Part shown: positions 1 through 58,610 of the stretch, piece by piece
How positions within the stretch are numbered: position 1 is the first letter of the stretch
Layout of the letters: each line of letters begins with the position of its first letter
NCBI GenBank assembly: GCA_031372565.1
Contig: JANMLN010000181.1
Span: 1-58,610, forward strand
Reading direction: 5' to 3'
Length of the DNA stretch: 58,610 bases
From: Gemmatimonadota bacterium
Lineage (GTDB): Bacteria; Gemmatimonadota; Gemmatimonadetes; Gemmatimonadales; Gemmatimonadaceae
Notes under the pieces: model-generated
Told to the model about the DNA's origin: nothing
Database searches by the model: none
What the model saw: the letters and a program-made list of their open reading frames with translations, nothing else
Translations under genes and position numbers: made by a program

Positions 1-51
1 CTTCGCTTTGCTCAGGACGACAAGCAGGTCCATCGCTGCGCTCATGAAGAC
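1..51 (-). repeat. Two tandem copies (one truncated by the window edge, one degenerate) of the REP-like GTCGTCCTGAGCGAAGCGAAGGACCTGCT element
   Basis: Reverse complement of 1-21 is GTCGTCCTGAGCAAAGCGAAG; that of 22-51 is GTCTTCATGAGCGCAGCGATGGACCTGCTT. Both match the copies at 15700 and 16117-16221. The degenerate copy contains the glyA stop codon. Confidence 0.8.
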
Positions 52-1328
52 GAACAGGTGACCGGGTACAGCGGGAAGTGATCGGTGAGCGCCATCACGT
101 CGGCGCGCACCGCGGCCGCCACCGCCGCATCGTCCGGCGCAAGCAACACACGGTCGATGAACCCCGCGATGTGCGCCATCTCCGCTTCGCCCATGCCGCG
201 CGTCGTCACGGCCGGCGTGCCGATGCGGATACCGCTCGTCACGAACGGGCTCTGCGTCTCCTTCGGCACGGTGTTCTTGTTCACCGTGATCGCGGCATGA
301 TCGAGCGACTTCTCGGCCATCTTGCCCGTCAGCCCCTTGTTGCGCAGGTCGAGCAGCATGAGGTGATTGTCGGTGCCGCCGCTGACCACGTGATACCCCT
401 TGGCCATCAGCGCTGCGGCGAGTGCCCGGGCATTGGCCACCACCTGATGGCTGTACGTCGTGAACTCCGGGCGCAGCGCCTCGAGGAACGCGACCGCCTT
501 GCCCGCGATGACATGCTCCAAGGGACCGCCCTGCGTACCGGGGAACATCGCCTTGTCGATCGCCCTGGCGTGTTGCGCCTTGCACAGGATCAGCCCGCCG
601 CGCGGTCCGCGCAGCGTCTTGTGCGTCGTCGTCGTGACGACGTCCGCATACGGCACCGGCGACGGATACGCGCCCGTGGCCGACAGTCCGGCGAAGTGTG
701 CCATGTCCACGAGGAAGATGGCGCCGACTTCCTTGGCGACATCGGCGAAGGCCTGGAAGTCGAGCACGCGCGAGTACGCCGAGAAGCCGGCAATGATCAT
801 CTTCGGCTTGTGCGCGCGGGCCTTGGCGCGCATGTCGTCGTAATCGATCAGCCCCTGCTCCGTCACGCCGTAGTGGACGGCGTTGTAGATCAGCCCCGAG
901 AAGTTGACCGGCGAGCCATGCGTGAGATGCCCGCCCTGCGAGAGGTCGAGCCCGAGCACCGTGTCGCCCGGCTTGAGGAACGCGAGGTACACCGCCGCGT
1001 TCGCCTGCGCCCCCGAGTGCGGTTGCACGTTGGCATGTTCGGCCTTGAACAGCTCCTTGGCGCGATCGATCGCCAGCTGTTCGGCTTCATCGACCACTTC
1101 GCAGCCGCCATAGTACCGCTTGCCCGGCAACCCCTCGGCGTACTTGTTGGTGAGCGGTGAACCGACCGCCTCCATGACCGCGGGCGACACGAAGTTCTCG
1201 CTCGCGATCAGTTCGAGTCCCTCGGACTGGCGCGTGATCTCGCGGCGGATGATCGCGGCGATGGCGGGATCGGTCTCGGTCAGCGCACGACCCGGCGGGG
1301 TACGGTCCCACTCACTCCACTTGATCAC
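42..1328 (-). CDS. glyA: Serine hydroxymethyltransferase
   Basis: Motifs [41 protein letters not shown] start at 1328 overlaps the rpiB stop (GTGA). Confidence 0.97.
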
Positions 1329-1771
1329 TTGGATTCCTCGCGTTCGATCTTCTCGACACGGCGCTCGTGGCGCCCGCCTTCGAAGGGGGTGTTGAGCCAG
1401 GTTTCGAGGATCTGCACCGCATCCTCGTCGGACAAGAAGCGCGCCGGAAGGACCAGCACGTTGGCGTCGTTGTGCTGCCGCGCGAGCGATGCGATCTCCG
1501 GAGACCACGCCACGGCGGCGCGCACGTGCGGATAGCGGTTGGCGGTGTAACTCATGCCAAGACCGGTGCCGCACATCAGCACGCCGCGCGTGACCTCGCC
1601 GCTCGAGACTTCCTGCGCGAGCGGGTGCGCGTAGTCGGCGTAATCGGTGCTGTCGGTGGAGCGGGTGCCCAGGTCCTGCACCTCGAAGCCCAGCTGCTTC
1701 AGCCTGCCCGCGAGCACCTGCTTGAGGGCGAAGCCGGCGTGATCGCTGGCGATGGGAATGCGTTCGGCCAT
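1325..1771 (-). CDS. rpiB: Ribose-5-phosphate isomerase B (RpiB/LacAB family)
   Basis: [39 protein letters not shown] motifs in the C-terminal part of ORF 1325..2440; ATG at 1771. Confidence 0.93.
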
Positions 1772-1836
1772 GCCGGAAAGTAACCGCCCCGACGCCGCAG
1801 CGAAGCGGCCCCGGGGCGATGCGTGTTCCGACGCCC

Positions 1837-2910
1837 TCAGCTCTTGCGCGGGTACACCGGCCATGGCCGCATCATGCCGCCCACGGCCTTGATCCGCAGC
1901 TCCGCGAGCCGGTCCGCCGCCACGTACGTCGGCACCCCCGACTGCTTGGCAATGTCGAACACGCCGAGAATCGTGTCGTAGATCTCGCCCGCCTTGCGGT
2001 AGGCCCGCGCCTGGTCCCAACCGGCCAGCTCGCGATACACGTTGATCACGCCACCGGCGTTCGCGACGTAGTCCGGCGCGTACGTGATGCCGCGCGACTC
2101 GAGCTCGTCGCCATGGCGTGCCTCGAGGAGCTGGTTGTTGGCCGCCCCTGCCACGATCTCGCACTGGAGCTTCGGAATCGTCTGGTCGTTGATCACGCCG
2201 CCGAGGGCACAGGGCGCGTACACGTCCACGGGCGCGGCGTGAACCTCCGTCGGGTCCACCGGCGTCGCCGCAAAATCGTGCACCACGCGCTTGACCCGCT
2301 CCGCGTCGATGTCGCTCACCACCAACCGCGCGCCGGCCGCGTGGAGCTCCTTGCAGAGCCCGTACCCCACATGTCCCAGCCCCTGCACCGCCACCCTCTT
2401 GCCCTCGAGGTTGGTCGAGCCCCACCGATGCATCGCGCACGCCTCGATGGCGCGGAAGACGCCATGCGCGGTCACGGGGCTCGGATCGCCCGAGCGCGCC
2501 GCCAACCCGGCCACGTAGTCGGTCTCCATGTGCACGTAGTCCATGTCGGCCGGGCTCGTGCCCACGTCCTCGGCGGTCACGTAGCGTCCGCCCAGCGTCT
2601 CGACGAAGCGCCCGTGCGCGCGGAACAACATCTCGCGCCGCACCGTGCGATTGTCACCAATGATCACGGCCTTGCCGCCGCCCAGATTGAGCCCCGCCAC
2701 GGCGTTCTTGTAGGTCATGCCGCGCGCCAGGCGCAGCGCATCGACCATGGCTTCCTCATCGGAGGCGTAGTGCCAGAACCGGGTGCCGCCCAAGGCCGGC
2801 CCCAGCGTCGTGTCATGAATCGCGATGATGCCGCGGTAGCCGCTCTCCTTGTCGTGGCAGAGCACCACCTGCTCGTGGCCCATCTCGGCGATCGTATCGA
2901 ATAGCTGCAT
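1837..2910 (-). CDS. Leucine dehydrogenase (Glu/Leu/Phe/Val dehydrogenase family)
   Basis: [48 protein letters not shown]. Confidence 0.93.
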
Positions 2911-2951
2911 GCGTCAGGAATCGAAAAGGGAAATGGCGCTGGAACGAGGCG

Positions 2952-4115
2952 CTACGCCGACAGCGCGCGCGCAATGACGACCCGCTGGATCTCCGAGGTG
3001 CCCTCGTAGATCTCGGTGACCTTCGCGTCGCGGAAATAGCGTTCGACGGGATACTCCTTCACGTAGCCGTAGCCGCCGAAGACCTGCACCGCCTGGGTGG
3101 TCACCCACATGGCGGTCTCGCTCGCGAGCAACTTGCTCATCGAGCCGAACATGCCGACGTTCTCGCCGCGGTCCTTGGCGGCAGCCGTCGCATGGAGGAG
3201 CGTGCGCGCACTGGCGATCCGCGTGGCCATGTCGGCGAGCTTGAACTGGATGGCCTGAAAGTCGCGAATCGGTTGCCCGAACTGCGTGCGCTCGCCCGCG
3301 TACGCCACCGCGGCCTCGAACGCCGCCCGCGCGATGCCGATCGCCTGCGCGGCAATCCCCAGTCGTCCGTGATCGAGCGACTGCATGGCGTAGATGAACC
3401 CCTGCCCCGCTTCGCCGAGGAGGTTGGCGGCCGGCACTCGCATCTCGTCGAACCGAAGCTGCACGGTCGGCGACGCGCGCAACCCCATCTTGTCTTCCTT
3501 CTTGCTCACGCTGAAGCCGGGAAGATCGGGGGTGACGATGAACGCCGAGATCCCCTTGGCGCCCTTGCGAGCGCCGGGCTGGTCGGTGCGCACCATCGCG
3601 AGAATGACGTCGGCCGTGCTGCCATTGGTGACCCACGCCTTGGTACCGGTCAGCACCCAGTGGTCGCCATCCCGCACGGCCTGCGCCGAGAGCGACGCGG
3701 CATCGGACCCCGCCTCGGGCTCGGAGAGCGCGAACGCGCCCAGCTTCTCGCCACGGGCCATCGGACCGAGAAAGCGCGCCTGCTGGTCTGCGTTGCCCCA
3801 CCGAAGCAACATCTGCGTGGGCAGCGAGTTGTGCACGCTCATCATCACCGCCGCGCTCGCATCGGCGGCCGCAATCTCCTCGAGCGCGAGCAGGTAGCTG
3901 ATCGTGTCGAGCGCGAGCCCGTCGTGCGCTTCCGGCAGCAGCATGCCGAGAAAGCCCAGCTGTCCGAGCTTGCCGACCAGCGCGGGCTCGAAGTACGCAT
4001 CGCGATCCCATTCCTCCGCGAACGGGGTGATCTCGTTGGCGGCGAACTCGCGCGCCAGCCGTTGAATCTCGCGCTGCGTTTCGCTGAGCGGTGTCAGGAG
4101 TGTATCGGTCGGCAT
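2952..4115 (-). CDS. Acyl-CoA dehydrogenase (short/branched chain)
   Basis: FALSEPEAGSD, GTKAWVTNG, FGGYGY, IYEGTSEIQR; ATG at 4115. Confidence 0.93.
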   Translation of the reverse strand: MPTDTLLTPLSETQREIQRLAREFAANEITPFAEEWDRDAYFEPALVGKLGQLGFLGMLLPEAHDGLALDTISYLLALEEIAAADASAAVMMSVHNSLPTQMLLRWGNADQQARFLGPMARGEKLGAFALSEPEAGSDAASLSAQAVRDGDHWVLTGTKAWVTNGSTADVILAMVRTDQPGARKGAKGISAFIVTPDLPGFSVSKKEDKMGLRASPTVQLRFDEMRVPAANLLGEAGQGFIYAMQSLDHGRLGIAAQAIGIARAAFEAAVAYAGERTQFGQPIRDFQAIQFKLADMATRIASARTLLHATAAAKDRGENVGMFGSMSKLLASETAMWVTTQAVQVFGGYGYVKEYPVERYFRDAKVTEIYEGTSEIQRVVIARALSA

Positions 4116-4116
4116 C

Positions 4117-4980
4117 TCAGCCCTTGGGGGCGGTCTCGTAGTGATAGAAGCCGCGGCCACTCTTCTTGCCGAGCCAGCCAGCGGCGACGTACTTCCGGAG
4201 CAACGGACAGGGCCGGTACTTGGGATCGCCCAGTCCGGTGTGCATGACCTCGAGAATCGCGAGGCAGGTGTCCAACCCGATGAAGTCGGCGAGCGTGAGC
4301 GGCCCCATCGGGTGATTCATGCCGAGCTTCATGACGGTGTCCACGGCCTCGGGCGTCGCGACCCCTTCCATGACGCAGTACACCGCCTCGTTGATCATCG
4401 GCATCAGGATCCGGTTCGCCACGAAGCCGGGGTAGTCATTCACCTCGACCGGCACCTTGCCCACGGCCTTCGCCAGCGCGAGCGTGCGAGCCGTGGTGGC
4501 ATCGCTCGTGGCGATGCCGCGAATGACCTCCACCAGCTGCATCAGCGGGACCGGGTTCATGAAATGCATCCCGATGACATCGGCGGGCCGCGTGGTGCGC
4601 GCGGCAATCTCGGTGATGGCAATCGAGCTGGTGTTGCTCGCGAGAATGGCTCCCGCGGGCGCAATGGCGTCGAGGTCGGCGAACAGCTTGAACTTGAGGT
4701 CGACGCGTTCCGTCGCTGCCTCGACCACAAGCGTCGCGTCGTGCGCCGCACCCATCTCGGTTGCCGTCGTCAGCCGGGCGAGGGTCGCATCGCGTGTCGC
4801 CTGATCGATCGTCCCCTTCTTGAGCTGGCGATCGAGGTTCGACGTGATCGTCGCCCTCCCCTTGTCGAGCGCGGCCTGTGCGACGTCGATCATCACGACC
4901 GGAAAGCCGTGCTGCGCGAAGACGTGCGCGATGCCGTTGCCCATCTGGCCGGCGCCAATGACGGCGACACGGTCGGTCAT
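4117..4980 (-). CDS. 3-hydroxybutyryl-CoA dehydrogenase
   Basis: VIGAGQMGNGIA Rossmann motif, SNTSS, GMHFMNP, PMGPLTLADFIGLD, GWLGKKSGRGFY. Confidence 0.93.
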   Translation of the reverse strand: MTDRVAVIGAGQMGNGIAHVFAQHGFPVVMIDVAQAALDKGRATITSNLDRQLKKGTIDQATRDATLARLTTATEMGAAHDATLVVEAATERVDLKFKLFADLDAIAPAGAILASNTSSIAITEIAARTTRPADVIGMHFMNPVPLMQLVEVIRGIATSDATTARTLALAKAVGKVPVEVNDYPGFVANRILMPMINEAVYCVMEGVATPEAVDTVMKLGMNHPMGPLTLADFIGLDTCLAILEVMHTGLGDPKYRPCPLLRKYVAAGWLGKKSGRGFYHYETAPKG

Positions 4981-5885
4981 GTGCGTATCTCCCTGGAGGC
5001 GCGGGCCTCCGTGAACAGGACGCGTCCGTCCGGACGCGCGAGCAGGACCGCCGTGGCGGCCATCATGCCGAGCGCGGCGAGTGCGCCACCCTCGGGTCCC
5101 CACGTTCCACCAGTCGCCCACGCCGGGCCCACATCCACCAGCCGATAGCTCGGCGTGGTGAACGCAAAACCACTCACCTTGGCGTGCAGCACCAGGGCCA
5201 TCGACGCGTTCCAGGCCACATGCGCGACCGCGGCCGCCCACACGCTGCCCGTGACCAGCCGCACCAGTCCCAGCCAGCATCCGGCCACCAGGACACTCGC
5301 AATCGACGCGACCGTCGCCCCGGGATTGGCCACGTGCATCAGCGCAAACAGCACACTCGACGCGGCCAGCGTGGCGGCAGCGCCAAACCGCTCCGCCACG
5401 GCGGCGAACGCGTAGCCACAGAACATCAGCTCCTCCGCCAACGCGGCCGGCGCGAGCACGAACACCATCGACGCGACAAGAGCGAGCCACTGCGAGTCGG
5501 TTGTACGCTCGAACGACAACCATCCGGCGGCCACCAACGCGAGCGACGGCACCAGAATGGCCGCTGCCCCCTGCACGACTCCGAGGCGCAGCCCGGTGCC
5601 GCCGAGCGCGGCACGGTCGAGACCGAGCTGCGCCCACGACAGAAAGGGATCAATGTTCCGTCGGACGAGCAGGTGCGCCACCGCAACGCCGAACAGCGAC
5701 ATCCACGGCCACGCCACCAGCCGCACCCCCGCCGCGCCGAGCAGGCCGGAGACCAGCGGATACACGATGAAGGCAGCGCCCATGTTGGCGGCAATGATGA
5801 AGCAGACGAACGCGGCCAAGCGCCACGGCCAGTGCATCCGGCCGCGCCCATCCACGAAGACGCGTTCGACGAAGGCTGAGTCCAT
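4977..5885 (-). CDS. CPBP (CAAX/Abi) family intramembrane glutamic endopeptidase
   Basis: Multiple hydrophobic helices; AEELMFCG, FALMH and AHVAWN motifs. Start approximate. Confidence 0.8.
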   Translation of the reverse strand: MDSAFVERVFVDGRGRMHWPWRLAAFVCFIIAANMGAAFIVYPLVSGLLGAAGVRLVAWPWMSLFGVAVAHLLVRRNIDPFLSWAQLGLDRAALGGTGLRLGVVQGAAAILVPSLALVAAGWLSFERTTDSQWLALVASMVFVLAPAALAEELMFCGYAFAAVAERFGAAATLAASSVLFALMHVANPGATVASIASVLVAGCWLGLVRLVTGSVWAAAVAHVAWNASMALVLHAKVSGFAFTTPSYRLVDVGPAWATGGTWGPEGGALAALGMMAATAVLLARPDGRVLFTEARASREIRT

Positions 5886-5905
5886 CACGACGCGGGGCGT
5901 CCCGC

Positions 5906-7111
5906 TCAGGCCGTGCGCTCGACCTCGAGCGCGACCGCATCGCCACCGCCCAGGCAGAGCGTCGCCAGCCCGCGCCTCGCGCCGCGGTCGGCCATCGCGT
6001 GCAGCAGCGTGACCAGCACCCGAGCGCCGCTCGCGCCGATCGGGTGCCCGAGTGCCGTGGCGCCGCCGTTCACGTTCACCCGCGACCAGTCCCACCCGAG
6101 ACCATCACCGTCCGCGAGCGCCTGCGCAGCGAAGGCCTCGTTCGCCTCGATCAGGTCATAGTCGCCGATCGACCGCCCGTGCTGCTGCATCAGGCGCTGT
6201 ACCGCCACGATCGGCGCGAAAAACAGGTCGCGTGGATGCGTTGCGCCCGTCCCGTAGCCGGTGATCGTCGCCAGCACGTTGAGCCCGTGCGCGGCCGCAT
6301 ACGCCGCCGACGTGACCACGAGCGCCGCAGCCCCGTCGTTGAGCGAACTGGCGTTCCCCGCCGTGACCGTCAGGTCGGTGGTGTCCTTGCCCGGGAACGC
6401 CGGGCGCAGCTTGCCCAGCGAGTCCGCGCTCGTGTCGGCTCGCGGCCCCTCGTCCGCATCCACGACCGTTGGCCCCTTCTTGCCGGCAATCTCCACCGGC
6501 ACGATCTCGGCCCTGAACCGCCCCGCCTGCTGAGCGGCAATCGCCTTCTGGTGCGACGCGGCGGCGAACGCATCCTGCGCCGCGCGCGTGACCCCCGCCT
6601 TGGCCGCCGTGTACTCCGCGTGCGAGCCCATGTGCACGCCGCAGGTGGCACACCAGAGGCCGTCCTTGATCATGCCATCGACCATGGTCTGGTCACCGAT
6701 CTTCACACCGCCGCGCATGCCGTACACATAGTGCGCGGCGTTGGACATCGACTCCTGCCCACCCGCCACGATCACCTGCGCGTCGCCTGCCTTGATCGCC
6801 TGCGCCGCCAGCATCACGGCCTTGAGGCCGGAGCCACAGACCTGATTGATCGTGACCGCCGACGCCGTGGCCGGAATGCCGGCCTTGAGCATCGCCTGTC
6901 GGCCGGGTGCCTGCCCGGTGCCACCCTGCAGCACGTGGCCCATGATGACCTCCTGCACGGCGTCGGGGTCGACCCCGCTCCGAGCCAACGCCGAGCGAAT
7001 CGCGATCGCGCCCAGCTCCGTCGCAGAAAACGAGGCGAGCGCGCCGAGATACTTGCCGATCGGCGTCCGGGCGGCACCAACGATGACGGGCGTGTGAGTG
7101 GAATCAGACAT
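5906..7111 (-). CDS. Acetyl-CoA C-acetyltransferase (thiolase)
   Basis: [15 protein letters not shown] (catalytic Cys), [19 protein letters not shown]. Confidence 0.95.
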
Positions 7112-7170
7112 GTATGGGCCTTCAGGCGATCTGGAGACGGAGTCAGACCCACCCGAACGGGCAGGGACCT

Positions 7171-8304
7171 TTAAGATAGCAGGGAAAGCGGCGACACCAG
7201 CCGCTTGAGCGCCCGCGGGGCCACCTCGTGCCACTTCATCTCACCCGTGAGGAGTCGCCCCATCGTCTGGGTCGCGCTCGGACGCGTGATCCCCACCGAA
7301 TACGCCAGGCGCGGCATCGCGTAGAAAGCCTTGGCCACGCGGGCGGCCCACTTCATGTCGCGCCCATGCTCGCGGGCAATCCGTTCCGAGTACGCGGCCA
7401 ATGCGCCGGCGTCGCCCCTGAACCAGGCGGCGGCGCACTCCGCCGCGACCATGCCGGTGAAGAGCGACGGACGAATCCCCTCGGCCGTGAACGGGTCGAC
7501 GATGCCGGCCGCCTCGCCGCAGAGCAGCGCGCCGTCCGTGTGCAGCACCGAGTCACCCTGCCAGAGGAGCAGCGGATGCCCGTGCTGCTTCACGCCGTCC
7601 ATCGAGAGCCCGAAGTAGCGCGTGTACTCGGCGAGCGGCGTCCGCAGGTCGACCGACTTCTGTCCCCACGCCCCGATGCCGATCGAGTGGCAGTCCTTCT
7701 TCGGGAAGTTCCAGAGATAGCCGTTGTTCACCATGCCGAACTCGAAGTGCGCGATGTGCGGTTCCGGCACCGGCGCATTGACCTCGATCTCGATGGCACC
7801 ACCAATCACGACCTGCCGCTTGGCGAGTCCGAGCCATTTGGCGGTCTGCCCCTTGGCGCCGTCGGCGCCGATGAGCAGGCGCGACTCATGCACCCCCTGA
7901 TCGGTGGTCACGCGCCACCGCCCGCCCTCCCGCACGATGGATTGCACGGTCTCGCCCGTCCGCAGCGTGGCCCCGCGCGCGACCGCGTGCTGAATGAGGT
8001 GATGGTCGAACTCGTCGCGGCGCACCATCCAGAGCGGCTCCCGCAGCTCCAGCGGGGCATCCACGCGCTCGCCCATGTTCCAGGTGTACCGCACCGTGTC
8101 GACCATCGCCGAGACCGCCGGCGTGAAGTCGATGTCGAACCAGCCGCGCACCTCTGGCCCGACGCCACCGCCACAGGGCTTGTAGCGCGGGAGTGCCTGC
8201 TTCTCGAGCACGAGCGCGGAATGCCCGAGGCGCGCGAGATGCCACGCGGCAGAACCGCCGCCGGGGCCGGCACCAATGATGATCACGTCGAACAGGGGCG
8301 TCAT
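7171..8304 (-). CDS. Geranylgeranyl reductase family flavoprotein
   Basis: IIGAGPGG FAD motif, PRYKPCGGG, GADGA, GYLWNFPK, GEAAGIVDPFTAEGI; ATG at 8304. Confidence 0.88.
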   Translation of the reverse strand: MTPLFDVIIIGAGPGGGSAAWHLARLGHSALVLEKQALPRYKPCGGGVGPEVRGWFDIDFTPAVSAMVDTVRYTWNMGERVDAPLELREPLWMVRRDEFDHHLIQHAVARGATLRTGETVQSIVREGGRWRVTTDQGVHESRLLIGADGAKGQTAKWLGLAKRQVVIGGAIEIEVNAPVPEPHIAHFEFGMVNNGYLWNFPKKDCHSIGIGAWGQKSVDLRTPLAEYTRYFGLSMDGVKQHGHPLLLWQGDSVLHTDGALLCGEAAGIVDPFTAEGIRPSLFTGMVAAECAAAWFRGDAGALAAYSERIAREHGRDMKWAARVAKAFYAMPRLAYSVGITRPSATQTMGRLLTGEMKWHEVAPRALKRLVSPLSLLS

Positions 8305-8388
8305 GCGGGGGGAATCTAGCGGCACGCCGGGGGGCGCTGCTCGTGCATCCGCATTGACGCGACACCGCGACGGACGCGACATTGCCGC

Positions 8389-8901
8389 ATGGCTGCAACC
8401 ACCCGCGCACGGATCGACGCACCCGACGCGCCCCGATACGCCGAGCATGAGGAGCGCGCGCTCGCGCTCTGGATCGTGCTCTCGCGCGCGGCGAGTGCCG
8501 TGGGCGCCGTCACCGACGCCGATATCGCGCGGTCCGGACTGACGCAGGCGGAGTTCGGCGTGCTGGAACTGCTGTATCACAAGGGTCCGCACCTGCTCGG
8601 TGAGCTGCAGCGGAAGGTGCTCGTGTCGAGCGGCGGCGTGACGTACATCGTCGATCGCCTGACCGAGCGGGGCCTGGTGGAGCGGCGGCTGTGCCCCAGC
8701 GACCGGCGCGCGCGCTACGCCGCCGTGACGCGCAAGGGGAAGGCGCTGATGAAGCAGATCTTTCCGCAACACGCGGCGGCCGTGGCCGACGCGGTCGCGG
8801 CGCTGAGTCCGGCGGAGCAGGCGCAGGCCCGCGCGCTGCTGAAGAAGCTGGGACTGGGCGCGGCCGGCGTGCTGGGTCCGAAGGCCGCGCGGGAGCCGTA
8901 G
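8389..8901 (+). CDS. MarR family transcriptional regulator (MhqR-like)
   Basis: GLTQAEFGVLELLYHKGP, SSGGVTYIVDRL, CPSDRR, IFPQHA resemble MhqR-type MarR proteins. Confidence 0.9.
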   Translation: MAATTRARIDAPDAPRYAEHEERALALWIVLSRAASAVGAVTDADIARSGLTQAEFGVLELLYHKGPHLLGELQRKVLVSSGGVTYIVDRLTERGLVERRLCPSDRRARYAAVTRKGKALMKQIFPQHAAAVADAVAALSPAEQAQARALLKKLGLGAAGVLGPKAAREP

Positions 8902-8945
8902 GACGGGACGGTGGGTGGGCGATCGGTGCGTCCGGTAGCCCGCTC

Positions 8946-8975
8946 TTGACAATTTATCTTAGTAATGAGATATTC
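8946..8975 (+). promoter_or_regulatory. Sigma70-type promoter overlapped by a palindromic MarR/MhqR-type operator
   Basis: TTGACA at 8946-8951. Imperfect inverted repeat TATCTTAGTAATGAGATA (14/18 symmetric) at 8955-8972, in an AT-rich island upstream of the YceI gene. Confidence 0.75.
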
Positions 8976-9036
8976 AGTACAGAGCCATCTGCGCCCTGCC
9001 GGCGCGCTCCCTCCCGTTTACCCGAGGACTCTGTCC

Positions 9037-9588
9037 ATGACCGCTGTCGCCCCGACCACCGCCCTCCAGACCTGGCACATCGACCCCACCCACTCCGCGG
9101 TGAGCTTCGCCGTGCGGCACATGATGTTCGCGACCGTTCGCGGGCAGTTCGGTGACGTGTCCGGTTCGATCTCCATGGAGCAGGACGATCCCCGCACGAC
9201 CGCGGTGGACGTGAGCATCGGCACGGCGTCGATCGACACGCGCATGCCGCAGCGCGACGCGCATCTGACCTCCCCCGACTTCTTCGATGCCGCCACCTTC
9301 CCCACGGCCACCTTCGCGGGCCGTGGCGCCACCGCGAACGGCGACGGGAGCTGGGCGCTGGGCGGCACCCTCACGATCCGCGGCGTGTCCAAGCCGGTGG
9401 TCCTGCAGGTGCGCCCCCTCGGCACCGGCAACGACCCGTGGGGGAAGGTGCGCTCGGCGTGGACCGCAACGGTCACGATCGACCGCCGCGAGTTCGGCCT
9501 GAACTGGAACCAGGCGTTGGAAGCGGGCGGCGTCCTGGTGGCGACCGACGTCGACCTGACGCTCGATATTCAGGCCGTGCAGGGGTAG
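9037..9588 (+). CDS. YceI family polyisoprenoid-binding protein
   Basis: WHIDPTHSAVSFAVRH, SIDT..RDAHL..PDFFD, LTIRGVSKPV, IDRREFGL. Confidence 0.92.
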   Translation: MTAVAPTTALQTWHIDPTHSAVSFAVRHMMFATVRGQFGDVSGSISMEQDDPRTTAVDVSIGTASIDTRMPQRDAHLTSPDFFDAATFPTATFAGRGATANGDGSWALGGTLTIRGVSKPVVLQVRPLGTGNDPWGKVRSAWTATVTIDRREFGLNWNQALEAGGVLVATDVDLTLDIQAVQG

Positions 9589-9632
9589 TCGGGGCAGGCT
9601 CCGCCGAGCGGAGCATTGCATTGTATCGAGCA

Positions 9633-9668
9633 TGCGGGCCCGGACGCGACCAGCGTCGGGCCCGTTTG
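9633..9668 (+). terminator. Putative intrinsic terminator after the YceI gene
   Basis: GCGGGCCCGGACGC-GACCA-GCGTCGGGCCCGT hairpin followed by a short T run. Confidence 0.45.
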
Positions 9669-9873
9669 TGCGTCGTGGCGTACCCACACCGCCCTTAGAT
9701 TCGTCTTGAGAGACCTCGGGGGTACTCGTGCTCCACTCTCGCCCAATCGCCTCGCTCATGTCGTTGCCGCCCGTGCGCTCATCCCAGCTCCTTCTCCTCG
9801 ACCTGCCGCCGGTCCGGTGGCGCGCACGAGTGCAGTTCGTCGAGCGTGTCTCCACCGGGAAGTCGTAACCACG

Positions 9874-11019
9874 ATGCGTGGACACGTGGTCGCGATGCTG
9901 CTGGACAGCGCCCTCTCAACGTGGGGAACGCGCGAAGACCTTCACATGCTGCTCGCCAAGGGGCTGATGGCGCGCGGCGTGTCCAAGGTGGTCCTGGTCT
10001 TCTCCCAGAGCCCGGCGCCCGATCTGCAAGAGCGGTATCGCGCCGAGGGCATTGCCGTCGAGTTCATCAATTACAAGGACGGCGCCTTCAATTTCTTCCG
10101 CCGTTTGCGCGACGTCGTGCGCACGTACTCCGTGACGGCGGTGCACATCGCGTTCTTCACGTACTTCAGCTGGATTCCGTGGATGGCGCGGCTTTCGGGC
10201 GTGCGCCACGTGATCTACCACGAACGCAACCCGGGCATTTTCCGTGCGACGTCGCTGAAGCGGCTGCTGTTGGTCGCGCGTACGCGCCTCATGTCGTTCC
10301 CCATGACGCGTGTCATCTCGATCTCGCACTTCCTCCGGGAGACGCTCGCGAAGGGCGGGATCCCGCCCGGGAAGATCTCCGTCATCCATCACGGCGTGGA
10401 CACCGCGCGATACTGTGCCGACGCGGGCGCGCGCGAGCGCGTGCGAGCCGAGCACGGCATACCGCCCGGCGAGCTCATGGTGGTGTCGCTCTGCCAGCTG
10501 ATGCGCCACAAGAACATCGACACGATGCTCGAGGCGGTCCGGCAACTCACGGATCGCGGCTTCCCGGTCCGCCTGTTGGTGATCGGTTCCGGCCCCATGC
10601 GCACGCAGTGGGAGGAACTCGCGAAGTCACTGGATGTGGTCGATCGGGTCCAGTGGCTGGGACGGATCCCGGATCCCGTCCCGATTCTCCAGGCGTGCGA
10701 CGTCTTCCTGTTGATTTCAGAGGGAGAAGGGTTCGGCTTGGCCATCGCCGAGGCGATGAGCTGTGGCATCGCCTCCATCGGGACGGTGAGCGGTGCCGTC
10801 CCGGAGATTGTCGAAGACGGGAAGAGCGGGCTCTTGATCCCGCTCCGCGACGCGACGGCGCTGGCCGACGCGATCTACCGGCTCGGCACCGACGAGCCGC
10901 TCCGGCGCACGCTCGCGCGCGCCGGCATGGACCGCGTGCATCGCGAGTTCACCATCGACGTGTCGACGGCCAAGATCGTCGACCTCTACGCCAGCGTGCT
11001 GCCGCCCGTGGCCCGGTAG
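9874..11019 (+). CDS. Glycosyltransferase family 4 (GT-B)
   Basis: IHHGVD, HKNID, EGFGLAIAE (EX7E motif), PEIVEDGKSG; ATG at 9874. Confidence 0.9.
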   Translation: MRGHVVAMLLDSALSTWGTREDLHMLLAKGLMARGVSKVVLVFSQSPAPDLQERYRAEGIAVEFINYKDGAFNFFRRLRDVVRTYSVTAVHIAFFTYFSWIPWMARLSGVRHVIYHERNPGIFRATSLKRLLLVARTRLMSFPMTRVISISHFLRETLAKGGIPPGKISVIHHGVDTARYCADAGARERVRAEHGIPPGELMVVSLCQLMRHKNIDTMLEAVRQLTDRGFPVRLLVIGSGPMRTQWEELAKSLDVVDRVQWLGRIPDPVPILQACDVFLLISEGEGFGLAIAEAMSCGIASIGTVSGAVPEIVEDGKSGLLIPLRDATALADAIYRLGTDEPLRRTLARAGMDRVHREFTIDVSTAKIVDLYASVLPPVAR

Positions 11020-11038
11020 CGGTCGCGCGCGTGCGCCC

Positions 11039-12973
11039 CTACGGCGACGTGACGAACTCCGCCGGCAGCGCGCGCGTCCGGTTCTCCTCCGCCAGCTTGG
11101 CCACGAACGCTGCCACGCTCATCGTCTCCTGCTTGGCACCGGTGCCTCGCGCGCGCAGCGCGACGGTCCCCTCCTCCGCCTCGCGCCGGCCCACCACGGC
11201 GAGGTACGGGATCTTCATGAGTTCGCCGTCGCGGATCCGGTAGTTGAGCGTGTCGTTGCGGTCATCGAGCGTGGCCCGCAGCCCGGCCGCCTTGAGCGCC
11301 GCGACCACGGGGCGGGCACCGTCCGCCAGGTCATCCGAAATCGGGAGGACGCGCACCTGCTCCGGCGCCAACCAGAGCGGAAACGCACCGGCGAAGTGTT
11401 CGATGAGGATCGCGATGAACCGCTCGAAGCTGCCGCTCACCGCGCGATGGATGACCACCGGGCGGTGCATCGCATTGTCGGCGCCCACGTACTGGAGATC
11501 AAAGCGCTCCGGCGCGTTGTAGTCGAGCTGGATCGTGCCCAACTGCCAGGCGCGACCAATCGAGTCCGTCACGTCGAAGTCGATCTTGGGTCCGTAGAAG
11601 GCGCCGTCGCCCGGCTTGAGCTCGTAGGCACGCCCCGTGGCGTCGAGTGCGGCCTTGAGCGCGCCCTCGGCCTTGTCCCACAGCGCGTCCGACCCGATAC
11701 GGGTCTCCGGACGCGTCGCGAACTTGAGCGTCGCCGTCAACCCGAACGTGTCGTAGTAGCCGAGGATGAAGGTGGAGAGGAACTGCACCTCCTCCGCAAT
11801 CTGGTCCTCGGTGAGGAAGACGTGGCAGTCATCCTGCGCGAACTGGCGCACGCGCGTGAGCCCCGACAGCGCGCCCGAGAGTTCGTTGCGATGCAGCGGA
11901 TCGAAGGTGACGAACCGCTTGGGCAACTCGCGGTAGGAGTGCTTGCCGACGTTGTAGTAGACGTAGTGCGACGGGCAGTTCATCGGCTTGAGCGATGCGT
12001 CGTGCTCCTTGGTCTCGTTGTCGAGCACGAGGAACATGTTCTCCTGGTACTTGCCCCAGTGCCCCGACTGTTCCCACAGCGCCTTGTGGTACATGAGCGG
12101 TGTCTTGATCTCGAGGAACCGGTCCGCTTGGCGCTCCCGGACGAACTCCACGAGGGTGTTGTACAGCGTCGTGCCGCGCGGCGTCCAGAACGGCGCGCCC
12201 GGTGCCACGGGAAAGAAGTGGAAGAGGTCGAGCTGCTTGCCGACGACGCGATGATCGCGCTTGCGCGCCTCCTCCATCTGGTGCAGCCGGGCGTCGAGCT
12301 CCTCCTTCGTGAAGAACGCTGTCGCATAGATGCGCTGCAGCATTGGCCGCTTCTCATCGCCCCGCCAGTAGGCGCCCGCGGTGCTCAGCAGCTTGAAGTG
12401 CTTGAAGTAGCTCGTGTCCTGCACGTGCGGGCCGCGGCAGAGATCCGTGAACGGCCCGTCGGCGTAGGTGCTGATGACCTCGTCCGCGCCCAGGTCGGCG
12501 ATGCGCTCGAGCTTGAGCGGGTCATCCGCAAAGCGCGCGAGCGCCTGCTCCCGGCTCACTTCCTCGCGCACGAACGGATACTTCTCCGCCACGACCTTCT
12601 TCATCTCCGCCTCGAACGCGGCGAGGTCGTCGGGGGTGAAGGGCCGGTCCACGCCGAAGTCGTAGTAGAAGCCGTCATCGATCGCGGGGCCGAATCCGAT
12701 CTGTGCGTCCGGACGCAGGCGACGCACCGCCGTGGCGAGAATGTGCGCCCCCGAATGCCGCAGGACCGCGAGCGCACGCGGGTCCTTGTTGGTGATCACC
12801 GTGAACCGACCGCTGCGACGCAACGGCGTCATGAGATCCTGCACCTCGTCGTCAACCGAGACCGCGATGGCTGCGCGCAGGAGGCCGGCGCCGATGGAGG
12901 CGACAACCTCCCGCGGAAGGGTACCGGGGGCGACCTCGCGGGTCGCGCCGTCGGGCAGTGTCAGGGTGAGCAT
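11039..12973 (-). CDS. thrS: Threonine--tRNA ligase
   Basis: N-terminal TGS domain, RHSGAH, DLCRGPH, KPMNCP, RVRQF, FYGPKID, IHRA; ATG at 12973. Confidence 0.97.
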   Translation of the reverse strand: MLTLTLPDGATREVAPGTLPREVVASIGAGLLRAAIAVSVDDEVQDLMTPLRRSGRFTVITNKDPRALAVLRHSGAHILATAVRRLRPDAQIGFGPAIDDGFYYDFGVDRPFTPDDLAAFEAEMKKVVAEKYPFVREEVSREQALARFADDPLKLERIADLGADEVISTYADGPFTDLCRGPHVQDTSYFKHFKLLSTAGAYWRGDEKRPMLQRIYATAFFTKEELDARLHQMEEARKRDHRVVGKQLDLFHFFPVAPGAPFWTPRGTTLYNTLVEFVRERQADRFLEIKTPLMYHKALWEQSGHWGKYQENMFLVLDNETKEHDASLKPMNCPSHYVYYNVGKHSYRELPKRFVTFDPLHRNELSGALSGLTRVRQFAQDDCHVFLTEDQIAEEVQFLSTFILGYYDTFGLTATLKFATRPETRIGSDALWDKAEGALKAALDATGRAYELKPGDGAFYGPKIDFDVTDSIGRAWQLGTIQLDYNAPERFDLQYVGADNAMHRPVVIHRAVSGSFERFIAILIEHFAGAFPLWLAPEQVRVLPISDDLADGARPVVAALKAAGLRATLDDRNDTLNYRIRDGELMKIPYLAVVGRREAEEGTVALRARGTGAKQETMSVAAFVAKLAEENRTRALPAEFVTSP

Positions 12974-13053
12974 GGCAGAGTGAAGCGGCGAACCGGCCCC
13001 AGCGGGCCGGCGAAGGAGAAGGGCGTCAGGACCGGCGCGGCAACGCGAAGCGG

Positions 13054-13206
13054 CTAGCCGCGCGTGCCGAGCAACGAGGTGATCGCGGGACCATGCCGGA
13101 AGGCGAGCACGAGGCCGATCAGGACGGCGATGACCAGCGCGAGCCAGAGCGCGAGGCCGCGCGTTGGCGGAACGTCGGTGGGCGTGGGCGTCGGGCTCGG
13201 AGGCAT
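13054..13206 (-). CDS. Putative 50-aa small membrane protein
   Basis: MPPSPTPTPTDVPPTRG followed by one strong transmembrane helix (LALWLALVIAVLIGLVLAF); fills the thrS-valS gap. Confidence 0.5.
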   Translation of the reverse strand: MPPSPTPTPTDVPPTRGLALWLALVIAVLIGLVLAFRHGPAITSLLGTRG

Positions 13207-13326
13207 CGGTGCACGGAGGCGGGGAGCGCCCGGGCCGCAAGGCGCGGGTCGCGTCCAACACAAGGTACCGTAGGCTCAGCGTCGCTGCCACGGAGCCGGA
13301 GTCGGCCCGTTAGCTTTCCCCACTCT

Positions 13327-16106
<2,780 letters not shown>

Positions 16107-16110
<4 letters not shown>

Positions 16111-17717
16111 CCCCCCGTCGTCCTGAGCGAAGCGAAGGACCTGCTTCTCCCCGTCGTCCTGAGCGCAGCGAAGGACCTGCTTCTCGCTGTCGTCCTGAGC
16201 GAAGCGAAGGACCTGCTTCTCCACGCACCCCGCCTCGCACCCGCCTCGCGCTCCTCCTCACCGCAGCCGTCTTCGCCTGCGCCTCACCAGGCATTCCTCC
16301 CGGCGGCCCCGAGGACAAGCTCCCACCCAAGCTCATCGCCGTCGTCCCGGAATCCGGTCAGGTACGCGTCGCACCGCGCTCGGTCGTCTTCCGCTTCGAC
16401 GAGGTGGTGAGCGAACGTCCGGTCGGCGCGCAGAAGCTCGAGGACATGTTCCTCATCTCGCCGCGGAGCCAATCCACGGACGTCGAGTGGAACCGCGAGG
16501 AAGTGTGGGTGCGGCCTGACGGCGGATGGCGCAAGAACGCGGTGTACACGATCACGATGCTGCCCGGCATGGCCGACGTGCGGGGCAACGTGCTCAAGCA
16601 AGGCCGTACCCTCGTGTTCGCCACCGGCGCCACCATCTTCGACACCCAACTCGATGGCCGCCTCTTCGACTGGCTCAAGGGCACCCCCGCGCCACTCACG
16701 CTCATCGAGGCGGTCGATCGGCGCGACACGACCATCCAGTATGTCGGCCTCACCGACTCGCTCGGCCAGTTCCGCATCCGGCACCTTCCGCCGGCGACCT
16801 ACCTCGTGCGCGCCTCGGTGGCGAGCACGTCATCGATCGGCGCGTCCGCTGGTGCGTCACTGCGCGGTTTCGATCGCCGCCGCGCGTGGGACTCGGTCGC
16901 CGTCGTGCTCACCGACAGCGCCCGCGTCGAACTGCTCGCGTTCGTGCACGACACACTCGGACCGCGCATCGCCGCACTCACGGTCCGTGACTCGCTGACG
17001 ATCAAGCTCACGCTCGATCAGCCGATTCCGGCGCGGCAGCGCCTTGGCACCGAGCATGTGGCGCTGTTGACTCGCGACTCGACATCGCTTGGCATCGAGG
17101 CGGTGTACACGGCCGACGCCTTTGCTGCGTTCGAGAAGGTGACAGCCGACTCGGCGGCCGCCGACAAGGCGCGTCGCGACTCTGCCACTGCCAAAGCCGA
17201 TTCCGCCAAGCGTCCACCCGGGGCGAGCCGCGCCGATTCGGCCGCGCGTCCCCCGGCAACGCCGCCGTCGGCAGCGCCGCGCGGAGTGCGCCAGGCCGCG
17301 CCGTCACCCGTTGGCGCGCCCCCCGCACCGACACCGCCCGGCACCGTTCCCGGCGCCGCAGGCCGACCCGCGCGCCCCGACTCGACGGCCGACAGCACCC
17401 GGCGCGAGCGCCCCAAGCCGAGCCAACCACTCCCCCTCACGGAGTTCGTGATCCGGATGGCGGTTCCGCTCGCGCCGCAGTCCACGTACCGTCTCGTGCT
17501 GCAGGACGTGCGCGGTCTGTTGGGTGCATCGCGAAAGAGCGATCGTGCCTTCAGCACGCCGCGCCCGCCGTCCAAGGACTCGACCAGCGCGGGCGCCGCC
17601 AAGGCGACGCCGCCAACCGTGAAGCCGGGAACCGCGCCGCCGGGCTTCACGCCGGCCAAGCCGCCCGCAGATTCAGCGAAGTCGCCCAAGCCACCCGAAG
17701 CGTTCGATCGTCGATGA
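16107..17717 (+). CDS. Lipoprotein with Ig-like (Big_5-type) domain and Pro/Ala/Ser/Thr-rich regions
   Basis: ATGA overlap with the valS stop; lipobox-like LLLTAAVFAC; CASPGIPPGGPEDKLPP; FRFDEVV; low-complexity C-terminal half. Confidence 0.75.
16117..16221 (+). repeat. Three tandem REP-like elements with a 36-bp period
   Basis: Copies at 16117-16149, 16153-16185 and 16189-16221 of GTCGTCCTGAGCG(A/C)AGCGAAGGACCTGCTTCTC; read as RPERSEGPAS three times. Confidence 0.95.
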
Positions 17718-19117
17718 CCGACGCGCGGCGCGACCTACCGAGCGTGAGCGCCTTGCTCGAGGGCGACGGCGCGACGCGGCTGCTCCAGAGTGTCGATCGG
17801 GAGGTCGTCGTCGCGGCGATTCGCGCGGTGCTCGACGAGGCCCGGCGCGATCCGACCCTCATGCTCGATGCCGTCGACTGGAACGAGCGCATTTTTCACG
17901 AAGGGATGCGGCGCAATCGGCCGACCCTGCGCCGCGTGCTCAACGCCACCGGCATCGTGCTCCACACCAACCTGGCGCGCGCGCCGCTCGCCGAGCGTGC
18001 GGTGGCCGCCATTGCCGATACCGCGCTCGGCTACGCCAACCTCGAGTACGACCTCGACCGCGGGGAGCGCGGGTCGCGTTACGTGCATTGCGTCTCGCTG
18101 CTCACGGCGCTGACCGGCGCCGAAGATGCGCTCGTGGTCAACAACTGTGCCGGCGCGCTCGTCCTGGCGCTGGCCGCCACGGCGCGTGGCCGCCGCACGA
18201 TCGTGTCGCGCGGCGAGTTGATCGAGATCGGTGGCGGCTTTCGCGTGCCCGAGATCATGGAAGCCGCGGGGACCACGCTCGTCGAAGTCGGCACCACCAA
18301 CCGCACGCGCCTCGGCGATTACGAAGCCGCCATCACGCCGGAGACCGGTGCGCTCGTCAAGGTGCATCGCTCGAACTTCACCGTTGAGGGGTTCGTGGCC
18401 GAGGTCACGTCGCGTGAGCTGGCGCCACTCGCGCGCACGCACGGACTGCCGCTGATCGAGGATTTCGGATCGGGGCTGCTGCTGTCGCTCGACGCGATCG
18501 GCCTCACGGGCGAGCCGACGGCGCGCGAAGTCGTCAGCCGTGGCGCGTCGCTCGTGCTGATGAGCGGCGACAAGCTCCTCGGGGGCCCGCAGTCCGGGAT
18601 CATCCTGGGGACGCGCGAGCAGGTGTCGCGCCTGCGGGCGCATCCGCTCGCGCGATCGTATCGCGTCGACAAGCTCACGATCGCGGCCTTGAGCGCGACG
18701 CTGGCGATCTACCGGAATCCGGAACGGGCGATGCAGGAGATTCCGGTGCTGCGGATGCTCGCGGCCTCACCGGACGGCATCCGCCGAACTGCCGAGTCGG
18801 TCGCCGCCGCACTGCGGAGCGACGGTTTCGCTGCCGAAGTCGTCGCGACCGAGAGTGCCGTCGGGGGCGGCGCCTTTCCGTCGGCGCGACTCGTCTCGAG
18901 TGCGGTGGCGCTGCCGGGGAATGCGGACCAGCTGGCACGGCTGCTGCGCGAGGGCGAACTGCCGGTCATCGCGCGCATTGCCGACGGACGCGCGCTGCTC
19001 GACCTGCGGACCATCGACGCGGGTGACGTGCCGCGCTTGCGCACGGTCGCGCGGGAGGTGCTGGCGAAGGCCGCGGCGCACGACAATCTGACGCCCGCAT
19101 CGGACCGCGCGCGATGA
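17714..19117 (+). CDS. selA: L-seryl-tRNA(Sec) selenium transferase
   Basis: VLNATGIVLHTNL, NLEYDL..GERGSR, VSRGELIEIGGGFR, VGTTNRT, SGDKLLGGPQ (PLP Lys). Confidence 0.93.
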   Translation: MTDARRDLPSVSALLEGDGATRLLQSVDREVVVAAIRAVLDEARRDPTLMLDAVDWNERIFHEGMRRNRPTLRRVLNATGIVLHTNLARAPLAERAVAAIADTALGYANLEYDLDRGERGSRYVHCVSLLTALTGAEDALVVNNCAGALVLALAATARGRRTIVSRGELIEIGGGFRVPEIMEAAGTTLVEVGTTNRTRLGDYEAAITPETGALVKVHRSNFTVEGFVAEVTSRELAPLARTHGLPLIEDFGSGLLLSLDAIGLTGEPTAREVVSRGASLVLMSGDKLLGGPQSGIILGTREQVSRLRAHPLARSYRVDKLTIAALSATLAIYRNPERAMQEIPVLRMLAASPDGIRRTAESVAAALRSDGFAAEVVATESAVGGGAFPSARLVSSAVALPGNADQLARLLREGELPVIARIADGRALLDLRTIDAGDVPRLRTVAREVLAKAAAHDNLTPASDRAR

Positions 19118-19668
19118 GCGTGACCGATCGAGCGCGCCCTGTGGCCTTTCTCGACCGCGATGGCACGATCATCGAGGACGTGCACTACATCGCCCGCGCG
19201 GAGGACGTGACGTTGATCGACGGTGCGGCGCACGCGATTCGGCGACTCAATCGCGCGGGATGGGCGGTGGTGGTGATCACCAACCAGTCGGGTATCGGTC
19301 GCGGACGACTCACCGAGGCCGACTACGACGCGGTGCGCGCGCGCGTCGACGAATTGATCGAAGGGAGCGGCGCGATGATCGATCGGCACTACCACTGCCC
19401 GCATGCGCCCGACGCGGCCTGCGCGTGTCGCAAGCCCGGGACGCTGCTCCACACGCGTGCGCTCGCGGAGCTCATGCTCGATGCCTCCCGCGTGGCCACC
19501 GTCGGCGACCGCTGGCGTGACGTCGCGCCCGCCGGCACGCTGGGCGGATTGGGCATCCTCGTGCCGGCCCCCGACACCCCCCCCGATGAGCTCGAGCGCG
19601 CCGCGATCGAGGCGCGCGTGGCGCCCACACTCGATGTCGCCGTCGATCTCATCCTCGGTGCTGGCTGA
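19114..19668 (+). CDS. HAD-IIIA phosphatase (GmhB/histidinol-phosphatase-like)
   Basis: FLDRDGTI, ITNQSGIGRG, CPH...CACRKP, VGDRWRD. Confidence 0.88.
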   Translation: MSVTDRARPVAFLDRDGTIIEDVHYIARAEDVTLIDGAAHAIRRLNRAGWAVVVITNQSGIGRGRLTEADYDAVRARVDELIEGSGAMIDRHYHCPHAPDAACACRKPGTLLHTRALAELMLDASRVATVGDRWRDVAPAGTLGGLGILVPAPDTPPDELERAAIEARVAPTLDVAVDLILGAG

Positions 19669-19696
19669 GCACGCGCATGCATCGTAGCATTCGCGC

Positions 19697-20410
19697 ATGA
19701 CTCCTCCTCCGCTTGGCCGACCGGCGCGCATCGGTGTGCTCGCCTCCGGGGGAGGCAGCAACCTGCAGGCACTCTTCGACTTCTTCGACGGCACCGGCGC
19801 GGGCCTCGCCGCCGTCCACTGGGTCGGATCGGACAAGCTGCTCGCCGGCGCGCTCAAGCGCGCGCGCGACCGTGACGTGCCCGCCGCGCACATCGACTGG
19901 GGCAGCGCCGACGCGCTGCTGGCCGCCCTGGACGCGCACGGCATCGAGGTGCTGGTCCTCGCCGGCTATCTGAAGTTCCTCCCCGAACCCGTGACGCGTG
20001 CCTACCGCGGCCGGATCGTGAACGTGCATCCTTCGCTGTTGCCGAGCTTCGGCGGCCCCGGGATGTACGGCATGCGCGTACACGCGGCGGTGCTCGCGGC
20101 CGGCGCCAAGGTGAGTGGTGCCACCGTGCATTTCGTCGATGAGGTCTACGATCACGGATCGATCATCGCCCAATGGCCGGTACCGGTGCTCCCGCAGGAC
20201 AGCCCCGACACGCTCGGGCAGCGCGTCCTCGCCGTCGAGCACCTCCTCCTGCCGCGCGCGGTTGCCGCCGTCGCCACGGGCCACGTGCGCCTGTCCGACG
20301 AGCATCGCGTGCAGATGGACGCCGCCGGTGCGCACGCGGATCAGCCCTTCGCACTGCCCGGCATGTTGCCCGCGGTCTCGATGGACCTCATGTTGCCGGT
20401 CACGCCGTAG
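19697..20410 (+). CDS. purN: Phosphoribosylglycinamide formyltransferase
   Basis: LASGGGSNLQA, VLAGY, NVHPSLLP, GATVHFV, DHGSII. Confidence 0.95.
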   Translation: MTPPPLGRPARIGVLASGGGSNLQALFDFFDGTGAGLAAVHWVGSDKLLAGALKRARDRDVPAAHIDWGSADALLAALDAHGIEVLVLAGYLKFLPEPVTRAYRGRIVNVHPSLLPSFGGPGMYGMRVHAAVLAAGAKVSGATVHFVDEVYDHGSIIAQWPVPVLPQDSPDTLGQRVLAVEHLLLPRAVAAVATGHVRLSDEHRVQMDAAGAHADQPFALPGMLPAVSMDLMLPVTP

Positions 20411-20450
20411 CGCGCTCCGCGCGCACCTTTCAGCTCTCATCGCCTTCTTC

Positions 20451-21980
20451 ATGCCGCGCGCACTGCTGTCCGTTTCCGACAAGTCGGGTCTCGTCGAGTT
20501 CGCCACGGGACTGGTCGACCTGGGCTACGATCTGGTGTCCACCGGTGGTACGTCCAAGGCCATGCGCTCGGCGGGCCTGAGCGTGTCCGACATCAGCGAG
20601 ATCACGGGGTTCCCCGAGATGCTCGACGGCCGCGTGAAGACGCTGCACCCCGTCGTGCACGGCGGCCTGCTGGCGCGACGCGACGTGGCCGAGCACATGG
20701 CGGCGATTGCGGCGCACCAGATCCAGCCGATCGACGTCGTGGTGGTCAACCTCTATCCGTTTCGCGAGACGGCGGCCAAGACGGGTATTCATGCCGACGA
20801 GGTCATCGAACAGATCGACATTGGCGGACCGTCGATGTTGCGCTCGGCGGCCAAGAACTTCGCCAGCGTGACCGTGGTCGTCGATCCCGCCGACTACGGG
20901 CACGTCCTCGCGGCGCTCCGTGACGGCGGCGACGCCGAGATGCGGCGCAATCTGGCAGAGAAGGTGTACGCGCACACCGCAGCCTATGACGCCGCCATCA
21001 GCGGCTGGTTCGCCGCTCAGCGTGGCGACCAGTTCCCGGAGCACCTCAGTCTGGCCGTGGAGCGCCAGCAGATGCTCCGCTACGGGGAGAACCCGGGCCA
21101 GCGCGCGGCGTTCTACGTCATGGGGCGGGGCCGCGGGTTGGGTGCCCTGGTGCAGAAGGGGGGCAAGGAGCTCTCGTTCAACAATTTTCTCGACCTCGAC
21201 GGCGCCATGCTCGCGGCCGATCCCTTTCACGGCCAGTCGGCGTGCGCGATCGTGAAGCACACGACCCCGTGCGGGCTCGCGGTGGGCACCAGCGCGGCAG
21301 ATGCGTACAAGAAGGCGCTGGCCTGCGATCCGGTGAGCGCGTTCGGCTCGGTCATCGCGTTCACGGTGCCCGTCGACAAGGCCGCGGCTGAACTCGTGTC
21401 CGCCCTGTTCGTGGAGTGCGTCGTGGCGCCGCAGTTCAGCGAGGAGGCGGTCGAGATCCTCGGGCGCAAGAAGAACCTGCGCGTGCTCGAGGGCGACGCG
21501 CGCTGGGGTGCCCACGAACTCGACATCAAGCACGTGCGCGGCGGCCTGCTCGTGCAGGAGCCGACCCCGGTCACCTTCGACGAAGGGGCGTGGAAAGTGG
21601 TGACGGAGCGCCAGCCGACCGCGCAGGAGATGGACGACCTCCGCTTTGCCTGGCGCGCGGTCGGGAGCGTCAAGTCGAACGCGATCCTGCTCGCGCGGGA
21701 CGGCGCGACCATCGGCATCGGGGCCGGGCAGATGTCTCGCGTCGACGCGGCCTTCGTGGCGGTGCACAAGGCGAAGACGCTCGGCCATGACACCACCGGA
21801 GCGGCGCTGGGCTCGGACGCCTTCTTTCCGTTCCGCGACGGCATCGACCAGGCCGCGGAGGCCGGCGTCAAGGCGATCATCCAGCCCGGCGGGTCGGTGC
21901 GCGACAACGAGGTGATCATGGCGGCCAACGCGCATGGCATGACGATGATCTTCACCGGGCAGCGGCTCTTCCGGCACTAA
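20451..21980 (+). CDS. purH: Bifunctional AICAR formyltransferase/IMP cyclohydrolase
   Basis: RALLSVSDKSG, GRVKTLHP, IDIGGPSMLR, LRYGENP, KSNAI, GAGQMSRVD, SDAFFPF; ATG at 20451. Confidence 0.97.
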   Translation: MPRALLSVSDKSGLVEFATGLVDLGYDLVSTGGTSKAMRSAGLSVSDISEITGFPEMLDGRVKTLHPVVHGGLLARRDVAEHMAAIAAHQIQPIDVVVVNLYPFRETAAKTGIHADEVIEQIDIGGPSMLRSAAKNFASVTVVVDPADYGHVLAALRDGGDAEMRRNLAEKVYAHTAAYDAAISGWFAAQRGDQFPEHLSLAVERQQMLRYGENPGQRAAFYVMGRGRGLGALVQKGGKELSFNNFLDLDGAMLAADPFHGQSACAIVKHTTPCGLAVGTSAADAYKKALACDPVSAFGSVIAFTVPVDKAAAELVSALFVECVVAPQFSEEAVEILGRKKNLRVLEGDARWGAHELDIKHVRGGLLVQEPTPVTFDEGAWKVVTERQPTAQEMDDLRFAWRAVGSVKSNAILLARDGATIGIGAGQMSRVDAAFVAVHKAKTLGHDTTGAALGSDAFFPFRDGIDQAAEAGVKAIIQPGGSVRDNEVIMAANAHGMTMIFTGQRLFRH

Positions 21981-22187
21981 CGCCCGCCCGGCGCCGAGGC
22001 GCTTGAGCCCCACCGCCCGGGCTCCGTCACCCGAGGGGTACCGGCATCCTGGTGGAATGCCGCCCCCCGGACAGCCAACCCTTGGCCCGCGGCGGTTGTC
22101 TCCAAGGGTAGCCCGGGGCGAGATTTCACGGTTTGTGTGCCAGACTCCGGGGGCTCCCCCCGCCTGCTCGCCGACCCGACGCCTCAG

Positions 22188-24497
22188 ATGACCGCACCCC
22201 GCGCCACCGAGCTCGATCTCCGACCGTCCTATCTCGCAGCAGGCATCGCGGCCCTGGCCGTGCTGCTGCTGTATCTCGTGACCCTCGCCCCGTCCACCGC
22301 GATGTGGGACACGAGCGAGTACATCACGGCGGCGTACGTGCTCGGCCTGCCGCATCCGCCGGGCAACCCCTTCTTCGTGCTGATCGGCCGGGTGGCCTCC
22401 ATCCTGCCAATCGCGCCCACGGTTGCCACGCGCATCAACGTGCTGGCGGCCCTCGCGAGCGCCGTGTCAGCCGGCATGTGGTTCCTGATCACCGAACGGG
22501 TGCTCGTCAGCTGGTTTGCGCAGAAGTGGACGCGCCTCGTCATCGCGAGTGTCTCCGCCGTCATCGGTTCCACGGCGTTCACGGTGTGGAACCAGTCGGT
22601 CGTGAACGAGAAGGTGTACACGATCTCGCTCGTCGGTCTCGCCGTCTGCTCGTGGCTCACGGTGCGGTGGTGCGACGAGCCCGATGGTCGCAAGGCAGAT
22701 CGGATCCTCGTGCTCGTGGCCTACCTCTGCGGCCTGGGCTACACGAACCACATGGCCGGCATGTTGGCTGGCCCGGCCGTGGCCATCGCGGTCCTCGTGC
22801 GCCGTCCGCGCACCGTGCTCCGCTGGAAGCTGCTCCTCGCCATCCTCGGCGCGATTCTCCTCGGCGGGTCCGTCTTCGCCACGCAGCCCATCCGCGCCGC
22901 GCACAATCCGGCCCTCAATGAGGGCGACCCGACCGGCTGTCGTGCCGGCCTCAAGCTGGACTGCACGTTCAGCAAGGGGACGTACGACGCCTTCATGTAC
23001 AACTTCAACCGCGGCCAGTACGGCAAGCCGGAACTCGGCACGCGGCAGGCCCCGCTCTCGGCACAAGTCGGGATGTGGTGGCTCTACTTCAAGTGGCAGT
23101 GGTGGCGTGATGGCGACGGTGCGTCGCTGGGCATCCAGACCACGCTGGCCGTCATCTTCCTGCTGCTCGGTTTGCTGGGCGGCTACGTGCACTGGCAACG
23201 GGACCGACGAAGCTTCTCGTTCTTCGGGCCGTTGATGTTCACGCTGACGTTGCTGCTCATCTACTACCTCAACTTCAAGTACGGCGCGTCGCAGTCGCCG
23301 GAGCTGCAGGACTCGGTCAATCGCGAAGTCCGCGATCGTGACTACTTCTACCTCTGGTCCTTCTCGGCGTGGAGCGTCTGGGCTGCGCTGGGCCTCGCCT
23401 TCGTGTGGGAGACGGTCTCCGAGCTCGCCCAGAGCGAGACGGTCGTCGTCGGGCGCGAGTCGATCAGCAATCCGACCAGGCGTGGATGGATGATGGGACT
23501 GCCGGTGCTGCTCATCGCGGCCGTTCCGGCATTCGGCAATGCCAAGTGGGCCTCACGCGCCGGCGAGACCGATACGCGCGACTTCGCGCACGACATCCTC
23601 AATTCAGTCGAGCCGTACGGTGTGCTGGTCACCGTCGGCGACAACGACACCTTCCCGCTCTGGTACGCGCAGGAAGTCGAGGGGATTCGCAAGGACGTGG
23701 TGGTAGCCAACACCTCGCTGCTCAATACCGAGTGGTACACGCGGCAGATCATCCGTCGCCCGGTCTACGAGTACGACGCCAAGGCGGGCCCCGCCATCTA
23801 TCGCGACAAGTCGTGGCCCAAGCCCGCGCGCGGGCCGATCAACATGACGCTCGACGATGCCGACAAGGTGCCGCTCTACATGGAGCTGCAGCAGCCGCAG
23901 CTGTTCACCAAGGGCGACCTCACGGCCACCATCGATCCCAAGACGCTGCAGCACGGGGTGCTCGAGCGCGCGGACGTGTTCGTGCTCCGCATGATCCAGG
24001 ACGCGTTCCCCGAGCGCCCGCTCTACTTCGCCCGCACCTCGGCTGGCTACGGCGAGTCACTCGGCCTTGGCCCCTACCTCCTCACGCAGGGGCTCGCGCG
24101 CAAGCTGAGCGCCACGGCGCTCAAGGCGTCCAAGGACACGCTGCAGCTGCCCGGGCAGGGGTTTCTCGACGTGAAGCGCACCAAGGACCTCTGGAAAGAT
24201 GTCTTTGTCGGGCAGGCGGCGATCATCCGGAAGGGCCATTGGGTGGACCGTCCCTCCGTCGGCATCCCGTATCTGTACGTCTCGACGGGCCTGCTCCTGA
24301 CCGAAGCGCTGCGCTTGAACGGCGATGGCGCTTACGCGCCGAACGTGCTCGAGACCACGCGCAAGCTGGCCAAGGCAACGGGGCTCGGCGACATCGCGCC
24401 GGAACCGGTCGACGCGCCGGTCCCGTTGGCACCCTCGGGCGACACGGCACTCAAGCAGAAGGCGGGCAAGGCTGCCCCGAAGCCCGGCAAGCCGTAG
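22188..24497 (+). CDS. DUF2723 (TMEM260-like, GT-C) membrane protein
   Basis: WDTSEY..HPPGNP, many transmembrane helices, EVRDRDYF, TVGDNDTFPLWYAQEVEG..DV..NTSLLNT.WY. Confidence 0.85.
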   Translation: MTAPRATELDLRPSYLAAGIAALAVLLLYLVTLAPSTAMWDTSEYITAAYVLGLPHPPGNPFFVLIGRVASILPIAPTVATRINVLAALASAVSAGMWFLITERVLVSWFAQKWTRLVIASVSAVIGSTAFTVWNQSVVNEKVYTISLVGLAVCSWLTVRWCDEPDGRKADRILVLVAYLCGLGYTNHMAGMLAGPAVAIAVLVRRPRTVLRWKLLLAILGAILLGGSVFATQPIRAAHNPALNEGDPTGCRAGLKLDCTFSKGTYDAFMYNFNRGQYGKPELGTRQAPLSAQVGMWWLYFKWQWWRDGDGASLGIQTTLAVIFLLLGLLGGYVHWQRDRRSFSFFGPLMFTLTLLLIYYLNFKYGASQSPELQDSVNREVRDRDYFYLWSFSAWSVWAALGLAFVWETVSELAQSETVVVGRESISNPTRRGWMMGLPVLLIAAVPAFGNAKWASRAGETDTRDFAHDILNSVEPYGVLVTVGDNDTFPLWYAQEVEGIRKDVVVANTSLLNTEWYTRQIIRRPVYEYDAKAGPAIYRDKSWPKPARGPINMTLDDADKVPLYMELQQPQLFTKGDLTATIDPKTLQHGVLERADVFVLRMIQDAFPERPLYFARTSAGYGESLGLGPYLLTQGLARKLSATALKASKDTLQLPGQGFLDVKRTKDLWKDVFVGQAAIIRKGHWVDRPSVGIPYLYVSTGLLLTEALRLNGDGAYAPNVLETTRKLAKATGLGDIAPEPVDAPVPLAPSGDTALKQKAGKAAPKPGKP

Positions 24498-24521
24498 CGG
24501 ACAGTTCGCTGTCTGGTACGC

Positions 24522-24560
24522 GAACGGCCGGTCCCTGCACAGCAGGGGCCGGCCGTTTCG
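24522..24560. terminator. Probable bidirectional terminator hairpin between convergent genes
   Basis: GAACGGCCGGTCCCTGC-ACA-GCAGGGGCCGGCCGTTT, a ~17-bp stem. Confidence 0.7.
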
Positions 24561-24600
24561 CTTGACGCGTACCTCGTGTGGTTGATACAGCGCGGGTCGC

Positions 24601-25914
24601 TCAGCCTCCCGTCGCTTCCACCGGGTGCGCTCGCTTGAACAGGAGCAGAAAGAAGCCGCTCAACACCGTGAGCGTGCCGTAGAGCGCCGTCATCGGCTTG
24701 TCGATCGTGACGTACGTCAGCGTCCAGACCGACAGCGCGATGAAGATGATCGGCGTCACTGGATAGCCCCACGTCCGGTAGGGGCGCGGCAGGTTGGGTT
24801 CTCGCACGCGCAACACGATGACACCCAGCACCACCAGCAGCGAGAAGAGATTCATCGTGAAGCCGGCGTAGGTGAGCACCGGCTCGAATGCCCCCGTCAG
24901 GATGAACGCGAGCGCGATGACTTGTTGCGCCACGAGTGCGTTGCGTGGCTGGCCGCTCGTCGTTCGGCGCGCGAACACGGCCAGCGCCGGCAGATCCTCG
25001 CCGATCACCTGCGTGATGCGCGGCCCGGCGAACGTCATCGCGCTGATGCTCGACAGCAGCACGAGCGCGATCATGATGTTCATCGCCTTGCCGCCAGCCG
25101 CGCCGAGCATCGCGGTGGCGGCGAGGCCGCCGACCTCCACCTTTCCTGCCAGCTCCGCCATGGGCACGGCGCGCAGAAAAGTCCAGTTGAGCGCGAGGTA
25201 CATCGCCGTGACGATCAGCGTTGCGTGCAGCATCGCGCGCGGGAGGGTGCGCTGCGGGTCGCGCATCTCGCCCACCATGTAGGCTGCCGCGTTCCATCCC
25301 GAAAAGGCATAGCTCACGTAGATGAGCGACACGGCGAACGAACCGGTCGGGAGCTCGGCCCAGGCTGCGGCCGTTGGCGCGAACGAGACATTCGTCCGCA
25401 CCGGAAGCGCGAGGCCGACCGCCACGAATCCGACGATGAGCACGACTTTGAGGCCGGTGGTGCTCACCTGGAACAGCTCGGCCAATCGGAGCGACACGGC
25501 ATGAATGCCGCTGATGGCCAGCAGCGCCATGACCGCGATCACCCGCGGGCTGCCCGGCACGATGCCCTGCAGGAAGGTGCCCAGCGCGATACAGGCGAGC
25601 GCAATCGGCGCCGCGTGCGCCACCGTGATCTCCGACCAGCCAGCCAACAGGCCCAGCACCGGGTGGTAGACGCGCCGCAGGAAGTGATACTCGCCCCCCG
25701 AGCGCGGAATCGTGGCCCCCAACTCGGCGTACGAGAGCGCGCCACACAGGGCCACCAGTCCGCCGACCGCCCAGATGGCCAGCAACGCGAACCCCGAGTG
25801 CGTCCCCAACACCTGGAAACCCAGCGACGTGAACACGCCGGTACCGACCATGTCGGCGACCGCAACAGAAACAGCGGTCAGGTATCCGATCGACCTGGGG
25901 CCGCCCGTCTTCAC
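24601..25914 (-). CDS. APC family amino acid permease
   Basis: DMVGTGVF, GALSYAELG..PRSGGEY, YAFSGWN, about 12 transmembrane helices; GTG start overlaps the upstream stop. Confidence 0.9.
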   Translation of the reverse strand: MKTGGPRSIGYLTAVSVAVADMVGTGVFTSLGFQVLGTHSGFALLAIWAVGGLVALCGALSYAELGATIPRSGGEYHFLRRVYHPVLGLLAGWSEITVAHAAPIALACIALGTFLQGIVPGSPRVIAVMALLAISGIHAVSLRLAELFQVSTTGLKVVLIVGFVAVGLALPVRTNVSFAPTAAAWAELPTGSFAVSLIYVSYAFSGWNAAAYMVGEMRDPQRTLPRAMLHATLIVTAMYLALNWTFLRAVPMAELAGKVEVGGLAATAMLGAAGGKAMNIMIALVLLSSISAMTFAGPRITQVIGEDLPALAVFARRTTSGQPRNALVAQQVIALAFILTGAFEPVLTYAGFTMNLFSLLVVLGVIVLRVREPNLPRPYRTWGYPVTPIIFIALSVWTLTYVTIDKPMTALYGTLTVLSGFFLLLFKRAHPVEATGG

Positions 25915-26819
25915 ACCTCGGCGCGCGCGGGCTCCCGCTCGATCGCGGGAGCGTCAGGCCCGGCGGAGGCAACGGGCGCCGGTGCAGGCGCGACACCGTC
26001 AGCGGCGTGCTTCGCGTCGTACAGCGCCTGCTGCGTCTCGGCATGCGCCCGGAACGCGTACGCGTGCTGCTTGAAGTACGCGGCACCGTTGCCGAGCGGG
26101 AAGTGCTCGTCCTCGAGCCCGTAGGCCACGGCCTTGCGCGTCTTCCGATCCGGGAAGAACGCCGTGCCGAACAGCCAGTCCCACAGCGCGAACTTGGTGC
26201 CGAAGTTCGTGTCATACGCTTCGCGATCGAGCGCATGGTGCCAGCGATGCATCTCCGGCCCGTTGAAGACGTACTGGAACACGCCGAGGCGCACGTCGAT
26301 GTTGGCGTGGATGAACATCCCCCACACCGCGCTGATCGTGCCCTTGATGATCGGCACTTCTGGCGAGGCACCGAGCAGGATCATCGGCGCGAACTCGATG
26401 GTCTGGTTGATCAGGATCTCGAGCGAATGCGAGCGCACCCCCGAGAGCCAATCGACATTGGGCGTCGAGTGATGCGCCTCGTGCAGCCGCCAGAACCACT
26501 TGTTCCCGTGCTGGAAGCGGTGGAAGCAGTAGATGTAGAGGTCGTGCGAGACGAGGAAGAGCAGCACCTGCGTCCAGACCGGCCAGTGGCCGATCAGGGA
26601 GTGGGATTCCCAGGTGGTGTGGCCGTTCAGCCAGACGAGCACGCTCGTGATGATCACGCCCAGCGCATAACTCTGCAGCAGGCAGTAGCCGACGAAGTCC
26701 GTCCAGAAACCCTCGCGAAAGAGTTGCTGATCGGCGTTGTACGGCCAGCGCCGCTCCGCGAGGAGCATCGCCAGCGCGCTGACCGTCATGATGCCAAGGG
26801 ACAGGACCTGCAGGTTCAT
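25911..26819 (-). CDS. Sterol desaturase/fatty acid hydroxylase family di-iron membrane enzyme
   Basis: His boxes FHRFQH, LHEAHHS, FIHAN, MHRWHH; NFG...WDWLFGT. Confidence 0.9.
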   Translation of the reverse strand: MNLQVLSLGIMTVSALAMLLAERRWPYNADQQLFREGFWTDFVGYCLLQSYALGVIITSVLVWLNGHTTWESHSLIGHWPVWTQVLLFLVSHDLYIYCFHRFQHGNKWFWRLHEAHHSTPNVDWLSGVRSHSLEILINQTIEFAPMILLGASPEVPIIKGTISAVWGMFIHANIDVRLGVFQYVFNGPEMHRWHHALDREAYDTNFGTKFALWDWLFGTAFFPDRKTRKAVAYGLEDEHFPLGNGAAYFKQHAYAFRAHAETQQALYDAKHAADGVAPAPAPVASAGPDAPAIEREPARAEV

Positions 26820-26835
26820 GGGGAGTGACCCGGTA

Positions 26836-27744
26836 TCAGTTTGATTCCTTCGGCTTGCGCAGGCTCTCGCGCTTCTTCATTTCCGACTCGTACACGTGCT
26901 TCACGCCGTCGCCCAAGGCTTCCTCGATCGTGCGGATGTCGCGCACGAGTCGCTCGAGCCCGACAATCTCCACCGAGGCGGCCTGGTCCGAGCCCCACAG
27001 CGCGCGATCGACCGTCACGTGCCGCTCCACGAAGCTCGCCCCGAGCGCGACGGCCACTTCCGTGGTCGCCAATCCGACCTCGTGGCCGCTGTATCCGATC
27101 GGCGTGCTGGGGAACTGTGCGCGCAACGTCTGGATCATGCTGAGGTTGAGTTCCTTCGGCGGGCACGGATACGACGACGTCGAGTGCGCGATCAGCAGGT
27201 TCTGCAGGCCAATCGCCTTGATGGCATCGTCGATCTCCTCCTGCGTGCTCATGCCGGTCGAGATGATGAGCGGACGCCCCGTGTCGATCATCGCCTTCAG
27301 CAGCGGCCAATCCGTGAGCGACGCCGATGCCGCCTTGTAGAACGGCGGGTTGAACTGCTCCATGAACGCCACCGACTCCTCGTCCCAGCACGACGCGGTC
27401 CAGTCGATGCCCTTCTCGCGACAGTAGCGGTCGATCTCGGCGTATTCGTCCTTGCCGAACTCCACCTTGTGGCGGTAGTCGATGTACTTCATCCGCCCCC
27501 ACGGCGTGTCGCGCTCCTTGTCCCACTCGCTCTTGGGGGTGCAGATCTCGGGAGTGCGCTTCTGGAACTTGGCGCAGTCGGCTCCGGCATGCACGGCCCC
27601 GTCGATGATCTGCTTGGCCAGCTCCATCGAGCCGTTGTGATTGATGCCGATCTCGGCGATCACGTAGCAGGGCTCTCCGTCCCCCATGGCCTTGCCGTTC
27701 TTGAGGGCGACGTGACGGGCCGGCGTGTTGGTCGAGGAAGTCAT
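26836..27744 (-). CDS. NeuB-family PEP-condensing ulosonate synthase (short form lacking the SAF domain)
   Basis: IAEIGINHNG, KFQKR, IISTGMS, HSTSSYP, IGYSGHE, ERHVT, GSDQAAS; about 302 aa. Confidence 0.92.
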   Translation of the reverse strand: MTSSTNTPARHVALKNGKAMGDGEPCYVIAEIGINHNGSMELAKQIIDGAVHAGADCAKFQKRTPEICTPKSEWDKERDTPWGRMKYIDYRHKVEFGKDEYAEIDRYCREKGIDWTASCWDEESVAFMEQFNPPFYKAASASLTDWPLLKAMIDTGRPLIISTGMSTQEEIDDAIKAIGLQNLLIAHSTSSYPCPPKELNLSMIQTLRAQFPSTPIGYSGHEVGLATTEVAVALGASFVERHVTVDRALWGSDQAASVEIVGLERLVRDIRTIEEALGDGVKHVYESEMKKRESLRKPKESN

Positions 27745-28280
27745 CAGGCGTGCCTGGAGGTGGAGGGCCGCAGCGCGGCCGGAGGGAATTGGGCGGCGAG
27801 CACCAGCTCCGCGAATTCGCGGAACGCGCCATGGCCGCCCGTGCGGCGGCACACGTGGTGCACCCGGTCGAGCACGAGCGGCTCTGCATCCGCAGGAGCC
27901 GCGGCGAGCCCGACGGCGTCGAGCACGTCGAGGTCGTTCACGTCATCGCCGATGTAGGCGATCTGGTCCATGGTCAGTCCGCGTGCCGCGGCAATCGCCA
28001 CCACCGCGGGCAGCTTGTCGCGCACGCCCAGATGCAGTTCGTCGATCTTGAGCTTCTCTGCGCGCTTGGCCACGATGGCCGACTGTTCGCGCGTGATGAT
28101 GCCGGTGGGAATCCCACCGATCACGCGCAACCGCTCGACGCCCATGCCGTCGCGCAGCGAGAACCGCTTCATCTGCTCACCCTCGGCCGACACGTACACG
28201 CCGGCATCGGTCAGCACGCCATCGCAATCGGTCAGCACGAGCTGCACCCGTTCGGCACGCGCGCGGACGTCCGCGGTCAT
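27744..28280 (-). CDS. KdsC-type HAD phosphatase (KDO-8-P/KDN-9-P phosphatase-like)
   Basis: DCDGVLTD, FSLRDGMG, YIGDDVND, GGHGAFRE. Confidence 0.9.
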   Translation of the reverse strand: MTADVRARAERVQLVLTDCDGVLTDAGVYVSAEGEQMKRFSLRDGMGVERLRVIGGIPTGIITREQSAIVAKRAEKLKIDELHLGVRDKLPAVVAIAAARGLTMDQIAYIGDDVNDLDVLDAVGLAAAPADAEPLVLDRVHHVCRRTGGHGAFREFAELVLAAQFPPAALRPSTSRHA

Positions 28281-28291
28281 CGGGGCCTCGG

Positions 28292-29116
28292 CTACCACGC
28301 GGTGAAGCCTCCGTCCACGACCACCGTCGATCCGGTCACGTAGCGCGAGGCATCACTCGCGAGAAAGAGCAGCGCGCCGCGGTAGTCGTTGGGCTGCGCC
28401 ATCCGACCGAGCGGCGTGCGCTTGCCGTAGTTCTGCAGGAACCAGTCTTCCTGTCCCGCTTCGACGCCCCCGGGCACGAGCGTGTTGACGCGCACGCCGG
28501 CCGGGCCCCAGTACGCCGCCAGGAAACGCGTGAAGGCCAGCACGGCCCCCTTGCTCGTCGGGTACGCCGGCGACTTGTACATCGTGCGCGTGCCATCAGG
28601 CTTCACGTACAAGCTCTGGTCCGGCCCGACCAATCCGTAGGTGCTCGACACGTTGATGATGCTGCCGCGCCCCGCGGCCGCCATGTCGGCGCCGAGAATC
28701 CGGCTCGGGAGAAAGACGCCGGTGGTATTCACGTCGATCACCCGCCGCCACTCCTCGAGCGGAAAGTTCTCGAACTTCGTGGCCTCGACGCCCATCGTGC
28801 GCGTCTCGACCTTGTCGTTGATCGCGCCATTGTTGACGAGCACGTCGAGGCGGCCGAACCGGCTGCGCAGCGTGTCACGCAGCGCGGTCAGGTCGGCTTC
28901 ACTCGTGATGTCGGCGGTCACGGCGAGCGGCGTGGCGCCGCCCCCGGCCGCGAGCGCGGCCGTGGCCGCGTCCAGCAACTGCCGGTTCATGTCCACCAGC
29001 ACCACGGTGGCGCCCGCGTCGCGGAGCGCCTCGCAGTGATGGCGGCCAATCAACCCGGCCGCACCGGTGACGACGGCGACCTGGCCGTCGAGCGAAAACT
29101 CGGTGGCCACGCTCAC
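28292..29116 (-). CDS. Short-chain dehydrogenase/reductase
   Basis: TGAAGLIG, LVNNG, SSTYG, YPTSK (YxxxK), VRVNTLVPGG. Confidence 0.92.
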   Translation of the reverse strand: MSVATEFSLDGQVAVVTGAAGLIGRHHCEALRDAGATVVLVDMNRQLLDAATAALAAGGGATPLAVTADITSEADLTALRDTLRSRFGRLDVLVNNGAINDKVETRTMGVEATKFENFPLEEWRRVIDVNTTGVFLPSRILGADMAAAGRGSIINVSSTYGLVGPDQSLYVKPDGTRTMYKSPAYPTSKGAVLAFTRFLAAYWGPAGVRVNTLVPGGVEAGQEDWFLQNYGKRTPLGRMAQPNDYRGALLFLASDASRYVTGSTVVVDGGFTAW

Positions 29117-30444
29117 TTCGTGTTCGGCTTCATGTTGAAGTTGCTCGTGCGGCGGAACACCGGCTCCACGAGCTCCCCCTGTACCAGCCCCTTCACGTCG
29201 CCCGCCGTCACGGCATCCTTGAGTACCGAGAGTGACTCACGGTACGCGCTGAGCAGGTGTGCGACCTCGCGCTCCCCGTGCGAGAAGCTCATGGCGTGCG
29301 CCCCCGTCCAGAGCACGCCGCGACGGATCAGCTCCTGCTGGAGCAGACTCTTGAGCTCGAGCGGATTGCCCGCCTTGGCGTCGAGCACCACCGCCGAGCG
29401 CGTCGCTTGTCCGACGCACTTGGTCCACTCGCTGATCCCCAGCTCCGCCGCGATCGCGTTGTAGCCGTCCTTCACGAGCGTCCCCTGCTTCCACAGGAAC
29501 TCCGGCACCTTCTTCTCCACCAGTTCGAGCATCGTGGCCTTGGCCGCGGCAAGCGACAGCGCCTCGCCGCCGAACGTCGTGAAGAAGAAGGTCTCCTTCT
29601 CGAGCACCTGCATCAGGTCCGCGCGCCCGCAAATCACCGAGAGCGGCATCCCGTTCGCGATCGCCTTGCTGAACGTGGCCAGATCCGGCGTCACGCCGTA
29701 GTGCTGCTGCGCGCCACCCGTCGACATGCGGAACCCGGTCCACATCTCGTCGAAGATCAGCACGATGCCCTTCTCGGTGCACTTGGCGCGCAGGTGCTCG
29801 AGGAAGCCCGGCTTCGGCTCCTCGAACACGGTCGGCTCGAGGATCACGGCCGCGATGTCGTCGTCCAGCGACGCGTCAAACGACTCGACCGAGTTGTAGT
29901 CGAAGGTGAACGACAGGTCCTTGACGGCCTGCGGAATGCCCTTGCTGCGATCGGTGACCGCGATGTAGAAGTCGTGCCACCCGTGATAGCCGCAGCACAG
30001 CACCTTGTTGCGCCCGGTGTTCGCGCGCGCAATGCGCACGGCCACGGCGGTCGCGTCCACGCCGGTCTTGCTGAAGCGCACGGCCTCGGCGCACGGCACG
30101 AGGTCGCGCACCATCTCCGACACTTCCACCTCGAGCGGATGCATCAGCGAGAACGTGATGCCGTCGGCCAGCTGCGCCTTGATTGCGTCATCGACGCGGT
30201 CGTAGCAGTAGCCCAGCACCAGCGGCCCGATCCCCATGCTCATGTCGAGGAATTCGTTGCCGTCCACGTCGGTGAGCCACGCCCCCTTCCCCTTGCGGGC
30301 GTACTTGGGCGCGACCCCCTTGACGTACTGTCCCGGGCCCTTGGCGAGCGTCTGCGTCCCGGCGGGGATCAATCCCACCGAGCGGTTCCAGATCTTGTCC
30401 GACTCCGTGATCGTCGGGAGCGGAATCATCGTTGGCGCGGCCAT
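29113..30444 (-). CDS. Class III PLP aminotransferase (glutamate-1-semialdehyde aminomutase-like)
   Basis: DVDGNEFLD, GYHGWHD, IFDEMWTGFR, PDLATFSKAIANG, TTFGG. Confidence 0.92.
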   Translation of the reverse strand: MAAPTMIPLPTITESDKIWNRSVGLIPAGTQTLAKGPGQYVKGVAPKYARKGKGAWLTDVDGNEFLDMSMGIGPLVLGYCYDRVDDAIKAQLADGITFSLMHPLEVEVSEMVRDLVPCAEAVRFSKTGVDATAVAVRIARANTGRNKVLCCGYHGWHDFYIAVTDRSKGIPQAVKDLSFTFDYNSVESFDASLDDDIAAVILEPTVFEEPKPGFLEHLRAKCTEKGIVLIFDEMWTGFRMSTGGAQQHYGVTPDLATFSKAIANGMPLSVICGRADLMQVLEKETFFFTTFGGEALSLAAAKATMLELVEKKVPEFLWKQGTLVKDGYNAIAAELGISEWTKCVGQATRSAVVLDAKAGNPLELKSLLQQELIRRGVLWTGAHAMSFSHGEREVAHLLSAYRESLSVLKDAVTAGDVKGLVQGELVEPVFRRTSNFNMKPNTK

Positions 30445-30463
30445 GCCGTCAGTCCTCGCGAAG

Positions 30464-31381
30464 TCAGTGAGTCGGAACGGCCGCGAGCGCGGCCGTGATG
30501 CGGGTGGCGATCTGCGGTCCGCTCATCCCCTCGGCCTCGATGGCCGGACCGAGCAGCGTCGGCGTGAACCACCTGCCGTCGAACGCGATCGAGAGGTGAT
30601 GCGCCATCACGCGATGCTTGAGCAGCACTTCGGCGACGATCGAGCCGAGCCCGCCGGTGGCAAAGTGGTCTTCCACGGTCACGAGCAGCTTGGTGCCGCG
30701 CGCGGCGCGCACGATCGCGGCTTCGTCGATCGGCTTCGGGGTGCGCACGTTGACGAAGTGCACCGAGTGACCGGCGGCCGTGAGCAGCTCCATGGCTTCG
30801 TGCGCCTCCTTGGCGAGGGCGCCGTACGTCAGGATCCCGATGTCGGTACCCTCGCGGACGACTTCCGCCTGCCCGAGCACGAACGGCGCGGGGGTCCACG
30901 CGGCCGGGCGCGGGTTGTAGCGCATGTACCACGGGCTCGGATCCGCGAGGATGTGCGGGAAGCCCAGCAGCAGGTCATCGACCGAGGCGGGGGCGAACAC
31001 CTTCATGTTCGGCAGCCCGCGCATGATCGCAATGTCCTCGATCGCCTGGTGCGTGGGCCCGTTCGCATCGGACAGGATCCCCGGAACCCAGCCGACGATC
31101 TTCACCGGCAGGTTCGGGATGCACACATCATTGCGGATGAACTCGTACGGACGGAAGACGGCAAACGTCGCCAGTGCGTGGCACACCACCACGCGACCGC
31201 GCAGCGCCATGCCGGCCGCCATGCCGATCATCGTCTGCTCGGTGATCCCGACGTCCAGAAAGCGCTTGCCGATCTTGGCGGGCAACCCGCGCACGGGGGC
31301 GCGATTCTCCGCCGTCATGATGATGACGCGCTCGTCCGTCTGGACAGCCTGCGCGAGGAGGTCTTCGTAAATGAGCGGCAT
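30464..31381 (-). CDS. Transketolase, C-terminal (pyrimidine-binding) subunit
   Basis: DVGITEQTMIGMAAG, GPTHQAIED, VEDHFATGGLG. Confidence 0.9.
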   Translation of the reverse strand: MPLIYEDLLAQAVQTDERVIIMTAENRAPVRGLPAKIGKRFLDVGITEQTMIGMAAGMALRGRVVVCHALATFAVFRPYEFIRNDVCIPNLPVKIVGWVPGILSDANGPTHQAIEDIAIMRGLPNMKVFAPASVDDLLLGFPHILADPSPWYMRYNPRPAAWTPAPFVLGQAEVVREGTDIGILTYGALAKEAHEAMELLTAAGHSVHFVNVRTPKPIDEAAIVRAARGTKLLVTVEDHFATGGLGSIVAEVLLKHRVMAHHLSIAFDGRWFTPTLLGPAIEAEGMSGPQIATRITAALAAVPTH

Positions 31382-31384
31382 GGG

Positions 31385-32239
31385 CTAGCGCACCATCAGC
31401 GTTTCGGATGCGAGCGCCGCCTTGGCCTCGCCATGGAGTTCCTGCATGAGCTGGGCGATCTCGTCGTGGGAGAAGTTCACGAACCACCGGTCGGCACGCT
31501 TCTCGATGCTCGGCAGCCCCTTGCCGCGCACGGTCGTCGCCACGATCACGCTCGGGCCGGGCCCCTGCCCGACCTGCGCGAACGCCTGCTCCAGCGCGTC
31601 GAAGTCATGGCCGTCGCAGCCGACCGCGTTGGCGCCGAACGCCTGGAACTTGGGGAGCAGCGGCTCGAGCGGGACCAGTTCCTCGGTGCGCACGTTCGCC
31701 TGGAACTCGTTCCGGTCCACGATGACCACGAGGTTGTCGAGCTGCTGGGCGCTGGCCACGAGCAGTCCTTCCCACATCGTCCCCTCGTTCAACTCGCCGT
31801 CGCCCACGATCACGTACACCTTGTTCGTGCCGCCGCGCAGCTTGATGTCATAGGCGATCCCCATGCTCACCGAAAGCAGATGCCCGAGCGAACCCGAGTG
31901 GAACTCGACCCCCGGAATCGCGCGATTCGGGTGCCAGTAGATCTTGTCGGTGGGCTTCAGGTGATTGGCCAGCCGCTCCTTCGGGAAGTAGCCCAACTCG
32001 GCCAGCGTGCCGTACAACGCCGGCACGTCGTGTCCCTTGGACAGCAGCAGGTAGTCCCGGTTCGGGTCCTGCAGCGTCGCGGGGCTCACCTTCAGCACGC
32101 GCGAGTACAGGTGCACGATGAGGTCGGCACAGGAGAGCGACGCCCCGAGAAAGCACCCACCATCGGTGCTCATGCGGATGCAGTGCTCGCGGACTCGGAG
32201 GGCGAGCGCAGCCAGCGACTCGCGATCGGCGATATTCAT
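31385..32239 (-). CDS. Transketolase, N-terminal (ThDP-binding) subunit
   Basis: LSKGH, SGSLGH, GDGELNEG..WE..VDRN ThDP motif; ATG at 32239. Confidence 0.9.
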   Translation of the reverse strand: MNIADRESLAALALRVREHCIRMSTDGGCFLGASLSCADLIVHLYSRVLKVSPATLQDPNRDYLLLSKGHDVPALYGTLAELGYFPKERLANHLKPTDKIYWHPNRAIPGVEFHSGSLGHLLSVSMGIAYDIKLRGGTNKVYVIVGDGELNEGTMWEGLLVASAQQLDNLVVIVDRNEFQANVRTEELVPLEPLLPKFQAFGANAVGCDGHDFDALEQAFAQVGQGPGPSVIVATTVRGKGLPSIEKRADRWFVNFSHDEIAQLMQELHGEAKAALASETLMVR

Positions 32240-33042
32240 GCGGGAGAGGGCATGCGGGTGTCGGCCGAAGTCACGGCCGTGAGTTCGTTCAGGTGGTGGC
32301 GGTACCAGTTGACGCCGTTCAAGTGTGCGTTGATCCGCATCACCTCGGGGTGTGCATCCATCCAATCAGCGATCGCGGCGGTGCTCACGTGCGGCCAGCC
32401 CGGGCGCACGCCGTCGAACACGGCGCGCAACAGCGCGAGGTCCTCGCGGTAGTCCAACACCACGCGGTGGGTGCGGGCCAGATCGCGCCCGTCGCCCCAC
32501 GCCACGTTCAAACAGCGGAACCGGCCCGGCGGGTCCCAGAACCACGGGGTCGTGTGCTCGCGGTCCATCGCGCGCGTCGCTTCGCGATGCGCGCGCTCCA
32601 GCAATGCCATCGGCACGACCTCCACGTCGTTGCCGTCCGGATGCGTCGGCGGATGCAAGTTCGACACGTAGTCCCACGCATCCGGCGCCGCCAGATACGC
32701 GCCCAGCACCTCGTCGATCACCTCGGGGCCGATCAACACGCAGTCGCTCGGGATCTTCACCACGACCTGGGCATCGAACGCTCGCGCAGCCTGCACATGG
32801 CGATCCAGCAGGTCGGTCGGGTGACCGCGCACGACCGGGACGCCCGCGGTCGCGCCGAGCTCGGCAACGGCGGCATCCGCGTCGTCGGTCGTCGTGGCAA
32901 GCACCACCGTGCCCGCGAGTGCCGACGCCCGTACGCGCTCGAGCATCCGGCTCAGCACGGGCGCGCCACCCAAATCCTCCATCACCTTCCCCGGCAGGCG
33001 CGTCGAGCCTGCGCGCGCCTGGACCACCGTCACGACGCGCAT
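32236..33042 (-). CDS. SpsF/acylneuraminate cytidylyltransferase family protein
   Basis: VQARAGSTRLPGK, ATT..D, DLLDR, REHTT, VLDYREDL; ATG at 33042. Confidence 0.88.
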   Translation of the reverse strand: MRVVTVVQARAGSTRLPGKVMEDLGGAPVLSRMLERVRASALAGTVVLATTTDDADAAVAELGATAGVPVVRGHPTDLLDRHVQAARAFDAQVVVKIPSDCVLIGPEVIDEVLGAYLAAPDAWDYVSNLHPPTHPDGNDVEVVPMALLERAHREATRAMDREHTTPWFWDPPGRFRCLNVAWGDGRDLARTHRVVLDYREDLALLRAVFDGVRPGWPHVSTAAIADWMDAHPEVMRINAHLNGVNWYRHHLNELTAVTSADTRMPSPA

Positions 33043-34049
33043 CAGGAGGCGGCTCGGCGCCAACGCTCGGTCGCGGCCTGCTCGGCGCGATCCGCCAGCT
33101 CCATACGACAGACCTCCGCGATACGCTCGGCACTGGTGCCGTCGTTCTGCATCGGCGTCATGCGGCGCAACTGCTCCACGTCGTAGTAGGAGTGGCATTC
33201 CTTTCCGAGCGCCAGCCCGACATAGACCACCGTGCTGTACTGCGTGACGAGCGCGCTGCAGTTGGCGATCATGTGGTCGGTCTTGCCCGCTTGCGTCACC
33301 ACCGCGCCGGGGAACACGTCGTGAATCTCGACCGCAGCGCGCTCGGCGTTCTCGTTGGGGTGCAGCTTGAAGACGGCCCGGCGCCCGGCCACGCGCTCCT
33401 TGGCCCACAGCAGAAACCGCTTGCGGCTGTCGAACTTGAGCGTTTCGCGCGCATCGGACGTGGCCACCAGCACGTACCCGCGATCGGGATAATCGTTGTC
33501 GAGCAGCTGCTTGCAATTGTCGAAGTTCGGAATGCCGGTCACGACGAGTCGATCGGCCGGAATCCCCTTCGCCATGAAGAAATCCCGGTACCCCTCCGAA
33601 GCCACGCAGAACTTGCGATACGCGAGCGACAGCCCCGTCGTCGACGTACTCGCGATCCAGCGCGGCAGGCCGAAATACCGCACGAGGTGGTACGCCAGGT
33701 TCTCGGGGTCGGTCATCCCCTCCTGCACCAGCACAATCGGCTTGGAGCGGATGTTGCGCTGGATGATCAGATCGGAACCCGTGACCACAAGGTCGTAGTC
33801 GTCAAGGCGGCCCCCCTCATCCACCGGCAGGCCGTGATCCCGAAGGTACGCCGCCGTCTTCAGCCGGAACTGACCGCCATGCCCAGCCACGGTGAAGTTC
33901 AACAGCCCGAGCCGGTTGAGCGCCTCGAGATACCCGTCGGTGTAGTACGGGGTGTACACGCACTCCGCCTCCGATCCCAACGCCTTCCCGACCTGATGCA
34001 GCATGCTGGTCTGGTTGATCGATCCGCCGATGAGCAGCACGCGCGGCAC
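33042..34049 (-). CDS. Conserved hypothetical protein, probable GT-B ulosonate transferase
   Basis: VLVQEG, VTGIPNFD, FKLHPNE (HP motif), STVVYVGLALGK; GTG at 34049; TGATG coupling to the cytidylyltransferase. Function is inferred. Confidence 0.6.
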   Translation of the reverse strand: MPRVLLIGGSINQTSMLHQVGKALGSEAECVYTPYYTDGYLEALNRLGLLNFTVAGHGGQFRLKTAAYLRDHGLPVDEGGRLDDYDLVVTGSDLIIQRNIRSKPIVLVQEGMTDPENLAYHLVRYFGLPRWIASTSTTGLSLAYRKFCVASEGYRDFFMAKGIPADRLVVTGIPNFDNCKQLLDNDYPDRGYVLVATSDARETLKFDSRKRFLLWAKERVAGRRAVFKLHPNENAERAAVEIHDVFPGAVVTQAGKTDHMIANCSALVTQYSTVVYVGLALGKECHSYYDVEQLRRMTPMQNDGTSAERIAEVCRMELADRAEQAATERWRRAAS

Positions 34050-34292
34050 AACTGTTCGGCGCGCGGGCGCCGAGCTGCTCCGGGTGTGGGCGGGACGTGA
34101 CAGGGTCACCAGACGGGGATCGAGGGACGAGCCGGGGAACGACGGCCAGCGGACCGGCCGGACCCCGCCTCGCGGGACCCGGCCGAACGACATCCCATAA
34201 AGATGGCCAGAATCCGACTGTTTCTCCACCCACCTGCCCGAATTGGGGTGTACCGCCACCGGCTCCCCTCCCCTACCTTGCCACGCTGTCAG

Positions 34293-34377
34293 GGAGGGCT
34301 GGCAGAACGGCTATTGCACCGGTCTTGAAAACCGGCGCCGGGCAACCGGCTTACAGGTTCGAGTCCTGTGCCCTCCG
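34293..34377 (+). tRNA. tRNA-Ser (anticodon TGA)
   Basis: Acceptor stem GGAGGGC/GCCCTCC, anticodon arm CCGGT-CTTGAAA-ACCGG, long variable arm, T arm ACAGG-TTCGAGT-CCTGT, discriminator G; CCA not encoded. Confidence 0.95.
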
Positions 34378-34406
34378 CTTCCCTGCGCCGGAGGTTCGCC
34401 GCACAC

Positions 34407-35900
34407 GTGAGTCACGCCAACGCCGTTGCCGAACAGCTGGCGCGCCTGGTCGAGGGCATCTTGCTCGACCGGCCCGAATCGCTGCGAGAACAGACGCTCG
34501 GCGCGCTCCTCACGGCCGTCCTCACGGCCGAACCCACAACGATCGCCGCTCGACAGTTGGACCTGCTGGTGAACGGCGAGGTGCTCGCGGTGCGCGGTGC
34601 CGGCATCGCCGAGTTGGCCGCGCAGCTGACCGGCCACGAAGTCGCGTCGCTCACCATCGGGCCGGACGCCTCGCCAGCAGAACTGCTGGCGGTCGCCGAG
34701 CAGCTCGCGCGTGAGCCGACGCACGGCGCCGCAGCGCACGGGTTTGCCCGGGCGCTCATTGGCGTGAGCGCCAGCGGCATTGCCGCGACCTACGACACCG
34801 ATCCGCGCCTCGCAGACCTCCTCCGCGCGGCGCCGGAGAATCTGGCCGGCATTGATCACGAGGTGCGAAGGGAGCGCGGCGCCTTGACGCTCGACGAACT
34901 CCTGGACGCCCTCGATGCCGATCCCGCGTCTGGCGAGGTGGCGCGACTCCTCGATCTGCTGGTGCCGTTTGCGGAGCGTGCCGCCGATCAAAAGGACGGC
35001 CGACAGGTCGCCGTGCTGCTCGATCGCGTGCTGAGCGCTCGTGAACGCGCTCTGAGCGACGACGTCCAGCGGATGTACACCATCGGCACGCGTCGCCTCG
35101 CGCGCGGACTGATTCTCCAACACGTGGTCCCCCTGATTGCCGGCGGTGGCGATGACGCCGCCTTGGCCGTCTCGGTCCTGCGCCGCACCGGCGAACTCGG
35201 CGCCCAACTGCTCGTCGACCGGCTGCCGGTGGCCGAGACGCGCGGCGAACGTCGCGCGCTGTTCAATATCCTCGTGCAGCTCAAGCCTCCAGCCGAGTTG
35301 ATCCGGTGGCTCCTGCTGGATCCGCGCTGGTTCGTCGTGCGCAACGGCCTGGACCTCGCCGCCGAGCTGCGTGCCAGCGAGCTCGAGGACGCCTGCATGC
35401 CATTGGTGAAGCACGAAGACGAACGCGTCCGCCGATCGGCCATTCAGGCGGTCGGCCGGTTCGCGACCCCCCGCTCCGTGCGCGCCATCGAAGGCGCGCT
35501 CGACGATCCCGCGCCGCAGGTGCGTGCCAAGGCGGCGGTCACCCTCGGCGCCTCGCGTCATCCCCGTGCGACCGAGCGACTGCTCGCGGCCATCGGTGCC
35601 GAGGCCGACCCGGAGGTGCTCACCGCGCTGCACGTGGCGCTGGGCCAGATGGGAACGCCGGAAGCGCTGCAGCAGTTGCTCGAAGGCGCGAAGCCGGGCG
35701 GGCGGCTCTTCGGTCGCAAATCGACCGCGCTCCGCGTTGCGGCCGTGCAGGGGCTGGCCTACGCGACCGCGCCCGAGGCACGCCGTGCACTCGACGCGCT
35801 CGACGACGACCGGGACCCCGAAGTGCGCGCGGCGCTCCAGCGCACCAAGCGACCCACGCGTACGACCGCAGCCCTGCCCGACCCGTTCTCCTCTCCCTGA
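34407..35900 (+). CDS. HEAT repeat protein
   Basis: Helical repeats DPRWFVVRN, HEDERVRRSAI, DPAPQVRAKAA, DRDPEVRAA. Start GTG approximate. Confidence 0.8.
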   Translation: MSHANAVAEQLARLVEGILLDRPESLREQTLGALLTAVLTAEPTTIAARQLDLLVNGEVLAVRGAGIAELAAQLTGHEVASLTIGPDASPAELLAVAEQLAREPTHGAAAHGFARALIGVSASGIAATYDTDPRLADLLRAAPENLAGIDHEVRRERGALTLDELLDALDADPASGEVARLLDLLVPFAERAADQKDGRQVAVLLDRVLSARERALSDDVQRMYTIGTRRLARGLILQHVVPLIAGGGDDAALAVSVLRRTGELGAQLLVDRLPVAETRGERRALFNILVQLKPPAELIRWLLLDPRWFVVRNGLDLAAELRASELEDACMPLVKHEDERVRRSAIQAVGRFATPRSVRAIEGALDDPAPQVRAKAAVTLGASRHPRATERLLAAIGAEADPEVLTALHVALGQMGTPEALQQLLEGAKPGGRLFGRKSTALRVAAVQGLAYATAPEARRALDALDDDRDPEVRAALQRTKRPTRTTAALPDPFSSP

Positions 35901-37228
35901 TGCCTGCCATGCCGACGTTCCGATCCATTGCCGCGCTCGCCGCCACCGCCGGCGTCGCCACGCTCTTCTCCGTTGCGCATCACGGCGGGGCGCGCCTTGC
36001 CGACGCGCGTGCCGCTGTTCCCTGCGACGAGGGGAATGCGGGCCTCACGCTGCCAGCCGGATTCTGCGCCACCGTCTTCGCCGACAAGATCGGCACCGCG
36101 CGCCATCTCGTGGCCATGCCCAACGGCGACCTGTTCGTGAACGTGCAGGCAGGCCGTGGCGGCGGCGAAAGCCAGATGGGGATCGGCAAGGATGGCGGCC
36201 TCGTGTTGCTGCGCGACGCCAACGGCGATGGACACGCCGACGTGACGGAGAAGGTTGCGGATGCCAACGGCACCGAGGTCGCCGTGGCGAACGGCTTCGT
36301 GTACGTGACCAACAAGAACAACGTGGTGCGCTTCCCGATGGTGGGCGACCGCCCCGACGCGAGCAAGCCCGACACGATCGTCATGAACATGCCGACGGGC
36401 GGCCACGTCGCGTACAACTTCGTCGTCGATGGCAAGGTGCTCTACCTGAACGTCGGGTCACGCACCAACTCGTGTCAGGTGGCCGACCGGCAGAACCGGT
36501 CGCCCGGCGCCGATCCCTGTGTCGAGCTCGACTCGCGCGCCGGTATCTGGCAGTTCGACGCCACCAAGTCGCGGCAGACCGCCGCCGACGGGCAGCGCTA
36601 CGCGACGGGGATCCGCAACGGAGTGTCGCTCGTCATGAATCCCGGCGACAAGACGTTGTACGTCACGCAGCATGGTCGCGATCAACTCGCACAGAACTGG
36701 AGCTTCTCCCCCGAGCAGAGCGCCGAATGGCCGGCCGAGGAACTGTTCCGCGTCACCAAGGGCGATGATTTCGGCTGGCCCTACTGCTTCTACAATCCGG
36801 ATGAGAAGAAGAAGGTCCTGGCCCCCGAGTACGGTGGTGATGGCAAGCAGGTGGGGCGCTGCGCCGAGAAGAAGTCGCCGGTGTTTGCCTTCCCGGGCCA
36901 TTGGGCGCCGAACGCGATGTTGTTCTACACCGGCTCGCAGTTTCCGCCCAAGTACAAGAGCGGCGCGTTCGTGGCCTTCCACGGTTCGTGGAATCGTTTC
37001 CCGCTTCCGCAGGGTGGATTCCGCGTCGTCTTCCTTCCCATGAAGGGCGACAAGGCCGCCGGCACCGACTTCGAGAACTTCGCCGTTGGATTCGCCGACG
37101 AGGGCGGAAAGCCCACGGCGCAAGGACTGCACCGCCCGACCGGTCTTGCCCAAGGGCCGGATGGTTCGCTGTACGTGAGCGACGACAACGGTGGACGGAT
37201 CTACAAGATCAGCTACAAGGGCCGGTAG
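35900..37228 (+). CDS. Secreted PQQ-dependent sugar/sorbosone dehydrogenase family beta-propeller protein
   Basis: Signal peptide; LYLNVGS, GIRN, GRDQL, FGWPYC, AFHGSWNR, RPTGLAQGPDGSLYVSDD. Confidence 0.85.
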   Translation: MPAMPTFRSIAALAATAGVATLFSVAHHGGARLADARAAVPCDEGNAGLTLPAGFCATVFADKIGTARHLVAMPNGDLFVNVQAGRGGGESQMGIGKDGGLVLLRDANGDGHADVTEKVADANGTEVAVANGFVYVTNKNNVVRFPMVGDRPDASKPDTIVMNMPTGGHVAYNFVVDGKVLYLNVGSRTNSCQVADRQNRSPGADPCVELDSRAGIWQFDATKSRQTAADGQRYATGIRNGVSLVMNPGDKTLYVTQHGRDQLAQNWSFSPEQSAEWPAEELFRVTKGDDFGWPYCFYNPDEKKKVLAPEYGGDGKQVGRCAEKKSPVFAFPGHWAPNAMLFYTGSQFPPKYKSGAFVAFHGSWNRFPLPQGGFRVVFLPMKGDKAAGTDFENFAVGFADEGGKPTAQGLHRPTGLAQGPDGSLYVSDDNGGRIYKISYKGR

Positions 37229-37354
37229 TCACGGGTGCGGGCCGAGCCCCCGTGCGCCGGGGCTCGGCGACCGTCGCGGCAACCCTGCAAGGGCTGCGTG
37301 TGTCAGATCGACGTCGCCACCGCACTGATCGTTTCCCATCTGCCAACTCTTCGG

Positions 37355-37753
37355 ATGCATTCATCCCTGCTCTTCGTGCCCTCGACGGCCCTCGCGCTGC
37401 TGGCGTTCGCTGCCCCCGTGCTGCAGGCGCAAGCCACGACTGCCCCGCGGCGGCCACCGGTCTGCGACCGTGGCGTCAAGGTCTACACCGACCGGGCCGC
37501 CCTTCCCGTGCCACACGACACGCTCAAGATGCCGCCCGGCGCCCCCATTCGCATCAGCAACCCTGACGAGGCGGCCGCTGCGGAACTGGCCATGCGAGGC
37601 CGCGCCGGAGCCGCAGGCGCGACAGGTCTCCTGATCTTTGACGAAACGAACGAGGACGGCGGCATGATGCGCGTGCGCCGCCGCGTGATCCCGATCTTCG
37701 CGCCGTCGGACAGCGCCCGCGCGCAGCGCGAGTGCACAGGGTCGCGCGGCTGA
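37355..37753 (+). CDS. Hypothetical exported protein
   Basis: Signal-peptide-like N-terminus ending LQAQA; two Cys. Start approximate. Confidence 0.55.
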   Translation: MHSSLLFVPSTALALLAFAAPVLQAQATTAPRRPPVCDRGVKVYTDRAALPVPHDTLKMPPGAPIRISNPDEAAAAELAMRGRAGAAGATGLLIFDETNEDGGMMRVRRRVIPIFAPSDSARAQRECTGSRG

Positions 37754-37776
37754 CGCCGAGAGTTCAGCCGACCCAT

Positions 37777-37805
37777 TTGACCACGCCCCACCACCGGACT
37801 AACCT
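37777..37805 (+). promoter_or_regulatory. Sigma70-type promoter for tRNA-Ser(GCT)
   Basis: TTGACC-N17-TAACCT. Confidence 0.6.
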
Positions 37806-37859
37806 TCCGCTCTGGCTGCGCGCGCCTCGATCGGGCGCCCATCTGGTGGTCCGCACGTG

Positions 37860-37950
<91 letters not shown>

Positions 37951-37956
37951 TCTGGT

Positions 37957-37998
37957 ACGAACGCGGGTCCGCCCCCCCGGCGGGCCCGTTCTCGTTTA
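37957..37998 (+). terminator. Hairpin after tRNA-Ser(GCT)
   Basis: GCGGGTCCGCC-CCCC-GGCGGGCCCGT followed by TCTCGTTT. Confidence 0.5.
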
Positions 37999-38013
37999 CA
38001 CCCCGAGTCCTCC

Positions 38014-39468
38014 GTGACCGACACTCCGCGCCTCCGTTTCGCTCCCTCGCCGACCGGCTACCTCCACGTCGGCGGGGCGCGCACCGCCCTGTTCAACTGG
38101 CTCTACGCCCGCAAGATGGGCGGCCAGTTCCTGCTGCGCATCGAAGACACGGACAAGGCGCGCAGCACCGACGAGAGCACGCGCGCGATCTTCGAGGGAT
38201 TGCTCTGGCTCGGCCTCGACTGGGACGAGGAGGTCGTGTACCAGGGGGCCCACGTCGAGCGGCACGCGGCCGACGCCCAGCGGCTGCTCGCCTCGGGGCA
38301 TGCGTACGCCGACTTCACCACGCAGGAAGAGCTCGCCGCGCAGCGCAGCGTCGTCGAGGCCAAGGGACCGGGGCACGCCTTCCGCGTCGATCGAGCCAAG
38401 GTTGACCTGCCCGCCGCAGAGGCGCAGGCGCGCATCGCGCGCGGTGAGCCGTACGCCATCCGCTTTCGCGTACCCGACGGCACCACCGAGTGGCCGGACC
38501 TCGTGCATGGACGCATCGCCTTTCCGAACAAGGATGTCGAGGACTTCATCATCCTCCGCAGCGATGGCACGCCGGTCTACAACCTGGCCGTCGTGTCGGA
38601 CGACATCGCCATGGGCATCACGCTCGTGATGCGCGGCGACGATCACATCAGCAACACGCCCAAGCAGATCCTGCTCTACCGGGCCCTCGGCGCTACCCTG
38701 CCGACGTTCGCGCACCTGCCCATGATCCATGGCACCGACGGCAAGAAGCTCAGCAAGCGGCACGGGGCGACCGCCGTGGCCGACTGGCAGCACGAGGGCA
38801 TCCTGCCGAGCACGATGAACAACTTCCTGTCGCTCCTTGGATGGAGCCCGGGGGGCGATATCGAGGTCATGATGCGCGACGAGTTGATCGAGCGCTTCGG
38901 CGTCGATGGACTCCTCAAGAAGGCCGCGGTCTTCGATCCGAAGAAGCTCGAGTGGATGAATGGCCAGCACCTCTCGCGGCTCCCGCTGGACGAGGTGGTG
39001 CTGCGGACGCGCCCGGCGCTGGTGGCGGCCGGCCTCGTGAGCGATGCCGCGTTCGACGAACGGCACGAGTGGTTGGCCAAACTGCTGGACCTGCTCCGCG
39101 TGCGTGCCCGCACGATTGATGACATCGTGCGGCAAGCCACGCCGTACTTGCGCGACGACATCACGTACGACCCCGACGCGGTCGCCAAGCAGTGGAAGGA
39201 CCCGGCGCAAACACGCGAACTGCTCATCGCGGCGGCAGCGTCCATCGAGGCGATGCCCGCGTGGACCGCCGAGGCGATGGAGAGTTCGTTGCGGGCGCTG
39301 GCCGAGTCGAAGGGGATGCAGGCGGGCAAGCTCTTCCAGCCCCTGCGGGTGGCGCTGACCGGACTGGGCGTGAGCCCGGGCATCTTCGAGGTGCTCGATC
39401 TCCTGGGGAAGGATCGATCCTTGGCGCGCATCCGGGCGGCCGTCGCGACCCTGGGGCAAACGACCTAG
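38014..39468 (+). CDS. gltX: Glutamate--tRNA ligase
   Basis: RFAPSPTGYLHVGG, LRIEDTD, RGDDHISNT, KLSKR, PLRVALTG. Confidence 0.96.
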   Translation: MTDTPRLRFAPSPTGYLHVGGARTALFNWLYARKMGGQFLLRIEDTDKARSTDESTRAIFEGLLWLGLDWDEEVVYQGAHVERHAADAQRLLASGHAYADFTTQEELAAQRSVVEAKGPGHAFRVDRAKVDLPAAEAQARIARGEPYAIRFRVPDGTTEWPDLVHGRIAFPNKDVEDFIILRSDGTPVYNLAVVSDDIAMGITLVMRGDDHISNTPKQILLYRALGATLPTFAHLPMIHGTDGKKLSKRHGATAVADWQHEGILPSTMNNFLSLLGWSPGGDIEVMMRDELIERFGVDGLLKKAAVFDPKKLEWMNGQHLSRLPLDEVVLRTRPALVAAGLVSDAAFDERHEWLAKLLDLLRVRARTIDDIVRQATPYLRDDITYDPDAVAKQWKDPAQTRELLIAAAASIEAMPAWTAEAMESSLRALAESKGMQAGKLFQPLRVALTGLGVSPGIFEVLDLLGKDRSLARIRAAVATLGQTT

Positions 39469-39495
39469 TCCTAATGGACTCGTGGCAGTTTCACG

Positions 39496-39518
39496 CCAAA
39501 CGTTTACAAAACATTCGG
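39496..39518. promoter_or_regulatory. Imperfect palindrome in the AT-rich region upstream of the LexA-like gene (candidate operator)
   Basis: CCAAACGTTTACAAAACATTCGG, 16/23 symmetric. Confidence 0.35.
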
Positions 39519-39641
39519 TGAATTTCTGCTGGTAATCAGTTGTATTGTGGACGTTCTGAGCTAACCTTTCTGGTAGGGTGGTCGAGTCAAACGGTCCTAA
39601 CGGCCGACGACTGAGAACACGCCTGTTTCCGAGAGGCGTTT

Positions 39642-40280
39642 ATGGCTGAGCAATTGACTGTCATGGAACGAAAGGTGTACCACTACCTGATCGACTTCCT
39701 GGCGGAGAACACGTATCAGCCCAGCGTCCGGGATATCGGTCGGCGGTTCCGCATCAAGAGCACCAAGACCGTCAGCGATCTGCTCCAGAGCCTGGCGGCC
39801 AAGGGGTACATCGAACGGGACGCCAGCCGTTCGCGCGGCGTGCGCTTACTGGGTGTCCAGTCCGTGGGCGGGACCCAGCCGATTCCGATCTTTGGAGAGA
39901 ATGCCGCGCTGGACCCACAGTGGCATGGTGGCGAGCCCGACGACTGGCTGACGCTCGATCGTCGCTTCATTCCGGCGGATGATGTCGTGTTCCTCAAGGT
40001 CGGCGCGGACCGGTACGCCTCGCGCGGCGTACTCGAGGGCGACTACGTGCTCGTCTCGCCGTCCGCCCGCGCCGGCGACGGTGACCTCATCTCCGCACGA
40101 GTTGGCGAGCGGATCGTCACGCGGACCCTGACCCATCGCGGCGCAACCATCGTGCTCGAGGGCGACGGCGGAGCGGCCGGCGAGATGAGCGTCGGGCCGA
40201 CCGACGACTTCCAAGTGCTCGGCGTGGTGGTCGGCGTCTGGCGCTCGAGCCACGACCAGCCGGTGACCGTCGAGCACTAG
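39642..40280 (+). CDS. LexA-like repressor with a degenerate S24 peptidase domain
   Basis: LexA winged HTH (LT..ERKVY..L..F..ENTYQPSVRDIG..F..KS..TV..L..L..KGYIER...SRG) plus a C-terminal S24-like region without recognisable catalytic residues. Confidence 0.85.
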   Translation: MAEQLTVMERKVYHYLIDFLAENTYQPSVRDIGRRFRIKSTKTVSDLLQSLAAKGYIERDASRSRGVRLLGVQSVGGTQPIPIFGENAALDPQWHGGEPDDWLTLDRRFIPADDVVFLKVGADRYASRGVLEGDYVLVSPSARAGDGDLISARVGERIVTRTLTHRGATIVLEGDGGAAGEMSVGPTDDFQVLGVVVGVWRSSHDQPVTVEH

Positions 40281-40310
40281 GCGCTCGCGCCACGGCAGTA
40301 CCCAGCGATG

Positions 40311-40341
40311 AGCGGCCGGCCAGTCGCCGGCCGTTTGCATT
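40311..40341 (+). terminator. Putative intrinsic terminator
   Basis: AGCGGCCGGC-CAGTC-GCCGGCCGTT followed by TGCATTT. Confidence 0.55.
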
Positions 40342-40525
40342 TGCTCGAGTGCGGCGCAGACAGTCCGACGCCTTGCACCCGTCGCGGCAATATCCAGTTG
40401 CGGGCCGCGAGAATCGGGTACGCGCCTTGCCGTCGGAGGCAGCTACACTCCGCGCATGACCTCTCCATCGATCTTCCAGCCAGCGCCTCGGCGCTCACAC
40501 AACACGGTTTCCCGCATCGGAAACC

Positions 40526-40553
40526 TTGACATGCGCGACACATGCTCGCATGT
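40526..40553 (+). promoter_or_regulatory. TA promoter and autoregulatory operator
   Basis: TTGACA at 40526; perfect inverted repeat ACATGC-TC-GCATGT at 40540-40553; extra ACATGC half-site at 40529. Confidence 0.7.
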
Positions 40554-40560
40554 TGTACAC

Positions 40561-40791
40561 ATGTCCATCATGATCCAGATTCGGAATGTCCCCGATGACC
40601 TTCATCGGACTCTCAAACTCCGTGCGGTGGCTGCCGGCATGACGCTCTCCGACTACCTGAAGGCCGAGCTCACGCAGATCGCCGGCCGCGTCACCATGGC
40701 AGAGATGGCGGAGCGCCTGCGCACGCGCGAGCCGATCGAGCACGGCACGCCGGTCGTCGAGCTCCTGCACGAGCTCCGGGGGGAGCGGTGA
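40561..40791 (+). CDS. FitA-like ribbon-helix-helix antitoxin
   Basis: IQIRNVPDDLHRTLKLRA..GMTLSDY; GTGA overlap with the PIN toxin. Confidence 0.85.
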   Translation: MSIMIQIRNVPDDLHRTLKLRAVAAGMTLSDYLKAELTQIAGRVTMAEMAERLRTREPIEHGTPVVELLHELRGER

Positions 40792-41180
40792 TCGTCGTCG
40801 ACGCCTCCGTCGCCGTGGAGGTGCTGCGTGCCTCCGCGGTCGGGCGGTCCCTGCTCGCCCAGCTCGGGGCGCGTGCAGAGTCGCTGCACGCGCCCGAGTT
40901 GCTCGATGTCGAAGTGCTACACGTCATGCGGCGCGACGTACGGGTCGGCATGACAACCGGGCGACGCGCCAGCGAGGCGATCGCCGACCTCGCCGCGTGG
41001 CCGCTGACCCGTCACGGGCACGGTCCGCTGCTCGAGCGCTGCTGGCAGCTGCGTGCGAACCTCTCGGCGTACGATGCCACGTACGTCGCACTCGCCGAGG
41101 GACTCGGCGCGACGCTGCTCACACGTGACGTGCGACTCGCCAACGCGCCCGGCATATCGGCCAAGGTCGAGGTGGTGTAG
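40788..41180 (+). CDS. vapC: VapC-family PIN-domain toxin
   Basis: MIVVDAS, APELLDVEV, LSAYDATYVALAE, LLTRD..LA. Confidence 0.92.
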   Translation: MIVVDASVAVEVLRASAVGRSLLAQLGARAESLHAPELLDVEVLHVMRRDVRVGMTTGRRASEAIADLAAWPLTRHGHGPLLERCWQLRANLSAYDATYVALAEGLGATLLTRDVRLANAPGISAKVEVV

Positions 41181-41277
41181 CGCGCTCCACGGCCGTGCCC
41201 CTTGCCGTGACGCCCACACACCGCGAGGATGGCGCTCAGCGATTCGGCGTCACGCCGCACTCCCCTGCCCCAGCCCG

Positions 41278-41706
41278 ATGCCCGCGCTTCGCCACACCCT
41301 CTCGCTGTCGACGACGCGCCCGATCGAGATCGTCGACCTCACGCCGCAGGTCCGCGCCTGGGTCCGCGCCAGCGGCGTGCCCGACGGGATGCTCACCGTC
41401 ATGTCACCGCACACGACCGCACGCATCACGCTCAACGAGCGCGAACGTGCGCTGCAAGCCGACATGGTGCGCTTTCTCGAGCAGTTCGCCCCCGCCGAGG
41501 CGGCGTACGGCCACAATGCCGCGCCAGTCGACGATCGGTTGAATGCCCACGCACATCTGCTTGGCCTGTTCATCAATGCGTCGGAGTCGATCCCCGTGGT
41601 GGACGGCGACCTGGTCATCGGCGCGTGGCAGTCGCTCTTCTTCGTGGAACTGGATGGGCCGCGCGCCGAGCGACAGGTGATGCTTCACCTGATGCGCGGG
41701 ACCTGA
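41278..41706 (+). CDS. yjbQ: YjbQ/UPF0047 family protein (annotated as secondary thiamine-phosphate synthase)
   Basis: [34 protein letters not shown]. Confidence 0.9.
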
Positions 41707-41710
41707 TGTC

Positions 41711-42940
41711 GTGACCCCCGACGACATCTCGGCCTTCTTCGCCGATCGGAGCGCGCTCGATCCGGAGGACTACCTCGAACTTGAGTTCACATTCGAGTGC
41801 GCCGGCGATCCACGCGCGGCTGCGGCCCACTTGGCGAGCGAGCAGTCCACCGCCCAATGGAAACGGGTGGGCGTCGATGAAGACTTCCGCCCGCGCTTCG
41901 CGGCCCGCGTCATCGCGCTCGAGTCCTCATCGTTGCCGCACGGCTTCTCCGTGCCGCTCGAGGTGGTCCCGCCGGGTCCGGTGCATCGATGCCGCGCGAC
42001 CATTGCACATCCGCACGCCAACTTCGGACCCAAGCTGCCTGGCCTCCTGTCGGCCGTGCTGGGTGAAGGGAGCTACTTCGCGCCCGGTATTCCGCTCGTA
42101 CGCCTCGAGGACATCCGCTTCCCGGCGAGCTACCTCGCGCAGTTCGAGGGACCGCAGTTCGGCGTGGCGGGAGTGCGCGAGCAGCTGCAGGCCTTCGACC
42201 GGCCGATCTTCTTCGGCGTGATCAAGCCGAACATCGGTTTGCCCCCGGCACCATTCGCGGAGCTGGGGTACCAGGCGTGGCTGGGTGGTGTCGACGTGGC
42301 CAAGGACGACGAGATGCTCACCGATGTGGCATGGTCACCACTGGCGAAGCGCGCCGAACTGCTGGGCGCGGCGCGTTCCCGCGCCGAGCGCGAGACTGGT
42401 GTCCCCAAGGGCTACCTCGCCAACATCACCGACGAAGTGTACCGGCTCGCGAAGCAGCACGACGTGGCGGTGGCGGCGGGCGCCACGATGGTCATGGTCA
42501 ACGCGCTTCCGGTGGGACTCAGCGGACTGCGGCTGCTGCGGCGTCATGCGCGCGTGCCGGTCGTCTCGCACTTCCCGCTGATTGCGGCGATGAGCCGCGT
42601 GCCGGCTCACGGATGCCACTCGCGCGTCATCACGCGGTTGCAGCGACTGGCCGGTGCGGACGTCATCATCATGCCGGGGTTCGGCGCGCGGATGATGACC
42701 CCCGAACGTGAAGTCCTCGAGAACGTGCGCGCCTGTCTCGAACCGATGGGCCCGCTCAAGCCGAGCCTGCCTGCGCCGGGTGGCTCCGACTCGGCCGAGA
42801 CGCTTGAGGGGGTCTATCGGCGCGTGGGCAGCGCCGACTTCGGCTTCGTGCCCGGGCGCGGCGTGTTTGCGCACGCGGGCGGCCCGACCGCAGGAGCCGC
42901 AAGCATCCGCGAGGCGTGGTCCCGTATCGCGCGCGGGTGA
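41711..42940 (+). CDS. RuBisCO-like protein (form IV, IV-Photo type)
   Basis: [40 protein letters not shown] (carbamylation motif), PGGSDSA, GRGVFAH. From memory, closely resembles the Chlorobaculum tepidum RLP. Confidence 0.92.
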
Positions 42941-43104
42941 CAGCACCACTCGGCGACGATTGTCGCGGCGTCGACGGTATCGTCGGCGTTCCCTGCGAAA
43001 CGGCGCACGATCGCATTGAGGTCGTGCCCAAAGGGCGGGACGCGAGTTTGGCGGAGTAGCACAGACGCGCTTGGCGAAAGAGAGCCAGAGGCGCGCGCCA
43101 TCGA

Positions 43105-43195
43105 TGAAAGTAATTATCAACTATGAGTCAGCAAGGATTGACTCAGCCGAAGCGCTGGCATAACCTGCCTTCGCTCTTGTTGATAGCAATTCTCA
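43105..43195 (+). promoter_or_regulatory. Two Fur-box-like sites flanking a TGAGTCA-N8-TGACTCA inverted repeat
   Basis: TGAAAGTAATTATCA (43105-43119) and TGATAGCAATTCTCA (43181-43195) compared with the 7-1-7 consensus TGATAATnATTATCA; AT-rich island before the TonB receptor. Confidence 0.7.
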
Positions 43196-43213
43196 TCTAA
43201 TCTTATCAGCGAA

Positions 43214-45364
43214 ATGTCGTGCTGGCGTTTGATCGTCGTTCTGATGCTTGCCGCGGAAAGCTCCCTGCTCACGCGCCCTCTCTCGGCCCAGTCGTCAGCC
43301 GACTCCAGCGCTCGCGCGAGCGTGCCGAGGCGCGGACAGGCGCTCGATACGCTCCGCATCTCGGGGCGCCAGGAACCCGCGACGCGCGGGTACGCTGCGC
43401 GGCGCTCGCGGACGGCAACCCGCACCGACACGCCGCTTCGTGACGTTCCCCAGGCCGTCGCCATCGTCACGGCGCCGCTGATGCGCGATCAAGCCATGCG
43501 CGGCATGGCTGATGTCGTCCGCTTCATTCCCGGCGTCGGGATGGCGCAGGGCGAGGGCAACCGCGATGCTCCCGTGCTGCGCGGCAATACCTCCACGGGC
43601 GACCTCTTTGTGGATGGCCTCCGTGACGATGTGCAGTATTTCCGCGACCTCTACAACGTCGAGCGTGTGGAGGCGATCAAGGGACCGAATGCGATGATCT
43701 TCGGGCGCGGCGGCGCTGGCGGGATCCTCAATCGCGTGACCAAGCAACCGACGTTCGCTGCCGAGCGTGCGCTGGCCATTCAGGGGGGCGCCGTGAACGA
43801 GCGACGCATCACGGGGGACGTCGGCGACGCGATCACGCCATCGATCGGCCTTCGCGTGAGCGCACTGCTCGAACAGGACGACAGCTTTCGTGGCGGCGTC
43901 AGTGCGCGCCGAGAAGGGATCGCGCCCTCGATCGCGTGGCGGGCCGGCGAGCGCACCACATGGCGCGCGAGTCTTGAGCACTTTCGCGACGTTCGGACCG
44001 CGGATCGCGGGCTGCCATCGATCAGCGGTCGCCCGGTCGACCTCGCGCTCTATGGCCGCACCTTCTTCGGCGATCCATCGGCGAGCCGCTCGACCGTGAC
44101 CGCACGACTGGCGACCGCAGGAGTGACGCACCAATGGGCGAGTGGCGCGCGGCTCGACAGCCGACTGCTCGTCGCGGGCTACGACAAGTTCTATCGCAAC
44201 GTGTACGCAGCGGGCGCGGTCGATCCGGCAGCACGCACCCTCCCGATTGGCGCGTATCAGAACGCCACCCTGCGGCAGAACATCTTCTGGCAAACCGACC
44301 TCAGCTGGGCGCGCACGACCGGTCCCGTCGTCCATCGCCTGCTGGCGGGGGTCGAGCTGGGCCGGCAGTCCACCGACAACCTGCGCCTGACGGGGTACTT
44401 CGCGGGCAACACGGCAGCGCTCGCCGTGCCGCTCGCGGCGCCCACAACGAGCGCGCCAATCACCTGGAGGCCGAGCGCCACGGATGCGAACCAGGCAAGC
44501 GTGGCGAACATCGCCGCCGTGTATGTGCAGGATCAACTCGTGCTCACGCCGTGGCTCGAGGCCGTCGCGGGGCTGCGCGTCGACCACTTCCAGCTGGATG
44601 TCGAGAATCGACGCACGAACGCGACGTTCGCGAGCACCAACACGCCGCTCTCACCGCGCATCGGACTGATCGCGAAGCCCGCCGACGCCCTCTCGTTGTA
44701 CGCGAGTTGGTCGACGAGCTTCGTGCCGCGCGGTGGCGACCAACTGAGTTCGCTCACGGTCACCAATCAGGCGCTGGCACCGGAAGAGTTCCGCAACCGC
44801 GAGGTTGGCGCCAAGTGGGATGCGACCGAGCGGCTTGCGCTCACGGCAGCGGTGTACGCACTGGAGCGCGCGAACGTGGTCGTCCCGGATCCGCGCGACC
44901 CGTCGCGCACATGGCTGGCCTCGGCGCAGCGTACCGAGGGAGTGGAACTCGGCATCACTGGCGCGCTGAGCGCGCGGTGGCAGGTGGCGGGTGGCTATGC
45001 GTTCCAGGACGGTCGGTTCACGCAGGCAGTGAGCACCACCGTGAAGGCGGGCGCGCGGCTCGCCAACCTGCCGCGGCACACGCTCACGCTCTGGCAGCGC
45101 GTGGAGCTCTCGCCGTCGGTCGGCGTGGGCCTGGGGGTGCAGAAGCAGTCGGCGATGTACGCCGCCACGGACAATGCGGTGGCGCTCCCCGGCTTCACGC
45201 GCCTTGACGCCGCACTGTTCGTGCGACTCGACCCGACGTGGACCGCGCAGCTCAACGTCGACAACCTGCTGGACGCACAATACGTGGCGTCGGCGCACAA
45301 CAACGACAACCTGATGCCCGCGATGCCGAGGACCGTTCGCGTCGTGCTGCGGGCGTCGCGTTAG
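43214..45364 (+). CDS. TonB-dependent siderophore receptor
   Basis: Signal peptide, TonB-box-like DTLRIS, TATRTDTPLRDVPQAV, ERVEAIKGP, C-terminal NVDNLLD..Y...PRTV. Confidence 0.93.
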   Translation: MSCWRLIVVLMLAAESSLLTRPLSAQSSADSSARASVPRRGQALDTLRISGRQEPATRGYAARRSRTATRTDTPLRDVPQAVAIVTAPLMRDQAMRGMADVVRFIPGVGMAQGEGNRDAPVLRGNTSTGDLFVDGLRDDVQYFRDLYNVERVEAIKGPNAMIFGRGGAGGILNRVTKQPTFAAERALAIQGGAVNERRITGDVGDAITPSIGLRVSALLEQDDSFRGGVSARREGIAPSIAWRAGERTTWRASLEHFRDVRTADRGLPSISGRPVDLALYGRTFFGDPSASRSTVTARLATAGVTHQWASGARLDSRLLVAGYDKFYRNVYAAGAVDPAARTLPIGAYQNATLRQNIFWQTDLSWARTTGPVVHRLLAGVELGRQSTDNLRLTGYFAGNTAALAVPLAAPTTSAPITWRPSATDANQASVANIAAVYVQDQLVLTPWLEAVAGLRVDHFQLDVENRRTNATFASTNTPLSPRIGLIAKPADALSLYASWSTSFVPRGGDQLSSLTVTNQALAPEEFRNREVGAKWDATERLALTAAVYALERANVVVPDPRDPSRTWLASAQRTEGVELGITGALSARWQVAGGYAFQDGRFTQAVSTTVKAGARLANLPRHTLTLWQRVELSPSVGVGLGVQKQSAMYAATDNAVALPGFTRLDAALFVRLDPTWTAQLNVDNLLDAQYVASAHNNDNLMPAMPRTVRVVLRASR

Positions 45365-45370
45365 GCCCAG

Positions 45371-46597
45371 CTACGGCGTGACGCGCCAGATCTCACCGGC
45401 GTCGGTGACGACCCAGAGTCGTGCATCCGGCCCGAGCACGAGCGAACGGAAGCGCGTCGGCGGGAACCCCATGTTCGTGGTGCGCACGGTCGCGCCCAGC
45501 GCGTCGAGCTCGAGCAACTCGACGCGCTGGCCTCCCATCATCCCGATGGCGAGTCGGCCATTCCACCCCTTCCATGACGCGCCGCTCAGGAAGACGGCCG
45601 GCCCCATCCCCTGCGAACTCCCGTTGTTGGTCCACGCCGGGCGCATGGCCGATGGGAAACGTGCGAGGTCGGTCATCGGCATGGTCATCGGATTGCCCGC
45701 GTAGCCGCAGTAGCCATCGGGGCAGGTGAGGCCGGGACGCAGTTGCGGGTCCCAACCGCCATTGCCGCCATTGAGCAGCGGCGTCACCTCGTCACTGTGG
45801 TTCGGGCCATGCTCGGCCACGAATGCCTGCCCACTGCCCGGCCGGAACGTGATGCCCTGCACGTTGCGATGCCCATACGTGTAGATGCGTCGATCGAAGC
45901 CCACCGGGGCCGCATTGCCCGGCGCGGCGGCGCCATCACGATCCACGCGCAGCACCTTGCCGCCCAACCGCACCGGATCCTGCGGCAGCGTGGCGTCGTG
46001 ATTGTCGCCCGTGCTGACCCACAGAAAGCCGTCGGGGCCGAAGCGCAGGCGACCGCCGCTGTGCGCGCCGGAGCCCCCGGCCCCGTTGGCTCCCTGCTTG
46101 TACGCCATGTCGGTGATGATGTCGGTGCGCGCGCTCACCGTGGTGTAGCCCGCATCCACGACGAGCCGCACGACACGGTTGGTGCGCGTGGCGCCGCTCA
46201 GCGTGGACGGCATGAACAGGTAGAGTGTACGATTCGTCGCGAAGTCCGGATCGAGCGCGATGCCGTTCATCCCGCTCTGTCCATCGCAAAAGAAGTCGCT
46301 CGCAACGACCGCTGATCCCGCGGCGCCGAAGAGTCGGCTGATGCTGCCGTTGGCACGTCGCACGGAGAGCCCTCGGCACTTCTCCGTGAAGAGCAGCGCG
46401 CTGTCCGGCGTGGGCGCGATGTCCCACGGCGACGAGAGGCCCGTGGCCACGATGCTGAGCGTCGGCGTCGGGGTGCTCGTGTCGGCGAGCGTTGGCGGGG
46501 GCCCCGTCCGGTCATCTGCGCTGGTGCTGCCACTGCACCCGACGGCGAGGCCAACCGCGGTGCTCAACAGGGACATCCACATCCGAAGTCGATACAT
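45371..46597 (-). CDS. PQQ-dependent sugar dehydrogenase (GSDH family) lipoprotein
   Basis: Lipobox LAVGC; GLSSPW, HSGGRLRFGPDG, GKVLRV, YGHRNVQG. Start approximate. Confidence 0.85.
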   Translation of the reverse strand: MYRLRMWMSLLSTAVGLAVGCSGSTSADDRTGPPPTLADTSTPTPTLSIVATGLSSPWDIAPTPDSALLFTEKCRGLSVRRANGSISRLFGAAGSAVVASDFFCDGQSGMNGIALDPDFATNRTLYLFMPSTLSGATRTNRVVRLVVDAGYTTVSARTDIITDMAYKQGANGAGGSGAHSGGRLRFGPDGFLWVSTGDNHDATLPQDPVRLGGKVLRVDRDGAAAPGNAAPVGFDRRIYTYGHRNVQGITFRPGSGQAFVAEHGPNHSDEVTPLLNGGNGGWDPQLRPGLTCPDGYCGYAGNPMTMPMTDLARFPSAMRPAWTNNGSSQGMGPAVFLSGASWKGWNGRLAIGMMGGQRVELLELDALGATVRTTNMGFPPTRFRSLVLGPDARLWVVTDAGEIWRVTP

Positions 46598-46795
46598 CGG
46601 CCAGACCCTTTCTTGGAGGTTCGCGGTGCAGAGGACGTGCAAAGCTAGATGCGATCGCCCGCGCAGTGGAAGGGAGTCCCTGTCACGCAGACGGCGGCGC
46701 TTCACACCTCGCGTGCGAACGGCATCCACCATATTTCCACATGGGCCGCGGTCACGACGCCGCGCGCACGCCAGCGCGATCCTCACGCATCGATC

Positions 46796-47368
46796 ATGGC
46801 CGATTCCCACCTTCGCGTGTCCGTACTTCGACGACAGCCGGTGCTCGCGCTGCTGCCGATCCCGATCGCGCTGCTCGCACTGGCGCTGACCTTCCTGGTG
46901 GCCGGTACGGACACGCCCCGTCAGATCGCGCCGGGCAGCAGTCTCGCCGGAACCGGGCTGCTGGTGACTGTGGTGATCGCCGCGACCCTCACCCTCCTCG
47001 TGCGTGCTGCTGGTGCCGACGGCCAGATGCAGAAGCTCGGCATGGTGCTCACGCTGCTGACCTCGCTCATCGCCTGGCCCATGTGGACGATGGGCGCACT
47101 GCCCTCGCTCAACGGCGTGCGTCTCGCGCCGACCGCCACGGCGGCCATGACCCTCGAACGGCTCGAGACCAGTCATGCGAGCAAGAGCCGCACGATCTAC
47201 CACTGGGCGTACCTCACGACCACGGACGCTTCGACTCCGGTACGCAGCGGTCGCTACTTCGTGAGCGATGGGGCGTATGCTCGCTGGTCGGCCGACGGCA
47301 CCCGGACCGTGCAGCTCACCTACGCACGTGGCCTGCTGGGCGCCCAGGTCGTGCTCGGCATCCGGTAG
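46796..47368 (+). CDS. Hypothetical membrane protein
   Basis: Three hydrophobic segments followed by a soluble C-terminal region ending YARGLLGAQVV. Confidence 0.6.
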   Translation: MADSHLRVSVLRRQPVLALLPIPIALLALALTFLVAGTDTPRQIAPGSSLAGTGLLVTVVIAATLTLLVRAAGADGQMQKLGMVLTLLTSLIAWPMWTMGALPSLNGVRLAPTATAAMTLERLETSHASKSRTIYHWAYLTTTDASTPVRSGRYFVSDGAYARWSADGTRTVQLTYARGLLGAQVVLGIR

Positions 47369-47416
47369 CGCGCACCGCGTGCGCTCGTGGGACGAGACGC
47401 GTTGCCCCGTGCCGAC

Positions 47417-49132
47417 TCAGGGAAACAGCGGCGGCGCGATCCGTTTCCTGGTCGCCTGCTCGAACGCATACGCGACGCCGATCAGCGTCGGCTCCGCACA
47501 GGCCATGCCCGTGAAGGTGACGTTGAACGGCGCGGGACGCGGCGTGAACCCCGGCGGAAAGGCAGTCGGCCCCTCGCCCTGCGCCACCGGGATGAACGCA
47601 TACGGCACGGTCACGCTCGGGTAGCCCGGACGTGCGGCGATGTCATCACTGGACACGCCGGGAAAGAGCAGCGCATCGAGTGTATGGGCCTTCATCGCGG
47701 CGTCGATCCCGTTGGTGCCTGCGAGCAGGATGTCCTTGCGACGGTCGGCCTCGTAGCGCACCCGATCGGCCTGCACGTCCATCTCATCGGAGACATCGAG
47801 CAACGCCTGGCCGTACTTGATCGCGCCAGCGCGCTGGTGCGTGATGTTCCACTGGCGCAGCGCCGTGAGCGTGGCGACCGGCGCCTTGTCGCCGAGCGCC
47901 TTGAGCCACGCGTTGAAGTCGCGCTTCATGCCGTACTTGAGCACGATGCTGCAGTCCGCGTCGCGCCCCTTGGCCTGCTCGAGGCCACTGCACGGGTTCC
48001 ACGCGAGGTAGCTGTTCTCGCGTGCCGTGTCGAGCACGCTCGGGATGTTGGCCGGATCGACGATCACCGCGCCCTGTGCCTTGAGCACCGCAATCACCGA
48101 GTCCATAGCGGCCTTCCGCGCGGGATTGAGCCCCCCGCGAAAGCCGCGGCCCGCGCCGGGGAGCGCGTCGTAGAAGTACGCCCTCGGAATGCCGATGCGC
48201 GCGCCCTTGAGCTTGGTCGCATCGAGAAAGGCGGTGTAGTCGCGCGCCGGCGGCGGCGGGCAGGCCTTCGTGGCCGCGTCGTTCGGATCGGGAGTGGCAC
48301 TCTCCATGGCACCGAGCAGGATGGCGGCGTCGCGCACGGTGCGCGTCATCGGGCCGGGGGTATCCTGATCGGCGGTGATCGGGATGACGCCATGGCGGCT
48401 CACCCGCCCGACCGTGGGCTTGATGCCGACGAGAAAGTTGGCCTGCGCGGGACTGAGGATCGACCCTGACGTTTCGGTGCCGATATTGCCCGCCCAGAAG
48501 CTGACGTTGGTGCCCGTGCCGCTGCTCGAGCCTCCGGGCGAGAGCACGGGCCGACCGTCGAACCGGCTCTCGCGCGGATCGCGTCGCGGATCCCACGGAT
48601 TCATGCCGTAGCCGTTGAGGCCGTTGTAGTTGCCGGGCATCCCACTCGCGGTCCAGTTGGCGAGCTCGGTGAGCTGTGTCTTGGCGATGATGATGGCACC
48701 CGCCGACTTGAGCTGCCGCGTAAGCGTTGCATCGAAGGGGGGCATCAGATCGGCGAAGGCGAGTGCGCCGCCGCTCGTGGCCATCTCGACCGTCTGGATA
48801 TTGTCCTTGAGCGCAATCGGAATGCCGTGCAGCGGCCCGAGGATCGTGCCGGCCGCGCGCAGCTTGTCGAGCGAGTCGGCAATCGCGAGCGCGTTCGGGT
48901 TGGCCGTGATGACGGCGTGCAGCTTGGCATCGTAGGTGCCGATGCGCTCGAGATACTGTCGCACGAGTTCACGCGAGGTCACACGCTTCTGCTCGAGCGC
49001 CGTGCGGAGGTCGGCGAGACTCGTTTCGACGACGCTGACCGGCGGCGCGGGCTTTCGGCCCTGTGCAGCTCCGGGAGCGGGTGCGACGAGGACGAGGGCG
49101 ACCAGAGCGAAGCGCGGACGGCGGAGGCGCAT
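47417..49132 (-). CDS. Secreted amidase-signature family protein
   Basis: GPLHGIPIALKDN, GGSSSG, GTETSGSI (Ser-cisSer-Lys triad); signal peptide. Confidence 0.92.
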   Translation of the reverse strand: MRLRRPRFALVALVLVAPAPGAAQGRKPAPPVSVVETSLADLRTALEQKRVTSRELVRQYLERIGTYDAKLHAVITANPNALAIADSLDKLRAAGTILGPLHGIPIALKDNIQTVEMATSGGALAFADLMPPFDATLTRQLKSAGAIIIAKTQLTELANWTASGMPGNYNGLNGYGMNPWDPRRDPRESRFDGRPVLSPGGSSSGTGTNVSFWAGNIGTETSGSILSPAQANFLVGIKPTVGRVSRHGVIPITADQDTPGPMTRTVRDAAILLGAMESATPDPNDAATKACPPPPARDYTAFLDATKLKGARIGIPRAYFYDALPGAGRGFRGGLNPARKAAMDSVIAVLKAQGAVIVDPANIPSVLDTARENSYLAWNPCSGLEQAKGRDADCSIVLKYGMKRDFNAWLKALGDKAPVATLTALRQWNITHQRAGAIKYGQALLDVSDEMDVQADRVRYEADRRKDILLAGTNGIDAAMKAHTLDALLFPGVSSDDIAARPGYPSVTVPYAFIPVAQGEGPTAFPPGFTPRPAPFNVTFTGMACAEPTLIGVAYAFEQATRKRIAPPLFP

Positions 49133-49322
49133 GACGGAACCGGTAACGTGAAGGGGCTGCGAGGCGTTCCACAAAGTGTGGCGCGTCGCGTCGGCTGTCC
49201 ATCGACGCGGTCACGCGCGTGGAGCGGCGACGAGGCGTCCCGCACGCCTCTCTCGCTTGACGCCCGTTGCGGACGACGCGACCATTGGTGTGTCGTCGTC
49301 CACCCCCTTGCAACCGGTCCGC

Positions 49323-50801
49323 ATGCGCACCCTGCTGTTTGCCGTTCACCGCGTGCGCATGAGCGCACCCCTCGCCACGCTCGCGCTGTCGCTTGCGGCG
49401 CTGGTCATTCCGGGCACGAGCCACGCGCAGACTGGCGGGATCGCATCGGATCCCGACGTGCTCGCAGCGGAGCGTCTCTTCTCGGCGTGGATGGACGGGC
49501 AGCTCGCATATCGCGGCCTGCCTGGCGTTGCGGTGGGCGTCGTGCACGACCAGCAGCTCGTCTGGTCCACGGGCTTCGGCTTCGCCAACGTGGCGGCCAA
49601 GGTGCCAATGACGCCGCAGACCAAGTTCCGCATGGCATCGCACAGCAAGCTGTTCACCGCCATTGCGATCATGCAGCTCCGCGAAGAGGGCAAGCTGCGC
49701 CTCGACGATCCGGTCGTGCGCTATCTGCCATGGTTCTCGGCCAAGCCTGCGGGCGAGGACGATGGCCCGATCACGGTTGAACAGCTGCTCTCCCATAGTT
49801 CCGGGCTCCAGCGCGAGGCCGGCGACCACTGGCGTTCGTACCAGTTTCCAACAGAGGACGAGATTCGCCGACTCTACGCGGATCGAGAGGCCGCCTTTCC
49901 TCCGTCCGTGCGCTGGAAGTACTCGAACCTCGCGTACACGGTGGCAGGACTGCTGATCGAACAGGTGAGCGGCGAGCGGTGGGCCGACTATGTCCAGCGT
50001 CACATCTACCAGCCGCTCGGCATGACGTCGTCGAGCGTGGACAAGAACGAAGCGGGGCTGACGGTGGCGTACGCGCGCCGGATGCCCGACGGCTCGCGCG
50101 CCATCCTTCCCTTCGTCGACTCGAAGGGGATGGCGGCCGCCACGGGCATCACGTCGAACGTCGAGGACATGGCGAAGTTCGTGTCGGCCAACTTCCGTCG
50201 CGGCATGCGCGGGGGCGCGCAGATCGTGAGCAGCGGATCGTGGCGCGAGCTGCACCGCACACGCTCGGTCGACGAGAACTGGACGACGGGCTCGGGACTC
50301 GGCTTCGACGTGCAGCGCGTGAACAACCGCACGTACGTGGGACATGGCGGTGGCTACCCTGGCAACACGACGTTCACCTCGCTTCAACTCGACGACAAGG
50401 TCGGGGTGATCGTGCTGACGAACACCAACGACTCGAACGTCGGCGAGTTGGCGCGACAGTTGATGGCCACGGTCGGCACGGCCGTCGCGAAGGCGGGACG
50501 GGCGAAGTCGGTGGTTGTTGCCTGGGACCCGGCGTGGGCGCGCTTTGCCGGTCTCTATCGTGGCACGTGGGGTGATCAGCAGGTGGTGCTGCTCAATCAG
50601 CGGCTGGTGCTGATCACGCCAAACGCGGCAGCGGTGGACACGTCGGTGTCGCTGCAGGCGCTGGGCGGCGGGCGGTTCCGCTTCATGGCGCCGACGGGCG
50701 GCGGCGAAGTGGGCGAGGTGGTGCGCTTCGTCGAAGAGCCGGGGAAGCCGATGCGGATGTACGTGGGCGACAACTGGATCGACAGGGTACGGACGCCCTG
50801 A
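49323..50801 (+). CDS. Serine hydrolase (class C beta-lactamase-like)
   Basis: ASHSK (SxxK), YSN, HGGG, LLSHSSG; signal peptide. Start approximate. Confidence 0.88.
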   Translation: MRTLLFAVHRVRMSAPLATLALSLAALVIPGTSHAQTGGIASDPDVLAAERLFSAWMDGQLAYRGLPGVAVGVVHDQQLVWSTGFGFANVAAKVPMTPQTKFRMASHSKLFTAIAIMQLREEGKLRLDDPVVRYLPWFSAKPAGEDDGPITVEQLLSHSSGLQREAGDHWRSYQFPTEDEIRRLYADREAAFPPSVRWKYSNLAYTVAGLLIEQVSGERWADYVQRHIYQPLGMTSSSVDKNEAGLTVAYARRMPDGSRAILPFVDSKGMAAATGITSNVEDMAKFVSANFRRGMRGGAQIVSSGSWRELHRTRSVDENWTTGSGLGFDVQRVNNRTYVGHGGGYPGNTTFTSLQLDDKVGVIVLTNTNDSNVGELARQLMATVGTAVAKAGRAKSVVVAWDPAWARFAGLYRGTWGDQQVVLLNQRLVLITPNAAAVDTSVSLQALGGGRFRFMAPTGGGEVGEVVRFVEEPGKPMRMYVGDNWIDRVRTP

Positions 50802-50885
50802 GCGAGGGGGCGTGAGGTGCCGACCCGTGGCATGCGTCGCGACGCGCCCTGACACGCCCGCATCCGTCTGACTGGGAGCGCGCGC

Positions 50886-53255
50886 ATTTCACCTGCACCC
50901 ACGCCCGCCGCCACCGACGACGCACTCTGGGGCTGGGATCCCACGCCGGGCATCGTATCGGTGTGGGCCACCGCTGATGGCCGTGCGACCGTATGGCGGC
51001 GCCCCGCCGAGACCGGGGCACTGCTGCGCGAGCGCGCGCACTTTCGTCCGTGGATGCTGCTCGACCGCCTCGACGACCTGCGATCACTCGGCGATGCGCT
51101 GCAGCCGGAGGGCGCACTGCACGGACGCGCCTGGTGGCGCGAACTCGACGGGCCCGGCGAGCTGCGCTTCCTCGTTACCTGCAGCGACCTGCGCACGCTC
51201 TCCGCAACGATTGTGCGAGGCGCGTCGCGGCGACTCGGACGCCCCATCACGCACATGCGCGAGCTCGGCGATCACGCAGCGCTCGTGCTTCCGCCCGAGG
51301 AGCAGTACCTGGTGTCCACCGGACGCACCTACTTTCGCGACTTCACCTTCGACCAGTTGCACCGGCTGCAGTTCGACCTCGAGACCACGGGTCTCGATCC
51401 GGCACGTGACCGGATCTTCCTCGTGGCAGTGCGTGACCCGCATGGCGATACGCAGCTGCTCGAAGCCACGGAAACCGACGATGCGGCCGAGGCCGACCTG
51501 ATCCGCCGGCTGTGTGCCGCAATCACCGCCGCTGATCCCGACGTCATCGAGAACCACAACCTGCACGGCTTCGATCTTCCCTTCCTCGCCACGCGGGCGC
51601 GAGCATTGCGGGTGCCGCTGTCACTCAACCGACTGGGGACCACGGGACTGCTCGAACGGGCCGCACGACGCGGAGCGAACCGCACCGGCGGCGACGCGCG
51701 CCGCGTGCGGTACATCATGCCGGGACGCGAACTGATCGATACGCTCGACGCGGTGCGCCGGCATGACTTCTCCGCGCGCGACTTGCCAGGACACGGGCTG
51801 AAGGTCGTCGCACGCCACTTCGGCTTGGCGCGCGAGGGGCGCGTGGAGCTTCGCGGCGACCGGATCTTCACCGTCTACCAATCCGATCCCGAACGCGTGC
51901 GCGCCTACGCCGCGTCCGATGTCGAAGAAGTCGCGGGGCTTGCGCGGCTGCTGGGCGGCGCCGCCTTCGCGCTCGCCCGCATGGCGCCTCGCCGCTACGA
52001 GCGACTCGCTGACGCAGGGGCCGCGACCGGTGTGATCGACCCGCTGCTGGTGCGTGCGTACCTCCGCGCGGGTCAGGCGCTGCCCGTGCACGCGGAGGCC
52101 CCCCTCGTGCCACATCAGGGCGCCGCCTTGCACCTCTTCGCCACCGGCGTCGCACGACGCGTCATCAAGGCCGACGTCGCGTCGCTCTATCCGTCGCTCA
52201 TGCGGGCCTACGCGATCGGCCCGGCCCGCGATCATCTCGGCGCGCTGCTCGCGCTCGTGGACGGCCTGGTGCGTCAACGACTCGCGGCCAAGGCGCTCGC
52301 GAAGCGCTTGCCCGCGGGGTCGGCTGAACGGTTCACGCAGGAAGCGATCTCCGCGGCGATGAAGATCGTGGTCAACAGCGCGTATGGATACCTCGCGGCC
52401 GGTGGCGGCCTCACCCGCTTTGCCGACGTGCACGCCGCCAACGAGGTGACACGTCGCGGCCGGGCGCTGCTCGACCAACTCTGTCGCGAGCTGGCCGCAC
52501 GCGGCATGACCCTGCTCGAAGCCGACACCGACGGCGTGTACGCGGCCGTGCCGGACCACTGGACCGAAGCCGACGAACGTCGCGCCGTGTCCGAGGTCGC
52601 AGCGCTCCTGCCACCCAAGGTGACGCTCGAGTTCGAGGGTCGCTATGCCGCCATGCTCTCGCATGAACCCAAGAACTACGCGCTGCTCACCCATGACGGA
52701 CAGCTGCTGCTGCGCGGCGTGGCCTTTCGCTCCAGCCGCATGGAGCCGTTCGGCGAGACCTTTCTGCGCCGCGCGATTGCCGCATTGCTCACGGGTGACA
52801 TCGTGGGGGTGCGTGCGGCGTACGTCGAGATGGCACTCGCGCTGCGGCAGCGCCGGCTCCCCACCCGCGACGTCTCGGCACGCGTGCGCCTCACCAAGCG
52901 CCCGGAGGAGTATCTGGCCACGCGCTCGACTCGCCGCGAGTTCAGTTACGAAGCCGTGCTGGCGAGCGGTCGGACACAGTGGCACGCCGGCGAACGCGTG
53001 CGCGTCTACCGCACCACGGTCGGCGCGGGCGGCGTGGTGTCGGAGTCCGACGCGGACGAGATCGGCTCCGACGGGGACACGCCGGACTATGACGCGGCGT
53101 ACTACATGAGGCTGCTGCGCGAGACCTACGCTGCGCGCCTCGCGCGCGCGTTCACGCCCGAGGACTTCGGGTCCGTCTTCGCCGACCCCGAACAGGAGAC
53201 GCTCTGGAGCGGATCGGTGGCCGAGGTCCGGCCGATTCTCACGACGGTGCGATAG
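50886..53255 (+). CDS. Family B DNA polymerase with 3'-5' exonuclease
   Basis: Exo motifs FDLETTG, HNLHGFDLPFL, YAASD; polymerase motifs DVASLYPS, KIVVNSAYG, EADTDG. Start placed at ATT 50886; the first canonical start is GTG 50961. Confidence 0.9.
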   Translation: MSPAPTPAATDDALWGWDPTPGIVSVWATADGRATVWRRPAETGALLRERAHFRPWMLLDRLDDLRSLGDALQPEGALHGRAWWRELDGPGELRFLVTCSDLRTLSATIVRGASRRLGRPITHMRELGDHAALVLPPEEQYLVSTGRTYFRDFTFDQLHRLQFDLETTGLDPARDRIFLVAVRDPHGDTQLLEATETDDAAEADLIRRLCAAITAADPDVIENHNLHGFDLPFLATRARALRVPLSLNRLGTTGLLERAARRGANRTGGDARRVRYIMPGRELIDTLDAVRRHDFSARDLPGHGLKVVARHFGLAREGRVELRGDRIFTVYQSDPERVRAYAASDVEEVAGLARLLGGAAFALARMAPRRYERLADAGAATGVIDPLLVRAYLRAGQALPVHAEAPLVPHQGAALHLFATGVARRVIKADVASLYPSLMRAYAIGPARDHLGALLALVDGLVRQRLAAKALAKRLPAGSAERFTQEAISAAMKIVVNSAYGYLAAGGGLTRFADVHAANEVTRRGRALLDQLCRELAARGMTLLEADTDGVYAAVPDHWTEADERRAVSEVAALLPPKVTLEFEGRYAAMLSHEPKNYALLTHDGQLLLRGVAFRSSRMEPFGETFLRRAIAALLTGDIVGVRAAYVEMALALRQRRLPTRDVSARVRLTKRPEEYLATRSTRREFSYEAVLASGRTQWHAGERVRVYRTTVGAGGVVSESDADEIGSDGDTPDYDAAYYMRLLRETYAARLARAFTPEDFGSVFADPEQETLWSGSVAEVRPILTTVR

Positions 53256-53316
53256 CCGCGCACAGGGCGCGCGGCACCATCCATGGCACGCGGAGCGCGC
53301 ATAGATTGCCCGTTCC

Positions 53317-53787
53317 ATGAGCTATGCCACGTACAAGATCCTCCACATCATCGGCGTCGTGCTGTTGCTCGGCAACGTGACCGTGACCGCCTTCTGGAAG
53401 GTCATGGCCGACCGCACGCGCGATGCGCGGCTGATCGCGCACGCGCAGTACCTCGTGACATGGGCCGACTGGTTCTTCACGTTGGGTGGGATCGTGCTCA
53501 CGATCGTGGGCGGCTACGGCGCGGCGCTCGTCGCCGGCTTCGACCTGTTCGGACAGCCGTGGCTGGTGTGGGGGCAGCTGTGCTTCCTCGCCTCGGGGCT
53601 CATGTGGATGGGCATCCTGCTTCCCGCACAGGTGCGCCAGGCCCGCATGGCGCGCGCCTTCGCGGATGGCGGTCCGATCCCGGACGCCTACTGGCGCGAT
53701 GCGCGGCTCTGGCTGGTATGGGGGATCATTGCCACCGTCCCGCTCGTGGCCGGGATCGTGGTGATGGTCGTGAAAACCATCCGCTGA
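53317..53787 (+). CDS. DUF2269 family membrane protein
   Basis: YKILHIIG, ADWFFT, four transmembrane helices, C-terminal MVVK. Confidence 0.8.
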   Translation: MSYATYKILHIIGVVLLLGNVTVTAFWKVMADRTRDARLIAHAQYLVTWADWFFTLGGIVLTIVGGYGAALVAGFDLFGQPWLVWGQLCFLASGLMWMGILLPAQVRQARMARAFADGGPIPDAYWRDARLWLVWGIIATVPLVAGIVVMVVKTIR

Positions 53788-53823
53788 TCGTCCCTTTCCC
53801 TCGCTGATCGCTTCCGCTGCGCC

Positions 53824-54345
53824 ATGTCCGCACACGCCGCCCCGCCTCCCCTCGTCCGCGACAGCAACTCGGCCGACGCCGAAGCGATCACCACGATCTA
53901 CAATCACTACGTCCGCCACACCCTCGTGACCTTCGAGGAGGAGGACGTGCGCCCTGCCGTGATGGCGGAGCGGATGGCGTCTGTCCACCAAGCCGGCCTT
54001 CCGTGGTTCGTGGCGACCGCTGCGGAGGACGTCATCGGATACGCCTACGCCACGCCGTGGAAGCCGCGCTTCGGCTACCGCTTCTCCGTCGAGGTCAGCG
54101 TCTACGTGCACAACAATCAGGTGGGCCGGGGCATCGGGACGCAGCTGTATGGCGTGCTGATTCCAGAGCTCGCGCGGCGTGGCTTCCGGACGGCGGTGGG
54201 CGGTATCGCGCTTCCGAACGACGCGAGCGTGCGACTGCACGAGCGTCTCGGGTTCACCAAGGTCGGGGAGTTTCGCGAGATTGGCACCAAGTTTGGCGCG
54301 TGGACGAACGTCGGATACTGGCAGAAGCTCTTTGCCCAGGCATAG
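53824..54345 (+). CDS. GNAT N-acetyltransferase (phosphinothricin/methionine sulfoximine acetyltransferase-like)
   Basis: IYNHYV...TFEE, SVYV...GRGIG, NDASVRLHERLGF, GTKFGAW. Confidence 0.88.
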   Translation: MSAHAAPPPLVRDSNSADAEAITTIYNHYVRHTLVTFEEEDVRPAVMAERMASVHQAGLPWFVATAAEDVIGYAYATPWKPRFGYRFSVEVSVYVHNNQVGRGIGTQLYGVLIPELARRGFRTAVGGIALPNDASVRLHERLGFTKVGEFREIGTKFGAWTNVGYWQKLFAQA

Positions 54346-54375
54346 CATGCGACAGTCCAACCGGGTCGCGCCCTG

Positions 54376-54798
54376 ATGTCCGCCGAGCGGCCGCTGCCGA
54401 GCGACATCCTGTCGTACGTGCTGCCTGGAGAGTGGGTCGTGCTCGCAGGGCGGACGGATGCGGCCAATGATCACCTCACGGTGAAGCTCGCGCGCGCGAA
54501 GGATCTCTGGTTCCACATCCGCGGGATGCCGGGGAGCCACGTCGTGCTGCGCGCACGCGACGGCGATGGTCCGGACAAGGCGACGATCGAACTCGCCGCG
54601 TCGATCGCAGCGTACCACAGCAAGGCGCGGCATGGAGGCGTGGTCCCGGTGGGGTTCACGGAGGCGCGCCACGTCTCCAAACCGCGAGGCGCGAAACCCG
54701 GCAGCGTGACAATGGCGCGCGAGTCGGTCATCAAGGTGCGCCCGATGACGGCCGACGTGATCGCTCGGCTCAAGGCGCCCGCGGTCGACCCGACCTGA
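54376..54798 (+). CDS. Stand-alone NFACT-R (DUF814) RNA-binding domain protein
   Basis: VLAGR...ND.LT, DLWFH..GMPGSHVV, AAYHSKAR, VSKPRGAKPGSV. Confidence 0.85.
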   Translation: MSAERPLPSDILSYVLPGEWVVLAGRTDAANDHLTVKLARAKDLWFHIRGMPGSHVVLRARDGDGPDKATIELAASIAAYHSKARHGGVVPVGFTEARHVSKPRGAKPGSVTMARESVIKVRPMTADVIARLKAPAVDPT

Positions 54799-54859
54799 AC
54801 GCGCGGCTGCATGCGCGTGCCTCCAAAGGCGTGCGCGCCTGCGGCGGTCCGTTGCCGAC

Positions 54860-55273
54860 TTACGCCGCCGCGTCGCCCTCGCGCTTCGGAAAGCAGTCGA
54901 GAATCTCGGGCGGAATCCGGACAAGCTTGCCGGAGTCGCGCCTGACCAGGCACCAGAGCGTCCGGCCGCGCGCGAGCACGACGCCATCGGCATCGCGCAC
55001 GATCTCCGTGTGCCGTTCGAAACGACGCGAGTCGACCGTGCCGATCCAGGTGCGCGCGGTGATCGCGTCCCCGAGTCGCGCCGCCTGTTTGTAGTCGAGC
55101 TCATGCCGCGTGGCCACCCAGCCGTACTCGGCGCGGAGCTCGGGCGTGGAGCGTGCCATCCAGTGCCCGATGGCGACATCCTGTACCCAACGGAGATAGA
55201 CGACGTTGTTGACGTGGTCCATGTCGTCGATGTCCGCCGGCATCACCCGGATCGGCAGCGCGAAGTCCTGCAT
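54860..55273 (-). CDS. 4HBT-like acyl-CoA thioesterase
   Basis: DIDDMDHVNNVVYLRW, HELDY...LGD; ATG at 55273. Confidence 0.88.
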   Translation of the reverse strand: MQDFALPIRVMPADIDDMDHVNNVVYLRWVQDVAIGHWMARSTPELRAEYGWVATRHELDYKQAARLGDAITARTWIGTVDSRRFERHTEIVRDADGVVLARGRTLWCLVRRDSGKLVRIPPEILDCFPKREGDAAA

Positions 55274-55283
55274 GCGAGGGCGT

Positions 55284-56501
55284 CTACTTGAGCGTCGCGC
55301 GCACGAGGCGGCCGACGGCGCCGAGCGTCGTCTGTGCCGCATTGAGCCCGAGACGGAAGTCCTTGTCCGAGTAGGTCGCGAACACATCGCTTGGCTGGTG
55401 CCAGTTCGGGTCCCAGCCGGCGCCGATCTCGCGGCCGCGCTCGTTCTCGCGGAGCGAGATGCTCGGGATGAGGTCCTGAAAGGGGCCAGAGTCGGTGTTG
55501 GTCATGTGCGGGCCGACCGCGGCTGGATAGTCGGTCGCGAAGCGCTCGTTCGCGAAGGCCACGGTCCAGGCAAGCTTGCTGCTCGCCTCCCACATCTTCG
55601 AGTTGGACTGGAACTCGATGTTGACGTCCGCCTCGGGCCGCTGCTCCTTGGGCAGGGTGCCGTCCGCCAGTGGCATTCCGTGATCCCAGAGCATCATGTC
55701 GTGCTGAATCATGCCCAGCCAGCGCGGCTCGGGATACTTGCCCGACCCCGCCGGACTCTCCTGTCCCTGCAACGCCTGTCGCTGCTGCACGTAAGCGCGG
55801 GCGCCGTTGAGCCCGGTCTCCTCGTTGTTCCACAGCGCAAAGCGGATGGAGCGCTCGGTCTTGACGTCGGGGTTCGAGAAGATGCGCGCCAACTCCATCA
55901 CCAGCGCGGTGCCGCTGCCGTCATCGTTCGCGGCCTCGTTCCAGCCGTGTCCATCCATGTGCGCGCCGATGATGTACATCTCGTCAGGTCGCGTCGTCCC
56001 GATCTTGGTGCAGTAGACCTGCTCGCGCATGCCAGGGGTGGTGGGCTCTGCATTGACCGCGCGGATCGCCGGGCTCGGCTGCCGGAGCGAGTCGGTGTTG
56101 ACGCCGGTCCGTGCCCGCAAGCCGCGCATCCGGCCGCCGCCCTGAGCCGCATCGGGATTGCGCGCGACCGCTGGCGTGGTCCCTCTCGGCGGCGGCGGTG
56201 GCGGCGGGGCATAGTCGTAGCTCATGCGCTCGACATTCGTGCAACCATACGCCTTGAGCTGCGCCTCGATCCAGCTGATCGCGTCGCGATTGCGCTTGGT
56301 GCCCTGCCGCCGGTCACCGAATGCGGTGAGTCCCTTGATCGTGGCCTTGTACTTCTCGAGGTCGAGGCGTCCGACCAACGTCGCGATCCCCTGGTCGAGC
56401 GACGTGTCGAGGGTGAACTGGGCATGCGCGGTGCGCACCGGCAGCGCGAGCGCGGCGGCGGCGGACAGCAGCAGGATGGGATGACGCGTTGTGGTCGGCA
56501 T
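55284..56501 (-). CDS. Secreted M28 family metallopeptidase
   Basis: Signal peptide ending AHA; GAHMD, ANDDGSG, NEETGL, HDM, WHQPSD. Confidence 0.85.
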   Translation of the reverse strand: MPTTTRHPILLLSAAAALALPVRTAHAQFTLDTSLDQGIATLVGRLDLEKYKATIKGLTAFGDRRQGTKRNRDAISWIEAQLKAYGCTNVERMSYDYAPPPPPPPRGTTPAVARNPDAAQGGGRMRGLRARTGVNTDSLRQPSPAIRAVNAEPTTPGMREQVYCTKIGTTRPDEMYIIGAHMDGHGWNEAANDDGSGTALVMELARIFSNPDVKTERSIRFALWNNEETGLNGARAYVQQRQALQGQESPAGSGKYPEPRWLGMIQHDMMLWDHGMPLADGTLPKEQRPEADVNIEFQSNSKMWEASSKLAWTVAFANERFATDYPAAVGPHMTNTDSGPFQDLIPSISLRENERGREIGAGWDPNWHQPSDVFATYSDKDFRLGLNAAQTTLGAVGRLVRATLK

Positions 56502-56551
56502 GCGGGGAATGTGCCGCAGCGCGGGGCGACGCGAAAGATCGGCGCGCCGAC

Positions 56552-57676
56552 TTATCCGTCGAAGGCGCCCGCGACCAGACGCGAGAGCCCGGCCGCCGAT
56601 CGGCCATGCGGATCCTGTTGTGCCCGGATCTCGTTGACCATCTCGAGTGCCGTTTGCGTGCACGGGGGGAGGACGCGGTCGCAGGTCCCGAGCGGCGTGA
56701 CACGATCGCCCCACTTCACGAGCGTGGCAGCCCACGTGAGCCCACCGCCGAACCCGGGCATGAGGAGCATCGCCCCCGGCTTGACGCGCCCGGACTCCAG
56801 CGCCTCGACCAAGGCCACGGGCACCGTGGCCGAACTCATGTTGCCGTACCGCTCGACGGTCAGCATGACCTTCTCCATCGGCATGCCCGCGTACTTGGCC
56901 ACCGACTCGATGATGCGCAGGTTGGCCTGATGCGGCACCACGAGGTCGATCTGGTCCGCCGTGACCCCCTGTTCCTGCATCACGCGGATGGACGCTTCGC
57001 TCATCGCGTGCACCGCACGCTTGAAGATGGCCTGCCCATCGAAGTCCCACTTGGTGTCGCCGATCGTGATGTCGCGCCCGGCGTAGCCGACGCCAATGCC
57101 GCGCACGCGGAGGGTCTTGCGTGCCAGGGCATCACAGCCGAGCACGCTGCCGATCACGCCGCTCTCGGTATCGGAGGCCTGCAGCACGACCGCGGCCGCG
57201 CCATCCCCGAACAGGACGGCCACGCCGCGGTCGCTCCAATCCATGTACTTGGTGATCAGCTCCACGCCGATCACGACCGCATTCTTGACGATGCCCGTCC
57301 GGATCATCGACGTGGCCGTCGTGAGCCCGTACAGGAAGCTCGTGCACGCCGTGTTCACGTCCATGGCGGCAGCGCGTGTGGCACCGAGCGCCGCTTGAAC
57401 GCCCGAAGCGCTGTTCGGCACGGCCTCCTCGTTGCTGCAGCTGCCGTAGATGATCAGTTCCACGTCGGCCGCGTCGAGACCGGCACACGCCAGCGCACGC
57501 AGCGCCGACACGACGGACAGTTCCATGCCCGACACATGCGACACGCGCCGTTCGCGCATGCCGGTGCGGGTGCGGATCCATTCATCTGTCGTGTCCAGAA
57601 AGGTCGACAGATCATCATTCGTGAGGACGGCCGGGGGCATGCAGGCACCCCAGCCCGTGATGGCGGCGTATGTCAT
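56552..57676 (-). CDS. fabH: 3-oxoacyl-ACP synthase III family protein
   Basis: DTTDEWIRTRTG, ACTSF (Cys), LFGDGA, PHQAN (His), YGNMSSA (Asn), GFGGGLTW. Alternative GTG start at 57682. Confidence 0.9.
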   Translation of the reverse strand: MTYAAITGWGACMPPAVLTNDDLSTFLDTTDEWIRTRTGMRERRVSHVSGMELSVVSALRALACAGLDAADVELIIYGSCSNEEAVPNSASGVQAALGATRAAAMDVNTACTSFLYGLTTATSMIRTGIVKNAVVIGVELITKYMDWSDRGVAVLFGDGAAAVVLQASDTESGVIGSVLGCDALARKTLRVRGIGVGYAGRDITIGDTKWDFDGQAIFKRAVHAMSEASIRVMQEQGVTADQIDLVVPHQANLRIIESVAKYAGMPMEKVMLTVERYGNMSSATVPVALVEALESGRVKPGAMLLMPGFGGGLTWAATLVKWGDRVTPLGTCDRVLPPCTQTALEMVNEIRAQQDPHGRSAAGLSRLVAGAFDG

Positions 57677-57781
57677 GCGCACAACAATGTGCGCTCGCCG
57701 CCCGCGGCGGAAGTCATTGCCAGGAACCTTGCGTCGGTGCGACGAAGGGTCATCGCAAGCGCGTACGGGCTGATCCGAGCG

Positions 57782-58610
57782 CTACGGCACGGGGGCAGCC
57801 GACTTCGAGAGGCGATACAGCGTCAGTGCCGCGCGTTTCGCGCGGACCGAGAGCGAGCGCAGGTCGGCCGTCTCCTGCGGCGAGTGGTCATCGTGCCCGG
57901 CAAGCCCGACGCCATCGATGATCATCGGAACGATCCCCGCAACGAACGACACATCCGCCGCGCCCGCCTTGCCGGGGTCCACCGCCGTGACGGCGCCAAG
58001 TCCGAGATCGCGGCTTGCCTGATCGTGCAGCGCGAGCAGGCGCCGATTACCGTCGGTGGGGGGCAACGACGGATACCCGTCATCGAAGGTGATCGTCGCC
58101 TTCGTGTGCCCGAGATTGGCCGCGACGATGTCGCGCATCACCTGCTGCGTCCGCCGCAACTGCTCCGGCGAGAGCGTGCGCAGGTCTCCCTGCACCGTCA
58201 TGCGTTCCGCGACGATGTTGTTCTTCCCTTCGGCCGTGCCCTTGTTGGCGGCGGTGTCCAGCGCGTAGCGAGCGCCACCCAGGGCCACACCTGGATTGAA
58301 CGTGAGATAGGGCTCCTTCGAGAGCGTCGTGCGAAAGGCATCGAGAATGCGCGCCGTCTCGAAGATCGCCCCGTAGCCGATCGAATCCTTGAAGATCTGC
58401 GAGGAGTGTGCGGCCTCGCCGGTCACGTCGAGCCGCCATGACGCCGCTCCGCGCCGCGCCACGATGCCCGTGCGCAGGTCGCCCGCGCCATCCTCGAACC
58501 CGTTGGCCGCCGCGGCGCCGCGTGCGGCCTCGACGAGCGACTTGCGCGCGAGCGCCTGTGGCTCGCCGGCGTGCTCTTCGTCGCCATGCAGCACGACCGT
58601 GATGTTCATC
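57782..58610 (-). CDS. M20 family metallopeptidase (5' end outside the window)
   Basis: GDEE, GEAAHSS, GDLR, DHSPQE. Confidence 0.85.
   Translation of the reverse strand, partial: MNITVVLHGDEEHAGEPQALARKSLVEAARGAAAANGFEDGAGDLRTGIVARRGAASWRLDVTGEAAHSSQIFKDSIGYGAIFETARILDAFRTTLSKEPYLTFNPGVALGGARYALDTAANKGTAEGKNNIVAERMTVQGDLRTLSPEQLRRTQQVMRDIVAANLGHTKATITFDDGYPSLPPTDGNRRLLALHDQASRDLGLGAVTAVDPGKAGAADVSFVAGIVPMIIDGVGLAGHDDHSPQETADLRSLSVRAKRAALTLYRLSKSAAPVP

Follow-up and report, generated by a model that had tools for sequence, protein, structure and literature searches.

Among the closest described systems is the phosphate route to CMP-Kdn, represented by the Kdn-9-P synthase and phosphatase of Bacteroides thetaiotaomicron, by Prymnesium parvum and by the teichulosonic-acid cluster SCO4873-SCO4882 of Streptomyces coelicolor (PMC6200933, PMC13011467). 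This route lacks NeuC and joins a synthase of the NeuB family to a KdsC-type phosphatase and a cytidylyltransferase, features that the operon analysed here shares (PMC6200933, PMC13011467). To these the operon adds a short-chain dehydrogenase (SDR), a class-III aminotransferase, a ThDP enzyme, a GT-B protein of its own type and a membrane hydroxylase. The NeuB proteins of Streptomyces loci are 62–63% identical to that of the operon and adjoin a fusion of cytidylyltransferase and phosphatase; the two enzymes are also fused in Chloroflexota relatives, and these fusions speak for the phosphate route. A literature search for a description of the operon found none, and we class it as a form of the CMP-Kdn-type phosphate route that has not been described before.

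Amination of a ulosonic acid is familiar from Shewanella, where Kdo8N is made by the oxidase KdnB and the aminotransferase KdnA. There, a hydroxyl of the finished ulosonic acid is oxidised and then transaminated, a logic that the operon would share, although the Kdo8N oxidoreductase is an Fe-ADH and that of the operon an SDR. In ansamycin producers, the aminoshikimate (AHBA) pathway relies on a split transketolase and a PEP-condensing synthase, alongside an oxidoreductase, an aminotransferase and a phosphatase, for the formation of an amino-ulosonic acid phosphate. The operon has the same combination of enzyme types; the PEP-condensing enzyme of the AHBA pathway, however, is a relative of DAHP synthase and not of NeuB, and that pathway is not known to include CMP activation, a transferase or a membrane enzyme.

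Gene content and layout of the operon

The window, a 58,610-nucleotide stretch of DNA from a Gemmatimonadota bacterium, contains ten consecutive minus-strand genes between positions 24601 and 34049, as judged from the ORF listing and codon-position GC:

33042..34049, minus strand: G1, soluble GT-B protein with QEG and HP motifs; no Pfam family matched
32236..33042, minus strand: G2, SpsF-type cytidylyltransferase; CTP_transf_3 71.2 bits (cut-off 22.6)
31385..32239, minus strand: G3, N-terminal (ThDP-binding) subunit of an atypical split transketolase-like enzyme; Transketolase_N 94.5 bits
30464..31381, minus strand: G4, C-terminal (pyrimidine-binding) subunit of the same; Transket_pyr 90 and Transketolase_C 76.9 bits
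29113..30444, minus strand: G5, class-III (GSA-aminomutase-like) aminotransferase; Aminotran_3 162 bits
28292..29116, minus strand: G6, SDR; adh_short_C2 173.6 bits
27744..28298, minus strand: G7, KdsC-type HAD phosphatase; TIGR01670 129.7 bits (cut-off 106.95)
26836..27744, minus strand: G8, NeuB-family PEP-condensing synthase; NeuB 254 bits over residues 46–282 of 302
25911..26819, minus strand: G9, membrane di-iron hydroxylase/desaturase of the FA_hydroxylase family; Pfam 107 bits
24601..25914, minus strand: G10, APC-family permease; AA_permease_2 166.9 bits

A convergent plus-strand gene (21981–24497) and a divergent one (34329–35900) border the operon. Within it, genes meet in overlaps of 1–7 nt or gaps of 3–19 nt: TGATG at G1/G2 (a 1-nt overlap) and at G7/G8, ATGA at G2/G3 (4 nt), GTGA overlaps at G5/G6 and G9/G10, a 7-nt overlap at G6/G7, and gaps of 3 nt at G3/G4, 19 nt at G4/G5 and 16 nt at G8/G9. 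The GTG start of G1 at 34049 agrees with the N-termini of homologues (in-frame starts extend up to 34259), and the true start of G2 is the ATG at 33042, overlapping the G1 stop. The ORFs and junction lengths bear out the original prediction of ten co-oriented, tightly joined genes, and the families that it had named from sequence alone were recovered when Pfam and NCBIfam bit scores were compared with curated cut-offs. The operon is real and its arrangement far beyond chance, with the G1–G9 order recurring in other phyla.

The predicted core of NeuB, KdsC-type phosphatase and cytidylyltransferase, of the phosphate-route Kdn type, likewise held. G7 lies above the KdsC subfamily cut-off, which backs the phosphate route, but under that of the Kdn-9-P phosphatase model (154.2 versus 180). 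G8 gave no Pfam match to a SAF domain and falls under both the NeuB (240 versus 399.65) and PseI (191 versus 340) equivalog cut-offs, so that both enzymes depart from the CMP-Kdn pathway at the level of these models; relatives of G8, of about 290–317 aa, are 61–92% identical across phyla. The best PDB match of G2 is the 'cytidylyltransferase' 6oew (88 bits), its matches to KdsB models being weak and all far under cut-off, and that to NTP_transf_3 also weak. The models nearest to G6 are sugar-acid dehydrogenases (gluconate 5-dehydrogenase, 192 versus a cut-off of 279). G5 reaches 353.9 against PRK06209 (cut-off 486), and among its PDB relatives are GSA aminomutases and aminoglycoside C-6' aminotransferases, which aminate sugar aldehydes; the latter kinship backs an amination step. 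The pairing of dehydrogenase and aminotransferase was also correctly foreseen: the core invariably comes with an SDR and a class-III aminotransferase.

Conservation across phyla

A close relative of the G8 NeuB is encoded at at least 598 species-level loci, most of whose holders belong to diderm phyla. We inspected the best 80 of these at least 598 loci, and 54 had flanks sufficient to judge. G1–G9 are colinear in 13 of the 54, while only G7 is absent from six, only G3/G4 from five and only G9 from three. The colinear set, fatty-acid-hydroxylase-type gene included, occurs in Bacteroidota, Ignavibacteriota, Calditrichota, Myxococcota and Chloroflexota, as well as in two genomes of the same order (51–65% identity). 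Cross-genome co-occurrence extends to nine of the ten predicted genes, G1–G9, which recur together in many phyla. A near-complete operon (G1–G8) is present in Anaerolineae (L040), with GNAT and PhyH genes following instead of G9, and part of it in Promineifilum, Ardenticatenaceae and one Acidimicrobiia MAG. In a quick tree, operon-type NeuBs form one clade (SH-aLRT 97) in which phyla are intermixed; sulfation-type Chloroflexota sequences fall outside it, as do those of Streptomyces, a further difference from the CMP-Kdn pathway. G1–G9 may represent a self-contained, horizontally mobile module, extended here by the permease.

The split transketolase of the original prediction stood as a Pfam family assignment, but not as a classical transketolase. 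The best NCBIfam model for G4 is DXS (143.8 bits, under its cut-off). Read by alignment with the same genome's own transketolase, two catalytic His positions of G3 are a Cys (in 23 of 23 family members) and a Trp, and the GDG...N metal/ThDP motif is retained. G4 keeps the cofactor Glu and the His of GPTHQ; one His has become Ser, an Asp has become Asn, an Arg has become Ala or Cys, and five residues are deleted. Because three of the six canonical catalytic His positions are replaced and the pair is absent from 5 of the 54 loci, G3/G4 look like an optional, non-classical ThDP step.

Proposed pathway and the role of G1

We propose, at a probability of roughly 0.5, that G1–G9 build a CMP-activated, amine-bearing ulosonic acid and transfer it onto a lipid of the membrane. 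In this scheme, of which we infer every substrate, the step order, the acceptor and the product structure, the SAF-less NeuB G8 would condense PEP and a sugar phosphate into a Kdn/Kdo-type 3-deoxy-ulosonic acid phosphate, from which G7 would remove the phosphate. G6 would then oxidise one hydroxyl and G5 convert the carbonyl to an amine, following the logic of Kdo8N formation. Where G3/G4 are present, the atypical ThDP enzyme could contribute an optional carbon–carbon step. G2 would make the CMP-activated sugar, the TagF-like G1 would transfer it to a membrane lipid at the cytoplasmic face, and G9 would hydroxylate the lipid or its bound head group. One point against this pathway is that 6 of the 54 loci have no G7 in the cluster.

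G1 is the probable CMP-dependent transferase to the lipid acceptor. Its AlphaFold model (pLDDT 91.7) has a GT-B fold, and a search of the protein for a hydrophobic segment found none. It shares this fold, together with an HP motif located in the half that binds the nucleotide, with TagF/TarL and bacterial HP-motif sialyl/Kdo transferases, but it falls under every Pfam cut-off, no His is invariant across the N-terminal half of its family alignment, and its nearest folds are 2-epimerases. Other operon variants have a different HP-type transferase candidate, Capsule_synth-like or DUF6716, in the G1 position.

With VIA-align, the best structural matches of G1 are NeuC (Z 17.0) and UDP-GlcNAc 2-epimerases (15.7–16.6), ahead of PglA, the best glycosyltransferase (14.6), TagF (14.3), TarL (13.7) and a polysialyltransferase (13.3), and 29 of 34 family members match Epimerase_2 weakly. 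An alternative is therefore that G1 acts first in the route, as a NeuC/PseG-like hydrolase of nucleotide sugars or a hydrolysing epimerase; the operon would then do no more than provide CMP-activated amino-ulosonic acid, and a transferase encoded elsewhere would use it for a surface polysaccharide or a protein glycan. We consider this unlikely: the Epimerase_2 scores of all members stay under the cut-off, and the weak matches span only the linker and nucleotide-binding half; the KdsC-type phosphatase implies a sugar-phosphate substrate and makes a hydrolysing epimerase unneeded; G1 adjoins or is fused to flippase-like membrane domains; and the surroundings of the module show no conserved Wzx, Wzy or ABC exporter and no conserved further glycosyltransferase.

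At the sequence level, the kinship of G1 is weak and solely to CDP-alditol phosphotransferases, the TagF-like Cps3D being the one PDB match of its family profile (E 1.7e-4) and three of eight relatives passing the Glyphos_transf cut-off. Together with the weak NTP_transf_3 match of G2, this could point to a TagF-type chemistry in which G2 would activate a sugar-acid phosphate or an (amino)polyol as its CDP derivative and G1 transfer a phosphate-linked head group, yielding a novel phospholipid-like head group and not a glycoside. Such a route seems distinctly unlikely, because CTP_transf_3 is the family of KdsB and acylneuraminate cytidylyltransferases, with KdsB models also the NCBIfam matches of G2 (far under cut-off), and because a dedicated phosphatase, G7, suggests that phosphate is lost before activation.

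Our preferred reading, transfer of the sugar to a lipid, builds on the GT-B fold and these TagF-like matches as well, and draws independent support from the partners of G1. A flippase-like gene (HpnL/TIGR00374) lies directly upstream of G1 in Chlorobiaceae, Thermochlorobacter and four Myxococcota-type loci, three Bacteroidota loci have another flippase-like gene, and an LPG_synthase_TM domain is fused to G1 in three representative proteins of 690–713 aa (five sequences from three sources). G1 is joined to a stearoyl-CoA-desaturase-like protein in two sequences. Gene calling that ran through from one neighbouring gene into the next could also have produced these fused proteins. A cytoplasmic head-group enzyme adjoining, or fused behind, an LPG_synthase_TM flippase-like domain is also the arrangement of MprF, glucosaminyl-phosphatidylglycerol (GlcN-PG) systems and HpnL. 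In contrast to the MprF and GlcN-PG systems, the synthase domain here is an unrelated GT-B and the operon itself is without a flippase-like gene, three being encoded elsewhere in the genome; the relatives' flippase-like proteins fall under the HpnL and GlcN-PG flippase cut-offs. The genome lacks a serine-palmitoyltransferase-like gene, which rules out ceramide as the general acceptor. The predicted lipid acceptor thus gained support, whereas the product structure is conjectural.

Downstream genes and the fate of the product

Desaturase and permease had both been expected to stay with the sugar genes; only the former does. G9, with His boxes HRFQH, HEAHH and HRWHH and hydrophobic segments (OlsE model 116.7, cut-off 475), is found no more than 1.3 kb downstream of NeuB in 33 of the 39 loci in which the aminotransferase is present and 1 kb or more of sequence is available downstream. 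An APC permease accompanies the operon in none of the 80 other loci (the best 80 of at least 598), nor in the stretches around it in the same-order genomes G025 and G039. Copies of G10 about 81% identical follow G9 in G003 and G001, the only two same-genus contigs reaching that far. On this neighbourhood evidence G10 is a genus-specific addition outside the conserved unit, and its GTGA overlap suggests that it may be translationally coupled to G9.

A SugE-like SMR exporter gene directly follows G9 in 11 of the 80 loci. Since SMR and APC proteins carry small organic cations or amino acids, these neighbours, including the permease overlapping G9 here, would also be compatible with a product that stays soluble, a sugar acid bearing an amine that the transporter moves and that might serve as an osmolyte, signal or antibiotic-like metabolite. 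We find this very unlikely, as a free metabolite would leave CMP activation and a GT-B enzyme without a role, G9 is an enzyme integral to the membrane, and neither transporter is conserved. Decoration of lipid A or the LPS core, which the original prediction had offered as one of its options and which the LPS setting of Kdo-like sugars and Kdo8N and the predominance of diderm holders might suggest, is very unlikely as a general reading, given the near-complete operon in Anaerolineae and the partial ones named above, flippase-like partners of MprF/HpnL type that are not MsbA-linked, and no conserved LPS gene nearby.

In several loci (L004, L012, L040 and L041) a PhyH-type soluble oxygenase is present and G9 is not, which would suit the sugar as the target of hydroxylation better than an acyl chain. 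The statement that the operon has no acetyltransferase is true for the window, but a GNAT-domain gene directly follows NeuB, at the hydroxylase position, in four other loci of Chloroflexota or Actinomycetota (L012, L017, L039 and L040), with L012 and L040 carrying the PhyH gene besides. In Chlorobiaceae, an Fe-ADH gene lies two genes from G1.

Operon structure and enzyme assignments

The operon is real. In DNA of 65–71% G+C, the listing of open reading frames together with third-position G+C resolves ten successive minus-strand genes (G1 to G10) running from 34049 down to 24601, between a convergent plus-strand gene at 21981–24497 and a divergent plus-strand gene at 34329–35900. The junctions match the stop/start overlaps described in the original prediction, and the families that it proposed for G2–G10 are all upheld by Pfam and NCBIfam; G1 has no Pfam family match.

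Genes of the operon (34049 to 24601, minus strand) in order of transcription, with Pfam/NCBIfam assignment and junction to the next gene
G1: GT-B protein, no Pfam match; TGATG
G2: cytidylyltransferase, CTP_transf_3, start codon ATG 33042; ATGA
G3: split transketolase-like, Transketolase_N; 3-nt gap
G4: split transketolase-like, Transket_pyr and Transketolase_C; 19-nt gap
G5: class-III aminotransferase, Aminotran_3 (Pfam, 162 bits, superfamily cut-off passed); GTGA
G6: SDR; 7-nt overlap
G7: KdsC-subfamily HAD phosphatase; TGATG
G8: NeuB, 302 aa, no SAF domain; 16-nt gap
G9: FA_hydroxylase; GTGA
G10: APC permease, AA_permease_2

Family-level matches were strong and equivalog-level matches fell short. 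G8 covers the entire NeuB profile (PF03102, positions 1–241 of 241) at 254.2 bits against a cut-off of 22.1, and scores below the equivalogs for N-acetylneuraminate synthase (TIGR03569, 240.4 against 399.65) and pseudaminic acid synthase (TIGR03586, 191.5 against 340.25). It stops 20 residues past the NeuB domain, with no SAF/antifreeze-like domain at E ≤ 0.01. G7 passes the broader KdsC subfamily (TIGR01670, 129.7 against 106.95) and lies below the Kdn-9-phosphate phosphatase equivalog (NF058599, 154.2 against 180). G5 is below both PRK06209 (353.9 against 486) and the glutamate-1-semialdehyde aminomutase HemL (219.7 against 527.3), and G6 retrieved nothing at E ≤ 1e-35 in a PDB sequence search. 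A promoter and terminator scan of 24300–34500 was uninformative because its counts equalled the shuffle expectation. G1–G9 are best filed under a phosphate-route CMP-Kdn-type pathway, with predicted amine tailoring and an optional, re-tooled ThDP step.

That step would fall to G3/G4, which we aligned, together with 22 and 28 family members, with the full-length transketolase and the second split transketolase that the same genome encodes; catalytic positions were read off the alignment to the genome's own transketolase (688-aa ORF). The Pfam domains of G3/G4 exceed their cut-offs, and the ThDP/metal motif GDGE...N, the cofactor-activating Glu of ITEQ and three His positions are kept. Three of the six canonical catalytic His positions are replaced, by Cys (in 23 of 23 members), Trp and Ser, and there are further changes of Asp to Asn and of Arg to Ala or Cys, as well as a 5-residue deletion beside the GPTHQ motif. 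In canonical transketolases these His and Arg residues have catalytic and substrate-binding roles, with the positions altered here serving to bind the donor C1-hydroxyl and the substrate phosphate. Among NCBIfam models DXS is the best for G4, and both subunits score under every transketolase and DXS equivalog cut-off. Taken with the absence of G3/G4 from 5 of 54 evaluable loci (see below), the residue changes point to an optional, non-classical C–C step, and a donor that lacks the C1 hydroxyl, such as pyruvate, is a possibility. The second split transketolase has kept the His residues lost from G3:

Contig C34 of the same genome, 14178–14912, minus strand: N-subunit of the second split transketolase

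A widespread nine-gene module and its variants

With G8 as the query, a word-index protein search scored 8000 candidates, every one of them significant. The best 120 are 290–317 aa long and 67–92% identical, with Chlorobiota, Acidobacteriota (Thermoanaerobaculia), Bacteroidota and Gemmatimonadales among their named sources. Scanning a single genome for each species returned 602 stretches, 598 of which encode a NeuB relative; tblastn was then used to compare the best 80 of these 598 loci with the ten proteins of the operon. Fifty-four of the 80 could be evaluated, their flank on the upstream side of NeuB measuring 6.6 kb or more and that on the downstream side 1 kb or more: G1–G9 are colinear on one strand in 13, G7 alone is missing from 6, G3/G4 alone from 5 and G9 alone from 3, and 22 show other contexts. 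Thirty-nine loci have G5 together with a downstream flank of 1 kb or more, and in 33 of them G9 follows NeuB within 1.3 kb. The full G1–G9 order occurs in Hymenobacter, Chitinophagales, Saprospiraceae, Ignavibacteria, a Calditrichaceae MAG and Byssovorax, among others; an Anaerolineae MAG (L040) has G1–G8 in order without G9.

The permease behaves differently, with no G10 match in any of the best 80 of the 598 loci. NeuB is present at E ≤ 1e-60 in 8 of 41 related genomes, the window's own included. Two of the same genus (G003 and G001) carry the permease directly after G9, at about 81% identity; two of the same order (G025 and G039) have G1–G9 colinear, and no permease was seen in the stretches fetched around their operons. 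Because G10 was found only in same-genus loci, the conserved unit is G1–G9, and the translationally coupled APC permease is the window's one genus-specific addition. The original prediction had coupled both the hydroxylase and the permease to the sugar genes; elsewhere the hydroxylase stays with them and the permease does not.

In a quick IQ-TREE reconstruction of 79 NeuB sequences, one clade (SH-aLRT 97) contains all operon-type NeuBs together with a Lewinellaceae variant and those of Chlorobiaceae; Streptomyces and a sulfation-type Chloroflexota group fall outside it. Phyla are intermixed within the clade, which fits block transfer between phyla. G1–G9 is thus a widespread and mobile module, and apparently an unstudied one: a full-text literature search, whose coverage mostly stops short of subscription journals, found no paper describing the gene set, and searches on Chlorobium/Chlorobaculum sphingolipids, Kdn glycolipids and flippases found none on the operon.

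The same NeuB family occurs in four other contexts. The Streptomyces variant comprises a DUF6716 putative glycosyltransferase, a cytidylyltransferase–HAD fusion and NeuB, which we take to correspond gene by gene to SCO4873–SCO4882. These loci resemble that cluster, which directs synthesis of teichulosonic acid, a Kdn polymer, in Streptomyces (PMC13011467). The Chloroflexota variant combines a GFO/IDH/MocA oxidoreductase, an ATP sulfurylase/APS kinase, a PMT-type GT-C protein, an SDR, a cytidylyltransferase–HAD fusion, NeuB, a sulfotransferase and a Capsule_synth-like protein, and such a cassette in L054, L061, L065, L070, L074, L076 and L077 suggests a sulfated Kdn-type glycoconjugate. Lewinellaceae and another Bacteroidota have an SDR, KdsC, NeuB, G1, an IolG-like oxidoreductase, a PseF-like cytidylyltransferase, a PhyH dioxygenase and a flippase-like protein. 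Four Chlorobiaceae genomes carry KdsC–NeuB at one site and G1 at a separate one, and searches of these genomes with the window proteins found no orthologue of G5, G9 or G2. Every one of these contexts has a single HP-type transferase candidate where the operon has G1.

G1 and a probable lipid acceptor

The AlphaFold model of G1, computed from a 34-member family alignment (mean pLDDT 91.7), has a GT-B fold. Foldseek ranked UDP-GlcNAc 2-epimerases first, and an independent structure search gave Z scores of 17.0 for NeuC, 15.7–16.6 for three 2-epimerases, 14.6 for PglA, 14.3 for TagF, 13.7 for TarL and 13.3 for a polysialyltransferase, so the ranking of the model alone leaves hydrolase/epimerase and transferase roles undistinguished. 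Weak Epimerase_2 matches occur in 29 of the 34 family members and weak Glyphos_transf matches (E ≤ 1) in 26. Among eight relatives examined closely, three pass the Glyphos_transf cut-off (PF04464, 22.1 bits), with the window G1 unmatched, and none passes that of Epimerase_2 (PF02350; best 20.2 against 30.6). In these eight, both families match only the linker and C-terminal half, the Epimerase_2 matches being restricted to profile positions of about 126–265. The family profile has a single match in the PDB, the TagF-like polymerase Cps3D (E 1.7e-4), over the C-terminal nucleotide-binding motif. QEG and HPNE are among the invariant residues of the alignment and resemble two motifs known from bacterial sialyltransferases, D/E-D/E-G and HP. 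No hydrophobic segment occurs in G1. In a protein atlas its nearest clusters are unnamed or called 'putative UDP-GlcNAc 2-epimerase', and one nearby cluster has Glyphos_transf on 11% of its members.

The neighbours of G1 link it to lipids, and the acceptor of the G1–G9 product is probably a lipid. In Chlorobaculum thiosulfatiphilum DSM 249, an upstream LPG_synthase_TM gene overlaps the G1 gene; two more Chlorobiaceae, Thermochlorobacter and four Myxococcota-type operon loci (L014, L030, L031 and L073) also carry this upstream gene, which there stops just short of G1. The encoded proteins exceed the cut-off of TIGR00374 ('flippase-like domain'), and their best family is HpnL, under its cut-off. 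The Lewinellaceae-type variant is closed by another flippase-like gene in three loci, for which the next-best model behind TIGR00374 is the glucosaminyl-phosphatidylglycerol flippase. Adjacency by itself ties G1, in four lineages or more, to membrane proteins that handle lipids. The window's own genome has three LPG_synthase_TM genes, none of them close to the operon.

Searching 1.84 billion representatives with a profile brought up 185 G1 relatives at E ≤ 1e-30. In three of these, 690–713 aa long and representing five sequences (JGI, ENA and Logan), G1 comes after an N-terminal LPG_synthase_TM domain, possibly through read-through of neighbouring genes. Two ENA sequences, P0132 and P0276, encode a G1 domain (52% identical to the window G1 in P0276) and then a complete stearoyl-CoA-desaturase-like protein in one long ORF, which would be either a fusion or a read-through of neighbouring genes. 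MprF joins a flippase domain with a head-group synthase, an architecture that LPG_synthase_TM plus G1 mirrors.

We put forward, tentatively and at a probability of roughly 0.3, that the G1–NeuB pair marks an undescribed, widespread class of membrane lipids whose acidic (amino)ulosonic-acid head group is attached by a dedicated CMP-dependent GT-B enzyme and turned outward by MprF/HpnL-like flippases. The nine-gene version would add an amine to this head group and possibly, through the re-tooled ThDP enzyme, extend its carbon chain, an extension not known from any ulosonic acid. If this reading is true, many phyla of soil, sediment and sludge display an amine-bearing, sialic-acid-like sugar on a membrane lipid, made by an unstudied route. 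Ulosonic-acid biochemistry would gain a new branch, with a NeuB clade that lacks SAF, a re-tooled ThDP enzyme and a new CMP-dependent GT-B family, and genes could be assigned to unidentified amino- and glycolipids of polar-lipid profiles, with Hymenobacter, Spirosoma and Chlorobaculum as culturable holders.

A soluble product, moved by an SMR or APC transporter, has a low probability. It stays alive because the SMR exporter and the APC permease could each move a small amine: a SugE-like SMR gene directly follows G9 in 11 of the best 80 of the 598 loci, and G10 occupies that position in the window. The SMR gene was also considered as an ArnE/F-type lipid-sugar flippase, which was ruled out since its best models are SugE/Qac exporters.

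As to which lipid receives the head group, an aminoglycosphingolipid of Chlorobium limicola f. thiosulfatophilum described in 1991 reportedly contains neuraminic acid, and we take that strain to be C. thiosulfatiphilum DSM 249. The minimal Chlorobiaceae version of the system (NeuB, KdsC, G1, a flippase-like gene and an Fe-ADH) is present in DSM 249 and could be the genetic basis of that lipid. Ceramide was attractive as an acceptor because an aminoglycosphingolipid has been reported from a Chlorobium strain (Jensen 1991, as cited in PMC11762602). As the general acceptor it was ruled out: the window's genome (95.85% complete) yielded no serine-palmitoyltransferase-like gene, its only BioF/Kbl-family member being a glycine C-acetyltransferase (Kbl, 471 against 460). 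Spt-like best matches, under the cut-off, came from two Chlorobiaceae (G043 and G044) and the same-order G025. In DSM 249 two genes downstream of G1 form with it a trio conserved in three Chlorobiaceae:

L098 (DSM 249), 7295–9069, minus strand: downstream of G1, a 215-aa protein without family, then the Fe-ADH gene (best models 4-hydroxybutyrate and lactaldehyde dehydrogenases, far under cut-off)

The hydroxylase and neighbouring genes

Three His boxes as well as hydrophobic segments occur in G9, which passes the FA_hydroxylase superfamily cut-off (107 against 31). Its score for the ornithine lipid hydroxylase OlsE (NF052566) falls far short of the cut-off (116.7 against 475), a PDB sequence search found no relative, and in the protein atlas it is nearest to generic FA_hydroxylase clusters. 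Six loci gave no G9 match. In four of them (L012, L017, L039 and L040; Chloroflexota/Actinomycetota) a 373-aa GNAT-domain protein directly follows NeuB; PhyH genes occur in two of these four, L012 and L040, and in the Lewinellaceae-type L004 and L041.

GNAT/PhyH stretches
L012, 1552–3599
L040, 10952–13932
L017, 1900–3021
L039, 5535–6650

Since a soluble dioxygenase can stand in the slot of G9, the hydroxylated atom may sit in or near the head group, and the earlier idea that G9 prepares an acyl chain is weakened by the same substitution.

The TMEM260-like GT-C gene that converges on the operon, along with HEAT genes, was ruled out as part of the module, since these are conserved by the operon only in two same-genus genomes. 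Further genes of the window are as follows; the product of 41693–42940 may be a RuBisCO-like protein.

21981–24497, plus strand: 838-aa TMEM260-like GT-C membrane protein (PF11028, 155.8 bits), convergent to the operon 3' end
39615–40280, plus strand: LexA-type repressor
41008–41706, plus strand: UPF0047 protein, adjoining the RuBisCO-like gene
41693–42940, plus strand: RuBisCO large-chain-like protein (130.9 bits), catalytic domain only
50853–53255, plus strand: family-B DNA polymerase with exonuclease domain
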